From: Paracoccaceae bacterium
Lineage (GTDB): Bacteria; Pseudomonadota; Alphaproteobacteria; Rhodobacterales; Rhodobacteraceae
Length of the DNA: 64,000 nucleotides
Direction: 5' to 3'
Assembly: GCA_019090795.1 (NCBI GenBank)
Contig: JAHRVG010000023.1
Location: 16,178-80,177, forward strand
The notes beneath the pieces were generated by a model. The model was not told where the DNA came from and made no database searches. It was given only the letters and a program-made list of their open reading frames with translations. Shown here one piece after another: positions 1 through 64,000 of this stretch. How positions within the stretch are numbered: the first letter of the stretch is position 1; every line of letters starts with the position of its first letter. A program made the position numbers and the translations under genes.

Positions 1-48
1 AAACCGCTCGAAGTCACCTTGCGGGATTTACGGTTCTTCATCGTCTGA
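1..48 (+). CDS. Possible 3' end of an upstream CDS (partial, KPLEVTLRDLRFFIV*)
   Basis: Frame 1 is open from base 1 to TGA at 46-48, which overlaps the next ATG (TGATG), a typical translational-coupling arrangement. Too short to assign. Confidence 0.35.
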   Translation, partial: KPLEVTLRDLRFFIV

Positions 49-1016
49 TGCAGCTATCCCTGATCATACCGGTCTGGAATGACCCCAAAGGTTTGAAGCG
101 TATACTGGAGCAAATCGCGCAAATGCGTGTGTTCTCACAGGTGGTTGTCGTGGATGACGCCTCGACAATCCCCTGTGCGCCCAAAGACATCGGTATTGAT
201 CCGGCGAGTTATCCGCTGGCGCTGAAATATCGCCGAATACGCAAGAACCGCGGCGCGGGCTATGCGCGCAATCTGGGCCTGAAATATGCAACCGGCAGCC
301 ACGTGCTGTTCTTTGATTCCGATGATATGTTTACCCCCGATATTGTCACACTGGCGAATAATCTACAGGGGCAGGAATTCGATTTCTGCATTTTCAAACA
401 TGTGGACAGCCGGATTCGGGCAGAGGGTGGTTATGGCCTGCTGGCGGGTGACGAGCGGCGCTGGCAGAATGCCCGGGCGGTGGGAACCGTGGGAAATCTT
501 ACGCCGACAGGGGCAGCAAAGCTCTGTACCATTGCTGCCTATCCCTGGAATAAAATCTACCGCACTGCCTTTCTGCGCGAGCAAAACATCCGCTGTACCG
601 AGATCAGCATCCACAACGATATTGAAATCCACTGGATGAGCTTTCTGCGCGCCCAGGATATCCTTTATTCCGATCTGATCTGTTGTGAGCATTTTGTAAC
701 CAAAGGCCAAAGCCGCCTAACCAATAAAACTGGCCGTGAACGCTTTGAAGTGCTGCAGGCGCTGGCCAATGTGCAGGATGAATTCGCCCGAAACCCGCAA
801 GCCCTGCCGTTTCTCGAACCATTTGTTAATTTTTACGTCGATCTTTTTGGCTGGATCACCAAACAACTGGAAACCGAATTGCACGGGGATTTTCTGCGGG
901 AAGTGCAAGATTTCTTGCGCCAGCACCTGAATGTGGCACTCTACACACTGGCCACTGCGGAAAATCCTGCTCTTGGCGCGCGGATAAACCGGATTTTAAA
1001 GGGGCAGGCATTATGA
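48..1016 (+). CDS. Glycosyltransferase family 2
   Basis: LSLIIPVWN, VVVDDAST, GAGYARNLGL, LFFDSDD (DxD), PWNKIYR and HNDIE motifs of the GT-A/GT2 fold. Confidence 0.9.
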   Translation: MQLSLIIPVWNDPKGLKRILEQIAQMRVFSQVVVVDDASTIPCAPKDIGIDPASYPLALKYRRIRKNRGAGYARNLGLKYATGSHVLFFDSDDMFTPDIVTLANNLQGQEFDFCIFKHVDSRIRAEGGYGLLAGDERRWQNARAVGTVGNLTPTGAAKLCTIAAYPWNKIYRTAFLREQNIRCTEISIHNDIEIHWMSFLRAQDILYSDLICCEHFVTKGQSRLTNKTGRERFEVLQALANVQDEFARNPQALPFLEPFVNFYVDLFGWITKQLETELHGDFLREVQDFLRQHLNVALYTLATAENPALGARINRILKGQAL

Positions 1017-2170
1017 GCGTTTCCTTTATCATCACCAGCTATAATATTGAAAACTATATTGTTGAGTGTCTGGAAAGTGTTGCTGCCTGCACGCGCACTG
1101 GCGACGAAATCATCATTGTTGATGATGGCTCCACAGACGCTACAACCGCCAAAGTAAGAGCCTTTGTCGCAAGCGCGGCCTTGCCCGAAGATATCACCCT
1201 GCATCCGGTGTTTCTGGGGGCCAACACCTTTGGCGGGGTGGGCATTGCCGCCAATATCGGCATGGATCATGCCAGCAAGGACATCGTGTTCTTTGTTGAT
1301 GGCGATGACTGGCTGAACCCGGAAACATTCAACCCCTGCCGCGATGTATTCAAGGCCCGGGGCGGTGATTTCATGCTGGTTAATTACCGCGAATTTGACG
1401 AACGGGCGAACAAGTATAAAACCCCCGCCGATCAGGCCCGCTGGGCAAATGTGCAAAAAGGGCTTGATAAACAGGCACGCCTTGAACTGGCACTATCGTT
1501 TATTGCCGTTCCCTGGCGCAAGTTTTACCGGCGACAGTTTTTACAGGAGTCCCGGTTACGATTCCCCGAAGGGGATTTCTTTTTTGAAGACAACCCGTTT
1601 CACTGGGCAGTATGCCGCGCCGCACAGGGTTTCAGCTTTTATGATCAGGTAATCTGCTATCACCGGACCAACCGCCCGGGTCAGACCATGGGGTCTACGG
1701 GCATGGAGCTGCTGGCATTCTTCACCCATTACGAGAGCATTCGCGATGCAATTGCCGCAACAGAGGATCAGTTGCACCTAGCGGCAATGCGCTGGCTGAT
1801 CAATAATATGTCTTGGCATCTGGGCCGGTTACATCCCAACGTACAACGCCTATGGGGCCAGCGCGCAATGGCTTGCTTACAGGATTTTCCAGAGGACCTC
1901 TGGCAAGAGGGTATTGCACCGGAATTTCTCGGCGCAGCTATTGGTGATGTCTGCGAACAATTGCGCGGGCGCAATTTACAAGGCTTTCTAAGCGGCCAGC
2001 AAATCGGCCGACTGGGGCAACAAATAAACAATTTGGGGCATCGGGTTAACGGATTGCACACAGACCTGAGAAAACTGCAACGAGAAGTCCAAAACACCAA
2101 GCAATTCGCCCAGAGCACAAGAAACATCCAAGAATACACTGCGCTGCTGGCCTTGCACAAAAAAACCTGA
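1013..2170 (+). CDS. Glycosyltransferase family 2 with C-terminal coiled coil
   Basis: VSFIITSYN, IIVDDGSTD, FFVDGDD, PWRKFYRR, FFEDNPF; ATGA overlap with upstream GT; heptad-like C-terminus. Confidence 0.9.
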   Translation: MSVSFIITSYNIENYIVECLESVAACTRTGDEIIIVDDGSTDATTAKVRAFVASAALPEDITLHPVFLGANTFGGVGIAANIGMDHASKDIVFFVDGDDWLNPETFNPCRDVFKARGGDFMLVNYREFDERANKYKTPADQARWANVQKGLDKQARLELALSFIAVPWRKFYRRQFLQESRLRFPEGDFFFEDNPFHWAVCRAAQGFSFYDQVICYHRTNRPGQTMGSTGMELLAFFTHYESIRDAIAATEDQLHLAAMRWLINNMSWHLGRLHPNVQRLWGQRAMACLQDFPEDLWQEGIAPEFLGAAIGDVCEQLRGRNLQGFLSGQQIGRLGQQINNLGHRVNGLHTDLRKLQREVQNTKQFAQSTRNIQEYTALLALHKKT

Positions 2171-2239
2171 ACTGGACGCATCTGCCTGCATGTTTTATCA
2201 TTCACCATAAGCGAACCCACTTAGCTGGCTAGAAACACC

Positions 2240-4579
2240 ATGAATTTCACTACTCTCCGCAACGCCTATAAGAGCCTGAAATCCCTGCTGGCCAAATATA
2301 AAAACAGTGCTGCGGTTCTCAGTGATATCGATATGAGGCAACTGTGCCTGGCCTTTGAAAAAATCAAAGAAATCAACGACCACAGCGCTATTCTTTATGT
2401 ATATGAGACCCTGAGAAAGCAGGGGGCACTCCCCCGCACTGTTGGTAGACGAGAGGGGGAGTTGCGTCTCTATATGCTGTGGCTGACGGCGCGACTGAAG
2501 ACTGTTGATTATACTCAAGGCGGCCGGTTGCTGGCAGAGGCCCTGGAACAGTTTCCGGATCACGCGCCCTTGCAGGAACTGCATATCTTTTACCTGTGGT
2601 TTCATGACACCCAACAGCTTGATCGCTGGATAGACGCCAGAGCTTTCCCCGATCCGGTACCCGAGGCTCTGCTGACAGTTTACGGCGAGCATCTAATCCG
2701 TACCGGCAAACGCGAGCACGCACGCGCAGTGACGTTTCTGGCCAATACAGACCCGCGTCGGCGTCATGATCTGGCCTTGCTGATGATCAATGCTGCGGAG
2801 AGGCCCGCGCAAAAACTACTCTGGTTCAACCAGTTCCTGAATGCCCAGAACATGGCCCCGCTAGAATTCAAGGATCCTGATCAAGGCTTTCAGATTGATA
2901 ACTTTACGGGGGCTGGCATTGCGCGCAACTGGTCCGGCGCGCAGCCTTTGGTCAGTGTGATCACCACCGCGTATAATTGTGCAAATTTTCTGGAAACCTC
3001 TGCCACCTCGATTCTGAACCAATCATACCGCAACCTTGAACTGCTCATCGTTGACGATTGTTCAGATCAGCCCACCCGCGAAAAAATCCGCGATCTCGCG
3101 GCGCGGGATGCCCGTGTAGTGCCCATTTTCCGGGCAGAAAATGGCGGCACCTATATCGCGAAATCCGCCGCCATGGCCCGCGCCAAAGGCGCGTTTGTGA
3201 TTTTTCATGATGCCGATGACTGGGCACATCCAGATAAGCTCTGGCGCGAAGTTACAGCCCTGCAATCTACTCCAGAACTGGCCTGCTGGTGTTCGGGCTG
3301 GGCGCGGATGGATGAACACGGCGCATTTGTGATGCAGTTGTCGGGCAAATACGCCCACCCCAATCCAGCAGGCACCCTATTGCGCCACCCGGCGGTTTAT
3401 AATCGGCTGGGTGGCTTTGATCCGGTGCGTACCGGGGCGGACAGTGCCTATAAGCGCCGAATCCAATTGGAATTCGGGCCACGATCCCTGCGCACCGATC
3501 CCACAGTTCTGGTTCTCGGGCGCCATCACAGTGAATCATTAACCCAAGCAGGTCACTCCTCGATGGGTAACTTTGGCTGGTCCCCTGCCCGGGCACTCTA
3601 TCGGGGTAACTGGCTGGACCCGATGATCACTGGTAGCAAAACTCACTGGGCCCCTTTGGGAATGCGCAAAACGCCGATCAAGATTGCCTATCAGGCGACG
3701 GATGTACTGGTATTTGATCCCCTCAAACGTCTGGGACTATCCCAAAAATTTGATGATTTCCTGCTGATCATTCAGGGGCAAATATCAAAACGCCATCTGA
3801 CCCAGATTCACCGGCTGGTGATGGGGCTGCATCAGACAGGCTACCACGTCGGGGTTTATTTTGAAGATAGCCACTGGGCCAAAGACACTTGGCAAGCGCA
3901 GCATTTTCAAAAACTCAGCCATATTCACTGTTATAACAATTTGGGAATGATCCGGGCCAAGATTTGCCTGCTGGTAAATGGCACCGCACAGGGCACAAGC
4001 CTGCGTATTCTACTGAAGGATCAGATTGCGGTTGAAGATCGCGTCAAAGCGCGCGCCCTGCCCAATACACCCGCCCCCGTGGTGCAGCGCGAAACCATAT
4101 TTTTGCTATCCCCAAATCTGGAAAAACACCTCTTGAGTCTGTCTGCTATAAGCTCGAGTAAGCTGATCGTGTTGGCGCGTACTGGAGATGGTGGCGGGAG
4201 TGAACTGGAAGGCACTCGTTTTGACCAGATCAGCGTGGCCGACGAGACCGGCAAGAATACCAACGCCCTGTTGCTGGCCGGGCCGGGCTGGAGTGACGAG
4301 AACCGGGTAGAGATCGCCATGCTCGCGCGCTATTTGGGGCGCAAGTGTCTACAGACCCAGACCCGACTGGCCAATATTACACAGATCAAAAATGAAACTC
4401 TCAAGGATTTACCTCAAGGGGATCAATCCTTTGCCCCACTTTCGTTAAGCACCCCGGCCATACCGCACACGGGCGGAAGTTTTGTTCAAGGCTTGGCGCA
4501 GGATCTGTCGGATCATCTGATGGAGGATCACAAGCTGAACCTCGAACTGGCACTCGAACTGCCGGAAAATGGCCTATGA
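2240..4579 (+). CDS. Large multidomain glycosyltransferase (central GT2 domain)
   Basis: PLVSVITTAYN, LLIVDDCSD, NGGTYIAKS, IFHDADDWAHP, GADSAY at about aa 235-410; long N- and C-terminal regions unassigned. Confidence 0.85.
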   Translation: MNFTTLRNAYKSLKSLLAKYKNSAAVLSDIDMRQLCLAFEKIKEINDHSAILYVYETLRKQGALPRTVGRREGELRLYMLWLTARLKTVDYTQGGRLLAEALEQFPDHAPLQELHIFYLWFHDTQQLDRWIDARAFPDPVPEALLTVYGEHLIRTGKREHARAVTFLANTDPRRRHDLALLMINAAERPAQKLLWFNQFLNAQNMAPLEFKDPDQGFQIDNFTGAGIARNWSGAQPLVSVITTAYNCANFLETSATSILNQSYRNLELLIVDDCSDQPTREKIRDLAARDARVVPIFRAENGGTYIAKSAAMARAKGAFVIFHDADDWAHPDKLWREVTALQSTPELACWCSGWARMDEHGAFVMQLSGKYAHPNPAGTLLRHPAVYNRLGGFDPVRTGADSAYKRRIQLEFGPRSLRTDPTVLVLGRHHSESLTQAGHSSMGNFGWSPARALYRGNWLDPMITGSKTHWAPLGMRKTPIKIAYQATDVLVFDPLKRLGLSQKFDDFLLIIQGQISKRHLTQIHRLVMGLHQTGYHVGVYFEDSHWAKDTWQAQHFQKLSHIHCYNNLGMIRAKICLLVNGTAQGTSLRILLKDQIAVEDRVKARALPNTPAPVVQRETIFLLSPNLEKHLLSLSAISSSKLIVLARTGDGGGSELEGTRFDQISVADETGKNTNALLLAGPGWSDENRVEIAMLARYLGRKCLQTQTRLANITQIKNETLKDLPQGDQSFAPLSLSTPAIPHTGGSFVQGLAQDLSDHLMEDHKLNLELALELPENGL

Positions 4580-5446
4580 CGGCAGATAAGCACTGTAATC
4601 AATGCCCAGCGTTTCCAGACTATCGGCCCAATATTGCCCCAAAAGCCGGTCAAATTCGGGCACATAGGTTTCTTTTCCCGCATTTGGCACTGGGGTGAAC
4701 TCGCCAAAAATGATCCGCTTAGGAGCAGCATATAAATCAACCCGCATGAAAGAAACCCTAGAGGCCTGTATCAAATGATCCGAAGCTTTGATCAAGGCAT
4801 CAAAGTTTTTCGGCGCTTGCAGGATAATCTCGGGGTTGCTTTTGATCCGCTCGCGGATCAGGCCCAAGGGCTGTCCTTTGGCATCATAGAATTCAAACGC
4901 CCATTTTTCCTTGGGCAGGTGCATCGGTGCATACCGCTGCATGACAATGGGCGAGCCACCCTGAAAACCGTAAACCTTGTAATCCAGCGGCACATCAAAA
5001 CCAAAGCTGTCACGCACATATTCTTCCAGAATTACCGCCTCTGACATGGTGAAATTTTTTGATCGTGACAAACGACGCTGATAATCCTGCACCACCGCGG
5101 CGCGCGTTTTGTAAACCTTGTTGTGCATCTTACAAAAAAAGCTGCCATTGGGGCGTTTTTTCAGCAGATAAACCCCATAAGAGCTGTGCCCGTGCAAGGG
5201 TTTGATAACAAAGCTGCGCGGCAAAAAACCCGCCATCGCATCGGCAACACTGTCATAGACATGGAAATTCACACACTCAACACCGTTTTGCGCGGCAAAA
5301 GTGTAGCCAAGATCTTTCTTGTTGATCCGCTTAAGTGCCTCGAATTCGCGCAGGACCGGTTCCGGCAGGTTTCTGGCCTTGTTAAAGCCATTCCAAAGGG
5401 CGGTTCGGGCCAAAAGCAACTGGTTATAGCTGGGCTGAGACATCAT
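4574..5446 (-). CDS. TupA-like ATP-grasp amidoligase
   Basis: FVIKPLHGHSS, VILEEYV, PLDYKVYGFQG, FMRVDLY, IIFGEFTPVPNAG match ATP-grasp proteins of the TupA (teichuronopeptide) type found in polysaccharide loci. Confidence 0.75.
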   Translation of the reverse strand: MMSQPSYNQLLLARTALWNGFNKARNLPEPVLREFEALKRINKKDLGYTFAAQNGVECVNFHVYDSVADAMAGFLPRSFVIKPLHGHSSYGVYLLKKRPNGSFFCKMHNKVYKTRAAVVQDYQRRLSRSKNFTMSEAVILEEYVRDSFGFDVPLDYKVYGFQGGSPIVMQRYAPMHLPKEKWAFEFYDAKGQPLGLIRERIKSNPEIILQAPKNFDALIKASDHLIQASRVSFMRVDLYAAPKRIIFGEFTPVPNAGKETYVPEFDRLLGQYWADSLETLGIDYSAYLPS

Positions 5447-6636
5447 GCTGGGGGGGCCGTAATACGCCCTTGCAAACCGTCCCTTCTGGTTTGCAATTTT
5501 TTCCGGCGTTCCTGTAACTCAGGCAGGCAGTGCCGGAATTGCAGGGCCGTTGTTGCCTGAGACAGCTTCTCCTGTGCCGCTTCTTTTTGGGTCATAATCG
5601 CCAGTTCGGCTTCTGCGAGCAATGCCCGCCCACGCTCCAACCGCAGTTCCTGGCGATAATGGTTAATCAGATAGACCAGCGGCTCCGAGAATTCGCAGGT
5701 ATCCTCTAACTTGTAAACATTCGGCTCCGCATCATAGCGCGCCCAGTCCGGTGTCAGTTCATCCAGTGTGATTTCCGGATGCAGTGCTGCCAGTCGGGTA
5801 TTGCTGTTGGTAAACCGGCTCTGGATTTGACGGGCAAGATCCTGGCCTATTTGCAGCTTCTCAGACATTGGCAACTGATCCAGAAACAGTGTTTTACCAA
5901 GGTGTCCCAGTTCTGCCCCCCCCTGACCCAAAGCATTCACCAACCCCATACTACGCCAGTCAAGCGCTTCATTATGATGGGGAATTACAGAAGTCTTATC
6001 CCGCTCAATACCTATTTCACCGGCCAGATATTCGGCAATATTGGGAAACTTCCGAAAAGGGACCAGATGCAGGTTTTCACGCCCGAACACCCGAGACCAG
6101 CGATCTGCAATTTGTTCATAATTGAAATAGGCACTGTTTTCGCTAACAGCAGGGCGAGTCAGGGTTTTCAAGGAAACAATCTGTCCAAGGCGCGCCCTTT
6201 GGGATGCCCCGGAAACAAGAAGATCCACCTGCGGACGCAGATGTAGGTAGACTGTGATGCTCTCGAAATGTGGTTCCAGAAAAGCCTTCACCCGCCGGAT
6301 CATGGCGAGGGTTGTGATCTTGGAATGGAGATGTTCATTGGAAATCACCCAATGGCGTGCAGCTTTGTGTTGCCCTATTTCAGCCGCAAACCGGTTGCGC
6401 AATTTTTCCCGAAAGGCTTTGTGATCTGCAGAAGTCTTGATCTTGCGGCGGGCAAAACTTTTATCCGGTTTATTCGTATCGCGCGCATAGATCATCAAAG
6501 AACGGTGGTTCACATCCCCCAGACTGGTCGGATAGATCACCCCTTGCTCCCGCAGTATCTCCCGGTTTTCAGCAAACCACTGCTGGCAGCTGGTGGTGCC
6601 GGTTTTCGTGGTGCCGATGTGCAGAGACAGCTTCAT
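5443..6636 (-). CDS. Sulfotransferase-fold (P-loop-like) protein
   Basis: N-terminal LHIGTTKTGTTSCQ, ISNEHL, YLHLRPQ; ATGA-coupled to neighbours. Confidence 0.65.
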   Translation of the reverse strand: MKLSLHIGTTKTGTTSCQQWFAENREILREQGVIYPTSLGDVNHRSLMIYARDTNKPDKSFARRKIKTSADHKAFREKLRNRFAAEIGQHKAARHWVISNEHLHSKITTLAMIRRVKAFLEPHFESITVYLHLRPQVDLLVSGASQRARLGQIVSLKTLTRPAVSENSAYFNYEQIADRWSRVFGRENLHLVPFRKFPNIAEYLAGEIGIERDKTSVIPHHNEALDWRSMGLVNALGQGGAELGHLGKTLFLDQLPMSEKLQIGQDLARQIQSRFTNSNTRLAALHPEITLDELTPDWARYDAEPNVYKLEDTCEFSEPLVYLINHYRQELRLERGRALLAEAELAIMTQKEAAQEKLSQATTALQFRHCLPELQERRKKLQTRRDGLQGRITAPPA

Positions 6637-7502
6637 TGGTTGCTCATTTCATTCTCAAGGGAACGACTGAATAGCAGGTTTACGGTCGGGTCCTTTTGCA
6701 AATCTGCAATATCGCGCGCATATAGCTGTTTCAGAGTCTCTTTCTCTGCCGCATTCCATGGATGAAACCCAGAATATTTCGGCCCCTTGGGATAGCGTTT
6801 CACCGCATCGCGCAAATCTTTGGGTTCCACCTTGGTTTCCTTGTGCATTTCACGCAATGTACGGATCGCGCGATGTGAAAACCCCGGGCGTTCCACGGCC
6901 TCAAGCAGGGTGAAATCCTGCGGCGAAATACCAAGAATACGAGACAGCAGCCCCTGTTCCTGCCCCCGTAAATTCTCGTATTGATAGACCAGCATCTGCG
7001 CTCCCGGAAAGGCCCCTTGCAGGGCTTTGACCCATGGATACCAGCGCAGATTTTCAAACGGGGTGCGCAAAAACTTGCGGAACGGTTTGAACGGGTTTGC
7101 TTTAAGCGTCTCGCAATAAAGCGAAGGCAGAAAGCCGGTGAAAGAGCGAATACCCAGAACCAGTGTTGGCGTGTCAAGCTCCAGATGATCCGCCATCCTG
7201 CGCGCCCGTTCCGGGCCCTGACAGTAAACCCCTTCAGGGGTGCAGACATGTTGCACCAGAGCGGGGATATTTTCATCAAAGACCAGATTAATTCCCGGTC
7301 CCTGAGTGTCAAACTCATTGGCCGCAGCAGTCATCCCCGGACGCCCGTTAATCAGCGGGCGGGTGTATTTATCGCGAAACGCGTTCAGCTCGATATATTT
7401 GACGTTGTGAGTACGCAAAGCATCCTGCGACAGATCAAGGCTCTTTTGCAGATATGTGGTGCCGGTTTTATGGGCTCCAAGCCAGAGAATATTTCGCACC
7501 AT
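6633..7502 (-). CDS. Sulfotransferase-fold (P-loop-like) protein
   Basis: WLGAHKTGTTYLQ, VFDENI, VLGIRSF; start reassigned to ATG at 7502, just after the galE stop. Confidence 0.65.
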   Translation of the reverse strand: MVRNILWLGAHKTGTTYLQKSLDLSQDALRTHNVKYIELNAFRDKYTRPLINGRPGMTAAANEFDTQGPGINLVFDENIPALVQHVCTPEGVYCQGPERARRMADHLELDTPTLVLGIRSFTGFLPSLYCETLKANPFKPFRKFLRTPFENLRWYPWVKALQGAFPGAQMLVYQYENLRGQEQGLLSRILGISPQDFTLLEAVERPGFSHRAIRTLREMHKETKVEPKDLRDAVKRYPKGPKYSGFHPWNAAEKETLKQLYARDIADLQKDPTVNLLFSRSLENEMSNQ

Positions 7503-7503
7503 A

Positions 7504-8502
7504 TTATGCCACCCAACTGTCGGCACACATCTCGTTGAGCCCAAATTCGGTTTCAAACCCCAGCACCGCCTTGGCATGGCTTACATCCGCATAACAGCGC
7601 GCCACATCACCGGCGCGGCGCGGGGCTATCGTGTAAGGAATATCACGCCCACAAGCGGCAGCGAAGGCGGCAATCATTTCCAGCACGGAATAGCCCTGTC
7701 CGGTGCCAAGGTTCACCGTGTGGCTCTCGTCCGTTGTAATCAGCGCCTGCAGGGCCAGCACGTGGCCGCGCGCCAAATCTTCGACATGGATATAATCGCG
7801 CAATCCGGTGCCGTCCGGTGTGTCGTAATCATCGCCAAAAACCGACAGTTGTTTGCGGGTGCCTTTGGCAACCTCGATCAGTCGCGGCATCAGGTTCTCG
7901 GGTGGTTGTGTGGTCTCTTCGGGCGACAGGCGCAATAGTCCCGATTTATGCAGACCTACGGGATTGAAATAGCGCAGGATGCTGATCGCCCAATCGGGAT
8001 GCGCCACCTGCATCTGCCCCAGCATCTGCTCGCCCACCAGCTTGGAGAGGCCATAGGGGTTTGTAGCACTCAGCGGGGCGGTTTCGGGAATAGGTTGCTG
8101 ATCACAATCGCCATAAACCGTGGCAGAGGAAGAAAACACGATCCGCCCCAGATCATGGCGTTCCATTGCCCCCAGCAGGTTGATCAGCCCGCCCATATTG
8201 TTATTGAAATAGGCTTGCGGGCGGGCCACAGAATCGCCCACGGCCTTATAGGCGGCAAAATGTACCGTGGCGGCAAAATCATGGGCAGCAAAAACTGCGT
8301 CCAGCCCATCGCTATCCAGCAGATCGCAATCATGACACAGGCAAGCCTTGCCTGTCAGCTGTGCAAGGCGCGCCGGCGTATCGCGATCGGCATTGGAAAA
8401 ATTATCCAGAATGACCGGCTCAAACCCGGCTTTGGACAGGGCGACATAGGTATGCGCCCCGATGTATCCGGCCCCGCCGGTAAGGAGTATTTTTTGTGTC
8501 AT
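7504..8502 (-). CDS. galE: UDP-glucose 4-epimerase
   Basis: LLTGGAGYIGAHT, HFAAYKAVGDS, FSSSATVYG, YGLSK (YxxxK), LRYFNPVG, DGTGLRDYIHVEDLA. Confidence 0.96.
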   Translation of the reverse strand: MTQKILLTGGAGYIGAHTYVALSKAGFEPVILDNFSNADRDTPARLAQLTGKACLCHDCDLLDSDGLDAVFAAHDFAATVHFAAYKAVGDSVARPQAYFNNNMGGLINLLGAMERHDLGRIVFSSSATVYGDCDQQPIPETAPLSATNPYGLSKLVGEQMLGQMQVAHPDWAISILRYFNPVGLHKSGLLRLSPEETTQPPENLMPRLIEVAKGTRKQLSVFGDDYDTPDGTGLRDYIHVEDLARGHVLALQALITTDESHTVNLGTGQGYSVLEMIAAFAAACGRDIPYTIAPRRAGDVARCYADVSHAKAVLGFETEFGLNEMCADSWVA

Positions 8503-8534
8503 GGAGATGCTTTACCGGCTTGGGTGCCGCCGCG

Positions 8535-9281
8535 CTAGAGTTTTGTACGGGTGCGCTGGTTTAACAGGCGCTGGAAGACAAACAGCAGGGTCTGCCAGAT
8601 GATATAGCCCTCAATGGCAAAGCCCATACGGCGGATATATTCCAGATCCCATTTCAGTTTGCGCGCCGTGCCCACCACATCACTGGTATAGCCATATTTC
8701 AGTTGCGCGAGGCCCGTAATCCCGGGCCGCACATGTTGGCGCAGGGCATAGCCGGGTATTTCCGCCACATACAGGTTATAAAACTCCACCTGTTCGGGGC
8801 GCGGGCCAACCATGCTCATCTGCCCGATCAGCACGTTCAGGATCTGGGGTAGCTCGTCAATTCGCGTACGGCGCAAAAATCGCCCCACCTGATTGATACG
8901 ATCTGTTTCGGTATCGGCAAAGCGGCATTCATCGCAAGTGCCAGCCATGGTGCGAAATTTGACAATCCGGAACATCTGCTGGTCTTTCCCCACCCGTTCC
9001 TGATCAAAAAACAGCGGGCCCGGATTGAACTGGCGATTCACCAAAAGCAACAAGACAGAGATAACACCGAGAACCGGCAGCAACATAATCGCAAAACCCA
9101 GATCAATCATCCGTTTGGCAATCAGAAAAAGGCGACTCGGCGGTGAGTGAATAGCCTCGCCAATAGTGACAAGTTCAGCATCCAGAAAATCCGTGCTAAA
9201 TTTCTCAACAGTCAAAAAGACACCCTCGCTTGCTCTTGTGCAATTCCAATATAGCATTGGCCAGATTATTCTCTGTGCCAA
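8535..9281 (-). CDS. Priming sugar (phosphoglycosyl) transferase, bacterial sugar transferase family
   Basis: KRMIDL, GPLFFDQERVGK, KFRTM, GRFLRRTRIDELPQILNVLIGQMSMVGPRPE, PGITGLAQ. Start codon uncertain (TTG 9281 or ATG 9257). Confidence 0.92.
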   Translation of the reverse strand: MAQRIIWPMLYWNCTRASEGVFLTVEKFSTDFLDAELVTIGEAIHSPPSRLFLIAKRMIDLGFAIMLLPVLGVISVLLLLVNRQFNPGPLFFDQERVGKDQQMFRIVKFRTMAGTCDECRFADTETDRINQVGRFLRRTRIDELPQILNVLIGQMSMVGPRPEQVEFYNLYVAEIPGYALRQHVRPGITGLAQLKYGYTSDVVGTARKLKWDLEYIRRMGFAIEGYIIWQTLLFVFQRLLNQRTRTKL

Positions 9282-9475
9282 ATATCACGTTTACCTGTTC
9301 ATGCAATCCTTCTGCGGGATTTTTACACACAGATTATGCTCAAATTCTGTCTTACCGAGTAAATTTGCCTCTATGGGAGTATCCTTGCAAAGCGATATTA
9401 ATAACAATTCACTATACCGCAAGAAAAACGTCCCGTCGAGAATACAACCGGTGATTTTCCGCCGATTTCCACGAC

Positions 9476-10681
9476 TTACCCGGAAATAACCGTTTGTAGA
9501 TCAAAAATTGGCAACAGGACCGACAGTACAATCACCAGCACCATGGCCCCGACCAGCATCATAAGAATCGGATCTATCAGGGCTGCAAAGCGTTTGCGCT
9601 CATTCCCGAGCCAAGTTTCAACAAGGGTCGCGGCGCGTTCTGACATGCGCGCAAGTCTGGCAGAAGTCTCGCCTGCACTGACCAGTTGCTGGGCCACAGG
9701 CGGGATCACCGAAAGGCGGCGCAAGGCATCAGACAGGGTTTCGCCAGAGCGGATTGCCTCGCAGACCTGATCGGCCTCGGTTTTAAAACGCGCGATTACC
9801 AGCACGTCAGCGGCGCTGGTTGCCGCATCGAGAATGGTTTGACGGCTGGCGATAATCAGCGCCAGCGTGCGCAGGTATTGCGCGGCGGTGGCAAGACGGA
9901 TCAGGCGTCCCACCACGGGCAGGCGCAACAAAAAGCCGTCCCAACGATTGCGGAAAGCGGGTTGACGCAGGGCCAGCATGAAAAGAACGGCAAACCCGAC
10001 ACTCCCCCCCAGCAGGGCGATCCAGTTGGCCCCGATCCAGTCGGTGATGCCCAGCATGACCTGTGTAAGTTCCGGCAGCGGACGGCCCGACACCTCGAAC
10101 ATCGCCACGATTTCCGGGGCCACGCTGGTCATCAGGATAGCGCAGACCAGCAGGGAAACCGCGGCCACAAATGCCGGATAAATCAGCGCAGTGGCAATTT
10201 GAGCGCGATCTGACCCGGCATTTTCAAGATAATTGGCCAGTTCCTCGAACACCACCGCCAGATCGCCGGATATTTCCCCGGCCCGCACCGCCGCGCCGTA
10301 AAACCGCGGCAAGCCCGGATCACTTTGCACCAGCGCAACCGATAGCGGCTGCCCCTCAAGAACCGCCGCCTTGGCATCGGCGGCAAACCCTTCGAGGGCC
10401 GCGTGGGTGCCCGAACTACGCACGGCCTCAAGCGCTGCGTCACTGGGCAGATCCGCCGCCAGAAGTACTGCCATCTGGCGGGTGAAAATCGCGCGCATAT
10501 CCGCATTCAGGCGGCTGCGGCGCGGGGTGCGGACACGCGGATCATCTTTGGCGGAAATGCGCGAGGCAAACAGGCCTTTAGCGCGCAACAATTCGCTGGC
10601 ATGCACCTCGGTTTCGGCAATAATCACGCCCTTTTTTGCCCGCCCCTGCGCTGAATAGGCACTGTAGCGATAGGCCTTCAC
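9476..10681 (-). CDS. gspF: Type II secretion inner-membrane platform protein F
   Basis: FTRQMAVLL, AGEISGDL, ALIYPAF, AGETSARL, LIDPILMML; follows gspE with ATGA overlap. Confidence 0.92.
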   Translation of the reverse strand: MKAYRYSAYSAQGRAKKGVIIAETEVHASELLRAKGLFASRISAKDDPRVRTPRRSRLNADMRAIFTRQMAVLLAADLPSDAALEAVRSSGTHAALEGFAADAKAAVLEGQPLSVALVQSDPGLPRFYGAAVRAGEISGDLAVVFEELANYLENAGSDRAQIATALIYPAFVAAVSLLVCAILMTSVAPEIVAMFEVSGRPLPELTQVMLGITDWIGANWIALLGGSVGFAVLFMLALRQPAFRNRWDGFLLRLPVVGRLIRLATAAQYLRTLALIIASRQTILDAATSAADVLVIARFKTEADQVCEAIRSGETLSDALRRLSVIPPVAQQLVSAGETSARLARMSERAATLVETWLGNERKRFAALIDPILMMLVGAMVLVIVLSVLLPIFDLQTVISG

Positions 10682-12126
10682 GCCCCATCCCCCACCACCC
10701 GCAGGGTTTCACTCAGCGTGGTTTTCCCGGCGGCAACCGCCACAAGCCCTTGGCCCAGCAGGGTAAATTCAGGCGCGATAGCCTGAGTTTTCAACTGCCG
10801 CTCGGATGCCCCCTGATCAATTGCATCACGCAAACTCTCGTCTATCTCGACAATCTCGAAAATCCCGACACGCCCCGCATAGCCGCTATCCGTGCAGGTA
10901 TCGCAGCCTTTAGCATGAAAGGTTTTGGTCGGCACGGGCATATTCCGGGTGGCAAAAAAAGTGGCTTCGCTGGCGGTAATATCGCGTTCCTCGCGGCAAT
11001 CCATACACAAACGCCGCAGCAACCGCTGGGCAATGATGCCACGCAAGGTCGAGGCAATCAGGAAGTCATCCAACCCCAGATCACGCAGCCGGATCACCGC
11101 CCCGACCGACCCGTTGGCGTGCAGTGATGAAAACACCAGATGCCCGGTCAGTGCTGCCTGCGCCGCAACGCTGGCAGTTTCGGCGTCCCTGATTTCACCA
11201 ACCAGAATAACATCCGGATCCTGACGCAAAGTGGCGCGCAATCCATTGGCAAAAGTCATGCCGATGTCACTATTGATCTGGCTTTGGGAAACGCCTTGCA
11301 GATCGTATTCAATGGGGTCTTCGACGGTGACGATGTTACGTTCGTCCCGATTGGCAAGGCGTAGCAGGGAATACAGGGTGGTGGTTTTGCCACTGCCAGT
11401 TGGGCCTGTGGCCAGTATAATGCCGTTGGGCAGGGCCGACAGGCGTTCCAGTGTAGCGATGTGATCGGGCTTTAGGCCGAGTGCCTCCAGCGGCATCAGA
11501 CCTGCCGAGCGATCCAGAACCCGCAGCACCACCCGCTCGCCGTAATTGCCCGGCAAGGTCGATACCCGCGTATCAATCGCCCGCCCGCCAAGGCGCAGGG
11601 CAATACGCCCATCTTGGGGCAGCCGCGTTTCGGCAATATCAAGGTTCGCCATCACCTTGAGCCGGGAAATGACACGGCGCACCGGCACATCACTGCGATC
11701 CATCACCGTTTGCAAAAAGCCATCAATGCGCAAGCGTGCCCGCAAACCATCCTCATGCGGCTCTATGTGTAAATCCGAGGCACCAGAGCTGACCGCGCGG
11801 CGCAACAGCTGGTTGACCAGTTCGATGACGGGGGCCTCGGTCACGTCCTCCAACAGATCACGCGGACCGTTGGCGGCATCGACCTCCTCGAGATCAAAGG
11901 ATAATTCATCCGCGCCTGTGTCATTGCCTCCGGCCTGATAGATCACCGATACCGCGCTATCAAAGGCATCTTGGGACAGGGCCACCAGTTGCGGCGTTCC
12001 CTGAATGCGGCGCCGCGCCTCACGCAGGCCAAAAGGCGAGGCATCAGGGCCATAAAGCAACCGCACACCATCCAGCGCCACTTGGTGGTCGCGAGTAAAA
12101 GGGAAAGGCAGCCGGGTGTTCGTCAT
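10678..12126 (-). CDS. gspE: Type II secretion ATPase E
   Basis: ASDLHIEP, RLPQDGR, Walker A GPTGSGKTTT, VEDPIE, LRQDPDVILVGEIRD, HLVFSSLH, CxxC..CxxC zinc motif, GRVGIFE. Confidence 0.96.
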   Translation of the reverse strand: MTNTRLPFPFTRDHQVALDGVRLLYGPDASPFGLREARRRIQGTPQLVALSQDAFDSAVSVIYQAGGNDTGADELSFDLEEVDAANGPRDLLEDVTEAPVIELVNQLLRRAVSSGASDLHIEPHEDGLRARLRIDGFLQTVMDRSDVPVRRVISRLKVMANLDIAETRLPQDGRIALRLGGRAIDTRVSTLPGNYGERVVLRVLDRSAGLMPLEALGLKPDHIATLERLSALPNGIILATGPTGSGKTTTLYSLLRLANRDERNIVTVEDPIEYDLQGVSQSQINSDIGMTFANGLRATLRQDPDVILVGEIRDAETASVAAQAALTGHLVFSSLHANGSVGAVIRLRDLGLDDFLIASTLRGIIAQRLLRRLCMDCREERDITASEATFFATRNMPVPTKTFHAKGCDTCTDSGYAGRVGIFEIVEIDESLRDAIDQGASERQLKTQAIAPEFTLLGQGLVAVAAGKTTLSETLRVVGDGA

Positions 12127-12185
12127 GGGATCAGGTTAGGGCGTGGCGGTGAAGGGGGCAAGATCGGAAGCGCGACACGCCAGAG

Positions 12186-14120
12186 CTACTTAAATTTCAA
12201 CCGCGACGGCAACGGTGGGAAATTCCGCGATTGCGCAACCCCGTCAACAAACCCCGCATCAAACGGCTGGTTCAGATCTGCCCCGTCAAAGGGGAAGCTG
12301 CCCGAGGGTGTTGCCGGATACTGGCCGTCATTCACCGGCTGGATTTTTAGGCTGGCGCGGCGGGTTTCGCGGGCAACTTCGCGGGTGATGCGGCGGGCAT
12401 CAACATCGGATCGAATAACGCGCGGACGCAGCATCACCAACAGGACAAGCTGGTTTTTCGAAGCATTCTTGCCACGAAACAGCGCACCTAAAACCGGCAG
12501 GTTCCCCAACCCCGGCACCTTTTGCGACACAGAGCCAGAGCCATCCTCCAGCAGCCCGCCCAACATAATCACATTGCCGTCGCGCACCAGAACATTGGTG
12601 TTGATGGTACGTTTGGAGGTGATCTCGCCCCCTGCTTTGGACGAGGAATTGGTCAGGTTCGACACCTCCTGCTTGATCGCCATCAGCACGGTACCCTCTG
12701 CGGTAATCTGCGGCGTAACTTCCAGTGTCAGCCCCACATCCTGACGCTCGATGGTCTGGAACGGGGTATCAGGCAGCGTGGTATCACCCACTGTGGCAAA
12801 GCTACCGGTCACAAAAGGCACGTTTTGCGCCACTACAATTTCAGCTTTCTGATTGTTCAGGGTCATGATGGACGGCGTTGACAGCAAACGGGTGCTGGTT
12901 TTGGAGGCCACAGCCGAAAGAAATCCGCCAATACCATTGTCGCCATTGCGTTTCAGCGCACCAATGGAGCCGCCATTGCCCGGATCCACCGAGTTTCCCG
13001 AAATCACAGAGCTGATCACCGATGTCAGCGTTGGGCGCCCTTGCAGGGAAAACTGCACCCCGCCAGCGATGGCGTCATCCAATATCGCCCCAAACTGGAC
13101 CGACAGATCAGAGAAGTTTTCCACCGACATCTCAAAAATTACCGCCTCGATCAGCACTTGCGAGGGACGTTTATCCAAGGCGCGAATCGACAATACGATA
13201 GAGTGAATTTGCTCTTGCGGCGCGGTAATCAGCAAGGTGTTGGAACGGGGCTCCGCCACAATTGTCGCCTTGCCTACGGCCTGTTCGGAATTTTGCGCCA
13301 CAAAGGTGCGCTGCACCACATCTGCCAGCGCGCTGGCATTGGCATAACTCAGCTCCACCACCCGTGTCGCCATGGCGCGCTGCGGCACATCCAGTTGACT
13401 GACGATACCGCGAATGCGTTCGCGAAAATCGCGCGGTCCTGCCACAATCAACGCATTCACCCGCCGGTCCGCTGACAGGCTGGCCCCCACCGGGGTAACC
13501 TCAAGAGACTGTATTACTTGCAGCAACTCCGCCGCATTGGCGTTGCGCATACGGATTGTTTCAATCGGCTGGCTGCGCGGCTTATCGAGCTGTGCCACCA
13601 GATTTGCAATCCGCGACTGGTTTTCAGCGCGGTCTGACAGGATAATCAGCCCGGCCCCCGGCACAGTGGACAACACCGCCTCGGATGGCAACAAGGGGCG
13701 GATCACTTCGGTAACTTCACCCAAGGGGACGTTCTGCACGGGAATTACGCGGGTCTCATAGCCACCGCCTGTAAGGGTGATTTTCTGCCCGGAGGCCAGT
13801 TCACGCGCGATGCCGATGGGTACAATCCTGTCCGCCCCAACACCTTTAACGATGGTCAGGCGATTCAACTCCAACACATTGAGAAATATCTCGTAGATAG
13901 CCTCGGAGGATACTTTTTTTGGGGCCAGCACCGTAACACTGCCATTGATCTGGGGGTCCAGAATAAAATTCCGCCCCGTGGTCTCGGCCACGATTTCGAC
14001 AAAGCGTTTCAGATCCGCATCCCGCAAATCCAGCGCCACCTGCGCCAGCGCTGCGCTTACGCTCGCCAACACCAGCAAACCAGCGGCAAACGCCGCCTTC
14101 AGAGTCTTCATATCAAACAT
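12186..14120 (-). CDS. gspD: Type II secretion secretin D
   Basis: Signal peptide, N0 domain (LDLRDADL..FILDPQINGSVT), repeated N domains, QVLIEAVI, LLSTPSIMTLNN, DVGLTLEVTPQI, KVPGLGNLPVLGALF. Confidence 0.95.
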   Translation of the reverse strand: MFDMKTLKAAFAAGLLVLASVSAALAQVALDLRDADLKRFVEIVAETTGRNFILDPQINGSVTVLAPKKVSSEAIYEIFLNVLELNRLTIVKGVGADRIVPIGIARELASGQKITLTGGGYETRVIPVQNVPLGEVTEVIRPLLPSEAVLSTVPGAGLIILSDRAENQSRIANLVAQLDKPRSQPIETIRMRNANAAELLQVIQSLEVTPVGASLSADRRVNALIVAGPRDFRERIRGIVSQLDVPQRAMATRVVELSYANASALADVVQRTFVAQNSEQAVGKATIVAEPRSNTLLITAPQEQIHSIVLSIRALDKRPSQVLIEAVIFEMSVENFSDLSVQFGAILDDAIAGGVQFSLQGRPTLTSVISSVISGNSVDPGNGGSIGALKRNGDNGIGGFLSAVASKTSTRLLSTPSIMTLNNQKAEIVVAQNVPFVTGSFATVGDTTLPDTPFQTIERQDVGLTLEVTPQITAEGTVLMAIKQEVSNLTNSSSKAGGEITSKRTINTNVLVRDGNVIMLGGLLEDGSGSVSQKVPGLGNLPVLGALFRGKNASKNQLVLLVMLRPRVIRSDVDARRITREVARETRRASLKIQPVNDGQYPATPSGSFPFDGADLNQPFDAGFVDGVAQSRNFPPLPSRLKFK

Positions 14121-14480
14121 TGCCCTACCACTCGATCAACGGCCCGGCCCCGGCGTTTTTTAAATTGCATCATTGTCAGGCACAGACATGCCCGCGTGCA
14201 TTGCGCGAAACCTTTGGGAGAGTGTAGCCCCGAATAGGAGCTAAAGGCAATTTTATTGTTTTGGCGTATAGGCAGAGGAAACTGTTACTCTTTTTCTATA
14301 GGGCGGTTTTATCGGAAACTTGTGCAGGAATAATCAACCTACCCCTTGCGGGCTTTGCCTTCACATTGAACACCTATTGGCGACAACCCAAAGATTACTC
14401 ACAACTCTAATATGTCTTCAGGTTTTCAGTCAACTTGTGATAGCCTGCATTTTAATAGTCTATCTAAGGGGAAAATTAGA

Positions 14481-17400
14481 ATGAAAACTTCACATTTTTT
14501 AAACACGAAAAGATCCGACAAAAACGCATCCGAAACTAGTCCGTTTGATTTCTGGGGCTGGTCGGAAACCTTACTTTATTTTGGCACAAAAGGGGATGAT
14601 GACATCACAACCGGTGATGAAAACGACATTGTCTTTTCCGGTTGGGGCAATGACACGATATTCACCGCAGAGGGGGACGACAAAGTCCATTCAGGAAAAG
14701 GGGATGACCTGATAACAACCGGCTTGGGCAAGGATGTCATCCTTGCAGGCCTTGGGGATGATACAGTGTTTGCCGGTCTTGGTGATGACACTATATTTGC
14801 CGGCAGGGGGGACGATGTAGTCTATGCTGGTCTTGGCGACGATATCGTGTTCGCGGGCTTTGGCCATGACACGGTTTGGGGCGGTGGCGGCGATGACAGC
14901 CTTGCTGGCGGTGCTGGATATGATACCGCTGTTTTTTCCGGATCCGTGCTTGACTTCAGCTGGCAGCAGGGCTGGGGCAACCGCCTGATTGTTCAAGACC
15001 AGAATACGGCAGACGGAGATGAGGGCGAGGATACGCTCAAGCACTTCGAGGCCTTGCAATTTGATGACTTTACCTTTGTGCTGGGCGGCGACAATGCGCC
15101 GCTCATTATTGGCGATGACCAGTCCACAGACGAGGATAACGCCGTTTCCTTTGACCTTTCCGCCTATGATCTTGATGGCGGTACGCTGTCGCTCGACAGT
15201 TTCTCGATCACAACCTCCACCGGTGCCGCGCTATCGCTGGTTCTCGATTCAACCACAGCGCTCAGCCCGTTGATGGGAACAGGCGCACTCTATAATTTCA
15301 GTTTTGACCCCGAAGGACATTACCAGTTCCTTGCGGCAGGCGAAGGGATGGATGAAACCCTTACGGTTACCGTCAGTGATGGCGACGGCAATAGCAGCAG
15401 CCTGGATATTCTAGTCACCGTCACCGGCGAAAACGATGCGCCCGAGGCACTGGATGATACTCTTGATACAACCGAGGATTCCGGCATCATCTCAATTGAT
15501 CTCAATCTTCTGATCAGTGACGTGGACCTGAGTAATATCCTGGACATTACTGCCGTCACCGCCTCTGGTGATCCGGTGATCTTTACACTGCTGGGCGGGG
15601 TTGTCAGTTTTGATGCGAACCAGTTCGGGTATCTCAATACCGGCGAGGATGCGTCTTTTGATCTGACCTATACAGTGGATGATAACAGCGGCACCGCAAA
15701 TGCAACCGACACAGGTGTCGTGACCGTCAATGTTGAAGGTATCACAGACAACACAGCACCGGTTGCCCCAGATGACATTCTGGAGCTGGACGAAGATTTC
15801 GGCGTTGTGATCATCGACCTCAACCTTCTGGTCAGTGATGTGGATGCTGGTGATATTCTCACTGTAACGGCTGTAACTGTATCCGGAGATCCGGTAACGC
15901 TGGCGGTGGTAGACGGCGTCGTTACCCTTGATACCGAGCAATACAATGCCATGGCGATCGGTGACGGGGTGTCGTTTGATCTGGAATATACAGTTCAGGA
16001 CGACAGCGGCGCGCCAAATGACACAGCCACAGGCACGGTGACGGTGAATATAGCCGGGCGCAACGATGCGCCTGTGGTTGTCAGCGGCCCCCTGATCGCG
16101 GTTGATGAAGCAGATTTCGCAACCCAGCCCGTCGCCGCAGACCAGTTGGTTTCAATCGACCTCAAACCTTTGGCATCAGATGTGGATCTGGGGGATGCCC
16201 TGTCATTTTCCATCCTATCCATAACCGATGATTCCGATGGGCGCCGTATAAACATCGCCTACACGCTCACGGATGGCGTATTGACTTTTGATCCGGTCAA
16301 CCTGGGGCTTGATCTGGGCGACATCCTGAATGCCAGCATTAATTTCAAAGTCAGTGACGGCACCACCACAACCAGCGGCACTCAGGCCTTGCAGGTGACC
16401 GGCTCGGCAGATGAAGCCACCCCGAACACCGCCCCTGTTGCCCTGGATGCTACCTTCACGGAGGATGACGAGGGGCTGATCCTGATTGACCTCTCGACGC
16501 TGGTTTCCGATGCGGATTCAGGCGATGTTCTGACAGTCGGCGATGTATCCTTTCTGGGCGCAGGACGGGCCGGGGCGGTTACATTTACCCTGATAGGGGA
16601 TGTCGTCACCATTGACCCTGCACAATTTGGTCTAACCGACGGCGCAGAGCTGCAACTGATATTCAGCTATCAGGTGGATGACGGGAGCGGCACCGTCAAT
16701 CGCATCGATACCGGCGCGGTCACCATTGATATTACAGGCGTGCCAACCCCGTCTTCTAACACCGCCCCTGTGGCGCTGGATGATACGGTAAATGCTTCCG
16801 ATGACGGGGGCAATATAGTGATCGACCTTAACGCACTGGTCTCGGATCCCGACAGTGATCCCCTGACTATCGGGGCAATCACCCTGACGGTCGGCGGAAT
16901 TGAAACTGATGTGTTGTTCGATTTGAGCGGCGGTATTCTGACCATTGATCCAACCCAGTTCGCCATCGCGGATGGCGCGGCCCTGAACGGGGTTCTCAGC
17001 TATACTGTTGATGATGGCACCGGCACCGTCAATGCCACAGCAACCGGGGCAATTGCGCTAAATATCACCGGGGCAATTGATCCTGTCGAAACCAACAATG
17101 CGCCTATCACCGTGCTCCAGAGCAGAACAGTTAACCTTGACGTCAGCACAGCCCCCCACAGCTTTGACCTGTCGGCATTTGCCTTTGATCTGGACAGTGA
17201 CCCCCTGACATTTACCGCGCTTTCTTTCACTTACAATCTGGACTCCGGCGAAGGTGGTGTGATCACAACCGTTAATGTGGCCTACACCCTCGTCGGCACT
17301 GTGGTAAGTTTTGACCCCACCCAGTTCGGACTGCTCGATGCGGAGAGCCTTGATGTGGCCTTTAACTATTCAGTGGATGACGGAACCGGGGCCTCCAACA

Positions 17401-18119
17401 GTTCCACAACCGGAACCGTGAATGTCACCATAACCGACCCGCTGGATGTGGAACCACCGTTTGTGGAAACGTCATACCTGCTGGATTTCGAACCTTTTGC
17501 GGATTCAGGAGATTTCACCGTCGATATCACAAACTACGAACAGTTTGTCTTCTCGGGGGATGTGCAGGTCTATGAAACCGACGAGGTTACCTCGGGCACC
17601 GGCGGTCGGGGGGGAAGCCTGCCGGACGGGGTATTCAACGGGGTTGTATCCGGCGACAATGTTCTGGTGCTGCAAGCCGACGGCAGCCTGTCCATCGGAG
17701 GCCCGGGTGCCGGAGCGACCAGTGTGAATAGATTGGGAAGTTTTGATCTCGACAGCATCTACCTGACCTCAGCCGTAACCGAGGGCATGGCGGTCACAAT
17801 CACCACACAGGGCTATGTCAACGTTGATGTATCAGACGAATACGGTTTTCCTGCGGGAACCGTTTTTGAAGAACGGGTACAGGACATCGGATCGTTTGAT
17901 TTCGTTGTCGGCACTGTGGGCGCAACCCTTGGTACCGCAGATACATTTATCGACTTCGATGATTTTTCCGATATCACCGGATCCCAGATCCTGAATTCCG
18001 ATGTCTTCAATGACATTACCTCGCTGAGTATCACCACAGACGGGGGGAGCGGGGATCTCTTGGTTATCGACGATCTGGCAGCCACCGTTGTGAGCGAGAC
18101 GATTTACAATATTTTCTAA
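14481..18119 (+). CDS. Large Ca-binding adhesin-like protein: N-terminal GxGDD nonapeptide repeats plus about seven Ig/cadherin-like repeats
   Basis: About ten 9-aa repeats (AGLGDDTVF type) near the N-terminus, then repeated N-x-AP-V-A-x-DD ... FTY-x-V-x-D-G units of about 110 aa; very acidic. Start set at ATG 14481 (AAGGGGA upstream). Confidence 0.8.
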   Translation: MKTSHFLNTKRSDKNASETSPFDFWGWSETLLYFGTKGDDDITTGDENDIVFSGWGNDTIFTAEGDDKVHSGKGDDLITTGLGKDVILAGLGDDTVFAGLGDDTIFAGRGDDVVYAGLGDDIVFAGFGHDTVWGGGGDDSLAGGAGYDTAVFSGSVLDFSWQQGWGNRLIVQDQNTADGDEGEDTLKHFEALQFDDFTFVLGGDNAPLIIGDDQSTDEDNAVSFDLSAYDLDGGTLSLDSFSITTSTGAALSLVLDSTTALSPLMGTGALYNFSFDPEGHYQFLAAGEGMDETLTVTVSDGDGNSSSLDILVTVTGENDAPEALDDTLDTTEDSGIISIDLNLLISDVDLSNILDITAVTASGDPVIFTLLGGVVSFDANQFGYLNTGEDASFDLTYTVDDNSGTANATDTGVVTVNVEGITDNTAPVAPDDILELDEDFGVVIIDLNLLVSDVDAGDILTVTAVTVSGDPVTLAVVDGVVTLDTEQYNAMAIGDGVSFDLEYTVQDDSGAPNDTATGTVTVNIAGRNDAPVVVSGPLIAVDEADFATQPVAADQLVSIDLKPLASDVDLGDALSFSILSITDDSDGRRINIAYTLTDGVLTFDPVNLGLDLGDILNASINFKVSDGTTTTSGTQALQVTGSADEATPNTAPVALDATFTEDDEGLILIDLSTLVSDADSGDVLTVGDVSFLGAGRAGAVTFTLIGDVVTIDPAQFGLTDGAELQLIFSYQVDDGSGTVNRIDTGAVTIDITGVPTPSSNTAPVALDDTVNASDDGGNIVIDLNALVSDPDSDPLTIGAITLTVGGIETDVLFDLSGGILTIDPTQFAIADGAALNGVLSYTVDDGTGTVNATATGAIALNITGAIDPVETNNAPITVLQSRTVNLDVSTAPHSFDLSAFAFDLDSDPLTFTALSFTYNLDSGEGGVITTVNVAYTLVGTVVSFDPTQFGLLDAESLDVAFNYSVDDGTGASNSSTTGTVNVTITDPLDVEPPFVETSYLLDFEPFADSGDFTVDITNYEQFVFSGDVQVYETDEVTSGTGGRGGSLPDGVFNGVVSGDNVLVLQADGSLSIGGPGAGATSVNRLGSFDLDSIYLTSAVTEGMAVTITTQGYVNVDVSDEYGFPAGTVFEERVQDIGSFDFVVGTVGATLGTADTFIDFDDFSDITGSQILNSDVFNDITSLSITTDGGSGDLLVIDDLAATVVSETIYNIF

Positions 18120-18183
18120 CCGGTGCGCCGCAAGGTATGATCAGGATTTGCGGATGCTGTTCCCGAGAGCGTTTCCAGTTTTC

Positions 18184-18200
18184 GTTAATTCAATGTTAAC
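18184..18200. promoter_or_regulatory. CtrA-type binding site (GTTAA-N7-TTAAC)
   Basis: GTTAATTCAATGTTAAC, intergenic; full match to the alphaproteobacterial CtrA consensus on both strands. Confidence 0.55.
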
Positions 18201-18581
18201 TGGAAATGCTTTGGCAGCTTTCGCCGAGCCGCCTTTGTGGTGTTTGCATGGAACCCTGTCTGTAAGTTCGTCTCGCAGACCTTCAGCCACCCTGCACAGT
18301 ACGGACGGCCCAACATGCCGATACTATTTACTACAGATTAAACGACATTTACCCATAAGAACCGAAACGGGGCCTAAATGATCACTACTATGTAAACTCT
18401 CAAATCTCTCTATAACCCATGATAATCTACAATTATCGTGCTTATAGAGAAGCCGGAATAAAGCTGCGCCCAAACCTGCCGTTGCCCAGTAACCGCTTGA
18501 ACCGGAGTTGCCACCCATTTAATGTCAGGACAATTAGATAGCTCCACGCCAACCCGTTTAACAAGAGACGTTGAAATTCCG

Positions 18582-19688
18582 ATGAAAGTCATCCTGTTTA
18601 TTGGCCACCACAAGGTGGGGTCGACCTCCTTGCAGCAATTCCTGTCACAGAACTATCGGCCCTTGCTGCAGGCAGGTATCCTTTACCCCAGCGTAGACTC
18701 GCAAGGGTTTGCCCATAACATCGCCAGCACCCTTGATCCGGATTTTGACACCACCAATCTGCCAATCAACGTGCGCGAAGCCCATAACGCGCTGGCTTTC
18801 AAAATGCTGGCGGAAAACAGCAAACGTAAAGTGCCCCCTTATCACAAGAACCTGCCCTCATCGCGCCAGATGCTGGTGGGTATCAAAGAGCAGATGAGGG
18901 TTCTCAAGCCCCATACTGTTATCCTCTGCGCCGAGGTTTTCTCAAATTTTGCCGCTGCCGACCGTTCCCTGATCAAGACCCTGTTCGACATCTTTAATGG
19001 TCACGAAATTACGCTAACCTGCACCCTGCGGCGCCCGGATGAATATATCACCTCCTGGCAAGGGCAGCGGTTGAAGTTCGGCCAGCAACTGGACTCGCTG
19101 AACGGGGCAGGAATGAATTATTATTTCCCGTCGATCCATTTTGACTACAAGCGGATGCTCGCCGCCTGGATCAAGGTGTTCAAAGGGGCCAATCTGGTAC
19201 TGCGCGATTACAGCGATGTGCTGGCCTCAGGGGGATCGGTCGAGGATTTCATCACCCATAGTGGTGCGGATTTCCCCGCTGGTCTACCCCAGTCGGCCAA
19301 TTCCAACCCCTCGATTCCACGCGCCCTGATGGAAGTGGCACGCCAAGGTAATCACGTGCTGTCCGACCATGACGCCCATGAATTACGCCAATACCTGATC
19401 GGCTGTCCTGAACGGATCACCATACCCAAGAACCGCGATGTAGAAATGTTTGGCGCACAAAACCGCGATATCCTGATGGAACGCTTTGCCCCCATTCACA
19501 GCTGGCTGGGCCGGATCAACAACCAAAAGGCATTCTTTGCCGATATGGCAGACGCGGCAATACTGCGCCCCTTGCCCGAGCATGAAGCCACCCAAATCGC
19601 CCTGCCCCAGGTGCAACAGGATGCCGCGAATTTTCTGGAGAATACGACGGCCCTTGAGTTTATCACCGGGTTTGAACTGGCAAAGTAA
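18582..19688 (+). CDS. Sulfotransferase-fold (P-loop-like) protein
   Basis: LFIGHHKVGSTSLQ, ILCAEVF, TLRRPDEYITSW; start set at ATG 18582. Confidence 0.65.
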   Translation: MKVILFIGHHKVGSTSLQQFLSQNYRPLLQAGILYPSVDSQGFAHNIASTLDPDFDTTNLPINVREAHNALAFKMLAENSKRKVPPYHKNLPSSRQMLVGIKEQMRVLKPHTVILCAEVFSNFAAADRSLIKTLFDIFNGHEITLTCTLRRPDEYITSWQGQRLKFGQQLDSLNGAGMNYYFPSIHFDYKRMLAAWIKVFKGANLVLRDYSDVLASGGSVEDFITHSGADFPAGLPQSANSNPSIPRALMEVARQGNHVLSDHDAHELRQYLIGCPERITIPKNRDVEMFGAQNRDILMERFAPIHSWLGRINNQKAFFADMADAAILRPLPEHEATQIALPQVQQDAANFLENTTALEFITGFELAK

Positions 19689-19813
19689 TCCCCGAAAAGC
19701 CTGCCACGCTTGACCTTGGGTACAGCTATCCTATAGCTGGCTAGATAGATTTTCGGGCAGGGGTGCGCTTGTGCCTTTCAGGGGCAACGACCTAATACAA
19801 AGGTGTCACAACA

Positions 19814-20971
19814 ATGGTTGACTCACTCATATTCCACATTGGCGACCATAAAACAGGCACCACATCCCTGCAGCGTACACTGGCGCAGAAAGGTTGGTCT
19901 TGCGACAGCAAGAGCCTTTTCTACCCCAGCGAATTCAACCACAATCCACTGGTTGCCTGCCTTAGAAAACCAGAGCTGTTTGAATTTCGCCAGAAGCGGT
20001 TCAGCGGTCTGTGCAAGAAGATGGATAAGGTTAAAACCGGCGTCGGGGTTATCTCAGCAGAAGCACTTGAGAGCGTCGCTCCCGCTGTTCTCAAAGAGAC
20101 CCTTCAAAACTATATGCCTGAATATGCCGCAGAGGCACGTTTCATTGCCTATGTGCGCCCCCATGCGGACCGCATTGTTTCCTCTTGGGCCGAGCAGGTA
20201 AAACTGGGCTTGTTCTCCGGCTCCCTTGAGGAATTCCACGAACGTTTCCGGGCCCAAGGTCGGCTTTATTACCATGGCCGCTTTATGGAATGGCGCAGGG
20301 TTTTTGGCGACCGTTTCACCCTGCGCCCGATGATCCGCAACCAGCTGTACAAAGACTCTGTGGTGCAGGACTTTTTACATTTTGCCCTGAAAACTGATGA
20401 CTTTTCCGTGCAGGAAGTCAAAAGCAATGAATCCATGTCCTTGGAAGATATGTCATTAATGACAGTGCTTTACAAAGCTTACCGCACCCGCCACAAACAC
20501 TCGAAACTACAAGCCAAAATCGGGCGGACAATGAACCAGATTTTATCCGGTCTCCCCCCGTGTAGTAGCACAACCAAGCCAAGAATGACAAAAACCCTGA
20601 TCCCGGATGTGATTGCAACCTACCAACAAGATGCAGAGAAACTGGATGAGGATTTTTTCGACGGCACACCAATGATGGATGCCTTGCAAGCAGCACCAAA
20701 AAAGGCCGTTAATACCTCGGCCTCGATCACCCCAGAGGACTACTTCACCCCAGACGCGCTGCGTGCGGTTCAGGCTCTGGCACAGTTGGTAACCAATTTA
20801 GTCGACGCAAATAAAGAGAGCATGCAGGAATATTTTCATGACCAAGTCGCGAAAAAACCTGTCAGAGCCAACCCGAAAAAGAGAATGCACAAAGGCAAGG
20901 GTAAAGGGCGGGGTAAAACCCGCAAGACCGGCAAGCCTTTTGACGTGAATGATCTGCTGGATCTGATCTGA
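19814..20971 (+). CDS. Sulfotransferase-fold (P-loop-like) protein
   Basis: FHIGDHKTGTTSLQ, VISAEAL, AYVRPHADRIVSSW; basic C-terminal tail. Confidence 0.65.
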   Translation: MVDSLIFHIGDHKTGTTSLQRTLAQKGWSCDSKSLFYPSEFNHNPLVACLRKPELFEFRQKRFSGLCKKMDKVKTGVGVISAEALESVAPAVLKETLQNYMPEYAAEARFIAYVRPHADRIVSSWAEQVKLGLFSGSLEEFHERFRAQGRLYYHGRFMEWRRVFGDRFTLRPMIRNQLYKDSVVQDFLHFALKTDDFSVQEVKSNESMSLEDMSLMTVLYKAYRTRHKHSKLQAKIGRTMNQILSGLPPCSSTTKPRMTKTLIPDVIATYQQDAEKLDEDFFDGTPMMDALQAAPKKAVNTSASITPEDYFTPDALRAVQALAQLVTNLVDANKESMQEYFHDQVAKKPVRANPKKRMHKGKGKGRGKTRKTGKPFDVNDLLDLI

Positions 20972-21044
20972 CCTCAACGACAAACCACCAACAAGAACAG
21001 GGTCTTGCAGTTAATCGCCAAGATTTTCAAAGGAATAAAGCCAA

Positions 21045-22823
21045 ATGATTACGCTGCAAAATATTGTCTTTCCCGAACAGACCATCTGTACCGAGCAGGA
21101 TCTCTATTTTCACCTGCATGGTCTGTCATCTTTGCGCGGTTCGGATAATACCATCCACATGCGCACCGGCGATCAGGTGCAATTCGATACCTATTTCAAT
21201 GCGCTCAGCATCGGTAAATGGCATGAAAACTGCACACTTAAGGGCCTTTACCTCAACCTGCGCGGACAGGGGCGGTTCGAGCTGCTGGTATGGCATGCGA
21301 TCCCGGATCGCTCTTGGGAAAAGATATGTTCCGAAGTCATCGAACTGAAACCGGAAACCCCTTTTCGTGCGGACCTGTCACATTATTCGCAAAATGCCAC
21401 AAAGGGTCTGATATTCTTTGAACTGCGCGCCCTCACACGGGCGGTATTTGCCGGCGGCGAATTTCAGACGGAAACAAAGCTGGACACTTGGCCCAAACTG
21501 GCGGTCAGCATCACCACTTTCAAACGCGAGGAAGCGGTAAAGAGTACCGTTATGCGCTTGCAAAACTTCTTACAGAATTTTGAATACAAAGAAAATATCC
21601 ATATCTTCATGGTGGATAACGGCCAAAGCGTTAACACCGATCCGGCGTCTAACCTGACCTACATTCCCAACGATAATCTGGGCGGTGCCGGAGGCTTTGC
21701 CCGTGGATTGCAAGAGGCCGAATCCGCCGGCTACAGCCATGTCCTGTTCACCGATGACGATGCCTCTTTTCCGATGGAGAGCCTGTACCGAACCTATACA
21801 TTTCTTGCGCTGGCCAAAGACAGTCGCACCACTGTGGCCGGTGCGATGATCAATAATACTACAAAATGGGCGATGTGGGAAAACGGCGCAATTTTCGATC
21901 GCAAATGTATGCCACTGTCCTCGGGGATGGATTTGCGCAACCGGGATGGTGTTTACCATCTGGAACTGGACTCTGCCAAACTCGACAATCCCAAACTCTA
22001 CGGCGGCTGGTGGTATTTCGCATTCCCAGTGAAACATGCCAAATATCACCCCTACCCGTTCTTTGTACGCGGCGATGATGTCAGCTTTTCCATTGCCAAT
22101 GACTTCAAGATCAATCTCCTAAATGGTGTCTTGTCATTTCAGGATGATTTCACCGAAAAAGAGTCGCCATTGACATGGTATCTTGATCTGCGCAGTCATA
22201 TGGCACACCACCTTTCGCTTGAGAGCATGGAAGTCGGATCCCATCAGGTGGCCAAAATCGCGATCTGGTTCTTTCTGCGCAATTTCATAAAATTCCAGTA
22301 CGAGACCATGGAAACTGTGCTGCTGGCCTGGGAAGACGTGATGCGCGGCCCTCAGTTTTTCCTCGACAACAAGGACATGGCAGAGCGGCGTGCTCAAATC
22401 AAAGAATTGGTCCATGACGAATTGTGGCAACCGGTTGATGCAAACGAGTTGGAAGAAAAAGTCAGCTTTGACCCAAACTCAAACAAGTTTCGCCGCCTAC
22501 TGTACCGGTTTGGCCTTAATGGTCACTTGATTCCGTTTTATAAATTCTGGGCCAACCGGATCATTGTTCCGCCACAAGACCGCGGTAATCTGAATATTTG
22601 CTGGGGTACTTGCGAGATTACCTATCTCAATTCGGACCGCACCAAAGGCTATACTACCCGCCTGAACCGCCTGCGCGGGCTGCGTCTGTTATTTCGCGCC
22701 GCACGTTATTACGTCAAATTCCGTATGATGTACCCCAGCCTGCGCAAGGAATACCGTGACAGCTATCCTGAAATCGCGTCCAAAGACTATTGGCAGGATG
22801 TTTATAAAGTCACTAAAACCTAA
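21045..22823 (+). CDS. Galactofuranosyltransferase-like GT2 (GlfT2-like)
   Basis: AVSITTFKRE, NLGGAGGFARG, VLFTDDD, YGGWWYFAF, PFFVRGDDVSFS; N-terminal beta-sandwich-like region; adjacent to glf. Confidence 0.8.
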   Translation: MITLQNIVFPEQTICTEQDLYFHLHGLSSLRGSDNTIHMRTGDQVQFDTYFNALSIGKWHENCTLKGLYLNLRGQGRFELLVWHAIPDRSWEKICSEVIELKPETPFRADLSHYSQNATKGLIFFELRALTRAVFAGGEFQTETKLDTWPKLAVSITTFKREEAVKSTVMRLQNFLQNFEYKENIHIFMVDNGQSVNTDPASNLTYIPNDNLGGAGGFARGLQEAESAGYSHVLFTDDDASFPMESLYRTYTFLALAKDSRTTVAGAMINNTTKWAMWENGAIFDRKCMPLSSGMDLRNRDGVYHLELDSAKLDNPKLYGGWWYFAFPVKHAKYHPYPFFVRGDDVSFSIANDFKINLLNGVLSFQDDFTEKESPLTWYLDLRSHMAHHLSLESMEVGSHQVAKIAIWFFLRNFIKFQYETMETVLLAWEDVMRGPQFFLDNKDMAERRAQIKELVHDELWQPVDANELEEKVSFDPNSNKFRRLLYRFGLNGHLIPFYKFWANRIIVPPQDRGNLNICWGTCEITYLNSDRTKGYTTRLNRLRGLRLLFRAARYYVKFRMMYPSLRKEYRDSYPEIASKDYWQDVYKVTKT

Positions 22824-22833
22824 GCATACGGCC

Positions 22834-23832
22834 TTAGCGGCTCTTCAGCGCGTCTACCAATGCCAGTAAATCGTCGTGTTTCATATCAAGTCGATGAAAA
22901 AACCCGTCTTTGACCGCCCGCCACAACAGGCGGTAGTAAAGTCCCTTATCCTGGCCATAATGACGCCCGTTTAGCAGCCATTTTGTCAGGAACACCGGCG
23001 CAATCAGCGGGAACCAGCGGCCAGATGCTTCGCGGTAAGTGATCAACCCGTTACGGTAATTATAGTAAATCTTCCAGTAAGGCGTGTAGGTTTTACGTTC
23101 GCTAAATGTCGAACAGGCATGTTCAAAGCGGATTTGCGGGGCAAAACCGATGTCCAGCCCCGCCTGACGTGCATGCAACGAATACAGCACATCATCGCCG
23201 TAAATAAACAACTCACCGATGGGTGTGCCAATGCTCTCGATCACCTTGCGCGAGATGAACATGCCAACAAAGGACGCCGCATCAATAGGCAGGGTCATTT
23301 GCGCCCCATATGCCTGATCGGAAACATGGAACCCTTTGCGCCCCTGCCCCAGAAGCGTGCCCAACAGGGTCTTGAGAAACTCTGTCCCATGCCAGAACGG
23401 ATTACGCGAGGGCCGGTTCATTTCGCAGATATGTCCGTCGGGATAATAGACTGCAGCGGCCAGAACATCCCAGCCCTCGCGCGCCACATGGGAAAAATCA
23501 ACAAAGGCACCGGAAAAGGGGCGCGCATCGTCATCCATCACCACTACCCAGTCGGGATCATAGGCTTCCATTGCGACATGGATTCCCAGCTCGAACCCGC
23601 CTGCGCCCCCAAGGTTTTCCTTTGGGAACACCGGCAATAGACGCGGATCGCTTTGCGCTGACAGCCATTCCCTTGTGCCATCACTCGAGCCGTTATCAAC
23701 CACCACCACCGCCTCGCAAGGCTCGTTCAGCAGTCGTGCAAGGGTCTCTTGCACCTCCGACAGGCGATTATAAGTGGCCACAACGGCGACAAGGCGCTGT
23801 TCAATCAACAACTGTGCCCCATCCCCCCTCAT
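22834..23832 (-). CDS. GT2 glycosyltransferase (GlfT1/rhamnosyltransferase-like)
   Basis: AVVATYNR, VVDNGSSDGT, NLGGAGGF, WVVVMDDDA, SFVGMFI, FIYGDDVLYS, YYNYRN; co-transcribed with glf. Confidence 0.85.
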   Translation of the reverse strand: MRGDGAQLLIEQRLVAVVATYNRLSEVQETLARLLNEPCEAVVVVDNGSSDGTREWLSAQSDPRLLPVFPKENLGGAGGFELGIHVAMEAYDPDWVVVMDDDARPFSGAFVDFSHVAREGWDVLAAAVYYPDGHICEMNRPSRNPFWHGTEFLKTLLGTLLGQGRKGFHVSDQAYGAQMTLPIDAASFVGMFISRKVIESIGTPIGELFIYGDDVLYSLHARQAGLDIGFAPQIRFEHACSTFSERKTYTPYWKIYYNYRNGLITYREASGRWFPLIAPVFLTKWLLNGRHYGQDKGLYYRLLWRAVKDGFFHRLDMKHDDLLALVDALKSR

Positions 23833-23835
23833 CGC

Positions 23836-25011
<1,176 letters not shown>

Positions 25012-25266
25012 TTACCCTCTCAACCGTGGGCTCGTATCTCTCAAATCTGTCCTCTCTGGGCAGACACTCTCTTGCTGACCCGTTTCATATTGCCCCCTTG
25101 TGGTCAAGTTAAAGCGTTAACTACAGCCTAAGCTAAGGTCTAAAGCGATTGGGATATAAAGAACGGTTGTTGCGCAAACCAATCCAGCACAGGACGCTGT
25201 GTTCAGCACTTGTTGAGACCCACTGGATAGTTTCACCGCAAATCCAGATCCTTCAGGAGCACCTTC

Positions 25267-26643
25267 ATGCCCGATCAGTCGCCCGTTCTTGGCCTGCCCT
25301 ATATTCTGCCTGCACAAGCCCAGAAACACGTTACCCACAACATGGCAATCCAGCAGCTTGATACGTTGGTGCAGCTGAGTGTGGCCAGCGCCAGCGTCAG
25401 TGCACCCCCTTCATCACCTGCCACAGGGGATCGCTATATCGTCGCGACCGGAGCCACACTGGATTGGTTGGGGCAAGAATACTCGATTGCAACGTGGCAA
25501 GGCAGTGGCTGGGAATTCACCCCGCCACAGGCAGGCTGGCAGGCACATGTGCTGGATCAGAATGCCAACATTGTGTTTGACGGCAGTATCTGGGGCGGCG
25601 AGACACTTGATCTGCAAAATCTGGAGGGCATCGGTGTTAATACAACCTCCGACACCACCAACAAGCTGGCAATCGCTGCCGATGCGACACTGCTCAGCCA
25701 TGACGGGGGCGGCCATCAGTTGAAAATCAACAAAGCAGCGAGCAGTGACACTGCGTCCCTGTTATTTCAGGATAACTGGTCGGGACGCGCAGAAATGGGG
25801 GTGGCAGGGGATAATGATTTTCGTGTGAAAGTCAGTGCGGATGGCAGCAGTTGGCAAGAGGCCCTTAATATCGACAAGGCCACCGGAGCGGTGCGCTTTC
25901 TGGAAACCACCGGCCTTGCCGCGCCCAATCTGATCCGCAACCCTGCTTTCTACGCCGCACAGCGGGGTACCGGCCCGTTTACCAGTTCCGGATATACGCT
26001 TGACGGTTTCGAGATTTCCGCTGGCACGACGACACCTTCGATCACGCGCGAGACATCTGATCCGGCAAGCGCCGAGGCGGCCCAGAACGAATATTTTCTG
26101 CGCTATGACAACACCGGCCAGGCAACCACCTATCAGGCGATCAAGATCAGGGTGAACGACCTAACCCAGCTTTCTGGAACCGATCTGGTTCTGTCATTTG
26201 AAGCGCGCTGTGATACGGCTCAAACTTTGCCCCGAGTATATTACTATCAGGAGTTCGGCTCATCAGGCTCACCTCATGCCTATGCTGAATTCCAACGTTC
26301 CATCCCCATAGGCACCACATGGAGCAGTATCAGCACAACAGCAAACATAGCCTCCCTGTCAGGCCAAACACTGGGGGCAGGGCATCACCTGCTTATTTAT
26401 ATTTCCTTGTCAGTTGGCGCGCCCGGATTATCGGGCATTTTTGATATTCGCCGCCTCAAGCTGGAGCGCGGCACGGTTTCAACACCGTTTTTACCCTCAG
26501 ACCCTGCAAGGGATCTGGCGCAAAGCCGATACTATTTCCAGAGATGGCATAACTCACAGAACATCAATGATTTGGCACACCAGATGCGCGTAATGCCCTC
26601 TTCCAGCGGTGCCGGGCCCTACGATTACAGCGCAGAGCTATAG
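25267..26643 (+). CDS. DUF2793-domain protein, GTA/phage tail-fibre-like, with C-terminal carbohydrate-binding-type module
   Basis: LGLPYILPAQAQKHVTHN...GDRYIV...GWEFTPPQAGW (DUF2793); SGRAEMGVAGDNDFRVKVSADG; C-terminal NLIRNPAF-x-AQRGT ... KLERGTVSTPF ... RYYFQR resembling phage fibre modules. Confidence 0.8.
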   Translation: MPDQSPVLGLPYILPAQAQKHVTHNMAIQQLDTLVQLSVASASVSAPPSSPATGDRYIVATGATLDWLGQEYSIATWQGSGWEFTPPQAGWQAHVLDQNANIVFDGSIWGGETLDLQNLEGIGVNTTSDTTNKLAIAADATLLSHDGGGHQLKINKAASSDTASLLFQDNWSGRAEMGVAGDNDFRVKVSADGSSWQEALNIDKATGAVRFLETTGLAAPNLIRNPAFYAAQRGTGPFTSSGYTLDGFEISAGTTTPSITRETSDPASAEAAQNEYFLRYDNTGQATTYQAIKIRVNDLTQLSGTDLVLSFEARCDTAQTLPRVYYYQEFGSSGSPHAYAEFQRSIPIGTTWSSISTTANIASLSGQTLGAGHHLLIYISLSVGAPGLSGIFDIRRLKLERGTVSTPFLPSDPARDLAQSRYYFQRWHNSQNINDLAHQMRVMPSSSGAGPYDYSAEL

Positions 26644-26652
26644 GAACTCAAC

Positions 26653-26823
26653 ATGGAACAGAATTTGGAACCCTCCCCGCCCGAGCCTGTCATCAATAAC
26701 GTAAGCAGGATAACCGATCACTTATTTCAGGCACAGATTGACGGTATTACCCACTTGATACCAATGGTCCCCAGCAACAGAGAATGGGAGTTGATACGGG
26801 ACTATATTGACGACATTGCCTAG
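26653..26823 (+). CDS. 56-aa small ORF (not in ORF track), tail-fibre assembly chaperone-like
   Basis: Translated by hand: MEQNLEPSPPEPVINNVSRITDHLFQAQIDGITHLIPMVPSNREWELIRDYIDDIA*. AGGA lies 8 nt upstream, 9 nt after the DUF2793 stop, and the ORF fills the gap to the parB stop exactly. Confidence 0.6.
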   Translation: MEQNLEPSPPEPVINNVSRITDHLFQAQIDGITHLIPMVPSNREWELIRDYIDDIA

Positions 26824-26825
26824 GC

Positions 26826-27836
26826 TTATTCTTTGGCGAGCATCGTTTTGAGGCGTGTCAGCAGATCAGGGGAAACCTTTTCCCCGGTGATCACAATCTT
26901 ATTTCCCTTGAGCATAATTTTCAGCCCCTCAGTCAAATGTTCCGCACGCGGAACATTTGATCCCTGTGTTGGTTTGGCTTGTTTGCCCAGACGGATTAAC
27001 CCATTTAAGGCTGTCATCTCATCGGCAGCGGATGCAAACTGCCCCTGCTCCAGACCCTTGGCAAAATTCCCACGCGCCTCTGGGTATTCACGCAAAACCT
27101 CGACCAACGACAGGCCAAGCCGTTCTGGGATTGCGGCAGGGTATTGCAAGACACCGTCAAGCGCATGGTACAGAGTAATAAAGGAGCGGATCCGTGAACG
27201 TTTAGCGCGACTGGCAGAGGCAAAGAGACTCAGCAATGCCAGCTTCTCTGTTTCAAAGACACCCCGTTTGGTAGCCTCGGCAGCAACCCTTGCCCGTTCA
27301 TAATAGCTCAGACCAACCCGAACTTCATTTTCCTCGACCATAGAGACATAGGCCGAGGCTGCATCCTTAGGATTGCGCAGCAGCGCCAGCACCGTACTAA
27401 ACTGCGCATCGCCGGTTTTATCGTGCAGTTTCTCCAGGGCCAGCAAACGGCGCCAGCCGGAGATCAGGCCGTATTTTGGCGCGGCCCCCGCAATATCCGC
27501 AAGTGCCGTCACCTCAATCGGGGTACGCTGGCCATGGGTCTCTATGCTTTGGGCCAGTGCGGCCAACTCATCGGCATCCGTGTTGACCCGATCCCGCGCC
27601 AAATGATCCGGCGCAATATCTCCCAGCGGGATTTTCAGAACAATACGCCCCTCTGCGCGAGTGCGGGCCACGTCATCAACCAGTTCACGCAGGGCGTTCT
27701 GCGCAGCACTCTCGCCAGCAACCTGGGCAATCGGCGGGGCACCAAACATTGATTTAGCCTCTGGTGCGACTGCAGTACGTCCCGTGCCTTCCCCTAAAAA
27801 CTCCGGCTTTGGTCCAGATAGTCTCTTGCGCGCCAT
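26826..27836 (-). CDS. parB: Plasmid partitioning protein ParB
   Basis: ParB N domain (GQRTPIEV, YGLISGWRRL), MVEENEVRVGLSYYER; downstream of parA. Confidence 0.92.
   Translation of the reverse strand: MARKRLSGPKPEFLGEGTGRTAVAPEAKSMFGAPPIAQVAGESAAQNALRELVDDVARTRAEGRIVLKIPLGDIAPDHLARDRVNTDADELAALAQSIETHGQRTPIEVTALADIAGAAPKYGLISGWRRLLALEKLHDKTGDAQFSTVLALLRNPKDAASAYVSMVEENEVRVGLSYYERARVAAEATKRGVFETEKLALLSLFASASRAKRSRIRSFITLYHALDGVLQYPAAIPERLGLSLVEVLREYPEARGNFAKGLEQGQFASAADEMTALNGLIRLGKQAKPTQGSNVPRAEHLTEGLKIMLKGNKIVITGEKVSPDLLTRLKTMLAKE
26933..26960. promoter_or_regulatory. parS-like palindrome inside parB
   Basis: TCAAATGTTCCGC-AC-GCGGAACATTTGA, a perfect 13-bp inverted repeat whose core resembles parS (TGTTxC..GxAACA). 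Confidence 0.65.
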
Positions 27837-27906
27837 TCTGCCATCCTTTCTATCCTGACATAATCAAAGTATTAACGTTTATGCTAAGGCGTTTAACAGA
27901 GTCTTA

Positions 27907-29289
27907 TTAAAGTAAACTTGCCTGTTCTTCCAACTCATCCCGCCGCCAGCTACCAATCAACAACCGTTTGAACATTGCATAGGTCATATCGAAAGTTTCG
28001 CGCCCCCGGGCATAAGTCTCGCGATTGAAATCGCGGTAATCTGCCTCGTAAATACCATTGACTTGTTCACCTGCCTGCCCGATCAGCGCTGTGTAATCCT
28101 GCCGGAACGGTGACATAAACCGCCCCAAGTAAGCCTGCATCAGTCCGGCCAGATCACCTTGCTGGGCCCCATCAAAACGGGTGATGACCGTGCGAACCGC
28201 GTCCCATTCAAAATGGACTTCCGGACGCCCAAGGGCGCGGGCTGCCATATTCTCGCCCTCCTCGATTGACTGGAAAGTGGAATGCAGCATATCGAAAAAC
28301 CGCCCGGTTGAGTCGAACTCCAGAAAACTGGCTCCAAGCGGCACCAGCAGGATATCTGCCGCAGACAGCCCGTTGATCGTCAGATAGCCAAGGGCAGGGG
28401 GGGTGTCGAGGAACACCACATCATAAGCATCAAGGACACCGTCCCGCTCCAGTGCCTCTGTGAGGGCGTCCCAGAGCTTCCAGCCGCGCACCCCCATGCG
28501 CCAGACCGGGATCTGGAATTCAGCCCAATACAGATTGAGCTGTGCCCCGATCAGATCAATGTTGGGCCAGTGGGTTTTCTGGATCACATCCTGTGCGGTA
28601 ATTCCCAAAGCATCGTTTAAGGTCTCGTCAAGGGGCTGGGGCGCCTCACCACGATCTGCACGGCGCCTGTTTTCGATCTGCAAGGCAGTGGCGTAATCAC
28701 GTGCAATCAGCGGAAACACCGTGTTCCATTCATCCTCAACCTGTCCGCCAAAAATCGAGGTCATGGAGCCCTGACTGTCGAGATCAATCACCAAAACCTT
28801 ATAGCCGTCCAAAGCGGCTGACATTGCCAGATGCGCGGCAGTTGAGGTTTTACCAACCCCGCCTTTGAAATTTGCCACGGCGGTGATTTTGGCTTTCATT
28901 CCTTTGGGGCGATAAGGGGCGTATTCTTTGGCTTTGGAACCTTCACTGGCAAAATGCCCGCGCAAACGTAATACTTCATCAAGGGTGAACCATTTGGCTC
29001 CGCCTTCAGTTTCGGACCGGCCTTGGGGCAGGTCCGGATTGGCCTTGAGTACACGGCGAAAATGGGGTGTTGCCACAGGGATCAGATACTTGGTAATTTC
29101 CCAAGTAGAAAACATCCGCAAGACTTTATGTCCGTCCTTGAGGTGCCCACGTGATGCAAGGTCTTCCCGGCCACTGGTGCAAACCTGCGCTACTTGGGCA
29201 AAATCGGATGTTGAAACGGGGTTCCCCAGATCAGCCAAAGCGGCATCGGGTGAAATGTTGAAATACGGTGGGAGGTTGCTCTGCCCCAT
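27907..29289 (-). CDS. parA: Plasmid partitioning ATPase ParA
   Basis: Deviant Walker A NFKGGVGKTST, LVIDLDSQGS, VFLDTPPALG; N-terminal extension; start set at ATG 29289. Confidence 0.95.
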   Translation of the reverse strand: MGQSNLPPYFNISPDAALADLGNPVSTSDFAQVAQVCTSGREDLASRGHLKDGHKVLRMFSTWEITKYLIPVATPHFRRVLKANPDLPQGRSETEGGAKWFTLDEVLRLRGHFASEGSKAKEYAPYRPKGMKAKITAVANFKGGVGKTSTAAHLAMSAALDGYKVLVIDLDSQGSMTSIFGGQVEDEWNTVFPLIARDYATALQIENRRRADRGEAPQPLDETLNDALGITAQDVIQKTHWPNIDLIGAQLNLYWAEFQIPVWRMGVRGWKLWDALTEALERDGVLDAYDVVFLDTPPALGYLTINGLSAADILLVPLGASFLEFDSTGRFFDMLHSTFQSIEEGENMAARALGRPEVHFEWDAVRTVITRFDGAQQGDLAGLMQAYLGRFMSPFRQDYTALIGQAGEQVNGIYEADYRDFNRETYARGRETFDMTYAMFKRLLIGSWRRDELEEQASLL

Positions 29290-29533
29290 GGGTGCGCCTT
29301 TATGTGCTGCCTTTTGTGCCGTATACCACAAAAGGCAGCATTTGAAAGTATTATCGACATAATGACGGCTTTCCTAAGCAAATACAGCGGTTTCTGTATT
29401 GAATTATGCTTGAAAGGAAGGTGCTGATATTTTTTGGTCTGTTAATTTTCTGTTATTTGTACGTTACGGGTTTTCTGAGAAACAATAATCGTTTGTTTCT
29501 TTTGGATTTTCCAGCCTTTTTGAAGGTTAGCAT

Positions 29534-29616
29534 GAATCTGAAGCCACGATAGAGCGACTCTGAACCCACGAAGAAGCGATTCCAATCCCACGTTGCAGTG
29601 GCTTGACTTATCCACA
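29534..29616. other. Plasmid origin: three 22-bp iterons plus DnaA box
   Basis: GAATCTGAAGCCACGATAGAGC / GACTCTGAACCCACGAAGAAGC / GATTCCAATCCCACGTTGCAGT in tandem, then TTATCCACA (29608-29616); AT-rich tract about 29400-29530; between divergent parA and repA. Confidence 0.75.
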
Positions 29617-29725
29617 GCCGTGACTAGCCTGAGCGTTATTAAAACCACGATAAGAATCGCAGTAAAGCGTGTGGTAAGGCAGCAGCAAAACAGGACCGGG
29701 AAAATCCGGCCTAAGGCAGGCAGTA

Positions 29726-30727
29726 ATGACAACAGCAAGGCTGTTACCCGACCGGTATCCAACCCGGGATTTCTTTGTGTGCGACGTGTTTGACGCGTTG
29801 CCCAAAGATGATCTTGCGTCCATGGAGCATCCGATATTCTCGCTTTCAACGCGCCCGGACCGGCGGATTTTGACGTATGAACATGGCGACAATCGGATTG
29901 AAATAACTCCCTCGGTCAAGGGGTTGGCGACGCTGCATGACAAAGATATTCTGATCTATTGCATTAGCCAGTTGATGGCGGCGATCAATATGGGGCGACC
30001 AGTTTCAAAGATGTTACAGCTCAAGGCGCATGATCTGCTGGTGGCAACCAATCGGGAAACCTCGGGGGATGGCTACAAGCGTTTACGTGAGGCTTTTGAG
30101 CGCCTCGCGGGCACCCGGATCACCACTAATATTGTTACCGGAGATGTGGAAACCACCAGCGGGTTTGGCCTGATTGAAAGCTGGGAGATTAAGCGCCGCT
30201 CCGGGCGGGGCCGGATGATTTCGGTTTCGGTTAAATTGTCGGACTGGCTGTTTCGCGCGGTGCTGTCGAAATCTGTGCTGACGCTCAGCCGTGATTATTT
30301 CCGTCTGCGCAAACCGCTGGAACGCCGGATTTATGAAATTTCCCGTAAGCACTGTGGGCGGCAACGGGAATGGCGCGTTGGTTTGCAAACCTTGCTAAAG
30401 AAATCCGGCTCTGCCAGCCCGCGGCGCGTCTTTCGCAAAATGATCCGCGATATGATCAAGGCAGACCATTTGCCCGATTACCAACTGTCCGAGGAACCCG
30501 GAGACATCATCCGCGTTACTCCGCGCGCGGTGGTGATCGAGGCGGGTGCGCGTCCGGTGCTGAAAGCCGAGACCCTGGAGCAGGGTCGCGGGCTGGCGCC
30601 GGATTTGGATATTTACGGGCTGGAATCAGAATGGGTGAACTGGTGGGCGCAAACTGGGCGCCCAAGGCTGCGGGCACCAGATGCGGCGTTTCTAGGCTGG
30701 TTGCGCGAACGGGTGGCGCGGGGGTAG
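29726..30727 (+). CDS. repA: Replication initiator RepA (Rhodobacterales RepA-type plasmid, RPA family)
   Basis: FFVCDVFDALPKDDLASMEHPIFSLS, DKDILIYCISQL, YFRLRKPLERRIYEISRKHCG; divergent from parAB. Confidence 0.93.
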   Translation: MTTARLLPDRYPTRDFFVCDVFDALPKDDLASMEHPIFSLSTRPDRRILTYEHGDNRIEITPSVKGLATLHDKDILIYCISQLMAAINMGRPVSKMLQLKAHDLLVATNRETSGDGYKRLREAFERLAGTRITTNIVTGDVETTSGFGLIESWEIKRRSGRGRMISVSVKLSDWLFRAVLSKSVLTLSRDYFRLRKPLERRIYEISRKHCGRQREWRVGLQTLLKKSGSASPRRVFRKMIRDMIKADHLPDYQLSEEPGDIIRVTPRAVVIEAGARPVLKAETLEQGRGLAPDLDIYGLESEWVNWWAQTGRPRLRAPDAAFLGWLRERVARG

Positions 30728-30875
30728 TTGTGAACAACCTATTGAGCCTCCACATCCAGACGCAACAATACGAGATAATTTGGCGACATTTAGCAGGGCA
30801 ATAGTGGCCCTGGTTTCACCTGAAATTCACCGGCGTCAACGATCCTGCCGCTCCAGAGCATAAGGAGGACGGGCC

Positions 30876-31795
30876 ATGGCGGTGATTGCCTATTCGGGTA
30901 CAGCGGATAAAATTCTGGCAGGGACCAGTGGCAAGGACAGATATGTTATTGATCTGGCCTTGTTGGCAGACCACCGCACCCGGCTGAAAGATGCGGGCGG
31001 CAGTGATACGCTCCGGATCATTGACACAGACGGGGACTGGGCAACCCGGTCATTTATCAACACTGGCGACAAGCTGCTCTGGAAAGGCGGTGACGGGGGC
31101 AGGATTGTAGTCCCGCTGCTCGACGGGTTGCCGGAGATAGAGTTTCTGGAGTGGAGTACCGGCGCTGGCAGTGCGGTGCCGCGCCTGCAACTGACCACTG
31201 ACCTGAAACCCGAAAGCGGCGGAAATATCGCGATCATTGGCAGTCGCGGGGCTGACCAGATCATTGTGCCGGATGCGGGGGGGCGCGCCGCTGGGCGCAG
31301 CGAGGTGCATGCAGGGGGGGTGCGGATACGGTGACAGCCTCGGGAACAGAACTAACGGTGGTGTATGGCGGCAGCGGGGGCGATCTGATTATTACTTCAG
31401 GGCCCGCAGCAGGTGAATTCCACGGCGGGCGTCATGACGATGTGTTGTGGGGCTGCAAGGGGAATGACAGTCTTTACGGGGACCGGGGCAAGGATGATCT
31501 TTTCGGGGCTGCGGGCAAGGATATTCTCAAGGGAGGCAAGGGGAGGGACACACTTAATGGCGGGGCTGGTGCGGATATATTCGCCTTCAAAGGCACCAGA
31601 GACGAGGGTGTGGACACTGTGTCTGACTTTCAGGACGGGGTGGATGTCTTGCAAATCAGGGGGGGCAGTTTTGCCGGGCTGGAGATCAGTCAGAGCGGGG
31701 CAGATACTCGTATCACCCTGAGTGGCGGCACGGTGATTGTGTTGCTGGAGATTGACCAAAGCCTGATTGATGGCGCGGATTTTGATTTCGTATAG
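30876..31795 (+). pseudogene. RTX-repeat secreted protein split by a 1-nt deletion in a G7 run (31314-31320)
   Basis: ORFs 30876-31334 and 31331-31795 join into EVHAGGGADTVTASG if G7 becomes G8; the 920-nt span becomes 921 nt (306 aa); N-terminus paralogous to 31863 gene; RTX repeats and T1SS-type C-terminus. Confidence 0.75.
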
Positions 31796-31862
31796 ACAGT
31801 GTTGGCACTTGTTTGAGCACCATAATTATGTGACCCTTTGGAATATTTAACGGAGATAGCAA

Positions 31863-33314
31863 ATGGCGATTTTAACATATAGCGGTGCGTTGGATACGAC
31901 CCTGACCGGCACCACCAGCAGTGACTTTTACATTTTTGATCCTGCCCTTCTGGGCACCAATAGCACCACTATTTCCGATGGTGGCGGCGCTGACAAGTTG
32001 GTAATTTATGACTACATTGATGTGCGTGATGCCGGTGAATTTGAATACACTGGCAGCGCGCTGATCTGGCGCAACTATGAGGGAGGCGAGATCGTCATTC
32101 TTCTGGATGGGGATGGCAATCCGGTGATCGAGACGCTGGAGTGGCGTGCCGCCCCGAGCGATGGGACCTATCGCTATAGTCTCGAGATCACCACTGATTT
32201 GATGCCCAGCTCTGGCGGCTCTCTGGCGATTGCGGGCACTAGCGGGGATGATGTGATTGTGGGGCGTGATCACGGGGTTGATACTTTGGGGTGGAACGAG
32301 ATTTATGCCAATGTGGGCGATGACATCGTAACAACCTCGGCCAGCCAGTATTCGTATGTTTACGGCGGTGATGGCAATGACACAATCACCGCTGGTGGCG
32401 CGGCGGGCAGTGATCAGCGGGGCGATGGCGGCAATGACACCCTGACCGGTGGAGTGGCGGCTGATGCGCTGGCTGGCGGCACAGGCAAAGATACGCTTCA
32501 TGGTGGTGATGGTGATGACTCCCTGACGGGCGATGATGGCAAAGATGTGATCTATGACGGCTCGGGTGATGATACCGCGAATGGCGGCAAGGGGGATGAC
32601 ACCTTCTACATGGGCACCGGTGCAGACACGATTGAGGGCGGCGCGGGCAATGATACGCTGGTGGTGGATGTCAGCACCTCTGCGCGGGGCGATTACACAG
32701 TATTCTGGGACATGCTCACCGGTGCCCATGGGGCCAAGGAATTCACCACTACTCGTGATGTTTTTACCGGTATCGAAAACTACACCCTGATCGGTGAGGT
32801 TGATACAGATATTACCGGGGATGATAAGGACAGTTATTTTCTCACCGGTGGGGGCTGGGACACGCTGAGCGGGAGCGCGGGTAAAGATACGCTCGACAGT
32901 GGTGATGGGAATGACATCCTCAAGGGGGGCGGGGGCGACGATGTTCTTACGGCCGGCAAAGGTGGGGATGAGCTGGAGGGCGGTAAAGGTAACGACAAGC
33001 TGAAAGGCGGTAAAGGCAATGACGATCTTGAGGGGGGCAAAGGTAACGACAAGCTGACCGGGGGCGCGGGCAAAGACATATTTGTGTTCAAAAAGGCCGG
33101 TGGCAAAGACACCATCAAGGATTTTCAGGACGATAAAGACACCATTCAGCTGGATGACGCGCTTTGGAATGCTACCTTCAACAAGCAGAAAGTTATCAAC
33201 AAATTCGCCGAAGTGGTGGGTGATGATATTATTTTTGATTTTGGAAAACATGAGTTGAAAATCAAAGGCTTCAGTGATCTTACTGAACTGAAAGATGATT
33301 TCGATATCATTTAG
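31863..33314 (+). CDS. RTX (hemolysin-type Ca-binding) repeat protein, T1SS-type substrate
   Basis: Many GGxGxD nonapeptides, no signal peptide, C-terminal FVF..GKDTIKDFQ...DII; N-terminal domain unassigned. Confidence 0.85.
   Translation: MAILTYSGALDTTLTGTTSSDFYIFDPALLGTNSTTISDGGGADKLVIYDYIDVRDAGEFEYTGSALIWRNYEGGEIVILLDGDGNPVIETLEWRAAPSDGTYRYSLEITTDLMPSSGGSLAIAGTSGDDVIVGRDHGVDTLGWNEIYANVGDDIVTTSASQYSYVYGGDGNDTITAGGAAGSDQRGDGGNDTLTGGVAADALAGGTGKDTLHGGDGDDSLTGDDGKDVIYDGSGDDTANGGKGDDTFYMGTGADTIEGGAGNDTLVVDVSTSARGDYTVFWDMLTGAHGAKEFTTTRDVFTGIENYTLIGEVDTDITGDDKDSYFLTGGGWDTLSGSAGKDTLDSGDGNDILKGGGGDDVLTAGKGGDELEGGKGNDKLKGGKGNDDLEGGKGNDKLTGGAGKDIFVFKKAGGKDTIKDFQDDKDTIQLDDALWNATFNKQKVINKFAEVVGDDIIFDFGKHELKIKGFSDLTELKDDFDII
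33101..33299 (+). repeat. About 200-bp direct repeat, copy 1 (T1SS-signal-coding region)
   Basis: About 11 mismatches in 199 bp versus 34691-34889 by manual alignment. Confidence 0.9.
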
Positions 33315-33425
33315 CGTTCCGGGGCTGTTAAAAAACCGCAAAATCTGCTATCCATTTATTGTAATTTGGAGGCTTGCTTCCTGATGCGCCTTAAAGTGTT
33401 TTGTAATAATTCCAGAACCTCGCGC

Positions 33426-33447
33426 TGTTTCAGGCCAGCCTGAAACA
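33426..33447. promoter_or_regulatory. Perfect palindrome immediately upstream of serralysin-like gene (putative operator)
   Basis: TGTTTCAGGC-CA-GCCTGAAACA, 10-bp arms, 17 nt before ATG 33465. Confidence 0.4.
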
Positions 33448-33464
33448 TTGTGGGAAAAAATGAT

Positions 33465-34904
33465 ATGGCTGGAACCGGGCACGGAGTTGATTTTGAGGTA
33501 ACGGCGTCAGGTGTGCAGATTATCGATGCAGTGCTGGCGGGGTCGGTTTGGACCGATACAACAGTTACCTTCAGTTTTCCCGACAGCGGCAGCGATTACA
33601 TCGATTATGACACCAGCGAGCCGGACGGGGTAATCCCGCTGACTGCGCTGATGAAATCTGCGGCCCGATTTGTGCTCGATAAAGACGATGGCAACAGCGC
33701 CAACGACGGCTTTTCGATTGAGGGGTTTACCGCGCTCACCGTTGATTTTGTCACCAGCACAGGGGCGCATTTGCGTCTTGCCCAGACCAGCGAAGATCCG
33801 TTCGGTTATAATACTGCCTGGGGCGGGAACCCCTGGTGGAACCCCGAGGCGGGTGATGTCTGGTTTCATACTGAGGTCTATGATTACACCAACCCGAAAC
33901 CGGGGGCGCATAACTGGCGTACGCATTTGCACGAACTGGGCCATGCGATGGGGTTGAAACACGGACACGCTGACGAGGGTACCGGTTTTGGCACCTTGCC
34001 CGAAGGTATGGACAGCTATGAATATTCGGTGATGACCTATCGCAGCCACCCTGGGGCCGATCTGGCCACCCATTATGGCGAGTGGTCAGCCCCGCAGAGC
34101 TATATGATCGCTGATATTGCTGCCTTGCAATATCTTTACGGGGCCGACTATGACACCAACGCGGGCAACACTACTTATACTTGGACACCGGGCAGCGCGG
34201 ATACACAGGTCGACGGGGCGGTGGCGATTAGCCCGGGCGGAGATGTGATCCTCGCCACCATCTGGGATGGCGGCGGCATTGATACCTATGATCTGAGCGC
34301 CTATTCCAGCGCCTTGATGCTGGATCTGCGCCCCGGCGAACACTCGCGCTTTTCCGAAGCTCAGCGGGCTTGGCTTGGCGATGATTACTACGCGCGCGGC
34401 AATATCTTTAACGCATTGCTGTTTGAGGGTGATAAACGCTCCCTGATTGAGAATGCTACCGGTGGTAGCGGGAATGACAAGATCACCGGCAATGAAGCGG
34501 CAAATAAACTGCTTGGCGGTGCAGGGCGGGATCTGTTGAAAGGGCTGGAGGGCAAAGACCTGCTCAAAGGCGGCGGTGGCAAAGATAAGTTGCTTGGCGG
34601 CTCTGGCACCGATCAGCTGGATGGCGGCAAAGGCCGCGACCAGATGACGGGCGGTGGTGGCAAAGACAAGTTTGTGTTCAAAAAAGGCTATGGCAAAGAC
34701 ACCATCAAGGATTTTCAGGACGATAAAGACACCATTCAGCTGGATGACGCGCTCTGGAACGGCAGTTTCAACAAGCAGAAAGTCATCAACAAATTCGCCG
34801 AGGTGGTGGGTGATGATATTATTTTTGATTTTGGAAAACATGAGTTGAAAATCAAAAGCTTCAGTGATCTTACTGAACTAAAGGATGATCTGGATTTTAT
34901 CTGA
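33465..34904 (+). CDS. Serralysin-like M10B metalloprotease with RTX repeats
   Basis: HELGHAMGLKH zinc motif, Met-turn YSVMTY, DIAALQYLYG, TIWDGGGIDT, IENATGGSGND, RTX tail. Confidence 0.92.
   Translation: MAGTGHGVDFEVTASGVQIIDAVLAGSVWTDTTVTFSFPDSGSDYIDYDTSEPDGVIPLTALMKSAARFVLDKDDGNSANDGFSIEGFTALTVDFVTSTGAHLRLAQTSEDPFGYNTAWGGNPWWNPEAGDVWFHTEVYDYTNPKPGAHNWRTHLHELGHAMGLKHGHADEGTGFGTLPEGMDSYEYSVMTYRSHPGADLATHYGEWSAPQSYMIADIAALQYLYGADYDTNAGNTTYTWTPGSADTQVDGAVAISPGGDVILATIWDGGGIDTYDLSAYSSALMLDLRPGEHSRFSEAQRAWLGDDYYARGNIFNALLFEGDKRSLIENATGGSGNDKITGNEAANKLLGGAGRDLLKGLEGKDLLKGGGGKDKLLGGSGTDQLDGGKGRDQMTGGGGKDKFVFKKGYGKDTIKDFQDDKDTIQLDDALWNGSFNKQKVINKFAEVVGDDIIFDFGKHELKIKSFSDLTELKDDLDFI
34691..34889 (+). 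repeat. About 200-bp direct repeat, copy 2
   Basis: Offset 1590 bp from copy 1. Confidence 0.9.
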
Positions 34905-35084
34905 ACCTGCCTTTCTGCGGGTTGCTGTGTTGCCTTGGGCATGGCCAAGGGGCAACACCTCGGGAAGTGTGACAATTTTTGCGACTAAATTTTAGTGTTT
35001 CTCAAGGATTTATGGTAAGTTCTTAACTAAAGTGGGCAAAAAATGACCCGCATGAGCGGCAAGTATCAGAGGCAGTGACATATT

Positions 35085-36749
35085 ATGAGACCGACAGATC
35101 CCCCTCCATCGAATGTTTTCGAAACCGCCGATGCCGCTAACGGGCTGGATACGGCCTATCTTCTAGGGCCGGGTAACAGCTTTTTTGGCACGCTGGAGAG
35201 TGGCGATACAGACTGGATCGCGGTTCAGCTGGGTATCGGGTCAGTGTATAATTTTCAGGTGATGGGCACGGGCGGGGATGCCTTGCCCGATAGCAGGGCA
35301 CACCTTAATCTGTACACCTATAACGGTACGCTGGTTACACGTGATGATGTGACAGGGGATGATGGGGATGGCATTTCCGCAGATATCTGGTTTCGCGCGG
35401 AATATAATGGCATCTATTATCTGAAGGTCGGCTCTCTGAGCACCGGAGACTATGAGCTGGCGAGCGAAGTTACCGTGGATTTTCCGCCGTTTTTTGTTGA
35501 TGTGGATACAATCGCGGAACAGCTGACAACGGGATATTGGGCCCAATTTGGTGAAGGTCAGCGCCGCTTTGATGTGAGCGCCGGTGAAACGCTAAGTGTC
35601 AATATCACCGGGTTGACCACTGCAGGTCAGTATCTGGCAACCGAGGCGCTTGCCGCCTGGACCGCAGTGACCGGGATAGGGTTCAATTTTGTGGCAATCC
35701 CTGATGGCGCAGATATTGTTTTCGATGATGAGGAAGAGGGCGCTTTTGCCAGTGCATCGGTAGCGCCGACCCCTGATCTGGAAAAACCTGTGTTTATCAC
35801 CAGCGCCACGGTCAATGTCTCGGCTGATTGGCTGACTGATTATGGCACAGGGCTGGATACCTATAGTTTTGAGACTTACATCCATGAAATCGGTCATGCG
35901 CTGGGGTTGGGGCATGCGGGGAACTATAACGGTACCGCGACCTATGGCGTCAGCAACAAGTTCCTCAATGACAGCTGGCAGGCGACGGTGATGTCTTATT
36001 TCAGTCAGGATGAAAATCCGGTGATTGATGCGGATTATGCGGCAACCATCACCCCGATGCTGGCAGATCTGCTGGCAATCCAGACATTATACGATACGGC
36101 GGATGATCTGCGGGCCGGGGATACGGTTTACGGCGTTGGCTCCACTGCGGGGGGATATTACGATGATCTGGTGTCGATGCGCAATCCGGTGACCCTGACC
36201 ATACTGGATCATGGCGGGGTGGATACCATCAATATGTCTATTGTCACGGCAACTCCTATGGATCAATTGATCGACCTGCGCTCCGAGGCTATTTCCAGTG
36301 TCCTTGGCTTGAAGGGTAATCTGATTATCGCGCGCGGCACAGTGATTGAAAACGCTATTGGCGGCGCGGGGGATGATGTGCTGAAGGGCAATAGTGTCGC
36401 AAACATCCTGACCGGCGGGCAGGGGCAGGACCGGCTGCGCGGTGCTCAGGGCCGGGATGTCCTGAAGGGCGGCAAAGGTGATGACGTGCTGATTGGCGGC
36501 AAAGGGGCTGATGCCTTTGTGTTTAAGACCAAAGGTGGCAAAGACACCATTCGTGATTTTCAGGATGACAGAGACACCATCCGACTGGATGATGCGCTCT
36601 GGAGCGGCACCCTGACCAAACAACAGCTGGTTGATACATTCGCATCGGTCGTGGGCAGTGATATTGTCTTTGATTTTGGCGCGGAAGAGTTGAAAATCAA
36701 AGGCTTCACGGACTTAAGTGAACTGGCCGATGATCTGAGTATTATTTGA
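35085..36749 (+). CDS. Serralysin-like M10 metalloprotease with N-terminal PPC-like domain and RTX repeats
   Basis: N-terminal GTLESGDTDWIAVQL..YYLKV (PPC-like), HEIGHALGLGHAGNY, Met-turn TVMSYF, IENAIGGAGDD, RTX tail. Confidence 0.9.
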   Translation: MRPTDPPPSNVFETADAANGLDTAYLLGPGNSFFGTLESGDTDWIAVQLGIGSVYNFQVMGTGGDALPDSRAHLNLYTYNGTLVTRDDVTGDDGDGISADIWFRAEYNGIYYLKVGSLSTGDYELASEVTVDFPPFFVDVDTIAEQLTTGYWAQFGEGQRRFDVSAGETLSVNITGLTTAGQYLATEALAAWTAVTGIGFNFVAIPDGADIVFDDEEEGAFASASVAPTPDLEKPVFITSATVNVSADWLTDYGTGLDTYSFETYIHEIGHALGLGHAGNYNGTATYGVSNKFLNDSWQATVMSYFSQDENPVIDADYAATITPMLADLLAIQTLYDTADDLRAGDTVYGVGSTAGGYYDDLVSMRNPVTLTILDHGGVDTINMSIVTATPMDQLIDLRSEAISSVLGLKGNLIIARGTVIENAIGGAGDDVLKGNSVANILTGGQGQDRLRGAQGRDVLKGGKGDDVLIGGKGADAFVFKTKGGKDTIRDFQDDRDTIRLDDALWSGTLTKQQLVDTFASVVGSDIVFDFGAEELKIKGFTDLSELADDLSII

Positions 36750-36804
36750 TACAAAACCCATGAGACTGTGATGTTCTACACTGTCCACCCCAGCGGGTAA
36801 CGGC

Positions 36805-36833
36805 TCAGGGCGTTCTATTTTGAAACGCCCTGA
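36805..36833. terminator. Hairpin downstream of RTX protease (terminator or REP-like)
   Basis: TCAGGGCGTT-N9-AACGCCCTGA, 10-bp arms. Confidence 0.5.
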
Positions 36834-37005
36834 TTAGCATGTGCATCTTTAGGACCTAGTTTATTCTCAACGTTACCTTCACGGGTCCGCACACTGATGA
36901 TTTCCTTGACTGAGATCAATTCAATCGAGCGTGAAACGTTCTATATGAACTCGGCTCATGGCCTCACTGACCCTAACTTTAACAAGCGGAGTAAACATTC
37001 CAAAA

Positions 37006-38469
37006 ATGTCGCTCATTGAAAAACTCAGCCAGCCCGTTTTCATAGATGGTGGGTGGATACGACCCCTTATCCAGGGGGGTAAAGGGGTCGGTGCTACAAA
37101 CGGCGTAAGCGCTGGGGTCTGGGCGGCAGAAAATGCAGCGGGTACCATTGCGGCCATTGGTGCAGCCATTGGCTATGATAAAGAGGGTTGCGAGGTACCT
37201 TACTCTTACGAGGCGAAGACGCGTCATGGGCGCTTTGAAGAGATGCTGTCAATGTCAGTAAAGGGATGTCAATTACAGGTCGACATCGCCCATAATGCCT
37301 GCAACGGCAAGGGGCGTATCCGAATAAACTTTCTCAAAATGGCCGGTGGCTCCATGCGCATTATGCGCGAGGTTTTGGCGGCAACCCGTTTGGCTGGTGG
37401 TGGTAATAAAATTCACGCCGTAACGATGGGCGCTGGCCTAGCCTCTGAAGAAGATGCTCGGATCTGCGCCGATGAAGGTATTTATCTAGATCCGATCATT
37501 TCCAGCGTTATGGCCTTAAAGGTTCTGTTAAGCCGTACCTATAGAAACTGGGCAGGCCGATACGCAGAAGTCATCGGGGCTGTGGTCTATGAAGATCCAT
37601 GGCTAGCCGGTGGACACAATGGCATCACCAGCCGGGAAAACCCTGATGAACCACAAGCCCCTTATGAACGCGTGAAGGCTTTGCGTAAAATCATGAACGA
37701 TAATGGCATGCAGGATGTTGCCATCATCATGGCTGGGGGTGTCTGGCATTTACGCGATTGGCAAAACTGGCTGGATAATCCGGAAATCGGCCCGATAGCA
37801 TTCCAGATCGGTACGCGGGATCTGTTGACCAAAGAATGCCCCATAAGCAAAGAGTGGAAAGACCTTTTGTTCGATATGAAAGAAGAGGATGTGGTCCTCA
37901 ACAAGTTCAGCCCCACCGGGTTTTATTCATCGGCATATAATAATGGCATGATGCATGAGCTATATGAACGCTCGAACAGGCAGGTACCTTTTGCACCAAA
38001 AATTTCCAATAGCTTGAACAATCCCGTCGAGGGCCCCGGCGTGCCCGTCAACAGTTATGGTGTTTCGCCAGAAGACAAAGAGAAGGTGGATTTCTGGATT
38101 GCACAAGGGTTTGCAATCCCCTTGCGTACACCTGATGATACACTGATTTTTGTAACCAAGGAAAAGGCATTGGAGATCAAGTCTCACAAGACCGATTGTG
38201 TGGGTTGTATTTCCACTTGCAAACTTAGCACGTGGTGTGAGGACGCCGGTAAAAAATATTCAACGGGCAAACTACCCGATCCGCGCGTTCATTGTATTCG
38301 CAAAGGGCTGCAAGAGGCTATTGGGGGAAAGAATCTGGATAAATCCCTCATTTTTTCTGGCCACAATGCATATAAAGCGGGTGATGACCCGTTCTACCGC
38401 GGTGAAAATGGCTGTGTTTTCATTCCCACGGTAAAGCAACTTATTGAACGCCTGACAACAGGCGATTAA
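37006..38469 (+). CDS. Nitronate monooxygenase-like FMN oxidoreductase (YrpB/FabK/FabX superfamily)
   Basis: PLIQGGKGVG, VTMGAG, VYEDPWLAGGHNG, IIMAGG, AFQIGTR, CVGCISTC, LIFSGHNAY; start set at ATG 37006. Confidence 0.8.
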   Translation: MSLIEKLSQPVFIDGGWIRPLIQGGKGVGATNGVSAGVWAAENAAGTIAAIGAAIGYDKEGCEVPYSYEAKTRHGRFEEMLSMSVKGCQLQVDIAHNACNGKGRIRINFLKMAGGSMRIMREVLAATRLAGGGNKIHAVTMGAGLASEEDARICADEGIYLDPIISSVMALKVLLSRTYRNWAGRYAEVIGAVVYEDPWLAGGHNGITSRENPDEPQAPYERVKALRKIMNDNGMQDVAIIMAGGVWHLRDWQNWLDNPEIGPIAFQIGTRDLLTKECPISKEWKDLLFDMKEEDVVLNKFSPTGFYSSAYNNGMMHELYERSNRQVPFAPKISNSLNNPVEGPGVPVNSYGVSPEDKEKVDFWIAQGFAIPLRTPDDTLIFVTKEKALEIKSHKTDCVGCISTCKLSTWCEDAGKKYSTGKLPDPRVHCIRKGLQEAIGGKNLDKSLIFSGHNAYKAGDDPFYRGENGCVFIPTVKQLIERLTTGD

Positions 38470-38479
38470 GAGCTGCCCC

Positions 38480-38528
38480 TAAAGCATTCCGATTTAACGC
38501 TGAGACACCCAGTGGATCGAAATGCTAG
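38480..38528. repeat. Short intergenic inverted-repeat element (TAAAGC... family)
   Basis: AGCATTCCGAT ... ATCGAAATGCT imperfect terminal arms about 50 bp apart. Confidence 0.4.
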
Positions 38529-38864
38529 CATTATCAGTACCTTGAAGTGCTGTCAGGGTTCTAACGTGTTTCACGTTTAAACCGAATTGCTTTAGCTATA
38601 GCGTTGGTGTCTGCCGGAGAGTGTGATCAGCTACTCGCGCCGTCGCGCGCCTTCCTAAAGCGTTGCTTGATCTTGAAATTCCAATCAGCCCACAGGCATG
38701 CGGTAAAGCAGAGGCAGGCCCAATTTGATAAAAGTTGATCAAGATCACAGTATCTGGAATTCGAATCAATTAACCTGTTGGGTGACCGAAGGAAATTCTC
38801 CCTCGGAGATGATGGTTTGCAAGAACCGGTGCATCCATGGCCGTGTTCACGGCTGTGATAAACC

Positions 38865-38915
38865 TAGAGCGTTTTACGTTTTCCGGGAAACTCGGGTGAA
38901 ACGGATAACGCCTTA
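38865..38915. repeat. Short intergenic inverted-repeat element (TAGAGCG... family)
   Basis: TAGAGCGTTTTACGTTT ... AAACGGATAACGCCTTA imperfect arms; abuts the RBS of the next gene. Confidence 0.45.
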
Positions 38916-38927
38916 ATGGAGGAAAAA

Positions 38928-40475
38928 ATGGCTGATTTTATAGGAACAAACGACGACGATGGCTTGGTTGGAAGTCTGTTTTCAGACACCATTAGGGGTG
39001 CTCTGGGCGATGATCTGTTGGTTGGGCTGAACGGGGATGACCTGCTGGAGGGCGGCGGTGGCAGAGATGTGCTGGTCGGGGGCATTGGTGATGATCTGAT
39101 GTTTGGCGGCGAGGGTAACGACAAGATTGTTATGACTGCGGGCGATGACAAGGCTTTTGGCGGCAAAGGCCATGACCAGTATTTCGCCAACGGCTTTGCC
39201 GGCGACTGGTCGCTGATTACCGATACCGGCGGTATTGATACGCTGAATTTCGCCGGCGGTATTACCGGCGCTTTCATGGATCTGACGCCGGGGGCGGTTT
39301 CGACCGTGGATGACCGGTCTGTGGAAATCTCGGGTTTGGGTGATACCGAGCGCCCGCTGGAACTGGTGTTGTTGCAAGACCGTTCCGGTTCTTTCGGCGA
39401 TGACCTGTCAACGATTGAGGGCTTGTTACCGGATTTGATCACCTCTGTTACCGGGCTGGCCGATGATGTCAGCCTTGGTTTGGCCTCTTTTATTGACAAG
39501 CCGATGTCGCCTTTTGGCAGTACAGGAGACCACGAGTATAAAACCGAGCTGGGACTGACAGGGGATACGACCGCTTGGTCGGATGCGGTGAAAGCCCTGA
39601 CAGCCTTTGGCGGCAACGACACACCTGAATCCCAGATGACTGGCCTGTTACAGGTGGCGTTGCGGACCTCCGAAGTGGGCTGGAGCTCGGATTCTCTGAA
39701 AGTAGTGGTCCTGACCACCGATGCGCGGCCCCACTTTGCCGGTGATAACCCGGTCGCCCCCAATGACGGGGATAATGTGACGGATGGCCCGGATGATAAT
39801 GGCACAGGCGAAGATTATCCGACCATTGAACAGGTCAAGTCCGCGTTGCTGGCTGCCGGGATCATTCCGGTATTTGCGGTGACATCGGGCGTGACTTCCG
39901 ATTATCAGGCATTGGTCGATGAGTTCGGTTTTGGCACAGTTGTGCCCCTGAGTTCCGACAGCTCGGACATCATCGCAGCCTTTGAGGATGGCATCAGCAA
40001 CGCAGCTGATTCAGTGATCGAAAACGCGGTTGGTACTGATTTTAATGACACTATTCTGGGCAACAGTGCCAGAAACGAGCTGAAAGGCCGTGCTGGTAAT
40101 GACGTGTTGCGCGGAGAGAAAGACAATGACGATCTTTATGGCAACAGAGGCAACGACAAATTGTTTGGCGGTAACGGCAAGGATGATCTGATGGGCGGCG
40201 GCGGTCGAGACAGATTGGCGGGCGGCAATGGCGCGGATAGTTTTGTCTTTAATGTGGCTGCTTCTGCTCAGGGCAGGGATCTGGTGCTGGATTTTGAGAA
40301 TGACGTTGATACGATCACGGTTCTGAACAGCAGTTTGCTGACATTCTCCGATATTACCGCGACCCAGGTGGGCGCTGATACGGTTCTCAGTGAAGGCGGT
40401 TCTGAGTTTGCTGTCCTCATTGGAATTGATGTTGCCGATGTCGATGCAACCGACTTTGTGTTTGATATCGCCTAG
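38928..40475 (+). CDS. RTX protein with integrin beta I-like vWA domain
   Basis: RTX repeats at both ends; 39354-39990 encodes PLELVLLQDRSGSFGDD, FIDKP, NDTPE, GW, TTDARPHFAGD, PNDG, DYPT, IIPVFAVT, LSSDSS. GGAGG RBS before ATG 38928. Confidence 0.85.
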   Translation: MADFIGTNDDDGLVGSLFSDTIRGALGDDLLVGLNGDDLLEGGGGRDVLVGGIGDDLMFGGEGNDKIVMTAGDDKAFGGKGHDQYFANGFAGDWSLITDTGGIDTLNFAGGITGAFMDLTPGAVSTVDDRSVEISGLGDTERPLELVLLQDRSGSFGDDLSTIEGLLPDLITSVTGLADDVSLGLASFIDKPMSPFGSTGDHEYKTELGLTGDTTAWSDAVKALTAFGGNDTPESQMTGLLQVALRTSEVGWSSDSLKVVVLTTDARPHFAGDNPVAPNDGDNVTDGPDDNGTGEDYPTIEQVKSALLAAGIIPVFAVTSGVTSDYQALVDEFGFGTVVPLSSDSSDIIAAFEDGISNAADSVIENAVGTDFNDTILGNSARNELKGRAGNDVLRGEKDNDDLYGNRGNDKLFGGNGKDDLMGGGGRDRLAGGNGADSFVFNVAASAQGRDLVLDFENDVDTITVLNSSLLTFSDITATQVGADTVLSEGGSEFAVLIGIDVADVDATDFVFDIA

Positions 40476-40549
40476 AACACTTTGCGTTCGGCTGGAAATC
40501 CGAGCCGAATGAACGCGACGTATTCAAGACGGAATATCTTTTGAAAATC

Positions 40550-40584
40550 ACTCCCGCGCCAATAGGTGCGGGAGTTTCCTTTTG
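40550..40584. terminator. Bidirectional Rho-independent terminator
   Basis: ACTCCCGCGCC-AATA-GGTGCGGGAGT followed by TTCCTTTT, between convergent genes. Confidence 0.7.
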
Positions 40585-40597
40585 GGGGGCGTAATAG

Positions 40598-41764
40598 TCA
40601 GTCCATTTTGAAAATGTCACGGGTGAACACTTTGTCAGCCACATCTGACAGGGCCTCATCTACCCGGTTAGACAGAATAACATCCGATGTTGCCTTGAAG
40701 GCATCGAAATCTCGGTAATTTTTGGAGTGGTAGAATTCAGCATCCTCCAGCGCCGGTTCATAGACGATCACCTCGATCCCTCTGGCCTTGATCCGCTTCA
40801 TCACGCCCTGGATTGAGCTGTCGCGGAAATTATCCGAGCCGGTTTTCATCGTCAGACGGTAAATCCCAACGCAGGTCGGATTTTGCGCGATGATGTGATC
40901 GGCAATGAAATCCTTGCGGGTCTGGTTGGCCTCGACAATGGCGCGGATCAGGTTTTGCGGCACGCTGTCATAGTTTTTCAACAGTTGTTTGGTGTCTTTG
41001 GGCAGGCAATAGCCACCATAGCCAAAAGACGGATTATTGTAATGATCACCGATACGCGGATCAAGGCTGACGCCTTCGATCACTTGGCGTGACGAAATGT
41101 CATTGGCCAGCGCATAGCTGTCCAGCTCGTTGAAAAAAGCCACCCGCATTGCAAGGTAGGTATTGGCAAACAGCTTGATCGCCTCTGCTTCGGTAGAGCC
41201 GGTCAGCAGAACCGGTGGGGTATCATCAAGCGCGCCCTCGACCAGCAGATCAGCAAACTGTTGCCCCCGAGCGCTCTTGGCCCCCACGATAATACGCGAG
41301 GGGTGCAGATTGTCATAAAGTGCCCGCCCTTCGCGCAGGAATTCAGGCGAGAAGAACAGGGTGTCTTTGCCGTGTTCCGCCTGCAAGGAAGCGGAGTAGC
41401 CTACGGGAATGGTCGATTTGATCACAATGGTGGCATCGGGGGCCTGCACGCGGGCGTTGGCAATCACGTCCTCAACCGAAGAGGTGTCAAAAGAATTGGT
41501 TTCTGGGTCATAGCTGGTGGGGGTGGCAACAATGATGAAATCTGCACCTTCAAAGGCGGTTTTGACATCGGTTGTCGCGCTCAGGTCCAGATCATGGTTG
41601 GCGAGGTAATCCTCGATCTCCGGATCCGCGATGGGGGAAATCCGGGCATTAACCTGCGCGACCCGGTCAGGGGAAATATCCAGGGCAACAACGGTGTTAT
41701 TTTGTGCCAGAAGAATAGCATTCGACAGCCCAACATAGCCGATACCGGCAATAGCGATTTTCAT
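40598..41764 (-). CDS. ugd: UDP-glucose 6-dehydrogenase
   Basis: [63 protein letters not shown]. Confidence 0.97.
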
Positions 41765-41869
41765 TTGGAAGTGTCCAGTTAAGAATTGAAATGATAGGCG
41801 CTGTTTTACACAGTCTCGTAAAAAAGGCTACTGAAAGTGTTTTGGGTTTCAAATCAACCGCGAAGCACT

Positions 41870-44800
41870 TTAACGCCGCTTAATTGTGTAAACAGCACCG
41901 GCATCCATTGCTCCCAGCGGGCTTGTCCCGCCATCCGCCCAGTGGATAACCCCGCCACCAATAGCCTTATGTGCGCCCAGCCCGAAGTGCAGGATTGGGG
42001 CGTCAAACGACATGAAACCACCGCCCAGTTGCAACTCACGACTGGCGGTTTTGCCATCGCCATAGGTTATTTCGACTGTGGTTCCGATGCTGTGGAAATT
42101 GCCATGCTGGTCGGCAAATTCAAAGCCGATGGCGTTGTCCTTTTGCGTGTTGTTGCGAAATACCGTGATCGGCCCGTTGACCGGATGGGTGACCAGATCA
42201 ATATCGCCATCAAGGTCCATGTCAAAGGCGGTGGCTGCGGCGGTCATCAGGTAATCTTCAAGGCCAAAGGGGCCGGAGGCCTCGGTGAAACGACCATCCC
42301 CCTGATTGTGGAAAAACAGGTTCGAGGGGCTGACCTCGTTTGGCACCCATGTGCCGTTGACGATGTAAACGTCGAGGTACCCGTCATTGTCGAAATCGGC
42401 AATTTTGGTATCCCAGCTCCAGCCCCCAACCTCCAGTCCCTGCGCCTCTGCCACATCCGCGTAAATCGGGCCGTTACCGCGTTCCAGCAACACGTTTGAG
42501 CGTAAAACCTGGGGCAGGGCGATGGCGCGCTCGGTAGCACTGGCGCGGTGGACCGGCCAGAAATGGATCGTGCAATAGGCCTTTGCCAGCGGCTGGCCTT
42601 TGGGGATGAGCTGGCAAATCGTCGGGTCTTTTTGTTGGATTGCCAGATCCTTGACCAGCATCGCCTTACACTCCCCTTGATCGCGCCCGCGCAAGTTCTG
42701 GCATTTACCCGCATAGCTCGGGTCAAAATTATTGCCGGATTTATACCATTGTTTCACCGCCATGTTGCGCAGACAGATCGCCCGATCCGTATCCCGTTTG
42801 ATGCTGTCACAATAGCGCGCCAAGGGCTGCATCTTGAGGGTTTTGGATACTCCTGAAGAGCGTCCGGCAATCTGTGCCAGATAGATTTCGGGCATGCCGT
42901 CATTGTGCAGATCAGCAGTTTTGATCGCCATGGTGGTGGTGGTGGTTTGCGGAATGATCCCGTCCTGATAGGTGATCTGGCTAAACTCGCCTGTCCCGTC
43001 ACCAAAGTAATAGGCATCGGGCACCTCGAAGTCATTACCCACCAGCAAATCGCTGTGGCCATCCCGGTTAATGTCGGAAAACAGGATCGACAGGGTTTCG
43101 CCGGGCTGGGCTGGCAGGTCGGTGTATTCACTGCCATCCATCACCCCGTTCTGGTTAAACAGAATACGATTGCGCGATTCTTCGCCCGGAATGCGGCGGT
43201 ACCAGCCAGCGGCCCAATTCCCCAAAGCCACGTCAAGATCGCCATCCTGATCCGGATCACCAAAACTCAGCCCAATGCTTAGCACTGCGTTTTTGCGATT
43301 GGCGATGGGGGTTAGTCTGGCAATATCAAAGCGTCCCTGATCGTTGGGCAACAGGAAATTACCCGCGCGATAGGTGGTGATGAACAGATCGAGCCAGCCG
43401 TCATTGTCCATATCCACCAGTACCGCGCTAAACACCGGCATATCCGCCAGCGGGCCAAGGGCAAGCGGAATGGGGCTGAACTGCCCTGCGCCGGTATTCT
43501 CATAGATGTACATCCCTACGCGGGTCGAGGCGATTATCAGGTCAATATCTCCGTCGCGATCAAAATCCCCCGACGATAAACCGCGTCCCTCCCAGAAAGG
43601 CGGCCACATGTCCTGAAAGGAAAACTCGATCGGCTTGTCGATGCCGATCTCCCAGCCCTCCAAACGGGTGAAAGGCTTGTTTGCGGCAGGCGAGCGGGGC
43701 TGAAACGGGCGGGCAGTGATTTCGATGGCGGGGGTATCCGCCGCATGGGCCATTGCGATCAGGCTAAACGGTTGTGCCTGCCCCAGCAGCAATTTCAACG
43801 CGCGATCGCTCTGCCACTGGTGATAGCTTTGCGCACCCCCCCCCGCAATCACCCCAAGAATAACAACCACAAGGCTGAGCAGAACCGCCGCACGCATGGA
43901 TATGGCGCGGGCCACAATGAAAAACGAATAGACACTGAAGATCCCCAGTGTAAACACCAGCGCCATGACAAATCCGGGGGCAAGGCCACTGCTGAGCAGC
44001 GCCCCCGCCATCACCACGTCAAAGGCAATCGGCACCGGTAAGAAGGTGCCGACAAGGGCCACCAGCAACACCGTGAACAGGCCGAAACCTACGTCTTGCA
44101 ATACTTCGGGCGGGATCAGCGTTGCCACAGCTGCACCCAGAAACCCCGCCAGCAACATTAGCGGCACAGTTGTTTTCACGATGAACCACAGGTTTTTGGC
44201 ATAAGCCACCAGCACGCCAACCAGCGCTGCCAAAACTGGCTCCGCTGGTGGTTCGCCGCCCGTCAGATCCCAGCCCTCCGGCTCAATCACCGGGGTTATC
44301 TGCAACTGTTCACGCGGCAAAAACCGGCAGATCACCGGCACGGCAATCAGGATCACTGCAAGGCTCAGCACCAACTTGGCCAGCACCATATAAAACGGCA
44401 ACAGACTGAACAACATGGTCAGCACCACGATATTGAGCGTCGGCGAGGCAATCATCGCCGACAGGGTGGTTTCCGCGCGCATCCCCGCCGAATACAGCCC
44501 CTTGGCAATGGGCGCTGCGCAATTCACGCAAACCCCAAGCGGCGCGCCAATGAACATACCCAGCACCGAGTTCACAAACCCGCCGCGAAAACTGCGTTGC
44601 TGGAGATAACCAAAGAAGGTCAGGAAAGCCGCCCCCAGCATGAGGCCAAAACTCATGCCCTTTTTGTTGGTGTCAATCCAGTTGATGGTGGAATAGGCAA
44701 TCCGCTGCACCAGCGGCATATCAGGGCTGACCGGCAGCACGGCTTCGAAACTGATCGGATCCTCAAGCTGGATCGCACCTGACATCAGCATCTTGTCATC

Positions 44801-44908
44801 CAGTGCGGGATAGCGTGACTGGGTCCAGAACAGGGCCGCAAGGAGCAGGATCAGCAGAAGCGCAAAACCGGCACGTTTTTTGTAAGGCTTGGCAATAAGA
44901 CCGTGCAT
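41870..44908 (-). CDS. Fusion of DUF318/ArsP-like permease with FG-GAP (CRTAC1-like) propeller and ASPIC/UnbV domain
   Basis: Hydrophobic N-terminal 360 aa with PLGVCVNCAAP; then DFDRDGDIDL, DMDNDGWLDL, DPDQDGDLDV, DINRDGHSDL, DLHNDGMPEI, DFDNDGYLDV, DMDLDGDIDL; C-terminal GGGFMSFDAPILHFGLG. Confidence 0.85.
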   Translation of the reverse strand: MHGLIAKPYKKRAGFALLLILLLAALFWTQSRYPALDDKMLMSGAIQLEDPISFEAVLPVSPDMPLVQRIAYSTINWIDTNKKGMSFGLMLGAAFLTFFGYLQQRSFRGGFVNSVLGMFIGAPLGVCVNCAAPIAKGLYSAGMRAETTLSAMIASPTLNIVVLTMLFSLLPFYMVLAKLVLSLAVILIAVPVICRFLPREQLQITPVIEPEGWDLTGGEPPAEPVLAALVGVLVAYAKNLWFIVKTTVPLMLLAGFLGAAVATLIPPEVLQDVGFGLFTVLLVALVGTFLPVPIAFDVVMAGALLSSGLAPGFVMALVFTLGIFSVYSFFIVARAISMRAAVLLSLVVVILGVIAGGGAQSYHQWQSDRALKLLLGQAQPFSLIAMAHAADTPAIEITARPFQPRSPAANKPFTRLEGWEIGIDKPIEFSFQDMWPPFWEGRGLSSGDFDRDGDIDLIIASTRVGMYIYENTGAGQFSPIPLALGPLADMPVFSAVLVDMDNDGWLDLFITTYRAGNFLLPNDQGRFDIARLTPIANRKNAVLSIGLSFGDPDQDGDLDVALGNWAAGWYRRIPGEESRNRILFNQNGVMDGSEYTDLPAQPGETLSILFSDINRDGHSDLLVGNDFEVPDAYYFGDGTGEFSQITYQDGIIPQTTTTTMAIKTADLHNDGMPEIYLAQIAGRSSGVSKTLKMQPLARYCDSIKRDTDRAICLRNMAVKQWYKSGNNFDPSYAGKCQNLRGRDQGECKAMLVKDLAIQQKDPTICQLIPKGQPLAKAYCTIHFWPVHRASATERAIALPQVLRSNVLLERGNGPIYADVAEAQGLEVGGWSWDTKIADFDNDGYLDVYIVNGTWVPNEVSPSNLFFHNQGDGRFTEASGPFGLEDYLMTAAATAFDMDLDGDIDLVTHPVNGPITVFRNNTQKDNAIGFEFADQHGNFHSIGTTVEITYGDGKTASRELQLGGGFMSFDAPILHFGLGAHKAIGGGVIHWADGGTSPLGAMDAGAVYTIKRR

Positions 44909-44970
44909 TTGAATAGCTCACGCAAGAGATATAGGAATATGGCGCAGTTTACACGACTCCGGTTTCTTCT

Positions 44971-45951
44971 CTAGAGGGATTCTTGGTGTAGTGATCCATC
45001 AAGGGCTTTTGCTGCAATCTGGTGCCACCAGTAATCAATACCAAGACGCTCAAGAGTCTTCTTGCGGTTTGCATTCAGTTCTTGGTGTAAGCTAGGGTCG
45101 TTGAACCACTGGTCGAGCTTTGCTTTTGTAATGTGCTGGCTCTGCCAGTCAGGGATTAAGGCAACAGGTAACTGGCGATAAGCTGCCTGGAGGGGGGTGG
45201 CCCGAATTATAGGAACGGCTCCGTATAAGATGGTTTGCCATGCTTTCGGGGACGGATCAATTCCGCCACCTTCGACGCAGAGCACGAAAGCGTGCTGCTG
45301 GACAAGATCCAGAAAGGTATCTTCACTGACCTCCTCATCTAAAACCGTGCACCATTGCTTCCATTCTGTCCGGGCAAGCCTGCTGACCTCCCGACGTATG
45401 TCCCACTGCGGCCCCGGCCGTGCGCGGTGGGCACATAGTATTCGCGGTTGCCGGTCTCGCAAGGGACGAATTTCGGGAACAGCCAGTTCCTGCACGTAAT
45501 TGTTGGTAAAGACCATGCCTAAAGGCAGGGGGGACATTCTGGGATGGGAGTTGTCATCCAGATTTTCCGCAAACCAATGCAGCAGCAAAGGATGACCAAG
45601 TAAATATTCGATCAGGCTCCGTTCCTGAGCATTAAAGGGCCGCCAGCGTTGATCAATCTGGTGGGGAACGGTTACATCTTCAGAGCCGCTGACCAGAACA
45701 AACGGAGCTGAAAGCCCGGGAATGATCTGCTCGACAAAGTAGCGGATCGCGGTGAATGGTTCTCGCAAAGACAGAAAGATATGCTGTGGCTGGGTCGTTG
45801 AAACATTCTGGTGTAGCATTGTCTTTGGTTGATGCCAGTCCGTTAAGACGACCCAGTCACATCGTGCAGCTATGCCAGAAACCTGATAAGCAGAGGCCCC
45901 ATGGTTTTTAGGAAAAAGCCGGGTTGAAAGGCTTTTGATTGTGTCTTCCAT
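44971..45951 (-). CDS. Exostosin (GT47)-like putative glycosyltransferase
   Basis: HAFVLCVEGGGIDPSPKAWQTILYGAVPII...LPVALIPDW resembles the exostosin C-terminal signature. Confidence 0.55.
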   Translation of the reverse strand: MEDTIKSLSTRLFPKNHGASAYQVSGIAARCDWVVLTDWHQPKTMLHQNVSTTQPQHIFLSLREPFTAIRYFVEQIIPGLSAPFVLVSGSEDVTVPHQIDQRWRPFNAQERSLIEYLLGHPLLLHWFAENLDDNSHPRMSPLPLGMVFTNNYVQELAVPEIRPLRDRQPRILCAHRARPGPQWDIRREVSRLARTEWKQWCTVLDEEVSEDTFLDLVQQHAFVLCVEGGGIDPSPKAWQTILYGAVPIIRATPLQAAYRQLPVALIPDWQSQHITKAKLDQWFNDPSLHQELNANRKKTLERLGIDYWWHQIAAKALDGSLHQESL

Positions 45952-45992
45952 TCGGGCAATCCTGTTGTGGCCAAGCCTGATAGTTATGTCTT

Positions 45993-46040
45993 GGCGCGTC
46001 TCGGCTTGTTGCTGAATTTAATAAGACAAGATACGCTCTG
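45993..46040 (-). repeat. Intergenic element copy A (inverted relative to copy B)
   Basis: 46023-46039 AAGACAAGATACGCTCT is the exact reverse complement of 48865-48881; shared second arm AGCCGAGA. Confidence 0.75.
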
Positions 46041-46068
46041 GGGGAGATGATATAACAGCAATAAAAGG

Positions 46069-46908
46069 ATGAAAATGACTAGATATCTTCGATATGCCCG
46101 TACCAGTCATGGAGCACTTGCCAAAAATGAGCAGCACGGTTTCGCGGCACGCTATGCGCTAAGTCATTTTCGCTCAAATACGGTTTATTCATTCATCCCC
46201 AAAAACGGTTGTACGACGATGCGTTATTCCTTTGGCATTGCAAATGGGTGTATTCAGGACAGCGCGGATTTCGAGTGGGTTCACGAAAATAACCGCACCT
46301 TCTCGGCATCTCTGCGGGAACTGGCCTGCGCAAATTATACCTTCGTGATTTTACGCTGCCCCTATACTCGACTTGTCAGCGCCTTTACCGACAAAATCAT
46401 CCATATTGATGACAAACCCAAGAATGGACATCTCTTTAACTTTCGCAAAGCCTCGGGATATTCAGCCGAGGATGTTAATGATTTGTCCTTCCGCCTGTTT
46501 TGTGAAGCTTTGGCTAAACCGGCAGTTCTGCGGGCGGATGTCCATTGGCGACCGCAAGTGGATTATCTTGTTTACGAAGAATATGATTCCTACTTCCGCC
46601 TCGAACAATTTCCCGAGGCTGTCCATGAAATCGAGCGGAATACAGGCATTCTGATCCAGGATGCGCGCCAACTCTCGCGCCATGGAACGGATCAGTTGAC
46701 CCTGGTTTCCGACAGATGCTATGCGGACACGCCGCTTCGGGATCTTATCAAGATGAAAACGGCGGGTTGTATGCCTGCCCATGATGCATTCTATGACCCG
46801 GACCTGAGGCATCTGGTTGAGGATGTATTCAAAATGGATTTCGCATTTCTTGAAACAAAATTCCCGACACCAAAGACGGTCCTTTCGTCAGGGACCGTCC
46901 GTGGGTAG
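46069..46908 (+). CDS. Sulfotransferase family 2 (carbohydrate sulfotransferase-like)
   Basis: 5'-PSB YSFIPKNGCTTMR, 3'-PB FVILRCPYTRLVSAFTDK, DVHWRPQ. Confidence 0.85.
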   Translation: MKMTRYLRYARTSHGALAKNEQHGFAARYALSHFRSNTVYSFIPKNGCTTMRYSFGIANGCIQDSADFEWVHENNRTFSASLRELACANYTFVILRCPYTRLVSAFTDKIIHIDDKPKNGHLFNFRKASGYSAEDVNDLSFRLFCEALAKPAVLRADVHWRPQVDYLVYEEYDSYFRLEQFPEAVHEIERNTGILIQDARQLSRHGTDQLTLVSDRCYADTPLRDLIKMKTAGCMPAHDAFYDPDLRHLVEDVFKMDFAFLETKFPTPKTVLSSGTVRG

Positions 46909-47635
46909 TCCGAGGACAATTTACCTCCATATTGGAAAGCACAAGACCGGCTCCAGTTCGATCCAGAAATTTCTAAAGCAAGCCCAATGCCATTTGGGTG
47001 AGAAGGGGTATAAAGTCATTTCCGATCTCGAAGTTTTCCCCGGGGCTGGGCTGGGCGAAACTTCCAGATTCAACTGTTTTCATATAGCACATGTGTTGCT
47101 ACGGTCGGGTTTGCGAACCCCCGCACGCCTGCGTGGGCGGGTTCCGGTTTTACCAGATTCTGCGAAAGTCGCACGACAAGTGAATGCTTTTCTGGATGCA
47201 CAGATTGAGTCTCGGGCGATTTTGTCAGCAGAAGCGCTAAGCTTCTTGCGTTCCCCCGAGGAACAGGAACTTTACCGGATTATGTTCAAGGGATTTCAAA
47301 TTGTACCGGTTGGGTTTTTCAGGCAACCAGCGGACTGGCTACGCAGTTGGTATGCACAGATTGAAAAGATGGGATTGGAGTATCATCCCGACGCGGCTTC
47401 TAGGCAGGGTATTTTTGATTTTAGCGCAACATCCTGGCTTGTGCAGGATGAGGATATCCGGGCATTTTTTGGCACTGATGGCATCTATGGCAGCTATGAG
47501 AAGGCCATTGCGACATATGGGTCGGTATTGCCAGCGTTTCTGGAGGCGCTGGAACTTGATCCTGATGCGGCCTTTGAAATGGAGCGTATATGGGAAAACC
47601 CGACCACTGGAAGCGGGCCGACAGTGAAGCGGTAA
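46901..47635 (+). CDS. Sulfotransferase-fold (P-loop-like) protein
   Basis: YLHIGKHKTGSSSIQ, ILSAEAL, FFRQPADWLRSWY; start set at GTG 46901, overlapping the upstream stop. Confidence 0.65.
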   Translation: MGSPRTIYLHIGKHKTGSSSIQKFLKQAQCHLGEKGYKVISDLEVFPGAGLGETSRFNCFHIAHVLLRSGLRTPARLRGRVPVLPDSAKVARQVNAFLDAQIESRAILSAEALSFLRSPEEQELYRIMFKGFQIVPVGFFRQPADWLRSWYAQIEKMGLEYHPDAASRQGIFDFSATSWLVQDEDIRAFFGTDGIYGSYEKAIATYGSVLPAFLEALELDPDAAFEMERIWENPTTGSGPTVKR

Positions 47636-47671
47636 CCATGGTTACCGCTTCATCAAGTATCTGTGCCGTGT

Positions 47672-48829
47672 CTACTGCATCGCAGCAACCTGTCCTTCAA
47701 GCTTTGCGAGCTTGTCATTCAGCTGGGTGATATAGATATGCGCATGTTCAAGTTCGTTCAGCATACCCAACACTTTATTCGTCAACTCATATTCGCCATT
47801 TTCCGGTGTAGGACCGACATTTGGCAAGAAGCTGTTCGTGAACATTGACTTGGCATGTTCCTCAATGGTCGGAAGGTCATAGTTCGTGTTGAACACCCGG
47901 TCACAACCCACGGAACATGAACCTGATGTTGTGATTGTTCCTGTCAAGGTCAGGCTTCCGGTTGGTGACAGGGAGAAAGGTGTCGTACCGGCGGTCAGAT
48001 TCTTTATGACCATGTTGAGGCCTGCGCCAAGTTCCCAATCCTGATTGGTGAAGGTGTTACTCAGCAGTATCTGCGGGTTGCCATTATTTACCAGATGCAG
48101 AAGTTGCCGTCCCGCCCCTGTGCCGCTTACCTCCTCGACCCGTAACGCTGTACTGCCATCGCTCCCCCGCACATGCAGTCCTGCACTCGGCGAATTTGTC
48201 CCTATCCCGACATCCCCATCCGCATCAACATAGATACTGTTGTTCGGGGCACCCGGGCGAATCCGGAACGGCAGTAAACTGCCATTTGTCACATCGCGGA
48301 TAAAGAAGTTGGTTTCATTGCCCGCCATATCCCAGGTTTGTGGGGTGAAACCCGAGGTGCCATTTTGCTCCAGCCGCACGGTCGGGGTGTCCCCATCGGG
48401 GATGTGCAGTTCTACAACGGGGCGGGACGTCCCGAGGCCGACCCGGCCGCCGTCATCCACATAGAGCGCATGGCTCGGGGCGCGGGCTTCAATCGTGAAG
48501 GGGGTACTTCCGCTATCAATATCGTCGATCGAGAACTTGTTAACCCCGCCATTGGCGGAATCATTAAAGGTGATCTGCCAGTCGTTGGTCGGGAAGGATG
48601 CCGATGTGGAGGTATCCTGCGCCCTGATCCGCAGATTATTTTCCTTGAGGCGCAATGTGTCAAAACCAAAGCTTTCGCCATTCACGCAGTCTAGGCCGAC
48701 ACACAAGCTGCCGTCTATGATGACATCGTCCAGATGCACAATATCCGCAGATGTGGTTGTTCCCATCAATCCTGCGCTGACACCAATTGCCAGAGCACCC
48801 AAATGGGCTTTTCCAATAAAACCAGTCAT
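47672..48829 (-). CDS. Secreted phage-tail-fibre-like protein with C-terminal intramolecular-chaperone (S74-like) domain
   Basis: Signal peptide; repeats GRVGLGTSRPVVELH / GDVGIGTNSPSAGLH; C-terminal DRVFNTNYDLPTIEEH...LP...MLNELEHAHIYITQL plus coiled coil. Confidence 0.65.
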   Translation of the reverse strand: MTGFIGKAHLGALAIGVSAGLMGTTTSADIVHLDDVIIDGSLCVGLDCVNGESFGFDTLRLKENNLRIRAQDTSTSASFPTNDWQITFNDSANGGVNKFSIDDIDSGSTPFTIEARAPSHALYVDDGGRVGLGTSRPVVELHIPDGDTPTVRLEQNGTSGFTPQTWDMAGNETNFFIRDVTNGSLLPFRIRPGAPNNSIYVDADGDVGIGTNSPSAGLHVRGSDGSTALRVEEVSGTGAGRQLLHLVNNGNPQILLSNTFTNQDWELGAGLNMVIKNLTAGTTPFSLSPTGSLTLTGTITTSGSCSVGCDRVFNTNYDLPTIEEHAKSMFTNSFLPNVGPTPENGEYELTNKVLGMLNELEHAHIYITQLNDKLAKLEGQVAAMQ

Positions 48830-48863
48830 AGTATTCTCCCTCTCATTGTTTCGGTCAAAGACC

Positions 48864-48911
48864 TAGAGCGTATCTTGTCTTGTCGGTTTACCCATGAGCC
48901 GAGATACGCGG
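48864..48911 (+). repeat. Intergenic element copy B
   Basis: TAGAGCGTATCTTGTCTT-N15-AGCCGAGATACGC; internally an imperfect inverted repeat. Confidence 0.75.
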
Positions 48912-48948
48912 CAACATCGGATATCTAAACAGGCATGCCCCAGATTTC

Positions 48949-49449
48949 TTACTCTTCTATCAGGGCCTTTTGCACTGTAATCACACCGCGTGACACAATG
49001 AAAAAACCGTTCATCAGAAATGGTTTGGAAACTTGCTTTTTTTGCGCCTTCCCCCGACCATTATCAAGTTGGTTCCGGATCGTTACCATCTCATCGGTGG
49101 CGGCGAGCAATTCATAAGAATAAACGCCATCAATCACCGGTGCGACATCACGCAAATGGAATGTTGGGCTGCCTGAAATGGCAAATACATCGGTGCGCAC
49201 ACCTTCGGGGTTCACAACAATCAAAGTAGCATTCGTCAATTTGCCCCAGCTTTCAAACCAGAGTGTTGATGTATTTGTGCGCTCAACCGGTTCGCTGGCA
49301 TAGGCCGCCGTATTGATAAATGCAGTGTTAGTTAAGAATACGAGGACAGCACTTGCGAGCAGTTTGAAAATCCAAGAGTTCATAGCATTCTTTCGGGTCA
49401 AAATTAAAAAGCCGACTTTTGAATATGGGCGGGGTGACAAAAATTGCAT
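48949..49449 (-). CDS. Exported hypothetical protein upstream of the fibre gene
   Basis: Signal-peptide-like N-terminus from the second Met (MNSWIFKLLASAVLVFLTNTAF..AYA); beta-rich mature part. Confidence 0.6.
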   Translation of the reverse strand: MQFLSPRPYSKVGFLILTRKNAMNSWIFKLLASAVLVFLTNTAFINTAAYASEPVERTNTSTLWFESWGKLTNATLIVVNPEGVRTDVFAISGSPTFHLRDVAPVIDGVYSYELLAATDEMVTIRNQLDNGRGKAQKKQVSKPFLMNGFFIVSRGVITVQKALIEE

Positions 49450-49476
49450 GAGACTCGTTCCGAGCGTTCACCATAT

Positions 49477-49492
49477 GTTAACCTGAAATTAA
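49477..49492. promoter_or_regulatory. CtrA-type binding site (GTTAA-N7-TTAA)
   Basis: GTTAACCTGAAATTAA, intergenic, upstream of the 48949-49449 / fibre genes; followed in 11-bp phase by GTAA. Confidence 0.55.
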
Positions 49493-49567
49493 GGTAAATG
49501 TAAGGAGTTTGTTAATGCTTTTAGGCATCTATTTTGCCTGGAAGCGCTTTCGGGTTATCATGATTCG

Positions 49568-50761
49568 TTAAGGGTATTTCTTCTGCCAGCGTGCAGCGGC
49601 TATATTCTGGGCCTGGTTGATCTGATCCGGGGTCATTTTTTGGGAAAGGGCATCTCGCAAACCGGCCAGCGTGTCCGGGTTCCCCGCTGCGGCTAGTGTT
49701 AACCACATATACCCGGTGACAAAATCCTGTGGGACGCCCAATCCCTGATAATAAAGCAGCCCGAGATTTGCCATGGCCAAAGGCAGGCCTGCCTTGGCCG
49801 CCCCTTCAAACCAATGGGCGGTGGTGGGATAATTGGCGTGGGCATCAGGGCCTGTCGCCAGCAGGTAGGCCAATAGAAACTGCGCGACCGGATCGCCCTG
49901 TCTGGCACCGGTTTGCAGTACATTCAATGCAGCTTTTGTATAGTCTGGGGGGATGAGGCGGGGGTCGGGTATAAATCCGGTAGCTTCAAGCAAAGCTTCC
50001 AGATTTTGCGCTTTGTTTTGCCCGCGTCGGCGGTACAGATCGGCAGCTTTTTCGTCGTTTTGCTCAACGCCAAAACCGTTCTCATACATCACCCCCAGAT
50101 TGGTCATCGCGGTTGCAAGCCCGTTCTGGGCTGCTTTGGAAAACCACTCGGCGGCAAGTTCATAATCCTGCGCCACCCCGTTGCCGCGGGTATAAAGCAG
50201 GCCGAGATTGTTTTGCGCACGCGCATCCCCGGCCTGGGCCGGAGCAAGATAAAGCGCGCGGGCTTTGGCAAAATCCTGCGCAACGCCCGTGCCATTTTGG
50301 TAAAGCACCCCGAGGCTGACCGCAGCCGATGCCAGCCCCTTGTCAGAGGCTTGGGAGTATAGCGCCGCGGTTCTGGTGTAATCTTGCGGCACGCCGATCC
50401 CCTGTTCATACATCTGTGCCAGATCGACAAGGTGTTGGGGGTCGCCATCCTCTGCCGCGCGTGCCAGCCACTGCGCCGCCAGTGCATCATTACGTTCCAG
50501 CCCCAATCCGGCACGCAGGTATTTGCCCAGCCGGTTCTGGGCTTTGGAATTGCCCTGTTCGGCCGCCGCTTGAAACCAGAGCGCGGCAGCAGCGAAATTC
50601 TGCGGGATACCCGCGCCTGCATCATAACGTTCAGCCAGCTGAAATTGTGCGTCTGGATTGCCTGTTTCGGCGGCTTGCAGTAGGGTGCTAACCGGCTGTT
50701 GCTGGGACGCAACCGGAGCCGCCACCCCCAAAGCCAGCACCAGAGATAAAATCCTGAACAT
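49568..50761 (-). CDS. Sel1-repeat protein, exported
   Basis: Signal peptide; about eight AQxxLGxLYxxGxGVxQD..A..WF..AA repeats. Confidence 0.92.
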   Translation of the reverse strand: MFRILSLVLALGVAAPVASQQQPVSTLLQAAETGNPDAQFQLAERYDAGAGIPQNFAAAALWFQAAAEQGNSKAQNRLGKYLRAGLGLERNDALAAQWLARAAEDGDPQHLVDLAQMYEQGIGVPQDYTRTAALYSQASDKGLASAAVSLGVLYQNGTGVAQDFAKARALYLAPAQAGDARAQNNLGLLYTRGNGVAQDYELAAEWFSKAAQNGLATAMTNLGVMYENGFGVEQNDEKAADLYRRRGQNKAQNLEALLEATGFIPDPRLIPPDYTKAALNVLQTGARQGDPVAQFLLAYLLATGPDAHANYPTTAHWFEGAAKAGLPLAMANLGLLYYQGLGVPQDFVTGYMWLTLAAAGNPDTLAGLRDALSQKMTPDQINQAQNIAAARWQKKYP

Positions 50762-50838
50762 TCTAGAGTACCGTCCTTTTAATCTGCAACATTTGTAGTT
50801 CTTAAAATCTGTTGCGCCCCTGCTAATTGGATGCTGCT

Positions 50839-52392
50839 CTAGTTTTTTGCAACATAGTCACGCGCCAGTTTCTGTGCTTGGGCAATTTGCTCGCCAGTCA
50901 TCAGTTTTGCAAACAATGCGCGGGATTTGGCCGCTTTGTGACTGCCCCGCGCAGCGGCGAGATTGGCCCATTTATGGGCCTGCACGTAATCCTGTTCGAC
51001 CCCGGCACCGGTGCCGTATAGCTGGGCCAAACTGTATTGTGCAAAAGCATTGCCCCGCTCTGCCGCATCTGTCAGCAAAACAACGCCCTGAGCCTGACGC
51101 GCGGGGGGGGCGGACTCGGCTAGCTGTATCGCATAAAGGGCACCCAGACGGGCCTGTGCGGTAATATCATCTTGCGCTGCGCTGCGCTGCGCCAGCCATT
51201 GCAGGGCATTGGTATCACCGGTCTGTGCAACCCGGGCAATCCAAATAACAGCTCTGGAGGGTTTTACGGGCAGCTTGGCTTGTCCGGCAACGATCATTGC
51301 AGCAAGCCGTAACTGGGCCTGTGTTTCTCCCTGCTCTGCCGCCTCAAGGTAAAGCGCTGCTGCATATTCCACATTTTGTGCAACCCCGAGGCCTGCCGAA
51401 TACAGGGACGCCAGCGTGGTTGTGGCACGCAAAAGCCCCTGATCAGAGGCTTTTGTATACCATTTCACCGCTTTTTCATAATCTCTTTGGTCGCCGGTGG
51501 CATAGATATGGGCCAGATTATTCTGGGCACCTGCTTCTCCGGCTTTGGCGGCATGGGTCAGCCAGCGCAGGGCCTCGGTGGTGTTCTGGGTCACACCATC
51601 GCCCTGCAAATAGGCCGTGCCCAGCACCCGTTGTGCCATTGGCAAGCCACCATCTGCGGCACGGGTCAGCCAGGCAATCCCCTGTTCGGGATCTTTTGCA
51701 ACGCCGGTGCCCTGCAGGTAATTGAATGCCAAAAACAACTGTGCCTCGCTCCAGCCGGCCTTGGCGGCGGCTCCCAGTGCTTCCAGCGCCTTGCCGGAAT
51801 CTTTTTGTACCCCCCACCCGCGTGCATAATGTTTGCTCAGTTCGAACAATGCTTCGGCACTGCCCCCCTCGGCGGCCTTTTGGAATAAGCGTACAGCGGA
51901 TGCAGGATCCTCGGGCAGACCGTTCCCGGTCTGGTATAACTTTCCAAGGATCAACTGCGATGCGACATCCCCGGCGCGGGCAGCAGTAGACAGTAGTTTG
52001 GCCGCCGTTGCTGCATCAGGTTTCACCGCATCACCGCGCAGATAAAGCTGTGCCAGCAAGGCCGTTGCTGGTATATGTTTGGTGTTAGATGCTGTTTGCA
52101 ACAAGGCAATGGCACGGGGAAAATCAGCAGGCCCGCCTTTGCCTTCGAGCAACATATGCGCCAGCCGGAACTGGGCTTGGGCCTCACCCGTTTTTACCAA
52201 AACCATCAAGGCATTGCGCGCGGTAATAAAATCACCTGTACTGTATGCTTCTTCAACCGATGTCATCGAGGGAGTGGACGGGGTCTGGTCCACAGCCTTG
52301 GGCGTCTCCTGCTCCTGCGCCAGCGTTTCGCCTCCGATTATAAACAAACTACTAACGAGGCAGAGAAGGACAACAGGGGGAATGACACGCAT
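50839..52392 (-). CDS. Sel1-repeat protein, exported
   Basis: Signal peptide; about ten Sel1 repeats; C-terminal AHKWANLAAARG...MTGEQIAQAQ. Confidence 0.92.
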   Translation of the reverse strand: MRVIPPVVLLCLVSSLFIIGGETLAQEQETPKAVDQTPSTPSMTSVEEAYSTGDFITARNALMVLVKTGEAQAQFRLAHMLLEGKGGPADFPRAIALLQTASNTKHIPATALLAQLYLRGDAVKPDAATAAKLLSTAARAGDVASQLILGKLYQTGNGLPEDPASAVRLFQKAAEGGSAEALFELSKHYARGWGVQKDSGKALEALGAAAKAGWSEAQLFLAFNYLQGTGVAKDPEQGIAWLTRAADGGLPMAQRVLGTAYLQGDGVTQNTTEALRWLTHAAKAGEAGAQNNLAHIYATGDQRDYEKAVKWYTKASDQGLLRATTTLASLYSAGLGVAQNVEYAAALYLEAAEQGETQAQLRLAAMIVAGQAKLPVKPSRAVIWIARVAQTGDTNALQWLAQRSAAQDDITAQARLGALYAIQLAESAPPARQAQGVVLLTDAAERGNAFAQYSLAQLYGTGAGVEQDYVQAHKWANLAAARGSHKAAKSRALFAKLMTGEQIAQAQKLARDYVAKN

Positions 52393-52475
52393 GTTTGAAC
52401 AGCTTCTTTGGTAAAAGGGTAAACGACAGGAAGGGCTAGTTTGCCAGAGGCTTGGTTTGCAATCAATATTTCTTT

Positions 52476-53234
52476 CTAAAAGCTAAAGACCCAGACCAAC
52501 CCACCCGCCAGACACAGAAAACTGCCAAAAGGCAGCGCTGTTTTTCCCTGTAACGATACCCCGCTGCGCCATGCCGCCAGAACCGCCCAGAGTAATGCAA
52601 AAAGGGCCGCGATCAATACCATCAGCGGCAGGCTTTCCAATCCCAGTGCGGCCCCAAGCCCTGCCATCAATTTAACATCACCCAGCCCCAGACCCTCGCG
52701 ACCGCGCAGCATTTGATAGCCAAAGCGCAGCGCCAAAAAAGCCCCGCTTGCGGCAAGGGCGGCGACTAGTGCAGTGGCCAATGTCCGGCTCGGGTCCACC
52801 GCCGCCAAACCTGCCCCGATTAAAAACAAGGCTGCCGTCAGCGCGTCAGGCAGGCGAAAATAGCGGGCATCAATGACCCCCAGCGCCAGCAGGCACCACA
52901 GGTAGGCGGCCCCGAGCAGGGCTTGTGGATCAGATTGCGCCAGCATCACCACCGCGAGTGCGATGAAAACAGCGGCGGCCTCGATCATCGGTAACAGGGT
53001 CGGAATTGCAGCATTGCAATGGCGGCACCGGCCACGCAGGGCCAGATAGGACAGCAGGGGGACCATATCCAAAACCCGCAGCGGTGTTTGACAGGAACAA
53101 CAGTGTGATCGGGTATGGATCACATCTTCGCCCCGCGGCAGCCGGTCACACAATAGCGCCAGAAACGAGCCGATTGCCGGGCTTAACAGCACCAGCAGAA
53201 TATCTGTCGCGGACAGAACCGGTAGGGTGATCAC
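52476..53234 (-). CDS. gspO: Prepilin peptidase / N-methyltransferase (A24)
   Basis: GSFLALLCDRLPRG, RSHCCSC..CRHC, IDARYFRLPD, GLGLGDVKL, LPFGSFL. Confidence 0.93.
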   Translation of the reverse strand: MITLPVLSATDILLVLLSPAIGSFLALLCDRLPRGEDVIHTRSHCCSCQTPLRVLDMVPLLSYLALRGRCRHCNAAIPTLLPMIEAAAVFIALAVVMLAQSDPQALLGAAYLWCLLALGVIDARYFRLPDALTAALFLIGAGLAAVDPSRTLATALVAALAASGAFLALRFGYQMLRGREGLGLGDVKLMAGLGAALGLESLPLMVLIAALFALLWAVLAAWRSGVSLQGKTALPFGSFLCLAGGLVWVFSF

Positions 53235-53264
53235 GGCAGCTTTGCCTTTCCTGCAAATGGTGAA

Positions 53265-53798
53265 TTGTTTCGGGAATCCTGTTCCGTTATGCTACGCAGG
53301 AAAATAAAAGTAGAGTCCACATTGCCTTATACTGCATTCAAACCGGTAAAACACACCACAGGAAAACAGCCAAAGCCACAAGAGGCCGGGTTTTCCCTGC
53401 TTGAGCTGATGGTTGTGGTGGTAATTATGTCTATTCTGGCACTGGTGATCCTGCCCCGCATTATTGACCGCCCTGACCAGGCGCGGATGGCGCGGGTGCA
53501 GTCTGATCTGGCAGTGATCTCAAGCGCGGTGAAACTGTACCGGCTGGATAATTTCCGCTATCCCACCACGGAACAGGGCCTGCGGGCGCTGGTTGCACGC
53601 CCCTCCAGCGAGCCGGTGCCGCAAAACTGGGCTAGAAACGGTTATATTGATCGCTTGCCCAAAGACCCTTGGGGTGGTGTCTATCAATATCTCTCGCCCG
53701 GCGTGCATGATGAATTCGATGTCTTTACGCTGGGGGCTGACGGGGTTGCGGGCGGCACGGATACCAATGCCGATCTGGGCACATGGACACTGGAATAA
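53265..53798 (+). CDS. gspG: T2SS major pseudopilin G (start uncertain)
   Basis: GFSLLELMVVVVI, YRLDNFRYPTTEQGLRALV, LPKDPWG, DVFTLGADG. Confidence 0.95.
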   Translation: MFRESCSVMLRRKIKVESTLPYTAFKPVKHTTGKQPKPQEAGFSLLELMVVVVIMSILALVILPRIIDRPDQARMARVQSDLAVISSAVKLYRLDNFRYPTTEQGLRALVARPSSEPVPQNWARNGYIDRLPKDPWGGVYQYLSPGVHDEFDVFTLGADGVAGGTDTNADLGTWTLE

Positions 53799-54271
53799 CC
53801 CCCCGCCCCGCGCCAGATGCGGGGTTCACCCTGATCGAGCTGGTTATAGTGGTTACGGTCTTGTCGATCCTGACCGTCAGCGTCGGTCTGTCGATGTCAT
53901 TTGGCCGTCCGGAGCGGCGCGCATCCGATGATGCCCATCGCTTGCAGGACAGTTTCACCCGATTGCAGCAGGGGGCGATTTACAGCCGTGTACGGCGCGG
54001 GCTGACGATCTCGAACAGGGGCTGGCAAGTGGCGCAGTTTGATCCGGCAACCGGCATCTGGAATACACAGGGGTATGTGCAGCGCTGGCGTGGTGGCGCA
54101 TCCTTTCGAGTGCTGGAGCGCGCTTTTCCCCTTGGGCCCGGGGGCGCGCCGGATGTTGTCTTTCTGCCGGATGGCCATTCCACTGCCTTTGAAATCACCC
54201 TGAGCTACGGCGAGAGCTTCACCCTTTGCCAAAATGATGGCTGGACGGGGCTGATATGCGACCTCTCGTAA
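53783..54271 (+). CDS. gspH: T2SS minor pseudopilin H
   Basis: GFTLIELVIVV; VFLPDGHST; position after gspG. Confidence 0.85.
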   Translation: MDTGITPRPAPDAGFTLIELVIVVTVLSILTVSVGLSMSFGRPERRASDDAHRLQDSFTRLQQGAIYSRVRRGLTISNRGWQVAQFDPATGIWNTQGYVQRWRGGASFRVLERAFPLGPGGAPDVVFLPDGHSTAFEITLSYGESFTLCQNDGWTGLICDLS

Positions 54272-54633
54272 GCAGTGCCAAAGAGCGCGGCATTACGCTG
54301 CTGGAACTGATGATTGCGATTGTGGTGCTGTCGGTGGGCACGCTCGCGGTAATCCGCACGCTGGATCACTCAACCCGCCAGATCGGCGAGGCGCCGGCGC
54401 GGTTTCTTGCCCTGAGCGTGGCACAAAACCGGGGGCAGGAGTTGGCGGTTATGGGGTTGGCACTGGGGCGCAACCTGCCTGTACGGGTGTCACAGGGGCC
54501 GTATGAATGGGATGTTTCCCTGGATCCGGAGAAAACCGATTCCGGCCTGTACGAGATCACCATCACCGTAAGCAGCGATGGGTTGCCCGGTGCCCTGTTG
54601 GTCAGTTATGCCCCATGGGAGCCGCCCAGATGA
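54256..54633 (+). CDS. gspI: T2SS minor pseudopilin I
   Basis: GITLLELMIAI; short pilin; position in operon. Confidence 0.85.
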   Translation: MRPLVSSAKERGITLLELMIAIVVLSVGTLAVIRTLDHSTRQIGEAPARFLALSVAQNRGQELAVMGLALGRNLPVRVSQGPYEWDVSLDPEKTDSGLYEITITVSSDGLPGALLVSYAPWEPPR

Positions 54634-55241
54634 GCCGCAAAACCCGGCATGATCAGGGGATGACCCTGATCGAGTTGATCATCGTGCTGGCGGTGTTCGC
54701 GCTAATTGCCACGCTAAGCCTGCAAGCGCTGTCAGGCACTTTGCGCAGTCGCGACCGGCTGGTGGCGTTGGAGGAAAACACCGCCGACATCACCCTTGCC
54801 TTGTCTTTGCTGCGCGCAGATCTGCAAGCGGCGGTGCCGCTGGTCTTTCATACTCCCGGCGGTCTGGACCATTCCGCGCTTGAGATTGCGCCGGGAGGGC
54901 AGAGGTTGGCGCTCTCGCTAAGCGGGCAGATGGATTTACCGGGGGTATCGCTGGCGGGGCTGGGGCGGGCAATCTGGAGATTTGATCCGGCACGGGGGCA
55001 GTTGACACGGGCGAGCTGGCCGGTGCTGATCCCCGCAACACAAGCCGCGCTCAGCCCCGAAGTGGTGCTGGCGCGCGGCATCATCGGATTTGAAATTCGC
55101 ACAATGACCCCAGAATTCCGCTGGATAACCGGGCCGGACCCCAACCTCGGGGGCACTGGCAGCGCGCTGCCCCGTGCGGTAGAAGTGACCCTGACCAGCG
55201 TTGAATTTGGCCGCATCAGCACGCTTGTGAGCTACCCATGA
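54630..55241 (+). CDS. gspJ: T2SS minor pseudopilin J
   Basis: GMTLIELIIVL, LRADL, LPRAVEVTL; start reassigned to ATG 54630 (ATGA overlap). Confidence 0.88.
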   Translation: MSRKTRHDQGMTLIELIIVLAVFALIATLSLQALSGTLRSRDRLVALEENTADITLALSLLRADLQAAVPLVFHTPGGLDHSALEIAPGGQRLALSLSGQMDLPGVSLAGLGRAIWRFDPARGQLTRASWPVLIPATQAALSPEVVLARGIIGFEIRTMTPEFRWITGPDPNLGGTGSALPRAVEVTLTSVEFGRISTLVSYP

Positions 55242-56185
55242 GACAGGTGTGCAGGCCACCCCCCAAATCAATCCGGGGTCTTGTACTGATCAACGCGCTG
55301 TTGGTGGTTGCGGCCCTCTCGGCGGTGGCGGTGTTGCTGTTGCAAACGGCTGAAACCGCCCGCAATCGCCAGCATTATGTGCAAGAGGTGGCCCAGACCC
55401 AAGCTTACCTTGACGGGTTTGAATTGTTGCTGCGCGGCTTGCTTGATGCGGATCGGGCACGCGGGAATGTGGATCATTCCAAGGAGCCGTGGGCGCAGAA
55501 AAACTACACAGTTGAAATCGACCGCGGCCATATCAGCGGCACCCTGCGTGATTTGCAGGGGCGGTTTAATCTGAACTGGCTGGCAGGGGGCGATAGCAGT
55601 TTCGGGCCCGAAGCGTTCAAGGCATTGATGCAGGGTATCGGGCAGCGCAGCAGCCTGGCAAACGCGATCATGGACTGGGTGTCAGAGGATGGCCCGCAAA
55701 ACCTGACCCCCTATCTGACGCGCAGCCCCGGCCTTGCGCCGGTGGGGGGGAATATTGAATTGCTTGATGAATTGCGCCTAGTCAAGGGGATGACACCGGC
55801 CATATTCACCCGTCTGGAAACAGTGCTGACGGCGGTACCCTCTGAGGGGGTGGTCAATATCAATACAGCACCTCGCGCGGTGTTGCAGGCGCTCATGCCA
55901 AAGGTCTCCTCGGGGGTTATCGGGGCGCTGGTGGCGGAACGGGACGGCGAACCGTTTGAAACGGACGAAGCGGTTTATATTTACCTGCAGGGGGTTTTGA
56001 GCGAAGAAGAGCTTGAAAAAATCCCAAGCGGTGTCTTTGTGACCTCAAGCCACTGGTTTGAGGCGGAAATTTCTGCCACTCTCGGGCAAACCCAACTCTG
56101 GCGGCGGGTAATCTTTCGCCGCTCGGGGGAAAGCGGTAAGACGCGGGTGGAGTACCGGCTTACACCCAAAGCAGAAGCACGATGA
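55238..56185 (+). CDS. gspK: T2SS minor pseudopilin K
   Basis: GLVLINALLVV, DLQGRFNLN, IMDWV, ELRLVKGM, NINTAP. Confidence 0.92.
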   Translation: MRQVCRPPPKSIRGLVLINALLVVAALSAVAVLLLQTAETARNRQHYVQEVAQTQAYLDGFELLLRGLLDADRARGNVDHSKEPWAQKNYTVEIDRGHISGTLRDLQGRFNLNWLAGGDSSFGPEAFKALMQGIGQRSSLANAIMDWVSEDGPQNLTPYLTRSPGLAPVGGNIELLDELRLVKGMTPAIFTRLETVLTAVPSEGVVNINTAPRAVLQALMPKVSSGVIGALVAERDGEPFETDEAVYIYLQGVLSEEELEKIPSGVFVTSSHWFEAEISATLGQTQLWRRVIFRRSGESGKTRVEYRLTPKAEAR

Positions 56186-56195
56186 AAGGGACTAG

Positions 56196-57368
56196 TTGAA
56201 ACGCGGTAAAGAGGATAACGGCCAGGAATTTTTTCGGCTGGGGCAGGAAGGTCCCTTGCCCGAGGGGTCTTTTGTTGCGCTGGTTGATGGGGCACAGGCA
56301 CCCCTGTTGCCGCTTGATCTGCCCGCCGGGCTCAAGGGACAGGCGCGCGAGCGGGTGGCCCGTTTGAAAATCAGTGACGGCATCGGCTTACCGGTGGCCC
56401 AAGTTGAATTGCGCCCCTTAGCCGCCAAACCTCACAATACCCCGTGGTCCCATGTCATTCTCACCGACACTGATCAAGTGGCCGTCTGGCGTAAGCGCTG
56501 CGAGCGGGCCGGTTCCCGTTGCCGTGCAATCCTGCCTGATTACCTGTCGTTGCCGACCCTTGCGCAGGTCTGGACCATTGCCACCACAGAAAAAATCACC
56601 ACTGCCCGGCTCGGGCTGGAAGACGGGTTTAGCTGCGAACATGATCTGGCTGTGCAACTGCTGACCAAAGCCGACAAACCCAAAGCTGTGTTTCGCTTGG
56701 GCGGTGCGCAACCAGTGCTCGATCAGCTGCTCGATCAGCTTGCTGTACCGATCTGCAGCAGCGCGGCCGAGCTAGCGGCTAATGACCTGCCAGCGCCCAA
56801 AGTGCTTGGTCATGGCGAGTTGCTGTTTGATCTGCGCCAGAACCCGATGGCAATGTTTGAGCAGTCACGCGCAATGCTGGGGGCCTGGCGGATGCCGACC
56901 TTGCTGGCCTTGCTGGGGTTGGGGCTGTGGAGCGCCAGCGCTATGGTTTCGCTACGTGATTTTCAGAGCCGTGCACTGGCAACCCGTGTTGCCACGGTGG
57001 CCGAGGTGCGTAAGCATTTTGTTTCCAGCGGTCCGGTGCTGGATATCCGCACCCAAGTTAGCCAGACTCTGGCGACGCGTCAGGGGCAAATGCAGGATAC
57101 AAGCGGGCAGATGTTGCCGTTAGCGCTGTTTAAATCTGCCGCACAGATTATGCAGGATCACCCATCAACCCTTGTAACTGCGTCCTTTAATGCAGCGAGC
57201 GGGCTGACGCTATCCTTGGTACTGCCTGATTTTGCCAAGCTTGATCTGCTGGTCGCGGCCCTGGAGGCGGGGGGGATCGCTGTGCAAATTATTGAATCCA
57301 GCTCTGCCGAAGAGGGCGGCGTGAACAGTATTCTTGTGTTGCAGGCAAAAGGAAAGGCCAGGGGATGA
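56196..57368 (+). CDS. gspL: T2SS protein L
   Basis: Actin-like cytoplasmic N-terminus (ILPDYLSLP), one TM, periplasmic C-terminus; position in operon. Confidence 0.85.
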   Translation: MKRGKEDNGQEFFRLGQEGPLPEGSFVALVDGAQAPLLPLDLPAGLKGQARERVARLKISDGIGLPVAQVELRPLAAKPHNTPWSHVILTDTDQVAVWRKRCERAGSRCRAILPDYLSLPTLAQVWTIATTEKITTARLGLEDGFSCEHDLAVQLLTKADKPKAVFRLGGAQPVLDQLLDQLAVPICSSAAELAANDLPAPKVLGHGELLFDLRQNPMAMFEQSRAMLGAWRMPTLLALLGLGLWSASAMVSLRDFQSRALATRVATVAEVRKHFVSSGPVLDIRTQVSQTLATRQGQMQDTSGQMLPLALFKSAAQIMQDHPSTLVTASFNAASGLTLSLVLPDFAKLDLLVAALEAGGIAVQIIESSSAEEGGVNSILVLQAKGKARG

Positions 57369-57871
57369 GCGAGCGTTTGATAACCTTTCTGTTGGCTCTT
57401 AGCCCGCGTGAACGCTGGCTGTTGGCGGGGCTTTTCGGGCTGGCGCTTCCGTTGGCTGTGGGGTTCCTATGGGTCGCCCCCCTCAATCAGGCGCGCATTG
57501 CGGCCGCGCAGGATTTTGCTGTGGCCCAAGACCTGCAGGCCTGGGTCCAGGCGCGCGCAGCGGAAAATGCTGTACTGGCCGGGAATGGCCTGCAAGCGAA
57601 TGTGCCGTCCCAAAGCTACCCCCCGATCGGCATCAGCGGTATCGAGGAGAGCCTTAAGGGCGCAGGCCTGCGCGAGGCCGTTACCCGATTGGCCAACAGG
57701 GACGGAGAGGCCATCGAGCTGCGCTTTGATTTGGTGGATTTTCGCCAACTAACCGACTGGCTGGCGGAAACGCAGCCCGACTGGGGCTATGACTTGCAAG
57801 CGTTCCGTTTTGAACGGGCAGAGCGGGCCGGGCTGGTCGCAGCTGAATTTTTGTTGGGATTCCCAAAATGA
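57365..57871 (+). CDS. gspM: T2SS protein M
   Basis: LSPRERWLL + TM + coiled coil + ferredoxin-like C-terminus. Confidence 0.88.
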   Translation: MSERLITFLLALSPRERWLLAGLFGLALPLAVGFLWVAPLNQARIAAAQDFAVAQDLQAWVQARAAENAVLAGNGLQANVPSQSYPPIGISGIEESLKGAGLREAVTRLANRDGEAIELRFDLVDFRQLTDWLAETQPDWGYDLQAFRFERAERAGLVAAEFLLGFPK

Positions 57872-58668
57872 TCCGTGGTTTTTTCCTTCTGCTCGGTGTG
57901 TTGCTTGGCTTGTCTCTGGCGCTGATCTTTGAGGCTCGCATCAGCCACATCCGCACCCTTGCAGCGCTTGCGAATGTCACCCTGCCTGATTGGACCTCTC
58001 GTCTGTCCGGCGACACGCGGTTGCTGGAAGGGCAGCATTTAAATGCCAGCGCCTTGCTGTGGCCGAATGCCCCCCCGGGTGCCCCCGAAGTTCATATCAA
58101 TTGGCAATTTCAGGCGGTCACACCCGAGGGGCTGCGGTTTCTTGTGGCTTTGAGTGGGGCGCAAATCGCCCTGCGTGGTGATCTGCTGATACGCTTTAGC
58201 CATCGGCAGGCATTGCTGAGTGATCTGCATGGCGATCTGGCCGTTAGCCATTTTTTATGGGCGAGCCAAGCAGCACAGCTGCCGCTGACAGGGTTGGTGC
58301 AGCTCGATACGGTTAAAACCCGGATCGACTATGGCGAGCGCCAGCTTTTATCGGTGTCCGGAAAAATGGCCCTGTATCCTGCCCGATTTGACGGCACTGA
58401 ATTGGGGGCTGCAATCATCACCCTGAGCCAAAGCGGTACAAAGGGTTGGGCAGCGCGGTTTGATATGCCCAAAGGAGCCTTGCAGATGACAGCAGATTTG
58501 CAAGGCTCCTTTGGGGATGGCACCGCAGAGGCAGAAGCTGTTATTCTGGAAAATAACGAAATGCCAGAGGGTTGGGAGCGATGGTTCAACCAAAACCTAC
58601 CACGAGGATCTGTCGGCTGGAAGTTTAATAAAAATATGGAACTACAGGATCTTATCCTGAAATATTAA
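57868..58668 (+). CDS. gspN: T2SS protein N-like
   Basis: N-terminal TM then beta-rich periplasmic domain; last gene of the G-M operon. Sequence evidence weak. Confidence 0.5.
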   Translation: MIRGFFLLLGVLLGLSLALIFEARISHIRTLAALANVTLPDWTSRLSGDTRLLEGQHLNASALLWPNAPPGAPEVHINWQFQAVTPEGLRFLVALSGAQIALRGDLLIRFSHRQALLSDLHGDLAVSHFLWASQAAQLPLTGLVQLDTVKTRIDYGERQLLSVSGKMALYPARFDGTELGAAIITLSQSGTKGWAARFDMPKGALQMTADLQGSFGDGTAEAEAVILENNEMPEGWERWFNQNLPRGSVGWKFNKNMELQDLILKY

Positions 58669-59183
58669 AGGGACTTCAGTTCTTTATCAATAATCTGCCG
58701 CCGATCTGCCAAAGACCCTAACGGATCAAAAACCTTGCGCTTTTTCAGCACTTCGTCAAAAGCACCGCGCGCCGATTGCAAGCGCGAGCGAACGGCATTG
58801 TCACGCTGGCCCGCCGCCATTGCGGTGCGGGCAAGTTCATGATCCGCAGTGCCTTGCACTGCTAGTGCGGCCAGCCGCGCATCACCATTCTGGGTCTGGG
58901 CTATCACCCGTGCTTCTCGCGCGGCCTCCTCAAATCGGTTATCGCGTAACAGACTGTGAGCATATTCTAGCCGCACACGGGGGGCAAACGGCCCTGCCTG
59001 TTTTAACAAGGATTGGTAGCTGCGGATCGCACGGGCATAGCGCCCCTCTTCCAAGGCCAACCGCGCCACTTGATATTTGCCTTTAAAGCCGTCGTGTTTG
59101 CTCGGTTCAAATTCCTGACAGGCGGTTGGCAACAGCAAAGCCGCACCCAAAACCGTCCACGCTATGCTTGATCGTGCCCGCAT
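58665..59183 (-). CDS. Putative lipoprotein with TPR-like helices
   Basis: MRARSSIAWTVLGAALLLPTAC (lipobox-like), YARAIRSY..LEYAHSLLRDNRFEEA; start set at ATG 59183. Confidence 0.65.
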   Translation of the reverse strand: MRARSSIAWTVLGAALLLPTACQEFEPSKHDGFKGKYQVARLALEEGRYARAIRSYQSLLKQAGPFAPRVRLEYAHSLLRDNRFEEAAREARVIAQTQNGDARLAALAVQGTADHELARTAMAAGQRDNAVRSRLQSARGAFDEVLKKRKVFDPLGSLADRRQIIDKELKSL

Positions 59184-59367
59184 CTCTCGTTCCTCGTCTC
59201 TGTAAGGGTCTGCGCCCTTAACAGTCCAACTGCTCATGTTTGGCCCCAGTTTCGGGTGCCCGTTTTTTCGCCTTGGGAAAAACCTAGCACACAGCAGGGT
59301 TTTGCGTCTATGAGGGGGGCAACCGATGCCGTTATTAGCCTGTTGATTGTCTTAAAGGAGACACACC

Positions 59368-59811
59368 ATAAAACGCCTTGCCACCTTGTTGGGGTTTATC
59401 GCTGCCATCGCTGCGGGCTTTGGTACGGGCCATTTGGGGTTGTCATTGCTTGGGCAACAGCAGGACATTACTGCCCGCGTCAAAGCCAGTACTCCGGGTC
59501 CAGTCGATGTTTTAGAACCACAAGCCGTCCCCCCCGCACCGTGGCCCGATATATTTGGAAAGTTCGAACCTGATGCTCTGCCGGTGCCTGAACCCGAACC
59601 GCCGGTGAGGGTGGTTAGCCATAGCTATATCCTGAAGGGCCTGTTTGCGAGTGCGCGCAACAGCTGGGCTATCGTATCGGACCCGGGCGGCGAATACCTG
59701 CTGCGCAAAGGCGACGAATTACCCGGCGGGGCGCTGGTCGAAGATATCTCAGAAGAAGGCGTATGGCTAATAACCGCGCAAGGGCGGGAACTAATTGCCT
59801 TTGGGGAATGA
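59368..59811 (+). CDS. gspC: T2SS protein C-like (TM + HR domain, no PDZ); start ATA 59368 or TTG 59386
   Basis: TM, Pro-rich linker, YILKGLFAS..WAIV..YLLRKGDELPGGALVEDISEEGVWL. Confidence 0.72.
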   Translation: MKRLATLLGFIAAIAAGFGTGHLGLSLLGQQQDITARVKASTPGPVDVLEPQAVPPAPWPDIFGKFEPDALPVPEPEPPVRVVSHSYILKGLFASARNSWAIVSDPGGEYLLRKGDELPGGALVEDISEEGVWLITAQGRELIAFGE

Positions 59812-59825
59812 ACTTTGACCAGCCT

Positions 59826-60626
59826 TCAGTTATTCAGAAGATCTTGGTGGAACCGGTTCAAAAGCAATAGCCCCATCGCCAGAGTAAACAGCCCGAAGAA
59901 CAATACATAGGGTATCGAGACATAATTTGCCTCATAGGTGGGGTAAAACCCCGTGCGCATCAGCCCGGTGACATGGACAACAGGGTTAAACCATAAAATC
60001 TTTTGAAATTGCGCCGGGATGTCCTCAAGGATGAAAAAGATACAGGACAGAATAAACATCGGTGTGGTCAGGATACTCCAAAGAGAACCCCAAATGTTAA
60101 AACGCATTATCAAAAAGCAGTTCAGACACCCCACCCCGAGGCCAAGAAGTGCCGAGAGGGTGAAGGCCAGAACAATGGCGCGCAGGTCCAGAATGGTCTG
60201 GATATCAAAGCCGAGCATGATCACAGTAACCAGTATAAAAGACACGGTGACATAGGTCAGGACATTGAGCAGGAACCGGGCCACAATAGCATCTATATAA
60301 CGCACGCCGGGATAACGCAGCAGCGGGCGCGAAAACTTGAGCGCGCTGGAAATTTTATTGCTAAGTTGCATATAGAGCGTGAAGGGTAAAAAACCGGAGG
60401 CGTAAAACAACCCGAAATTTGTGCCCAGAGACGGGGTGCGCAGGGCTGCGGAAAACACAACGGTCAGCAGCGTGATGGCAGCGACCGGCTCCAGAATAGC
60501 CCAGAGGTAGCCCCCTGGAGAGCGGCCATAAGTGGTCGACATTTCGCGCAAAATAAGGGCGAATATGGTGCGGAGGCTCCTAAAACTCCGTGCCTTCAGG
60601 GGTATTTCTGGGAGGTCAGTCATCAA
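59826..60626 (-). CDS. kpsM: Capsular polysaccharide ABC transporter permease
   Basis: LILREMSTTYGRSPGGYLWAILEP, WFNPVVHV, six TMs. Confidence 0.92.
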   Translation of the reverse strand: MMTDLPEIPLKARSFRSLRTIFALILREMSTTYGRSPGGYLWAILEPVAAITLLTVVFSAALRTPSLGTNFGLFYASGFLPFTLYMQLSNKISSALKFSRPLLRYPGVRYIDAIVARFLLNVLTYVTVSFILVTVIMLGFDIQTILDLRAIVLAFTLSALLGLGVGCLNCFLIMRFNIWGSLWSILTTPMFILSCIFFILEDIPAQFQKILWFNPVVHVTGLMRTGFYPTYEANYVSIPYVLFFGLFTLAMGLLLLNRFHQDLLNN

Positions 60627-60723
60627 TTGCGGGCGATCCGGGGTCGAGTTGGTTTTCTCTTGGGTTTATGGCCAAGCACAGGTAAACAATCAAACATATT
60701 TTGCATGAAGGCGGGAATGGCAT

Positions 60724-62016
60724 TTGGACGATCTGGAAACCGAAAACTCCGAGAAGATCTTTGACCCCAAAAAATCGAGCCCAAACAAGCGCGGCGGGAA
60801 TTTCGGGGGCAAAGGTGGAAACACGCAGCAACGCCTTAAAAAGCTGAAACAAAAATTGCGCGATGCAAAAAATGCAGCACCCGTTGTGGTCACAGAAGTC
60901 GCCCCACGCGCAGAAATGAAACCACGCCATTTCGGGGTTTTATTTAGCTTTCTGATCTTTGTAATCCTGCCCTCTGCTGGGGTGATGTGGTATCTGCAGG
61001 AACGCGCAGCCGACCAGTTTGCCAGCTTTGTCGGGTTTTCGGTGCACTCTGAGGATACGTCTGCGGTCACCGATGTTCTGGGGGGCTCGATTGATCTGGG
61101 CAATGGAGGCTCCAAGGATACCGATATCCTGTACGAGTTTATCCAGAGCCAGCAACTGGTGGCATCAGTGGATGCCAAACTGGATCTGCGCACGCTTTAC
61201 AGCAAACCGCAAAACGATCCGGTTTTCACTTTTGAACAGGATGGCACCATTGAGGATTTGCGCGATTACTGGTCGCGTATGGTGCAGATTTATTACGACA
61301 CGGATACCCAGCTGATCGAGCTGAGGGTGCAGGCGTTCACCTCGCAGGATGCCTATAATATTGCCCAGGAAATTTTTACGCAAAGCTCGGAAATGATCAA
61401 CCAGCTATCGGCCATCGCGCGCGAGGACACCATCCGTTATGCCCGCGAGGAGCTGACCAAGGCCCAGGCTCAATTGAAATCGGCGCGTCAGGCCCTGACC
61501 CGGTTCCGCAACGAGACTAAAATCGTTGACCCAACTGCCGATGTGCAGGGACAGATGGGATTGCTCAATACCTTGCAACAACAACTGGCGGCAACCCTGA
61601 TCGAACAGGATCTACTGGTTGACATCGCGCGCGCCAATGACCCGCGCCTTGAACAGGCAGCACGTAAAATTGTGGTAATCCGCAAACGCATCAACGAGGA
61701 GCGTGAAACTTTCGGCATTAGCAGCGAGGGGGGGAATTCGGCGGAATTCAACGCACTGCTGTCCCAGTTCGAAGCCCTGACGGTAGAACGCGAATTTGCC
61801 GAAAAAGCCTGGCTTGCGGCCCGTTCGGCCTATGATGGCGCGATTATCGAAGCCAATCGCCAGAGCCGCTATCTGGCGTCTTATGTGGGACCAACGCGGG
61901 CGGAACGGGCGGAATACCCCGAACGTACCATGTTCTGGCTGCTGACCACACTGGCCCTGTTTCTGGCCTGGGCGATTCTGACCCTGATCGGCTATTCGAT
62001 CAAAGACCGGCGCTAA
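60724..62016 (+). CDS. kpsE: Capsule export inner-membrane protein (PCP-3)
   Basis: TM, FASFVGFSV, DILYEFIQS, long coiled coil, AEYPER + C-terminal TM. Confidence 0.9.
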   Translation: MDDLETENSEKIFDPKKSSPNKRGGNFGGKGGNTQQRLKKLKQKLRDAKNAAPVVVTEVAPRAEMKPRHFGVLFSFLIFVILPSAGVMWYLQERAADQFASFVGFSVHSEDTSAVTDVLGGSIDLGNGGSKDTDILYEFIQSQQLVASVDAKLDLRTLYSKPQNDPVFTFEQDGTIEDLRDYWSRMVQIYYDTDTQLIELRVQAFTSQDAYNIAQEIFTQSSEMINQLSAIAREDTIRYAREELTKAQAQLKSARQALTRFRNETKIVDPTADVQGQMGLLNTLQQQLAATLIEQDLLVDIARANDPRLEQAARKIVVIRKRINEERETFGISSEGGNSAEFNALLSQFEALTVEREFAEKAWLAARSAYDGAIIEANRQSRYLASYVGPTRAERAEYPERTMFWLLTTLALFLAWAILTLIGYSIKDRR

Positions 62017-62019
62017 GCG

Positions 62020-62688
62020 ATGATCCGCCTTGAGGGCCTGAGCAAAACCTTTTTGATGCACGGTAAACGCAAGGTAATTGCCGATGATATCAACATGGTG
62101 TTTCCCAGTGGTGTCAGCGTGGCATTGCTCGGGTGTAACGGGGCCGGCAAATCCTCGTTGCTGGCGATGATTTCGGGGTTTCTGGCACCGGACAGCGGGC
62201 GTATTGTGATCAAGGGTACCATGTCCTGGCCGGTGGGGTTTGCCGGCAGTTTCCACGGGGATCTGACCGGGGCACAAAACATCCGCTTTATTGCCCGAGT
62301 ATACGGCGTAGATACGGACGGCCTCAGCGATTTTGTCCGCGATTTTGCCGATCTCGGCGATCACTTTGACCTGCCGGTGCGCACCTATTCGTCAGGCATG
62401 AAATCGCGCCTGTCTTTTGGCGTCTCGATGGGGGTGAAATTCGACACCTATCTGGTGGATGAGGTCACGGCCGTGGGGGATGCGGAATTCAAACGTAAAA
62501 GCCGGGCAGTATTTCAGGAGCGCATGCGCAGCAGCGGCGCGATTTTTGTCAGCCACTCCATGGGTGGTGTGCGCAATTTCTGCCAGGCGGGCGCAGTGCT
62601 CGACCACGGCCAGCTGACCTATTATGACGACGTGGAAGAGGCCATCTCCGTACATGAAGAAAACATGGGCGGCGGCGAGGATGACTGA
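62020..62688 (+). CDS. kpsT: Capsular polysaccharide ABC transporter ATPase
   Basis: GCNGAGKSS, WPVGFAGSF, YSSGMKSRL, YLVDEVTAVGD, VSH. Confidence 0.95.
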   Translation: MIRLEGLSKTFLMHGKRKVIADDINMVFPSGVSVALLGCNGAGKSSLLAMISGFLAPDSGRIVIKGTMSWPVGFAGSFHGDLTGAQNIRFIARVYGVDTDGLSDFVRDFADLGDHFDLPVRTYSSGMKSRLSFGVSMGVKFDTYLVDEVTAVGDAEFKRKSRAVFQERMRSSGAIFVSHSMGGVRNFCQAGAVLDHGQLTYYDDVEEAISVHEENMGGGEDD

Positions 62689-62750
62689 GGCGCGCGCGCT
62701 ATTTTGCACCGCCTCTCAGGGCAGGTACCTTCCCCTAAGTCCGAAACGCT

Positions 62751-63875
62751 TTAAAACGCTGTATTGGCCCGTGTCACGGCGCGGAAGGTATTCGAGAACA
62801 GGCTAAGGATGGTTTCGGCGGCAACCACAGGGCTTTCGGTAACCATTACCGTATCGCCCGGATGGATCAACAACCGATCGGCACTGAACAGCCCGTCCGC
62901 TGTTGTCAGGTCAACCGTGAAAATCACCCGCTGGTGGCTTGGCCCATTCTTTTTGACGGCACTTGCCGGATATTCGCGCAGGATCAGAATGCCTTGCGGG
63001 TTGGCGCGTTGATCGCGCAACCCCCCGATCATCGACATGGCATCAAGGGCGGATATTGTCTCGCGGTCAAAGGGCACGATGGCCTCTTGTTGCGAGGCCC
63101 CGAGCGAGCGGAAGAAACGGTCATCAGAGGCAAGAATAACCTTGTCGCGTCCGCGCAGAACCGTGTCGAGCTTGGGGTGTCCGTAGAGTTGCTTAAGGGC
63201 GATCTCGTAAACTTGGCCGCCGCGTGTCAGGGTGACTTGCGGGTTCTCCAGATCGGGCGAAACACCGCCGCCGCGCGAAATCAGCCCGAGCACGGTCACA
63301 TGGCCATCAGGGTCATTCAGCGGATAATTCCCGGGGGTGCCAACCCCGCCCACCAGATCAACCGACTGGCGTGCGCCAGGCAAAACCGTCAGCTGTACCT
63401 GTGCGGAGGGTACAATCTGTTCCATTTTTTGCTGGATTTTCTGACGTGCCGCGCCGGGGCTAAGGCCTGCAATGTGAATTTTGTCGAGATAGGGCATAAA
63501 TATCATGCCGCTGCGCGAGACAATCATACCCTCCAGCGCTACGTTTTTCTGCTCAGTCGAGGTCAGCAGAGAATTGCTGTCACTGTCCCAGATTATCAGT
63601 TTGACCACATCCCCGGGAACAATTGACAGCGCCCGCCCACTACTGCGAGAAATCCAGCGTCTGTTGACTTTGGGGTCTTCGGGCCAGGCCACAACCTGAG
63701 GTAAAAGGTCGCGCGAAACCGGATAAACCGCAAATTCTGTGGGTGTATCCTGTTTCTGGCTGGTAATCTCGGATATGATCGGCGCGCCGCGGGGCAGGCT
63801 ACAGGCAGCAACAACGCTTAAGGTAGCCAAAAACAGGATAATATGCTTCAGGCTTGAAAACAGCGGTCGCGGCAT
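62751..63875 (-). CDS. wza: Polysaccharide export outer-membrane lipoprotein (Wza/KpsD-like)
   Basis: Lipobox VVAACSLPRGAP, PGDVVKLIIWD, GMIFMPY, SLBB-like repeats, IHPGDTVMV. Confidence 0.9.
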   Translation of the reverse strand: MPRPLFSSLKHIILFLATLSVVAACSLPRGAPIISEITSQKQDTPTEFAVYPVSRDLLPQVVAWPEDPKVNRRWISRSSGRALSIVPGDVVKLIIWDSDSNSLLTSTEQKNVALEGMIVSRSGMIFMPYLDKIHIAGLSPGAARQKIQQKMEQIVPSAQVQLTVLPGARQSVDLVGGVGTPGNYPLNDPDGHVTVLGLISRGGGVSPDLENPQVTLTRGGQVYEIALKQLYGHPKLDTVLRGRDKVILASDDRFFRSLGASQQEAIVPFDRETISALDAMSMIGGLRDQRANPQGILILREYPASAVKKNGPSHQRVIFTVDLTTADGLFSADRLLIHPGDTVMVTESPVVAAETILSLFSNTFRAVTRANTAF

Positions 63876-64000
63876 CTGGTTGTCCTGCTCTTTTATTTTT
63901 CTGCCCGAATTTTATGCATGTCGCGATACACGGGCTGGGCCCGTAGCTATACAGACGATCACGCACAGAATATCGTGTTGTATAAACAGGTCAACTGGTA

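Follow-up and report, generated by a model that had tools for sequence, protein, structure and literature searches.

A plasmid-borne DUF2793 tail-fibre gene with a phage-type tip and a small accessory gene among surface-polysaccharide genes of a Paracoccaceae bacterium

Which particle, if any, would use a tail fibre that is encoded on a plasmid, beside genes for surface polysaccharides? The question is raised by a 64,000-nucleotide stretch of DNA from a Paracoccaceae bacterium (contig JAHRVG010000023.1; hereafter, the window), which the original prediction took for part of a plasmid that may supply both a capsule type and a fibre variant for gene transfer agents (GTAs). To our knowledge, the determinants of who receives GTA DNA in the ocean are largely unknown outside Rhodobacter capsulatus. 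In the GTA of that species (RcGTA), the DUF2793 protein Rcc00171 is the tail fibre and is essential for transfer, and its gene is encoded away from the main GTA cluster, beside EPS genes (Hynes 2016, PMC5026251). Plasmid-borne homologues of rcc00171 were found in 7 of 21 Rhodobacterales genomes and phage-mediated exchange of the gene was reported (PMC5026251), and Rcc00171 binds capsule (Alim 2023, PMC10218006). The prior knowledge invoked by the original prediction, namely an off-cluster DUF2793 fibre and GTA uptake by way of the recipient's capsule, is correct according to these sources. The basic idea, with its plasmid homologues, EPS neighbours and phage exchange, is likewise already published (Hynes 2016, PMC5026251), and the locus described here is an informative variant of a fibre family already known from plasmids, not a new kind of system.

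The plasmid and its fibre gene

The fibre gene lies between polysaccharide genes on one side and plasmid maintenance genes on the other. Divergent from it is the UDP-galactopyranose mutase gene glf (23836–24990, − strand; Pfam GLF, E = 1.3e-76), followed outwards by a GT2 glycosyltransferase gene (22834–23832, −; GT2 domain) and a GlfT2-like gene (21045–22823, +; GlfT2 domain), and these galactofuranose-type genes (21045..24990) flank the fibre gene in all five members of the plasmid lineage. Downstream are genes for a ParB-like protein (26826–27836, −; Pfam ParB_N), ParA (27907–29331, −; Pfam AAA_31/CbiA) and the initiator RepA (29726–30727, +; Pfam RPA, PF10134, E = 9e-99). A kps-like capsule export set at 59826..63875 comprises an ABC-2 permease, a 430-aa protein, an ABC ATPase and a Poly_export/SLBB protein (Pfam ABC2_membrane and Poly_export, with ABC_tran on a 222-aa product), and the window also encodes glycosyltransferases, a UDP-glucose dehydrogenase and a sulfotransferase. 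Pfam thus supports the predicted plasmid location, here of RepA/ParAB type, and the predicted capsule genes beside the fibre locus. No rhamnose operon (rfbABCD) set was found among the large ORFs annotated in these 64 kb, an absence that holds for the window and not for the whole replicon, since the plasmid extends beyond it (82-kb contig).

With its fibre gene among surface-polymer, adhesin and secretion genes, the plasmid is of the 'biofilm plasmid' type. Its parA is 77% identical at the nucleotide level to that of the 65–70 kb Phaeobacter plasmids known by this name (P. inhibens DSM 17395, NC_018288.1; PMC5030684), which have the same RepA/ParAB type. The 65-kb biofilm plasmid of DSM 17395 carries a homologous DUF2793 gene (36594–37835); the Phaeobacter fibre has the same anchor (about 51–53% identity) and is likewise embedded in polysaccharide genes, but its tip is a Peptidase_G2 domain (E = 1e-29), an intramolecular chaperone/autoproteolysis domain, and no separate small ORF follows it. 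The paper on these plasmids makes no mention of GTA, phage or tail (Michael 2016, PMC5030684). All sequencing runs that contained the present locus were metagenomes, none of them an RNA run and some from oil samples such as SAMN15950866, and a search of 185,579 species-representative genomes did not return it, the sole return being a 40%-identical N-terminus from Fulvimarina.

Pfam and PHROG scans found no virion or prophage module among the large ORFs of the window or of the flanking contigs, in agreement with the predicted lack of other phage genes. The sole exception was an ORF at 47672–48829, which gave weak tail-fibre PHROG matches and has a signal-peptide-like start; its product is probably a secreted surface protein.

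The fibre gene itself (25267..26643, +; 458 aa) is preceded by the ribosome-binding site (RBS) AGGAG at 25255–25259 and joins a DUF2793 anchor and knob to a phage-type tip, as assigned with Pfam and PHROGs. Pfam PF10983 (DUF2793) matched residues 24–109 (E = 1.3e-28, 99 bits; cut-off, 27 bits), the N-terminus was also matched by PHROGs 13925, 15388 and 25093, and residues 215–453 were assigned to PHROG 4492, annotated as 'tail fiber protein' (E = 1.1e-30). These matches establish the identity of both domains and the junction between them, which falls at about residues 205–215, and bear out the predicted union of a DUF2793 N-terminus with a phage-fibre-like C-terminus.

The N-terminal ~205 residues (25267..25881, +), a baseplate-anchoring rod and knob, are common to plasmid-borne DUF2793 proteins and are the best-conserved part of the fibre across plasmids. 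They showed 49–57% identity with 11 other plasmid DUF2793 proteins, which among themselves showed 48–72%, and only 43–46% with the best phage homologues, so that the window's anchor is nearer to the other plasmid copies than to any sequenced phage (≤46%). Residues 5–113 aligned with the fibre gp017 of roseophage vB_DshS-R4C (PDB 8GTC chain S; ~110 residues, E = 7e-11), a protein of 230 aa that, unlike the window's, comes from a complete phage genome and has no CBM-like tip. In R4C, whose baseplate is a homologue of the RcGTA baseplate, the N-terminal part of the fibre assembles into claw-like trimers on the megatron protein (PMC10276861), and three such trimers sit on the megatron, as in RcGTA (PMC10276861, PMC7296036). 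On this sequence evidence, the DUF2793 region is what anchors fibres to baseplates of the megatron type, as found in RcGTA and in R4C-like roseophages, and plasmid entries from Rhodobacterales that are listed as 'DUF2793 domain-containing protein' can be annotated as tail fibres.

Like Rcc00171, the window's fibre has a DUF2793 N-terminus and is encoded alone, off a structural cluster and beside polysaccharide genes; both also have a presumed sugar-binding C-terminal domain, a likeness drawn from the published description of Rcc00171. The two differ in length (458 aa compared to 371 aa), and the C-terminal 'foot' of Rcc00171 is replaced in the window's fibre by an Xp10-type CBM-like tip. Unlike rcc00171, the window's gene is plasmid-borne and has a small accessory gene behind it. 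TspA, the detachable tailspike of RcGTA (bioRxiv 10.64898/2026.07.19.739414), is rcc02623, a different protein that is irrelevant to DUF2793.

The fibre tip and the small gene behind it

The C-terminal ~250 residues (25882..26643, +) form a phage tip, predicted to be a CBM-like beta-sandwich and a putative sugar-binding receptor-binding domain. A word-indexed protein search with the tip alone returned almost no relatives and a profile search was needed, which yielded more than 6,167 proteins at E < 1e-5; by tblastn, the module was present in 353 phage records, 315 of which cover at least 80% of it. It showed no similarity to the tips of the 11 other plasmid DUF2793 proteins and no match in PLSDB. 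An AF2 model of the monomer (pLDDT 79, pTM 0.77) matched CBM22, CBM4, CBM11 and CBM61 modules in Foldseek (E = 1.5e-7 to 1e-5, probability 1.0) as well as the fibres of OP1h, BcepSaruman, S-N03 and T7-like phages (E down to 1e-17, TMq up to 0.79, the value for OP1h), which sets the fold class of the tip. We thus regard it as an Xp10/OP1-type phage fibre tip, modelled as a CBM4/22-like sugar-binding beta-sandwich, and the model suggests that it may bind sugar.

A close comparison is with p26 of Xanthomonas phages Xp10, OP1 and Xop411, which carries the same tip module (23–25% identity over 93–95%, E down to 4e-8) and has the same total length of 458 aa, but has a different N-terminal anchor. 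The window's tip keeps the MRxxP motif and the terminal SAEL of its phage homologues, but ~50 residues between them, before the SAEL, are missing, and it reads SRYYFQ, with Ser instead of the near-invariant Cys of the CQRY motif. Because of this deletion and substitution, the tip may not behave like phage tips. Tips of this same type are fused, in other proteins, to T7-tail, Mtd_N and depolymerase N-termini, which is the behaviour of a shuffled module. Among the plasmid DUF2793 proteins, at least five classes of tip that are unrelated to one another were distinguished.

A small accessory gene of 56 aa (26653..26823, +) follows the fibre stop codon at the predicted distance of 9 nt. The junction (26641..26655, +) reads TAG-GAACTCAAC-ATG, with the fibre stop overlapping the RBS of the small ORF and the 9-nt spacer leaving both genes in one frame. 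This layout of TAG, 9 nt and ATG was kept in all five lineage members with spacers of varying sequence, and gene callers annotated the ORF in public assemblies. The small protein is kept in the five plasmid variants at 39–89% identity, with an invariant core NREWELIR, and the ORF had a dN/dS of 0.23 in its own frame compared to 0.5–1.06 in the other five frames. It is a real, conserved gene, and in annotation an ORF of 56–58 aa that follows a plasmid DUF2793 gene can be taken as genuine.

The fibre gene itself had a dN/dS of 0.16 relative to the sister plasmid, and it was intact at 458 aa in four of the five plasmid variants, with start, RBS and spacing kept. These values show that both genes are conserved and under purifying selection, and they speak against the proposal that the pair are non-functional relics that hitch-hike beside the partition genes. 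That proposal would draw on the frameshifted fibre gene of the fifth variant, the distant relative L016, but the contig concerned has a coverage of 2.58x and the frameshift is therefore probably a sequencing error; we consider such a relic origin highly improbable.

The small ORF had been likened, by an IDG..IP..NREW pattern, to small proteins encoded after phage fibre genes. We translated 80 viral loci that share this tip into 6,716 six-frame segments and searched these with a profile of the five small ORFs, and the best five of the 6,716 segments were all an ORF directly after a fibre gene (E = 3e-4 to 0.06), as this likeness would have it. Reciprocally, with a phage-derived profile the 56-aa ORF was the top match in the window (E = 0.03), and in 73 of the 80 viral loci the fibre gene was directly followed by an ORF on its own strand. 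This homology spans a motif of ~25 residues at bit scores of 10–19, and with scores this low it amounts to moderate evidence that the small ORF is related to the phage N-terminal module. Relatives were reached by an exhaustive HMMER scan, a word-indexed search with the small ORF alone having given almost none. Other matches (P0003, P0004 and P0006) were repeat proteins and were judged to be motif-level only.

The longer phage relatives carry either Phage_tail_APC (PF16778; loci L096, L033 and L051, E = 3e-23 to 2e-11) or DUF4376 (L102 and L046), and stand-alone short versions of 58–71 aa occur in viral contigs L062, L080, L081 and L094. The genes for phage chaperones with PF16778 or DUF4376 lie, like that of the 56-aa protein, directly behind genes for fibres of this tip type, and the N-terminal ~45 residues of these chaperones share with the 56-aa protein the motif (I/V)DG....(I/V)P....NR.(Y/W). 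Whereas they continue into the APC or DUF4376 domain, the 56-aa protein ends after the N-terminal module; it had no Pfam or PHROG match and has neither domain. The label 'chaperone-like' thus stands as far as the N-terminal module of these assembly-chaperone-type proteins goes and fails for the chaperone domain itself. In Xp10, OP1 and Xop411 a small ORF, p27, also follows the fibre gene, starting 2 nt after it compared to 9 nt in the window, but p27 gave no significant match to the small-ORF profile. The relation of the two-gene cassette to phage loci is established, and a fibre gene of GTA type swaps its tip with phages as a cassette.

Candidate users of the fibre

We consider the locus to be a two-gene receptor-binding cassette on a roseobacter-type RepA/ParAB plasmid and, with a probability of roughly 60%, a GTA fibre allele that acts in trans. 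The first gene would encode a trimeric tail fibre whose first ~205 residues dock on the fibre-binding domain of a megatron protein and whose last ~250 residues form a carbohydrate-binding beta-sandwich tip. The second gene would be translationally coupled to the first, and its product would be the counterpart of the N-terminal, tip-proximal module in the fibre-assembly proteins of phages, probably assisting the folding of that tip or remaining bound to it; such a helper role is suggested by the likeness to the phage proteins. An ancestor would have acquired the tip and the second gene together from a phage. Genes for a baseplate, tail or head are lacking from the plasmid, and the fibre therefore has to act in trans. 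Most Rhodobacterales have an RcGTA-like GTA on the chromosome, and the host's own would be the most likely partner; the fibre would then set which surface polysaccharide the particles recognise.

The anchor alone cannot separate use by a GTA from use by a phage, since many Rhodobacterales phages use DUF2793 fibres on megatron baseplates: such fibres were present in 147 phage records at 30–46% identity, among them many from phages of Rhodobacter, Roseobacter, Dinoroseobacter and Paracoccus. The fibre might serve a true phage with an RcGTA-like baseplate (of the R4C, RDJL or RcKemmy type), either as the leftover of a decayed prophage or as a plasmid-borne means of re-targeting a phage, whether resident or incoming, and the tip and small ORF are demonstrably of phage origin. 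Apart from the weak matches at 47672–48829, however, the 64 kb and its flanks held no further virion or prophage gene. Against a remnant, purifying selection acted in five diverged plasmid variants, homologues are found at sites of this kind on no fewer than 154 plasmids, and base composition is fully ameliorated: the GC and GC3 of the fibre gene and small ORF equal those of their neighbours, with no signal of recent acquisition, which indicates that both are long-resident. A decaying remnant would not present such a pattern, and we consider service to a phage unlikely.

Alternatively, the protein could act outside particles as a free trimeric lectin, either as a component of the biofilm or matrix or as a mask of the cell's own polysaccharide receptor that excludes GTAs and phages. 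RcGTA transfer is blocked dose-dependently by the addition of purified Rcc00171 (PMC5026251), and the 'biofilm plasmid' setting and the modelled CBM-like fold of the tip would suit such a role. However, neither a signal peptide nor another export signal was found at the fibre N-terminus (start MPDQSPVLGLPYILPAQAQKH), and it is the baseplate-docking region that is best conserved across plasmids, which would be hard to explain were docking irrelevant. We therefore hold a free lectin to be quite improbable and retain a GTA fibre as the preferred reading.

On plasmids, DUF2793 genes are tightly linked to polysaccharide genes: a polysaccharide gene was an immediate neighbour in 16 of the 17 loci examined. 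The one receptor-binding gene of GTA type that lies outside the conserved cluster is thus routinely plasmid-borne and physically tied to surface-polysaccharide genes. If the host's GTA uses the fibre, plasmids would set GTA tropism, and their gain or loss would rewire gene-flow networks.

A further and more doubtful proposal is that the polysaccharide ('biofilm') plasmids of roseobacters carry a matched pair, in which surface-polymer genes are combined with a GTA fibre allele whose swappable tip binds the polymer in question, so that the carrier's chromosomal GTA would deliver DNA preferentially to cells with the same plasmid. In theory, the benefits of GTAs must be confined to kin (Kogay 2024, PMC10883770), and with such a pair the plasmid would mark its carriers as kin, in the manner of a 'greenbeard', for gene transfer. 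In this view, one allele is represented by the window, a galactofuranose/sulfated capsule and a CBM-type tip with its helper gene, and the plasmids of Phaeobacter, Leisingera, Sulfitobacter and Cereibacter would hold further alleles. One may speculate that the ligand of the present fibre is a polymer produced by its own plasmid, either galactofuranose-containing or sulfated. The co-variation of tips with sugar genes that this would entail appeared in part in a pilot of 12 loci: six of seven class-E tips adjoined manC, but a class-B tip (Phaeobacter P128) and a class-E tip (Ruegeria B32) had very similar manC-fcl-gmd neighbourhoods.

Sequence elements upstream of the fibre gene

The original prediction also drew on a CtrA-like site upstream of the fibre gene. 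TTAA motifs do occur there, and the site itself, TTAA-N7-CTAA with one mismatch, is present (25117..25131, +), but it is probably not meaningful: the window contained 15 such one-mismatch sites compared to 13.9 ± 3.6 expected, the second half of the site is altered in the sister plasmid, and neither the three lineage members further removed nor 10 of the 11 other plasmid loci have it. Nor was a perfect CtrA box, at 18185, kept in the sister plasmid. With a site frequency equal to chance and no conservation, CtrA regulation was dropped as evidence for a link to GTA control. A different element, the heptamer GTTGCGC, lies 98 nt upstream of the fibre start (25169..25175, +). Of 14 independent plasmid loci with DUF2793, 6 have it between −89 and −104, compared to 0.08 expected, which makes it a candidate for a shared regulatory or promoter element.

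Architecture of the fibre protein

The fibre gene (25267–26643, forward strand) encodes 458 amino acids, is preceded by an AGGAG ribosome-binding site and ends in a TAG stop codon. The original prediction that a DUF2793 N-terminus is joined here to a phage-fibre-like C-terminus was borne out, as residues 24–109 matched DUF2793 in Pfam (E = 1.3e-28) and the protein from residue ~215 onwards matched PHROG 4492, annotated 'tail fiber protein' (E = 1.1e-30). Within a set of 12 plasmid-borne DUF2793 proteins from 11 genera, the N-terminal ~205 residues were 48–72% identical; the window protein shared 49–57% identity with the others over this stretch, and past residue ~205 their identity to it was at background level. 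By these comparisons, the fibre is a chimera whose two parts meet at a sharp joint.

Residues 5–113 matched the fibre structure solved for roseophage R4C (PDB 8gtc_S, E = 7e-11). The conserved anchor suits only baseplates of the megatron type (the megatron being the baseplate protein where the fibre docks), which are present in RcGTA-like GTAs and in one group of Rhodobacterales siphophages. Use of the fibre by a phage is unlikely; as had been proposed, there were no other phage genes, with neither virion nor prophage genes among the large ORFs of the window or its flanking contigs, the lone exception being 47672–48829 (reverse strand). This gene encodes a second fibre-like protein of 385 aa with a signal-peptide-like N-terminus, DGxVGIGTxxPxxxLHV repeats and weak PHROG tail fibre matches (phrog_9942, E = 3e-7), and its product is probably secreted or surface-bound.

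The tip, comprising the C-terminal ~250 residues, had matches in 353 phage genomes, including Xanthomonas phages Xp10, OP1 and Xop411, many Vibrio phages, Clostridium phage HM T and Rhizobium phages, and a PLSDB search with it returned no plasmid match. Among the more than 6,167 relatives from a profile search, some carried T7-tail-fibre, Mtd_N or depolymerase N-termini instead and some reached the Pfam CBM_4_9 model. An AlphaFold2 model from 115 homologues, computed for a single chain of what is probably a trimer, gave a beta-sandwich (pLDDT 79, pTM 0.77). Foldseek aligned this model with CBM22, CBM4, CBM11 and CBM61 modules (E-values down to 1.5e-7) and with fibres of OP1h, BcepSaruman, BcepNazgul, cyanophages and T7-like phages (E-values down to 1e-17, TMq up to 0.79). 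A CBM-like fold would also suit a lectin or receptor mask that works independently of any particle; with an anchor fitted to baseplates, we regard that as quite unlikely. Relative to over 100 phage homologues, ~50 residues are absent between the conserved MRxxP and the C-terminal SAEL (26560–26643, residues ~432–458) and a near-invariant Cys is replaced by Ser (CQRY to SRYY), while the terminal SAEL is retained; the window tip is a trimmed form of its family.

The small ORF downstream of the fibre gene

The small ORF (26653–26823, forward strand, 56 aa) starts 9 nt past the fibre TAG and ends 2 bases short of the stop codon of a convergent ParB-like gene. The comparison covered five variants of the plasmid lineage (the window, its sister plasmid L006 and the more distant L016, L028 and L029), with fibre identity to the window down to 60–70%. 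In all five, glf is followed by the fibre gene (458 aa), the small ORF (56–58 aa) and parB, and all kept the layout of TAG, 9 nt and ATG (26641–26655 in the window), with a spacer that varied in sequence. The small proteins shared the core A.IDG(I/V)...IP....NREWELIR, and dN/dS relative to the sister plasmid was 0.23, as against 0.5–1.06 in the five remaining frames. The small ORF is a real gene, which probably arrived with the tip. That fibre and small ORF are decay products is very improbable given this conservation; the fibre gene of L016 is split by a frameshift (8616–9991), which is probably an assembly error rather than a pseudogene because contig coverage was just 2.58x. The small ORF lies in frame with the fibre gene across the amber stop, and read-through, if it occurs, would lengthen the fibre by 59 residues; translational coupling is the simpler reading, as the TAG overlaps the ribosome-binding site of the small ORF.

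HMMER, run exhaustively over 1.84 billion representatives, returned only lineage members and three repeat proteins, and a targeted test was therefore made on 80 IMG/VR loci encoding the same tip as the window fibre. A same-strand ORF directly followed the fibre gene in 73 of these. When a profile of the five small ORFs was run against 6,716 six-frame segments of the 80 loci, the top five matches (E = 3e-4 to 0.06) were all the immediately downstream ORF, sharing the motif (I/V)DG....(I/V)P....NR.(Y/W). In long phage versions (110–165 aa) the module was followed by a Pfam Phage_tail_APC domain (E = 3e-23) or by DUF4376, with matches to PHROGs annotated as tail fibre assembly or tail assembly chaperone; short, stand-alone versions of 58–71 aa were also present. 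Reciprocally, a profile of phage modules only ranked the small ORF first of 1,226 window segments, with a modest E of 0.03, the homology consisting of one short motif whose bit scores are low. The suggested resemblance to proteins downstream of phage fibres was therefore upheld, but 'chaperone-like' calls for qualification, since the small ORF corresponds to the N-terminal module and not to the chaperone domain proper.

No homologue of the small ORF followed the fibre in 11 other plasmid loci scanned or in a Fulvimarina locus (L017), a pattern that fits the tip and its partner having been acquired together. The sole convincing downstream ORF among the other plasmid loci, a 105-aa hypothetical ORF 12 nt past a class-E DUF2793 fibre in Antarctobacter heliothermus pSMS3-2 (L023, 7059–7376), was unrelated. 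A metagenomic, phage-tail-like protein of 1679 aa (P0004) contains dozens of STDGITWTQGTMPSNKEWSSVCYGN-type repeats, which recall the small-ORF core IDGITHLIPMVPSNREWELI (26734–26802); we judged this resemblance to be at motif level.

Plasmid fibres, polysaccharide genes and a proposed role

By tblastn, the N-terminal half of the fibre was found on 154 plasmids, nearly all from Rhodobacterales. In 16 of 17 plasmid loci, the window included, an immediate neighbour of the fibre was a gene that makes, modifies or exports polysaccharide (a raw count, uncorrected for base rate; the 17th, from Hirschia, is truncated where the record ends), and RepA/ParAB directly adjoined the fibre in four of the 17. 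At least five tip classes, unrelated to one another, were distinguished among the 12 compared proteins. In class B the tip is Peptidase_G2, an intramolecular chaperone domain. Every one of the 58 Phaeobacter plasmid matches carried a class-B DUF2793 + Peptidase_G2 fibre at ≥90% identity over the full length; among them are the P. inhibens DSM 17395 65-kb biofilm plasmid (NC_018288.1, 36594–37835) and L001 (8977–10245), and the fibre genes are surrounded by genes for rhamnose and GDP-fucose. In the paper defining Phaeobacter 'biofilm plasmids', GTA, phage and tail all go unmentioned. The expected co-variation of tip and capsule held in part, as manC adjoined six of seven class-E tips, but one class-B and one class-E tip also occurred in very similar manC-fcl-gmd neighbourhoods; tip class and adjoining sugar genes co-vary just loosely. 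In the profile search, only members of the window's own syntenic lineage had this tip class joined to DUF2793, so it provides no independent case for 'tip follows capsule'.

We put at roughly 0.6 the probability that the plasmid gene is a GTA fibre allele acting in trans, equipped with a lectin-type tip and a helper specific to that tip, with the plasmid supplying a fibre and no particle. This is favoured because the RcGTA fibre is likewise a lone gene beside EPS genes, is essential for transfer, binds capsule and, in a third of the genomes studied, has homologues on plasmids (PMC5026251, PMC10218006), and because the plasmid DUF2793 copies form a coherent selected group, mutually closer than to any phage copy. 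The likeness to the RcGTA fibre, Rcc00171, was drawn from its published description. From linkage alone the plasmid's own polymer would be a plausible but speculative tip ligand, and on balance is unlikely to be the one bound. Overall, the original prediction was largely right in its observation and only partly so in its interpretation.

The RcGTA DUF2793 fibre, its location beside EPS genes, its plasmid-borne homologues, its rapid evolution and phage-mediated transfer, and its occasional Peptidase_G2 partner have been reported (Hynes 2016, PMC5026251), as has the idea that receptor specificity limits GTA benefits to kin (Kogay 2024, PMC10883770). None of the following was found in the literature searched: the near-universal polysaccharide-gene adjacency of plasmid copies, which extends to the well-studied biofilm plasmids; the modular classes of tip; this DUF2793 anchor/CBM-tip chimera; and the small accessory gene with its relatives in phages.

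Regulation and surroundings of the cassette

The R. capsulatus fibre promoter reportedly has CtrA half-sites and depends on GafA and CtrA~P (PMC9638019). The CtrA-like site (TTAA-N7-CTAA) noted earlier upstream of the window fibre is present but carries little weight, as 15 such sites occurred versus 13.9 ± 3.6 by chance and it is unconserved. The heptamer GTTGCGC (25169–25175) lay 89–104 nt 5' of the fibre start in six of 14 independent plasmid loci (window, L001, L022, L024, L025 and L027), relative to 0.08 expected from shuffles, and may be a common promoter or regulator element; it was absent from L016, L028 and L029. Three overlapping CtrA-type sites at 11-nt spacing, one a perfect TTAACCTGAAATTAA, lie at 49467–49503, just 5' of a 166-aa ORF (48949–49449, reverse strand) that precedes the second fibre-like gene. 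A perfect TTAA-N7-TTAA (18185–18199), not kept in L006, and two one-mismatch sites (18327–18352) lie in the gap before an operon (18522–22823) whose last gene is GlfT2-like.

The window sequence was absent from the species-representative genome collection and occurred in metagenome runs only, with 91–100% of its words in four oil-metagenome runs; the plasmid backbone was nearest to Phaeobacter and Leisingera plasmids. Because GC3 of the fibre, tip and small ORF equalled that of neighbouring genes, the cassette is long-resident. The gene 5' of the fibre and divergent from it encodes UDP-galactopyranose mutase (glf); beyond it lie a GT2 gene and a separate gene for a GlfT2-like galactofuranosyltransferase, and the small ORF is followed by ParB-like, ParA and RepA-type initiator genes. 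Elsewhere in the 64 kb are glycosyltransferases, UDP-glucose dehydrogenase, a sulfotransferase and a kps-like ABC capsule exporter. Secretion and adhesin regions (9476–14120 and 52476–58668; 14412–18119; 31331–40475; 41870–44908) hold a type II secretion system in two blocks, a prepilin peptidase, and surface proteins comprising a 1,235-aa RTX/cadherin/Big_9 adhesin, several RTX/serralysin-like proteins, an integrin-beta-like vWA protein and a 1,012-aa FG-GAP/ASPIC protein. Together, the secretion and adhesin genes mark a surface-remodelling replicon.

What the first reader, a model, noticed from the sequence alone, without database searches (positions are those of the whole stretch)
39354..39990. 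Integrin beta I-like domain inserted into a serralysin-type beta-roll
Seen: the motifs run colinear with the animal integrin beta I domain as I recall it: DRSGSFGDD (DLSYSMKDD; MIDAS/ADMIDAS), FIDKP.SP (FVDKP.SP), DTPE (DAPE), GW, TTDA..H.AGD, PNDG, DYPT (DYPS), IIPVFAVT, LSSDSS. It lacks the Cys specificity loop and has G at the first SyMBS Asn. The domain sits between DTGGIDT...DLTPG and IENAVG, which are contiguous in the neighbouring proteases, so it is an insertion, topologically like beta I in the integrin hybrid domain. Known: beta I-like sequences were reported in the cyanobacterium Trichodesmium, so the fold is not new to bacteria. A secreted RTX version could bind or mimic ligands of animal or algal hosts.
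Basis: partly seen in the sequence, partly recalled or inferred. Interest (0 to 1): 0.85.

Follow-up and report, generated by a model that had tools for sequence, protein, structure and literature searches.

The report
Integrin-β-type domain in bacterial RTX protein
A marine Rhodobacteraceae plasmid encodes a probably secreted, calcium-repeat protein carrying a genuine integrin-β-type metal-binding adhesion domain spliced into its β-roll; it is one member of a large, uncharacterised bacterial family that bears on where the animal integrin head came from.

Summary
The gene (38928..40475, +, 515 aa) carries a 221-aa domain that scores 116 bits to Pfam Integrin_beta against 17 bits to generic VWA. 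By sequence, by family profile and by predicted fold, its best PDB matches are all integrin β chains. All MIDAS and ADMIDAS side chains are kept, and 4 of 5 SyMBS ligands (N215→Gly). The Cys specificity loop is deleted and the protein has no cysteine. Three serralysin-family profiles run gaplessly across the excision junction, so this is a true insertion into a serralysin-type RTX β-roll. The protein has no protease domain.

It is not unique. About 235 clusters (50% identity) are as close or closer. Sixty-two species genomes from at least six phyla carry the domain, including the published Trichodesmium homologue. Databases already auto-name some members. Metal-site residues are about 99% conserved across 245 domains.

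The most likely role is a type-I-secreted, Ca2+-folded, Mg2+/MIDAS-dependent binding (adhesion) protein whose ligand is unknown. The host-mimicry idea is unsupported.

Side findings: some relatives fuse a 7-bladed FG-GAP propeller to the same module, and gregarine apicomplexans carry related domains. I rate it a new variant of a known kind, of moderate interest.

The parts
38918..38922 (+). Shine-Dalgarno GGAGG, 5 nt upstream of the ATG at 38928
   Evidence: Read directly from the sequence. Orthologues start MADxIGT.
38928..40475 (+). Gene for the RTX / beta I-like protein (515 aa). The mechanical ORF starts at 38916 (519 aa), and residue numbers in this report use the 519-aa frame.
   Evidence: ORF list; orthologues of 515-540 aa with 56-94% identity; AF2 model with mean pLDDT 90.1 and pTM 0.84.
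38931..39209 (+). N-terminal RTX nonapeptide beta-roll (aa 6-98)
   Evidence: Pfam HemolysinCabind, 6 stretches; short regular strands over aa 6-102 in the model.
39210..39347 (+). N-flank of the serralysin-type C-terminal beta-roll (aa 99-144; ITDTGGIDTLNF...DLTPGAVSTV...GLGDT)
   Evidence: Aligns to the neighbour proteases and to Zn_serralysin profile positions from about 275 to about 317.
39348..40010 (+). Integrin beta I-type VWA domain (aa 145-365), the inserted module
   Evidence: Pfam PF00362, 116 bits; PDB sequence hits are all integrin beta; the top 50 Foldseek hits are all integrin beta; alternating strand/helix pattern over aa 148-364.
39378..39404 (+). MIDAS DxSxS (D155, S157, S159) plus ADMIDAS D162 and D163 (DRSGSFGDD)
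   Evidence: Alignment to verified beta3 residues D119, S121, S123, D126 and D127; 88-99% conserved in 245 bacterial domains.
39489..39503 (+). FIDKP, with D194 equivalent to SyMBS D158
   Evidence: D is conserved in 245 of 245 domains.
39513..39536 (+). 8-residue stub (about aa 200-207) in place of the 26-residue, disulfide-bonded specificity-determining loop
   Evidence: Alignment; the stub is 8 aa long in 184 of 245 domains.
39612..39629 (+). G233-N-D235-T-P237-E238. G replaces SyMBS N215. D235, P237 and E238 correspond to D217, P219 and E220 (E220 is shared by MIDAS and SyMBS).
   Evidence: Gly occupies this position in 237 of 245 domains.
39714..39725 (+). TTDA, with D269 equivalent to MIDAS D251
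   Evidence: conserved in 243 of 245 domains.
40011..40253 (+). C-flank of the beta-roll (SVIENAVGTDFND...) followed by RTX repeats (aa 366-446)
   Evidence: Pfam Peptidase_M10_C and HemolysinCabind; Zn_serralysin profile positions from about 318 to 368, continuing directly from the N-flank.
40254..40472 (+). C-terminal beta-sandwich cap and putative uncleaved type I secretion signal (ends ...DVDATDFVFDIA)
   Evidence: Strands over aa 455-518 with pLDDT of about 96; D513 and F514 are nearly invariant. The signal function is inferred from serralysin-type T1SS substrates.
40550..40575 (+). Terminator-like hairpin (11-bp stem, 8 GC pairs, T-rich tail) between this gene and the convergent UDP-glucose dehydrogenase gene
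33450..34904 (+). Neighbouring zincin / RTX protein used as an uninterrupted reference for the beta-roll
   Evidence: Pfam Peptidase_M10_C, HemolysinCabind and Reprolysin_5; a single HSP spans the junction.
35085..36749 (+). Neighbouring serralysin-like protease (zincin + M10_C + RTX), where ...ARGT|VIENAIGG is contiguous
   Evidence: Pfam; alignment.

Best explanation
The gene encodes a small, cysteine-free RTX protein. An integrin beta I-type VWA domain (aa 145-365) is spliced between two consecutive turns of a serralysin-type calcium beta-roll. The protein has no protease domain.

Proposed mechanism: the unfolded chain is exported by a type I secretion system through its C-terminal signal. 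It folds outside the cell when seawater Ca2+ fills the RTX repeats. The rigid beta-roll then presents the beta I domain, whose MIDAS binds Mg2+, flanked by an ADMIDAS and a modified SyMBS Ca2+ site. That MIDAS captures a carboxylate (or other acidic) group of a ligand, as integrin beta I domains do. With no specificity loop and no alpha-subunit in cis, the binding face is open. The protein most likely acts as a soluble or surface-retained adhesin or matrix binder.

Shown here: the domain's identity, its metal-site residues, the insertion topology, and strong purifying selection on the sites across the family. Inferred only: secretion route, metal occupancy, ligand binding, and the nature of the ligand.
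For: Domain identity:
- Pfam Integrin_beta scores 116 bits against 17 bits for VWA.
- All 60 listed PDB sequence hits are integrin beta for the single sequence and for the family profile, best 3.9e-47.
- The AF2 model has pLDDT 90.1 and pTM 0.84, and its top 50 Foldseek hits in PDB are all integrin beta chains with probability 1.0.

Metal sites:
- D155, S157, S159, E238 and D269 correspond to the beta3 MIDAS; D162 and D163 to ADMIDAS; D194, D235, P237 and E238 to SyMBS.
- These residues are 88-100% conserved in 245 bacterial-type domains that are only about 47% identical overall. That argues for a conserved metal- and ligand-binding function.

Insertion:
- The flanks rejoin into one alignment against the neighbour proteases.
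- They also match three serralysin-family profiles without a gap at the junction.
- The same flanks (G.DTLD...LDLS...|beta I|...IEDAVGG) surround the domain in distant fusion proteins.

Extracellular role:
- Six RTX stretches, an M10_C-type C-terminus, no N-terminal signal peptide and 0 Cys.
- Partner domains across the family are adhesin-type: RTX in 22 of 37, plus Big_9, Calx-beta, cadherin-like, SdrD_B, SpaA, and a tail that looks like PEP-CTERM.
Against: No type I secretion genes lie in the 64-kb window; it has type II secretion genes instead. Secretion therefore rests on analogy.

One SyMBS ligand is lost (N215 to Gly, family-wide), so the three-metal arrangement may differ from that of integrins.

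In integrins without an alpha-I domain, ligand binding needs the alpha-subunit propeller and the specificity loop, and both are absent here.

There is no conserved gene neighbourhood to hint at a ligand or partner.

The Pfam Peptidase_M10_C model did not report the excised construct.

No experimental data exist for any member of the family.
Confidence: 0.65

Rival explanations
1. The ligand is the bacterium's own, or a neighbour's, acidic exopolysaccharide. The protein would then be a biofilm-matrix or capsule cross-linker, analogous to the T1SS-secreted, Ca2+-binding Rap adhesins of Rhizobium, rather than a binder of host proteins.
For: The same replicon carries UDP-glucose dehydrogenase, which makes a uronic-acid precursor, next to the gene. 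It also carries a sulfotransferase, glycosyltransferases, an ABC-2/Wza-type polysaccharide export system, and other RTX and cadherin-like adhesins. Carriers are mostly free-living marine or mat-forming bacteria. The MIDAS chemistry suits carboxylates; that point rests on established knowledge.
Against: Orthologues in Neptunicoccus, Antarcticimicrobium and a JGI genome sit among housekeeping genes with no polysaccharide genes nearby. No VWA-type MIDAS domain is known to me to bind polysaccharide; that is my own knowledge and was not tested.
Confidence: 0.25
2. The beta I-like module works together with an FG-GAP beta-propeller as a two-part, integrin-head-like binding unit. Here the partner would be the FG-GAP protein encoded 1.4 kb downstream (41870..44908, minus strand).
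For: Several relatives carry a 7-blade FG-GAP propeller (PF01839, up to 148 bits) and the same beta-roll/beta I module in one polypeptide. Examples are Rhodobacter sp. KR11 WP_319800866.1 and an Acetobacteraceae MAG. The window encodes a protein with 5 FG-GAP_3 repeats close by.
Against: The window's FG-GAP protein is fused to a multi-pass permease (ArsP_1) and an ASPIC domain, so it is a different family and is probably anchored in the inner membrane. Orthologues of the beta I gene have no FG-GAP neighbour. Only 3-4 of 62 genome loci have a propeller in cis or within 10 kb. FG-GAP/VCBS repeats are common in large bacterial adhesins, so the fusions could be incidental. No interface could be examined with these tools.
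Confidence: 0.1
3. The domain was recently acquired from an animal or other eukaryotic host, and the secreted protein acts as an integrin mimic or decoy that competes for host ligands such as RGD or ECM proteins.
For: Identity to vertebrate beta I domains is 32-37% with conserved metal sites. One carrier genus, Neptunicoccus cionae, takes its name from the ascidian Ciona (for the name; its origin is my own knowledge).
Against: The bacterial family is large and old. It has 235 clusters at E<=1e-30, spans at least 6 phyla, is about 47% identical internally and about 32% identical to animals, and has its own signatures: Gly at N215, a short SDL stub, and no Cys. The specificity loop that selects integrin ligands is missing. 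In part of the Rhodobacteraceae the gene holds a stable chromosomal position between a CMAS-family methyltransferase gene and carB, which suggests vertical descent there.
Confidence: 0.07
4. It is an accessory of the co-located serralysin-like proteases (33450..36749), a protease paralogue that lost its catalytic domain and now recruits substrates or regulates the proteases.
For: It shares the M10_C-type beta-roll and C-terminus with the two proteases and lies in the same RTX gene cluster.
Against: Orthologues elsewhere are lone genes without adjacent proteases. The sequence has no HExxH motif and no Peptidase_M10 match. The same module occurs in many non-protease architectures.
Confidence: 0.05
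5. It is a generic bacterial vWA domain whose resemblance to integrin beta is superficial.
For: Weak overlapping matches to VWA, VWA_2 and VWA_4 exist.
Against: Those matches are below their cut-offs (17-21 bits against 116 bits for Integrin_beta). All 60 listed PDB sequence hits and the top 50 structural hits are integrin beta chains. The ADMIDAS and SyMBS residues are present, and established structural work on integrins treats these sites as specific to beta I domains.
Confidence: 0.02

Closest known systems
Integrin beta-subunit beta I (beta A) domain of animals (Pfam PF00362; e.g. human beta3 residues 111-359 in 1jv2 and 1tye)
   Same: The fold is the same by prediction. Identity is 32-37% over about 210-225 aligned positions. 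All five MIDAS residues, both ADMIDAS aspartates and 4 of 5 SyMBS ligands are kept. The conserved blocks FxDKP, DxPE, GW, TTDA..H.AGD, PNDG, DYP, IFAVT and DSS are shared. Like the integrin domain, it is inserted into a beta-rich host domain through closely spaced N- and C-termini.
   Different: The host is an RTX beta-roll, not the hybrid domain. There is no PSI, EGF, beta-tail, TM or cytoplasmic part. The specificity-determining loop and all disulfides are absent. SyMBS N215 is Gly. The loop around beta3 R261, which contacts the alpha propeller according to established knowledge, is 3 residues shorter. There is no alpha-subunit.
Trichodesmium erythraeum integrin-beta-like protein (reported by Johnson et al. 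2009 as cited in PMC3192720; also noted in PMC2651865 and bioRxiv 10.1101/2020.04.29.069435)
   Same: It belongs to the same bacterial beta I-type family. Its domain is 48% identical to the window domain, with the same short SDL stub (L024).
   Different: In Trichodesmium the domain lies near the N-terminus of a 663-aa protein with no RTX repeats. It is not an insertion in a beta-roll.
Serralysin / alkaline protease (M10B) C-terminal RTX beta-roll, a T1SS substrate
   Same: The flanks of the insert match serralysin-family profiles contiguously (Zn_serralysin positions 275-368). It has RTX nonapeptides and an acidic-hydrophobic C-terminus, and two such proteases are encoded next door.
   Different: There is no zinc-protease domain and no HExxH. 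Extra RTX repeats sit at the N-terminus. A 221-aa domain is inserted between two turns of the roll.
Dictyostelium Sib proteins (vWA_SIBA-E, PF24909)
   Same: They combine a VWA domain with integrin-beta features and bacterial-like repeats (PMC2651865). The match here is weak and overlapping, at 30.7 bits.
   Different: The score is far lower than to Integrin_beta. Sib proteins are transmembrane receptors with talin-binding tails.
Large bacterial RTX / repeat adhesins with terminal ligand-binding VWA domains (e.g. LapA-type, Legionella RtxA; PMC3034196, PMC11264772)
   Same: T1SS-type RTX C-terminus plus a VWA-fold binding module, with Ca2+-dependent folding.
   Different: Here the protein is small (515 aa), has no long stalk or retention module, and its VWA is specifically of the integrin-beta type and sits inside the beta-roll. 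I did not test which VWA type those adhesins carry.

Membership tests
Integrin beta I (beta A) domain family (Pfam PF00362) | Scores above the family's curated cut-off and above generic VWA models | tested here: met
   116.1 bits against a cut-off of 24.8. VWA scores 17.2, VWA_4 20.7 and VWA_2 13.2 bits, all below their cut-offs.
Integrin beta I (beta A) domain family (Pfam PF00362) | VWA alpha/beta fold whose closest solved structures are integrin beta chains | tested here: met
   AF2 pLDDT 90.1. The Foldseek top 50 are all integrin beta, E about 1e-13, probability 1.0. All 60 listed PDB sequence hits are integrin beta.
Integrin beta I (beta A) domain family (Pfam PF00362) | MIDAS: DxSxS plus the equivalents of E220 and D251 | tested here: met
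   D155, S157, S159, E238 and D269 (with beta3 numbering verified). Conserved in 243-245 of 245 family members, counting S/T at the S121 position.
Integrin beta I (beta A) domain family (Pfam PF00362) | ADMIDAS: two adjacent Asp after DxSxS (beta3 D126 and D127) | tested here: met
   D162 and D163. D or E in 232 of 245 at the first position and D in 230 of 245 at the second.
Integrin beta I (beta A) domain family (Pfam PF00362) | SyMBS/LIMBS: D158, N215, D217, P219 and E220 | tested here: inconclusive
   D194, D235, P237 and E238 are present, but N215 is G233, as in 237 of 245 family members. Whether a metal still binds there cannot be told from sequence.
Integrin beta I (beta A) domain family (Pfam PF00362) | Specificity-determining loop with a disulfide | tested here: not met
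   An 8-residue stub replaces the 26-residue segment of beta3, and there are 0 Cys.
Integrin beta I (beta A) domain family (Pfam PF00362) | Metal-dependent ligand binding | not testable with these tools
   This needs biochemistry.
Integrin beta subunit (full-length ITGB) | PSI, hybrid, I-EGF repeats, beta-tail, TM helix and NPxY cytoplasmic tail | tested here: not met
   Pfam reports only Integrin_beta, HemolysinCabind and M10_C. There are no Cys, so no EGF or PSI is possible.
Integrin beta subunit (full-length ITGB) | Heterodimer with an FG-GAP propeller alpha-subunit | not testable with these tools
   There is no propeller in cis. The nearby FG-GAP gene is not conserved in synteny. The tools could not read out any interface.
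Serralysin (M10B) metalloprotease | Zinc-binding HExxHxxGxxH catalytic domain | tested here: not met
   No Peptidase_M10 match and no HExxH in the sequence.
Serralysin (M10B) metalloprotease | C-terminal RTX beta-roll domain | tested here: met
   Peptidase_M10_C at 25 bits against a cut-off of 20.7. The rejoined flanks match Zn_serralysin, ZapA and SapA profiles as one stretch. The Pfam M10_C model did not report the excised construct.
Type I secretion (RTX) substrate | GGxGxDxxx nonapeptide repeats close to the C-terminus | tested here: met
   HemolysinCabind, 74 bits, 6 stretches.
Type I secretion (RTX) substrate | Uncleaved C-terminal signal and no N-terminal signal peptide | tested here: inconclusive
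   The N-terminus MADFIGTNDDDG is not hydrophobic. The C-terminus ...DATDFVFDIA is acidic-hydrophobic, with D513 and F514 nearly invariant. No predictor for T1SS signals was available.
Type I secretion (RTX) substrate | Cognate ABC / MFP / TolC genes nearby | tested here: not met
   I found none among the window ORFs scanned. No ORF of 550 aa or more is an ABC exporter, and T2SS genes are present instead. T1SS genes may lie elsewhere in the genome.

The most novel reading that the evidence does not exclude
The bacterial beta I-type module and FG-GAP propellers form an integrin-head-like binding unit in bacteria, in cis in the fusion proteins and possibly in trans elsewhere. On this reading the alpha-propeller / beta I pairing that defines the integrin ligand-binding head was assembled in bacteria and later passed to eukaryotes. 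Animals and gregarine apicomplexans would then have drawn independently on this bacterial pool. The window protein would be the minimal, propeller-less form of that module.
Probability: 0.1. Interest if true: 0.85.

Novelty: new variant of a known kind. Interest (0 to 1): 0.5.

Why it matters
Integrins are usually presented as an invention of Amorphea. The only bacterial beta-type homologue discussed in the papers I could search is the single Trichodesmium protein.

This locus belongs to a family that is much larger and better conserved than that literature implies. It comprises hundreds of 50%-identity clusters in at least six phyla, and the MIDAS and ADMIDAS residues and most SyMBS residues are almost invariant.

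The window protein is small (515 aa), Cys-free, predicted with high confidence, and present in cultured roseobacters. That makes it a tractable model for three questions:
- What does a beta I domain bind, and how, without an alpha-subunit and without a specificity loop?
- Does metal-site allostery exist outside integrins?
- In which direction did the domain move between bacteria and eukaryotes?

It would also add a new class of binding module to the T1SS/RTX repertoire of marine bacteria.

Tried and rejected
- **Pfam on the excised construct.** It reported only RTX repeats, not Peptidase_M10_C, so this test was inconclusive. The NCBIfam serralysin-family scan replaced it and was clear.
- **Cheap gap-extension alignment (third part).** A local alignment of the un-excised fragment to protease N1 gave a meaningless scatter of blocks. 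I discarded it.
- **First genome scan.** The diverse 23-sequence domain alignment A3 had no stretch conserved enough for pattern design. I redid the scan with a tighter 9-sequence alignment, A4. That scan depends on two exact peptide patterns, so 62 loci is a lower bound.
- **Conserved synteny with an FG-GAP gene, a T1SS or polysaccharide genes.** Rejected. Orthologous loci in Neptunicoccus, Antarcticimicrobium and a JGI contig show none, and a motif scan of the 62 loci found a propeller in only 3-4.
- **AF2 on an FG-GAP + beta I fusion.** Not run. The proteins exceed or approach the 1200-aa limit and came from a search whose hits may not be accepted. The tool also returns neither coordinates nor PAE, so the interface could not have been read.
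- **Promoter scan.** No sigma-70-type promoter was found upstream. This says little for an alphaproteobacterium.
- **Antisense ORF 38864..39805 (minus strand, 313 aa, Ser/Pro-rich).** I treated it as a by-product of the coding strand and did not pursue it.
- **Literature searches.** I found no paper on beta-roll-inserted or FG-GAP-fused bacterial beta I domains. The library lacks most subscription journals, including Johnson et al. 2009 itself.
Full report
**The gene.** The finding lies in one ORF, window 38916..40475 on the + strand (519 aa). A GGAGG lies 5 nt upstream of the second ATG at 38928. The orthologues are 515 aa long and begin MADxIGT. The real product is therefore most likely the 515-aa protein from 38928. 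Residue numbers below use the 519-aa frame. A terminator-like hairpin (11-bp stem, T-rich tail) sits at 40550-40575, between this gene and the convergent UDP-glucose dehydrogenase gene.

**Checking the observation.** Pfam gives Integrin_beta (PF00362) at E=2.8e-33 and 116 bits over aa 145-357, covering profile positions 3-238 of 248. Generic VWA reaches 17 bits, VWA_4 21 bits and VWA_2 13 bits, all below their cut-offs. The Dictyostelium Sib-type model reaches 29-31 bits.

phmmer of the domain against all PDB sequences returns 61 hits at E<=10. The 60 listed are all integrin beta chains, from beta6 and beta7 (1e-22) to beta8. A profile built from 23 diverse bacterial members does the same, with a best hit to beta2 at 3.9e-47 and 164 bits.

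AlphaFold2 on a 52-sequence alignment gives mean pLDDT 90.1 and pTM 0.84. Foldseek of that model against PDB lists integrin beta chains in all top 50 places, with E about 1e-13 and probability 1.0. That criterion is not met, so the domain is of the integrin beta I type.

**Metal sites.** I wrote out human beta3 residues 111-359 from memory and checked them against PDB. The sequence is identical to 1tye_B and 1jv2_B at exactly those positions. Aligning the window domain with beta3, beta6 and beta7 gives these equivalences:

- MIDAS: D119, S121, S123, E220 and D251 correspond to D155, S157, S159, E238 and D269.
- ADMIDAS: D126 and D127 correspond to D162 and D163.
- SyMBS: D158, D217, P219 and E220 correspond to D194, D235, P237 and E238, but N215 is G233.

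The assignment of these beta3 residues to the three sites is established structural knowledge and was not tested here. Identity to beta3, beta6 and beta7 is 31.7%, 34.8% and 37.0%. The segment that holds the disulfide-bonded specificity-determining loop is 26 residues in beta3 and 8 here. The whole protein has no cysteine.

**The insertion.** The model shows short, regular beta-roll strands over aa 6-138, an alternating strand/helix domain over 148-364, beta-roll again over 370-446, and a beta-sandwich cap over 455-518.

Removing aa 145-365 in silico lets a single BLAST HSP run from ITDTGGIDT... through ...SVIENAVG... against the neighbouring protease at 33450..34904 (112 bits, against 102 bits for the intact protein). 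Local alignments to both neighbouring proteases also span the junction.

Pfam's M10_C model did not report the excised construct, so I used NCBIfam instead. A 126-aa fragment made of the two rejoined flanks matches three models as one essentially gapless stretch. The junction is at residue 63|64 of the fragment:

| Model | Fragment residues | Profile positions |
|---|---|---|
| Zn_serralysin | 21-115 | 275-368 |
| ZapA | 20-122 | 285-386 |
| SapA | 20-103 | 276-358 |

The domain is therefore a true insertion between two consecutive turns of a serralysin-type beta-roll. The protein has no protease domain and no HExxH. It carries extra RTX repeats at its N-terminus.

**How common it is.** A word-indexed search of the full protein finds same-architecture orthologues (56-94% identity, 515-540 aa) in Neptunicoccus, Pseudodonghicola, Antarcticimicrobium and Aquicoccus. 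NCBI names them 'M10 family metallopeptidase C-terminal domain-containing protein'. UniRef names some 'Integrin beta subunit VWA domain-containing protein'.

An exhaustive phmmer search of the domain against 1.84 billion 50%-identity representatives gives 2410 hits at E<=1e-3, 850 at <=1e-10 and 235 at <=1e-30. The best 150 are 35-60% identical, nearly all above 43%, which is closer than animal integrins. They sit in proteins of 263-3678 aa, some with several copies of the domain.

A scan of GTDB species representatives with a domain-only alignment found 62 loci:

- Rhodobacteraceae and other Alphaproteobacteria
- Chromatiaceae, Halomonas and methanotrophs
- Myxococcales, Planctomycetota, Chlorobiaceae and Actinomycetota
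- many filamentous cyanobacteria, including Trichodesmium erythraeum IMS101, whose domain is 48% identical to the window domain

The scan depends on two exact peptide patterns, so 62 is a lower bound. The nearest named genus to the window is Neptunicoccus, at 80% identity in the domain.

**Conservation across the family.** In 245 bacterial-type domains that average only about 47% pairwise identity in a diversity-filtered subset of 89, the metal-site residues are almost fixed:

| beta3 position | Conserved in (of 245) |
|---|---|
| D119 | 243 |
| S121 | 244 (as S or T) |
| S123 | 243 |
| D126 | 232 (as D or E) |
| D127 | 230 |
| D158 | 245 |
| D217 | 241 |
| E220 | 243 |
| D251 | 243 |

The family also has its own signatures: Gly at the N215 position in 237 of 245, an 8-residue SDL stub in 184, and no Cys in 222. 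This is the strongest argument that the family works through metal-dependent binding.

**Architectures and context.** In Nostoc and Leptolyngbyaceae the domain is at the very N-terminus, with RTX repeats only after it. One relative has a signal peptide and a tail that looks like PEP-CTERM. The published Trichodesmium protein has no RTX repeats. The beta-roll insertion is therefore lineage-specific, not ancestral.

Among 37 sampled relatives the partner domains are RTX (22), Big_9, Calx-beta, cadherin-like, FG-GAP, SdrD_B, SpaA and PPC, which is the repertoire of extracellular adhesins.

The window itself is a plasmid- or chromid-like replicon. It carries ParB, ParA and RepA at 26.8-30.7 kb and is rich in surface and secretion functions:

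- four other RTX proteins, two of them zincins with a serralysin-type C-terminal domain
- a cadherin/Big_9 RTX adhesin
- type II secretion genes
- glycosyltransferases and a sulfotransferase
- UDP-glucose dehydrogenase
- capsule-type polysaccharide export genes

It has no type I secretion genes.

Orthologues elsewhere are lone genes among housekeeping genes. In Antarcticimicrobium and a JGI genome the gene lies between a CMAS-family methyltransferase gene and carB. In Neptunicoccus it lies between a TPR gene and a Peptidase_M48 gene. Gene context therefore gives no reliable clue to a partner or a ligand.

**Mechanism.** The best-supported reading is a secreted, Ca2+-folded presentation scaffold (the beta-roll) carrying a MIDAS binding head. 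The identity of the parts and the selection on the metal sites are shown. Export by a T1SS, folding in millimolar Ca2+, Mg2+ at the MIDAS, and capture of an acidic ligand group are inferred from what is established for serralysin-type RTX proteins and for integrin beta I domains.

Against a simple transfer of the integrin mechanism, the specificity loop and an alpha-subunit are both missing and one SyMBS ligand is lost. Rival ideas about the ligand cannot be separated with sequence data: the bacterium's own acidic polysaccharide, host proteins, a propeller partner, or the neighbouring proteases. The host-mimicry idea is the least supported, given the size, age and ecology of the family.

**Two side findings bear on origins.**

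First, at least five relatives combine in one chain a 7-bladed FG-GAP propeller (PF01839, up to 148 bits) with the same beta-roll/beta I module, with the same flanking motifs as in the window. They include Rhodobacter sp. KR11 WP_319800866.1 and an Acetobacteraceae MAG. About six more are suggested by motif alone. Chouhan et al. 2011, who described integrin-type propellers in bacteria, do not mention this pairing. The window also encodes an FG-GAP protein 1.4 kb downstream. That protein is a permease/ASPIC fusion, and the adjacency is not conserved.

Second, two gregarine apicomplexans encode proteins with tandem beta I-type domains: Blabericola migrator in EukProt, and Porospora cf. gigantea XP_068378503.1 on a 79-kb contig.

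In a neighbour-joining analysis of 95 domains, the three vertebrate sequences group together in 200 of 200 bootstraps. They group with the gregarines in only 1 of 200. Mean identity is about 32% for bacteria against animals, about 32% for bacteria against gregarines, and 24% for gregarines against animals. The bacterial family thus sits at the hub. This fits separate eukaryotic acquisitions from bacteria. With three animal sequences, no outgroup and a distance method, it is only a lead.

**What is known.** Bacterial integrin-beta-like sequences have been in the literature since 2009, but only as the Trichodesmium case (PMC3192720, PMC2651865, bioRxiv 10.1101/2020.04.29.069435). Six literature searches found nothing on RTX-embedded or propeller-fused versions, or on any function. 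Databases already tag the domain automatically.

**Verdict.** The thing itself is a new architectural variant of a known but unstudied kind, not a singular discovery. The functional speculation remains open. Interest is moderate (0.5). It would be higher for the family as a whole if the propeller pairing proves functional.

Noticed in passing
Relatives P0153, P0162 (Acetobacteraceae MAG MGE0222494.1), P0208 (Rhodobacter sp. KR11 WP_319800866.1), P0201, P0207; by motif also P0197, P0206, P0182, P0192, P0223, P0158; genome locus L042: Single polypeptides combine an N-terminal 7-blade FG-GAP (integrin-alpha-type) propeller, RTX repeats and the same beta-roll-inserted beta I-type domain. I found no mention of this pairing in the searchable literature.
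   Followed up: partly
P0124 (EukProt, Blabericola migrator, 1894 aa, 5 copies); P0131/P0265 (Porospora cf. gigantea B, XP_068378503.1, 2 copies): Gregarine apicomplexans encode tandem integrin-beta-type domains (Pfam 122-151 bits). These are closer to the bacterial family (about 32% identity) than to animal integrins (about 24%). This is a eukaryotic occurrence outside the lineages usually credited with integrins.
   Followed up: partly
window 41870..44908 (-): A 1012-aa protein fusing a multi-pass permease (ArsP_1), five FG-GAP_3 repeats and a UnbV_ASPIC domain lies 1.4 kb from the beta I gene. The adjacency is not conserved in orthologous loci.
   Followed up: partly
window 26826..30727: ParB-like (weak match), ParA and RepA (PF10134, 330 bits) form a replication and partition module, so the window is probably a roseobacter-type plasmid or chromid.
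   Followed up: no
window 31863..36749: Three RTX proteins lie in tandem just upstream. One (31863..33314) matches only RTX repeats in Pfam. Two are zincins with a serralysin-type C-terminal domain, and the one at 35085 also has a weak PPC-like N-terminal match.
   Followed up: partly
window 9476..14120 (-) and 54507..56185 (+): Type II secretion genes are split into two blocks on the same replicon: GspF, GspE and secretin GspD in one, GspJ and GspK in the other.
   Followed up: no
window 14412..18119 (+): A 1235-aa RTX protein with bacterial cadherin-like and Big_9 domains, probably another secreted adhesin.
   Followed up: no
window 2240..4579, 21045..22823, 40598..41764, 46069..46908, 59826..63875: Polysaccharide genes are scattered over the replicon: GT2 glycosyltransferase, a weak GlfT2-like match (below cut-off), UDP-glucose dehydrogenase, sulfotransferase, an ABC-2 exporter pair and a Wza-like protein. 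Together they suggest an acidic, possibly sulfated surface polysaccharide.
   Followed up: no
window 49568..52392 (-): Two adjacent Sel1-repeat proteins (397 and 517 aa).
   Followed up: no
window 38864..39805 (-): A 313-aa Ser/Pro-rich ORF lies antisense to the beta I gene. It is most likely a by-product of the coding strand's composition.
   Followed up: no
L013 and L019 (Antarcticimicrobium luteum); L002, L003, L004: A. luteum carries two copies of the gene. In Antarcticimicrobium and a related JGI genome the gene holds a fixed chromosomal position between a CMAS-family methyltransferase gene and carB, which suggests vertical inheritance there, in contrast with the plasmid location in the window.
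   Followed up: partly
P0087 (393 aa): This relative has an N-terminal signal peptide and what looks like a PEP-CTERM sorting tail instead of RTX repeats, so the same domain may be exported by a different route. I read this from the sequence only.
   Followed up: no
L024 12555..20609 (-), Trichodesmium erythraeum: Next to the Trichodesmium beta I-like gene is a 2684-aa ORF whose ends resemble DNA polymerase III alpha. It is interrupted by a long array of near-identical ~50-residue repeats and by stretches that look like inteins. I read this by eye and ran no test.
   Followed up: no

Follow-up and report, generated by a model that had tools for sequence, protein, structure and literature searches.

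Mosaic adhesive trimer (MAT) fibres of Bdellovibrio bacteriovorus, such as Bd3182 and Bd2133 (PMC10769870), are cellular proteins of ~1,000 aa in which a signal peptide precedes a conserved beta-rich N-terminal domain; they have repeats of the G-x-VG-x-GT..P..LH type, mosaic C-terminal ends (S74 or non-S74) and paralogue expansion. Apart from its length (385 aa), a fibre encoded in the window, by which we mean the whole 64,000-nucleotide stretch of Paracoccaceae DNA analysed here, is alike in all of these respects, with a sequence match to 8OJN and with 8OND/8OJN as best Foldseek PDB matches; the likeness between the N-terminal domains falls short of established homology. The window fibre ends in a helical non-S74 module, whereas MAT tips are lectin, TNF or beta-sandwich domains. 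Unlike MATs, fibres of its family come with a dedicated FN3-like protein, separate or fused; its hosts are non-predatory marine bacteria, and its cassette of T2SS, Sel1 and FG-GAP genes is undescribed for MATs. Phage S74 tail fibres and tailspikes (endosialidase type, T5 L-shaped fibre) share the repeat motif and fibre fold, and likewise carry a C-terminal module after the last 'G-x-LT-x-G-x-LT' strand; the window fibre differs from them in lacking SDxxxK, in having a signal peptide and in not being phage-encoded.

Two further systems bear on the setting of this gene. The Vibrio cholerae T2SS secretes biofilm matrix proteins (Johnson et al. 2014, J Bacteriol 196:4245, as cited in PMC10090131), and this delivery of folded matrix and adhesion proteins that act with exopolysaccharide corresponds to our working model. 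The V. cholerae cargos are neither trimeric phage-like fibres nor encoded within the gsp cluster, and their secretion has been demonstrated, whereas that of the window fibre is a proposal. Roseobacter RepA-type 'biofilm plasmids' (PMC5030684) carry polysaccharide genes, as does the window with its RepA/ParA, and pMME07001, a relative of the window plasmid, also has a rhamnose operon; the paper makes no mention of T2SS, tail-fibre-like or FG-GAP genes.

A gene block divergent from gspG encodes a predicted exported fibre

The preliminary description of this DNA had reported five co-oriented genes divergent from gspG, four of them with signal peptides. All five were recovered as minus-strand ORFs at the same coordinates, separated by gaps of 77-119 bp, and comprise GspO, two Sel1-repeat proteins, an exported protein of ~144-166 aa and the 385-aa fibre-like protein:

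52476..53234, minus strand: GspO, prepilin peptidase, first gene of the block (A24_N_bact, PF06750, 1.4e-25; Peptidase_A24, PF01478, 1.1e-18)
50839..52392, minus strand: Sel1-repeat protein, 517 aa, signal peptide (PF08238, 8 stretches, 2.4e-65)
49568..50761, minus strand: Sel1-repeat protein, 397 aa, signal peptide (PF08238, 7 stretches, 1.2e-57)
48949..49449, minus strand: small exported partner p166, 166-aa ORF, without a Pfam, NCBIfam or PHROG family
47672..48829, minus strand: fibre protein, 385 aa, without a Pfam or NCBIfam family

GspO is a polytopic membrane protein whose start lies 30-87 bp from that of gspG on the opposite strand. Signal peptides were called by a hydropathy heuristic and by eye: in both Sel1 proteins and p166 a hydrophobic N-terminal segment leads into an A-x-A-like site, and that of the fibre is weaker and Ala/Gly-rich, MTGFIGKAHLGALAIGVSAGLMGTTTSA|D. 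Orthologues of both Sel1 proteins are syntenic in other loci.

The fibre consists of a signal peptide, three ~80-aa repeats, a helical C-terminal module (~301-375) and a coiled coil. Its repeats end in G-x-VG-x-GT..P...LH, with copies of the motif at residues 127-142 (GGRVGLGTSRPVVELH) and 204-219 (DGDVGIGTNSPSAGLH); the internal repeat appears as a second HSP (E 4e-11), and repeats 1-2 are highly conserved while repeat 3 (residues ~226-285) is variable. The likeness to phage-type fibres claimed previously was borne out by matches to PHROG tail-fibre families (phrog_9942, 3e-07), by the direct sequence match to Bdellovibrio Bd3182 (8OJN) and by structure. The AF2 model (pLDDT 79.5), which shows a single chain of what is presumably an interdigitated trimer, matched 8OND (E 6.9e-05), 8OJN/8ONC (TMt ~0.5) and T4 gp34 in Foldseek, and many of its 75 BFVD matches at E<=1e-3 were S74 tail fibres. 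The closest structural matches of the fibre are the MAT fibres and the tail fibres of marine phages. The family is unannotated and cellular, with homologues in >7,665 clusters from many phyla. This analysis shows that the 385-aa protein is a cellular fibre, predicted to be exported by Sec, of the structural kind found in phage tail fibres and MAT fibres.

The further description of the fibre as 'domesticated phage' fared poorly. Phage likeness is limited to the ~80-aa repeat (residues 85-238, 30-38% identity to 8 phage records of marine fibres); none of 50,697 phage genomes encodes the conserved N-terminal 85 residues or the C-terminal module, a scan of 2.9 million IMG/VR contigs found no relative, and no further genes for phage structure or replication were present among the window ORFs scanned.

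p166 is the partner of the fibre

Homologues of p166 (247 representative clusters) are ~139 aa long, so that translation probably starts at M23 (position 49383), giving 144 aa. Its structure model (pLDDT 90.6) is an FN3/Ig-like beta-sandwich with weak FN3-like matches. Across 120 fibre-family loci surveyed, p166 lies directly upstream of the fibre or is fused to its N terminus in 90, in agreement with the partnership proposed earlier. We conclude that p166 is a true fibre partner, an exported FN3-like protein of ~14 kDa, and the occurrence of N-terminal fusions in many phyla indicates that it makes up the fibre's base.

The C-terminal module is swappable

The fibre had been described as lacking the canonical S74 motif, with CDRVF in its place, and as ending in a chaperone-like domain. 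CDRVF is indeed found at residues 309-313, and as there is no Lys at +5 the SDxxxK motif is absent. C305, C309, D310 and F313 show no variation among 25 homologues and very little among 120, and the whole protein has four invariant Cys. The chaperone likeness holds for position: the syntenic fibre of Sulfitobacter aestuariivivens is 56% identical across residues 11-300 and then continues into a canonical S74 domain (SDKHAK), so that the CD-type end occupies the exact slot of that domain, indicating a module swap. It does not hold for sequence, since no homology to S74 was detected once shared flanks were trimmed (core-to-core hhalign probability 1.4%), none of the 25 members tested matched Pfam S74, and the window protein had no S74 match in the PDB. 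This end is thus not an S74 chaperone. S74-bearing paralogues occur within the family and in equivalent synteny, the types counted being CD-type (119), S74 (18) and other (18). The C-terminal module of the fibre is therefore swappable, and is here a non-S74 helical/coiled-coil unit.

T2SS linkage characterises a subfamily of fibre loci

The remaining genes considered in the window are as follows:

53265-53798, plus strand: gspG (TIGR01710 1.4e-49)
53265..58668, plus strand: gspG, H, I, J, K, L, M and a 266-aa ORF at the GspN position, divergent from gspO, with Rhodobacteraceae homologues
58665..59237, minus strand: TPR protein, 190 aa (TPR families; weak BamD-like match)
59386..59811, plus strand: GspC-like protein, 141 aa (T2SSC 1.9e-06, barely past the cutoff)
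9476-10681, minus strand: gspF (T2SSF 1.1e-45)
10678-12126, minus strand: gspE (T2SSE 2.3e-128)
12186-14120, minus strand: gspD (Secretin, Secretin_N, GspD N0)
41870..44908, minus strand: ArsP_1 permease/FG-GAP propeller/UnbV_ASPIC fusion, 1012 aa, ~9 TM-like segments
44971..45951, minus strand: 326-aa ORF without a known family, between the fibre and FG-GAP genes, also in Shimia biformata
46069-46908, plus strand: sulfotransferase-type gene (Sulfotransfer_2)
46817-47635, plus strand: second sulfotransferase-type gene (related motif, read by eye)

gspF/E/D (9476..14120) form the remainder of the T2SS, ~40 kb from gspG-N. Family searches with the 266-aa ORF gave no match. The 190-aa TPR protein, kept at the same position in all Rhodobacteraceae T2SS loci (7 loci), may be a putative secretin assembly factor. 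The two sulfotransferase-type genes (46069..47635) are convergent with the fibre gene, and sulfotransferase or PAPS genes repeatedly flank the module in other loci. The replicon is a marine Roseobacter-type plasmid. RepA/ParA, genes for polysaccharide synthesis and an ABC exporter are present in the window, and elsewhere on the replicon lies one DUF2793 ORF of unclear origin.

Linkage of the fibre to T2SS genes, whose absence would have refuted the previous proposal, was found in at least 4 distinct gene orders and at replicon level, but only 16/120 fibre loci have any gsp gene nearby. The link follows the Sel1 pair and the ArsP-FG-GAP-ASPIC protein, which the preliminary description had not included: gsp genes are present in 12/16 loci with these genes vs 2/31 others, counts that are not phylogenetically independent because related Roseobacter plasmids supply many of the loci linked to a T2SS. 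The ArsP-FG-GAP-ASPIC protein is second only to p166 as a constant fibre neighbour (25/42 loci), and its gene also lies inside T2SS operons of other lineages.

The T2SS cassette is syntenic in at least 10 Rhodobacteraceae loci. In one operon, gspD-gspK-FGGAP-Sel1-Sel1-p166-fibre, the genes overlap at their junctions, an arrangement compatible with translational coupling, and a Gemmatimonadales MAG has gspH/F/G divergent from a fused fibre. In PLSDB, this GspL type and ArsP-FGGAP occur on the same 8 of 72,556 plasmids; seven also carry the fibre, and the strain with the eighth has it on a sister plasmid. On pMME07001 of Roseovarius faecimaris there are 9 fibre-family matches, mostly near gspO and co-oriented with it. 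Where the fibre accompanies the Sel1 genes it lies directly downstream, in the same orientation. Two more contigs, both fibre-less, have a gspD-gspO-gspG-FGGAP-Sel1-Sel1 operon with an orthologous trio (41-59% identity). Fibre loci distant from gsp genes include those of Hellea, Shewanella and Breoghania, the last with the full module and no T2SS found within 10 kb; in Phaeobacter sp. G2, p166-fibre-FGGAP adjoins a polysaccharide-export gene ~44 kb from the T2SS. T2SS linkage is thus a trait of a subfamily, strong with the Sel1 pair and ArsP-FG-GAP-ASPIC, and not family-wide.

For biofilm strain M382, the gene map of whose T2SS plasmid we examined, the published membrane proteome contains plasmid-encoded GspD, E, K, L and M, at 2-3.8x higher levels with thiosulfate; fibre, p166, Sel1 and FG-GAP proteins are not among the entries of the differential-proteome table (PMC10090131 supplement).

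Discussion

In replicons of the Roseobacter group and of some other Alphaproteobacteria, the fibre/p166 pair belongs to a conserved cassette with two periplasmic Sel1 proteins, an inner-membrane ArsP-FG-GAP-ASPIC protein, sulfotransferase/polysaccharide genes and a complete T2SS. The best explanation, held with moderate confidence, is that the cassette-encoded fibre with its p166 base exits by the T2SS as a surface or matrix fibre. Both proteins would cross the inner membrane by Sec, undergo oxidation and trimerisation in the periplasm, the C-terminal module acting in trimerisation as S74 does in paralogues, and leave through the cassette T2SS. Outside, the fibre would serve in attachment or biofilm formation, perhaps bound to sulfated polysaccharide from the adjoining genes, while the FG-GAP protein and Sel1 pair would be T2SS accessory factors or co-cargo rather than fibre-specific chaperones. 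The preliminary description is partly supported overall; T2SS export of the fibre and a scaffolding role of the Sel1 proteins remain proposals. An unannotated, putatively secreted fibre with a small partner in a T2SS cassette provides a testable idea for the surface display of such fibres.

That 104/120 loci have no gsp gene nearby implies other routes, or a T2SS encoded elsewhere. Fibre and p166 could instead be one of many surface and exopolysaccharide genes gathered on Roseobacter 'surface/biofilm' plasmids, with other proteins as T2SS cargo and the fibre leaving by another route or staying bound to envelope or capsule. We consider this unlikely, if the strongest competitor: glycosyltransferase, sulfotransferase, capsule-export, RTX and adhesin genes abound in the window and related plasmids, and the Phaeobacter and Breoghania arrangements fit such gathering, whereas the linkage persists through several gene orders including overlapping gsp/module junctions, gspO heads the fibre's own block and the Gemmatimonadales MAG repeats the divergent gspG/fibre layout.

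Since the FGGAP-Sel1-Sel1 trio is T2SS-linked even without the fibre, the fibre could be a passenger of the cassette. The T2SS-coupled unit would then be the trio, as accessory parts or cargo linked to sulfated polysaccharide, and fibre/p166 a later add-on that binds the polymer or propeller, with or without use of the T2SS. The fibre-less operons, the association of linkage with Sel1 presence and the recurrent sulfotransferase or PAPS flanks speak for this proposal, which we regard as rather improbable given the constant position of the fibre behind the Sel1 genes and the multiplication of R. faecimaris paralogues beside gspO; it overlaps the T2SS-exit explanation more than it excludes it.

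That the gene encodes a tail fibre of a phage, prophage, GTA or tailocin and lies beside a T2SS by coincidence is highly improbable, for although the fibre shares its repeat motif and fold with phage tail fibres, PGAP labels S74 paralogues 'tail fiber domain-containing protein' and assigns them virion GO terms, and the replicon has a DUF2793 protein, the phage scans described above argue against it, as do the predicted signal peptide, the invariant Cys pairs and a synteny with non-phage genes that is stable between genera.

Organisation of the fibre locus and its secretion genes

The preliminary description of this region had placed a block of five co-oriented ORFs at 47672-53234, and all five are present on the minus strand, separated by gaps of 77-119 bp and accompanied by the genes of a type II secretion system (T2SS).

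Features of the fibre locus and of the T2SS in the window
52476-53234, minus strand: gspO, prepilin peptidase, first of the five-ORF block; both A24 domains matched
50839-52392, minus strand: Sel1 protein of 517 aa with 8 repeats (PF08238, 2.4e-65)
49568-50761, minus strand: Sel1 protein of 397 aa with 7 repeats (PF08238, 1.2e-57)
48949-49449, minus strand: 166-aa ORF (p166); no family match in Pfam, NCBIfam or PHROGs
47672-48829, minus strand: 385-aa ORF (the fibre); no family match in Pfam or NCBIfam
Beyond gspO: gspG (opposite strand, 30-87 bp from the gspO start), then gspH-gspM, an ORF in the GspN position, a TPR gene and a GspC-like gene
9476-14120: gspF, gspE and gspD, about 40 kb from the gspG block

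All genes from gspC through gspO were found within the window; since the core genes are all present but gspFED stands apart from the rest by this distance, the T2SS is complete but split. Its two blocks (9476-14120, gspFED; 53265-59811, gspG-N and gspC) bracket RTX, polysaccharide and replication genes together with the fibre cassette, and are contiguous in the plasmids of the biofilm isolate M382, Tateyamaria and Roseovarius faecimaris. N-terminal hydrophobic segments, called by a heuristic and by eye, fit signal peptides in both Sel1 proteins, in p166 and, more weakly, in the fibre. Scores of the Sel1 proteins against the NCBIfam equivalogs MerG, AlgK, MotX and ExoR all fell far below cutoffs, so no specific subfamily could be assigned to the pair. 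Scans for operon signals with consensus promoters and terminators performed no better than shuffles, and when RNA evidence was sought, the runs holding the sequence were DNA metagenomes only (oil and marine sediment). All the Rhodobacteraceae T2SS loci seen encode, between gspM/N and gspC, a conserved 190-aa TPR protein (58665-59237, minus strand, in the window). It bears a possible non-canonical lipobox, LLLPTAC, and might act on the secretin as its pilotin or assembly factor.

The 385-aa protein has a fibre fold

The 385-aa protein does contain the two G-x-VG-x-GT..P...LH motifs, and CDRVF, as originally described. Residues 195-311 match PHROG tail-fibre families, and an off-register BLAST alignment (E 4e-11) resolves the fibre body into three tandem units of about 80 aa. 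The sole meaningful PDB sequence match was 8OJN (phmmer E 0.013, on the repeat), which is Bd3182, one of the mosaic adhesive trimer (MAT) fibres of Bdellovibrio (PMC10769870). An AF2 monomer model (pLDDT 79.5) was compared with the PDB using Foldseek and matched the MAT fibres 8OND (E 6.9e-05), 8OJN and 8ONC (the latter two at probability 1.0, TMt 0.46-0.51), followed by T4 gp34 and the T5 L-shaped fibre; among viral structures it matched 75 proteins at E<=1e-3, many of them annotated as S74 tail fibres of cyanophages or marine viruses. The solved beta-helix segments of MAT fibres resemble this region in both searches. MAT fibres begin with a signal peptide and a conserved beta-rich N-terminal domain; the fibre of the window has a signal-like segment and a highly conserved beta-rich N-terminal body, which may or may not be related to that domain.

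Fibre homologues fall into at least 7,665 clusters at E<=1e-3. Full-length relatives with 55-62% identity occur in Rhodobacterales, Hellea, Maricaulis, Breoghania, Shewanella and Pseudoalteromonas, and the N-terminal body alone reaches 66-84% identity in MAGs labelled Acidobacteria, Deltaproteobacteria, Bacteroidota and Deferribacteres. In MAGs labelled Acidobacteria, Thermoanaerobaculia, Bacteroidota and Deltaproteobacteria whose body is 74-84% identical to that of the window fibre, identity of the partner domain drops to 25-50%. Such a pattern points either to recent horizontal transfer over a wide range or to very strong constraint. The most conserved stretch of the fibre is residues 31-195 and the least conserved is the third unit (226-285), after which conservation recovers in the C-terminal module. 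Four cysteines, C43, C48, C305 and C309, do not vary, as would fit a protein located outside the cytoplasm.

Fibre paralogues form tandem arrays elsewhere (loci L020, L035, L037, L015 and L140/L141), including seven copies without p166 in Marimonas arenosa (L020) and five p166-fused copies in one Acidobacteria MAG. The arrays mix S74 and non-S74 ends and are reminiscent of the expansion of MAT paralogues. Within the window, HMMs for the fibre and p166 match only the two known genes, and the 385- and 388-aa ORFs at 18.5-21 kb, considered as further fibres, are sulfotransferase-like instead.

The C-terminal module occupies the position of S74

The fibre was said to end in a chaperone-like module lacking the canonical S74 motif. 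The missing motif is borne out: the S-D-x-x-x-K Ser-Lys dyad is absent, C309-D310-R-V-F-N standing in its place, and position +5 after the C309-D310 start is variable, with no conserved Lys (25 and 120 homologues). The chaperone-like character holds for position but not for homology. A search with PF13884 gave no match at E<=10 in 25 of 25 fibre members, and a profile of the fibre C-terminus found only chance coiled-coil matches and no S74 structure in the PDB, a database from which an S74-tail profile, used as a positive control, does recover phage tail-fibre chains. When the module was aligned with the S74 tails of paralogues using hhalign, a probability of 96% was obtained with shared flanks, an artefact because the last fibre strand and the coiled coil are common to both; trimmed cores gave 1.4% (E 0.036). 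Membership of the S74 family was therefore rejected, and positional equivalence alone is retained.

This equivalence is clearest in Sulfitobacter aestuariivivens, whose syntenic fibre is 56% identical up to residue 300 and then continues '...GSLTQN-SDKHAK...' into an S74 domain recognised by Pfam; the window fibre has SCSVGCDRVF where this protein has SDKHAK and S74. The slot is the same for both modules, at the C-terminal end and straight after the last fibre strand, and fibres of Breoghania corrubedonensis and Tateyamaria carry an S74 end as S. aestuariivivens does. Among classified fibre ORFs, which were called mechanically from stop to stop, 119 end in the non-S74 module of the window fibre (CD-type), 18 in S74 and 18 in other ends such as short Cys-rich tails, while 10 are truncated. 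These end types follow the principle of mosaic, exchangeable tips described for MAT fibres (PMC10769870). Invariant polar residues of the CD-type module are C309-D310, K352, N358, E359, E361 and H364.

A predicted beta-sandwich protein is partnered with the fibre

The 166-aa protein, previously proposed as a partner, is a real one, lying adjacent or fused to the fibre in 90 of 120 distinct loci; its HMM matches fall in the ORF directly upstream of the fibre or in the fibre ORF itself. As homologues have about 139 aa, its start is probably M23. A profile search returned 247 representative clusters, nearly all of them stand-alone proteins of 140-150 aa, plus one filamin-like eukaryotic match that reflects the Ig-like fold. 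The AF2 model (pLDDT 90.6) is a beta-sandwich, for which Foldseek gave weak, generic FN3-like matches, none at E<=1e-3. Fused proteins run from a signal peptide through the p166 domain and a low-complexity linker into the fibre body, from where its own signal peptide would end. This is classical Rosetta-stone evidence of physical partnership; it puts p166 at the fibre's N-terminal end and identifies it as the conserved base protein. Taken together, these data show the 385-aa protein to be a Sec-type exported, Cys-bearing protein of fibre fold, whose C-terminal module can be swapped and whose base partner is FN3-like.

The Sel1-containing cassette is linked to T2SS genes

After p166, the gene met most often beside the fibre encodes an FG-GAP/UnbV_ASPIC protein (25 of 42 genome loci), which the preliminary description did not include. 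In Alphaproteobacteria this protein forms a fusion with an ArsP-type permease of about nine TM-like segments (41870-44908 in the window). A survey of gene neighbourhoods upheld the proposed T2SS linkage for the subfamily with Sel1 and FG-GAP genes and at the level of plasmids, but not for most of the fibre family. Family-wide, any gsp gene lies within the available flanks of 16/120 loci, detection in distant phyla being by BLAST with alphaproteobacterial queries. Where the Sel1 pair is present and at least 6.5 kb of upstream sequence is available, gsp genes occur in 12 of 16 loci, compared with 2 of 31 loci lacking Sel1 (a single gene each), none of these counts being phylogenetically independent. 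Several gene orders were observed.

Arrangements of T2SS, FG-GAP, Sel1 and fibre genes
Rhodobacteraceae: gspM..G divergent from gspO-Sel1-Sel1-p166-fibre-...-FGGAP
Two large metagenome contigs: gspD-gspK-FGGAP-Sel1-Sel1-p166-fibre, gene ends overlapping
Rhizobiaceae MAG and another 2-Mb contig: gspD-gspO-gspG-FGGAP-Sel1-Sel1, fibre absent
Gemmatimonadales MAG: gspH/F/G divergent from a fused p166-fibre gene

That these arrangements differ argues against simple inheritance of one layout, and shows that the cassette with its exported fibre keeps company with the T2SS through several rearrangements. A decayed cassette on a 1.37-Mb contig (L137) holds a truncated A24 peptidase, the Sel1 pair, a 143-aa ORF and the FG-GAP gene, interrupted by at least five transposase genes and with no fibre gene called.

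Among 72,556 plasmids, the GspL type of the window occurs on eight and the ArsP-FG-GAP protein on the same eight; seven of these also carry the fibre, the eighth strain has it on a sister plasmid, and one Diaphorobacter plasmid carries it as well. Fibre and T2SS are about 44 kb apart on one plasmid of Phaeobacter sp. G2, whilst R. faecimaris pMME07001 (76 kb) has nine fibre-family matches, most in one co-oriented run with gspO and the Sel1 pair. The 103-kb plasmid of M382 carries a complete T2SS plus the module, and the membrane proteome of this isolate contained plasmid-encoded GspD, E, K, L and M, 2-3.8-fold up with thiosulfate in biofilms (PMC10090131 supplement). None of the entries in the differential table of that supplement has a gene number in the range where the fibre, p166 or Sel1 would be expected; besides the Gsp proteins, the table lists a sulfotransferase-sized protein and CysH (PMC10090131).

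Probable plasmid setting and sulfation genes

RepA (PF10134, 9.4e-99) and a ParA-like ATPase are encoded at 27907-30727, at the cumulative GC-skew minimum of about 28-29 kb, and the window probably belongs to a plasmid or chromid. Complete Roseobacter plasmids of 54-163 kb carry related cassettes. In its RepA, ParA, polysaccharide synthesis genes and ABC exporter, the window resembles the polysaccharide or 'biofilm' plasmids of Roseobacter, for which the key paper (PMC5030684) does not mention T2SS or fibre genes. As plasmids of this kind are known to control attachment, the conserved T2SS/FG-GAP/Sel1/sulfation cassette is relevant to marine surface colonisation.

Sulfotransferase, PAPS and glycosyltransferase genes are recurrent neighbours of the fibre/FG-GAP module, and the recurring sulfation genes hint at a sulfated polymer or sulfated protein. 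At least four sulfotransferase-type genes are present in the window (18522-19688, 19814-20971, 46069-46908 and 46817-47635), of which one reaches Pfam and the others share H-x-x-K-(T/V)-G-(S/T)-(S/T)-S, read by eye. Sulfotransferase, PAPS-reductase or APS-kinase genes also stand beside the module in unrelated lineages (loci L049, L091, L131, L132, L133, L138 and L141). RTX-type proteins encoded at 14412-18119, 31863-36749 and 38916-40475 comprise a 1235-aa cadherin/Big_9/RTX protein, three RTX or serralysin-like proteins and one RTX protein that has a VWA/integrin-beta-like domain. These proteins of the same replicon are presumably substrates of type I secretion.

A proposed export route and its alternatives

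Two prerequisites of a T2SS substrate occur together here, a signal-like N-terminal segment on the fibre and a complete T2SS in the window. We propose that the fibre and p166 would fold and trimerise in the periplasm and leave the cell via the T2SS, to act outside as a surface or matrix fibre together with a locally encoded, probably sulfated, polysaccharide. Specificity would be likely to lie in the variable third repeat, and the FG-GAP protein and Sel1 pair may serve as accessory factors or co-cargo on the T2SS side; as they are linked to the T2SS also in loci that lack a fibre, they are unlikely to be chaperones dedicated to the fibre. As a whole, we give this composite model an even chance of being correct.

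Mere co-location of the fibre and the T2SS on plasmids of surface traits, which would suit the scarcity of gsp genes across the family at large, is rather unlikely given their association through rearranged gene orders. It is distinctly improbable that the fibre is a secondary add-on to a unit of T2SS, FG-GAP, Sel1 and polysaccharide genes, as the fibre-less Rhizobiaceae arrangement might suggest.

A more specific form of the export model, tentative and quite unlikely as it stands, is that a specialised T2SS, with a built-in ArsP-FG-GAP-ASPIC protein in the inner membrane and two periplasmic Sel1 factors, exports MAT-like trimeric fibres plus an FN3-like base protein to the surface, the invariant C-x(3-9)-C-D...K...N-E-x-E-x-x-H module being a new C-terminal trimerisation or auto-processing unit that replaces S74. 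If true, this would identify the route by which cellular phage-like fibres cross the outer membrane. Such relatives of phage tail fibres, bearing signal peptides, were recently recognised as adhesins in the MAT proteins of Bdellovibrio, for which the surface route and anchoring partner are still open questions (PMC10769870). Cellular phage-like fibres and T2SS-delivered matrix proteins are already known. We found no paper on this cassette or fibre family in the literature searched, where the compact fibre family, its FN3-like partner, the non-S74 module and the T2SS/Sel1/ArsP-FG-GAP cassette appear undescribed. Compact MAT-like fibres are very widespread in marine bacteria, without annotation; the T2SS is a concrete candidate for their export machine, and carriers have been cultured and sequenced.

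Relation to phage tail fibres

The preliminary description had named the protein a domesticated phage-type fibre. 'Phage-type' is apt for fold and repeat, but domestication of a phage gene is not demonstrated: an IMG/VR scan with the two most conserved fibre peptides found no relative, and tblastn against the 50,697 phage genomes of INPHARED gave 30-38% identity to residues 85-238 in eight cyanophage or pelagiphage records, a match at repeat level only, with none to the C-terminal 95 residues that hold the module. A phage origin was rejected on these grounds. With no tail or baseplate neighbours, and no phage structural or replication genes among the window ORFs scanned besides one DUF2793 ORF, it is hardly credible that the fibre is a phage or GTA part.

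This DUF2793 protein (25267-26643) is encoded near the replication module of the window. R. faecimaris pMME07001 encodes an orthologue, annotated 'DUF2793 domain-containing protein', with ParB on one side and the FG-GAP gene on the other (L141, 13053-14084). On Tateyamaria omphalii pDOK1-4-5 (L136, 29678-31624), three 'tail fiber protein' genes of about 200 aa follow the FG-GAP gene and belong to a family different from that of the 385-aa fibre. S74-bearing paralogues on these plasmids (L136, L140 and L141) were given the GO terms 'virion attachment to host cell' and 'viral entry into host cell' by PGAP. This annotation is misleading and likely an over-transfer, given that the genes lie on plasmids within a T2SS cassette and encode signal peptides.
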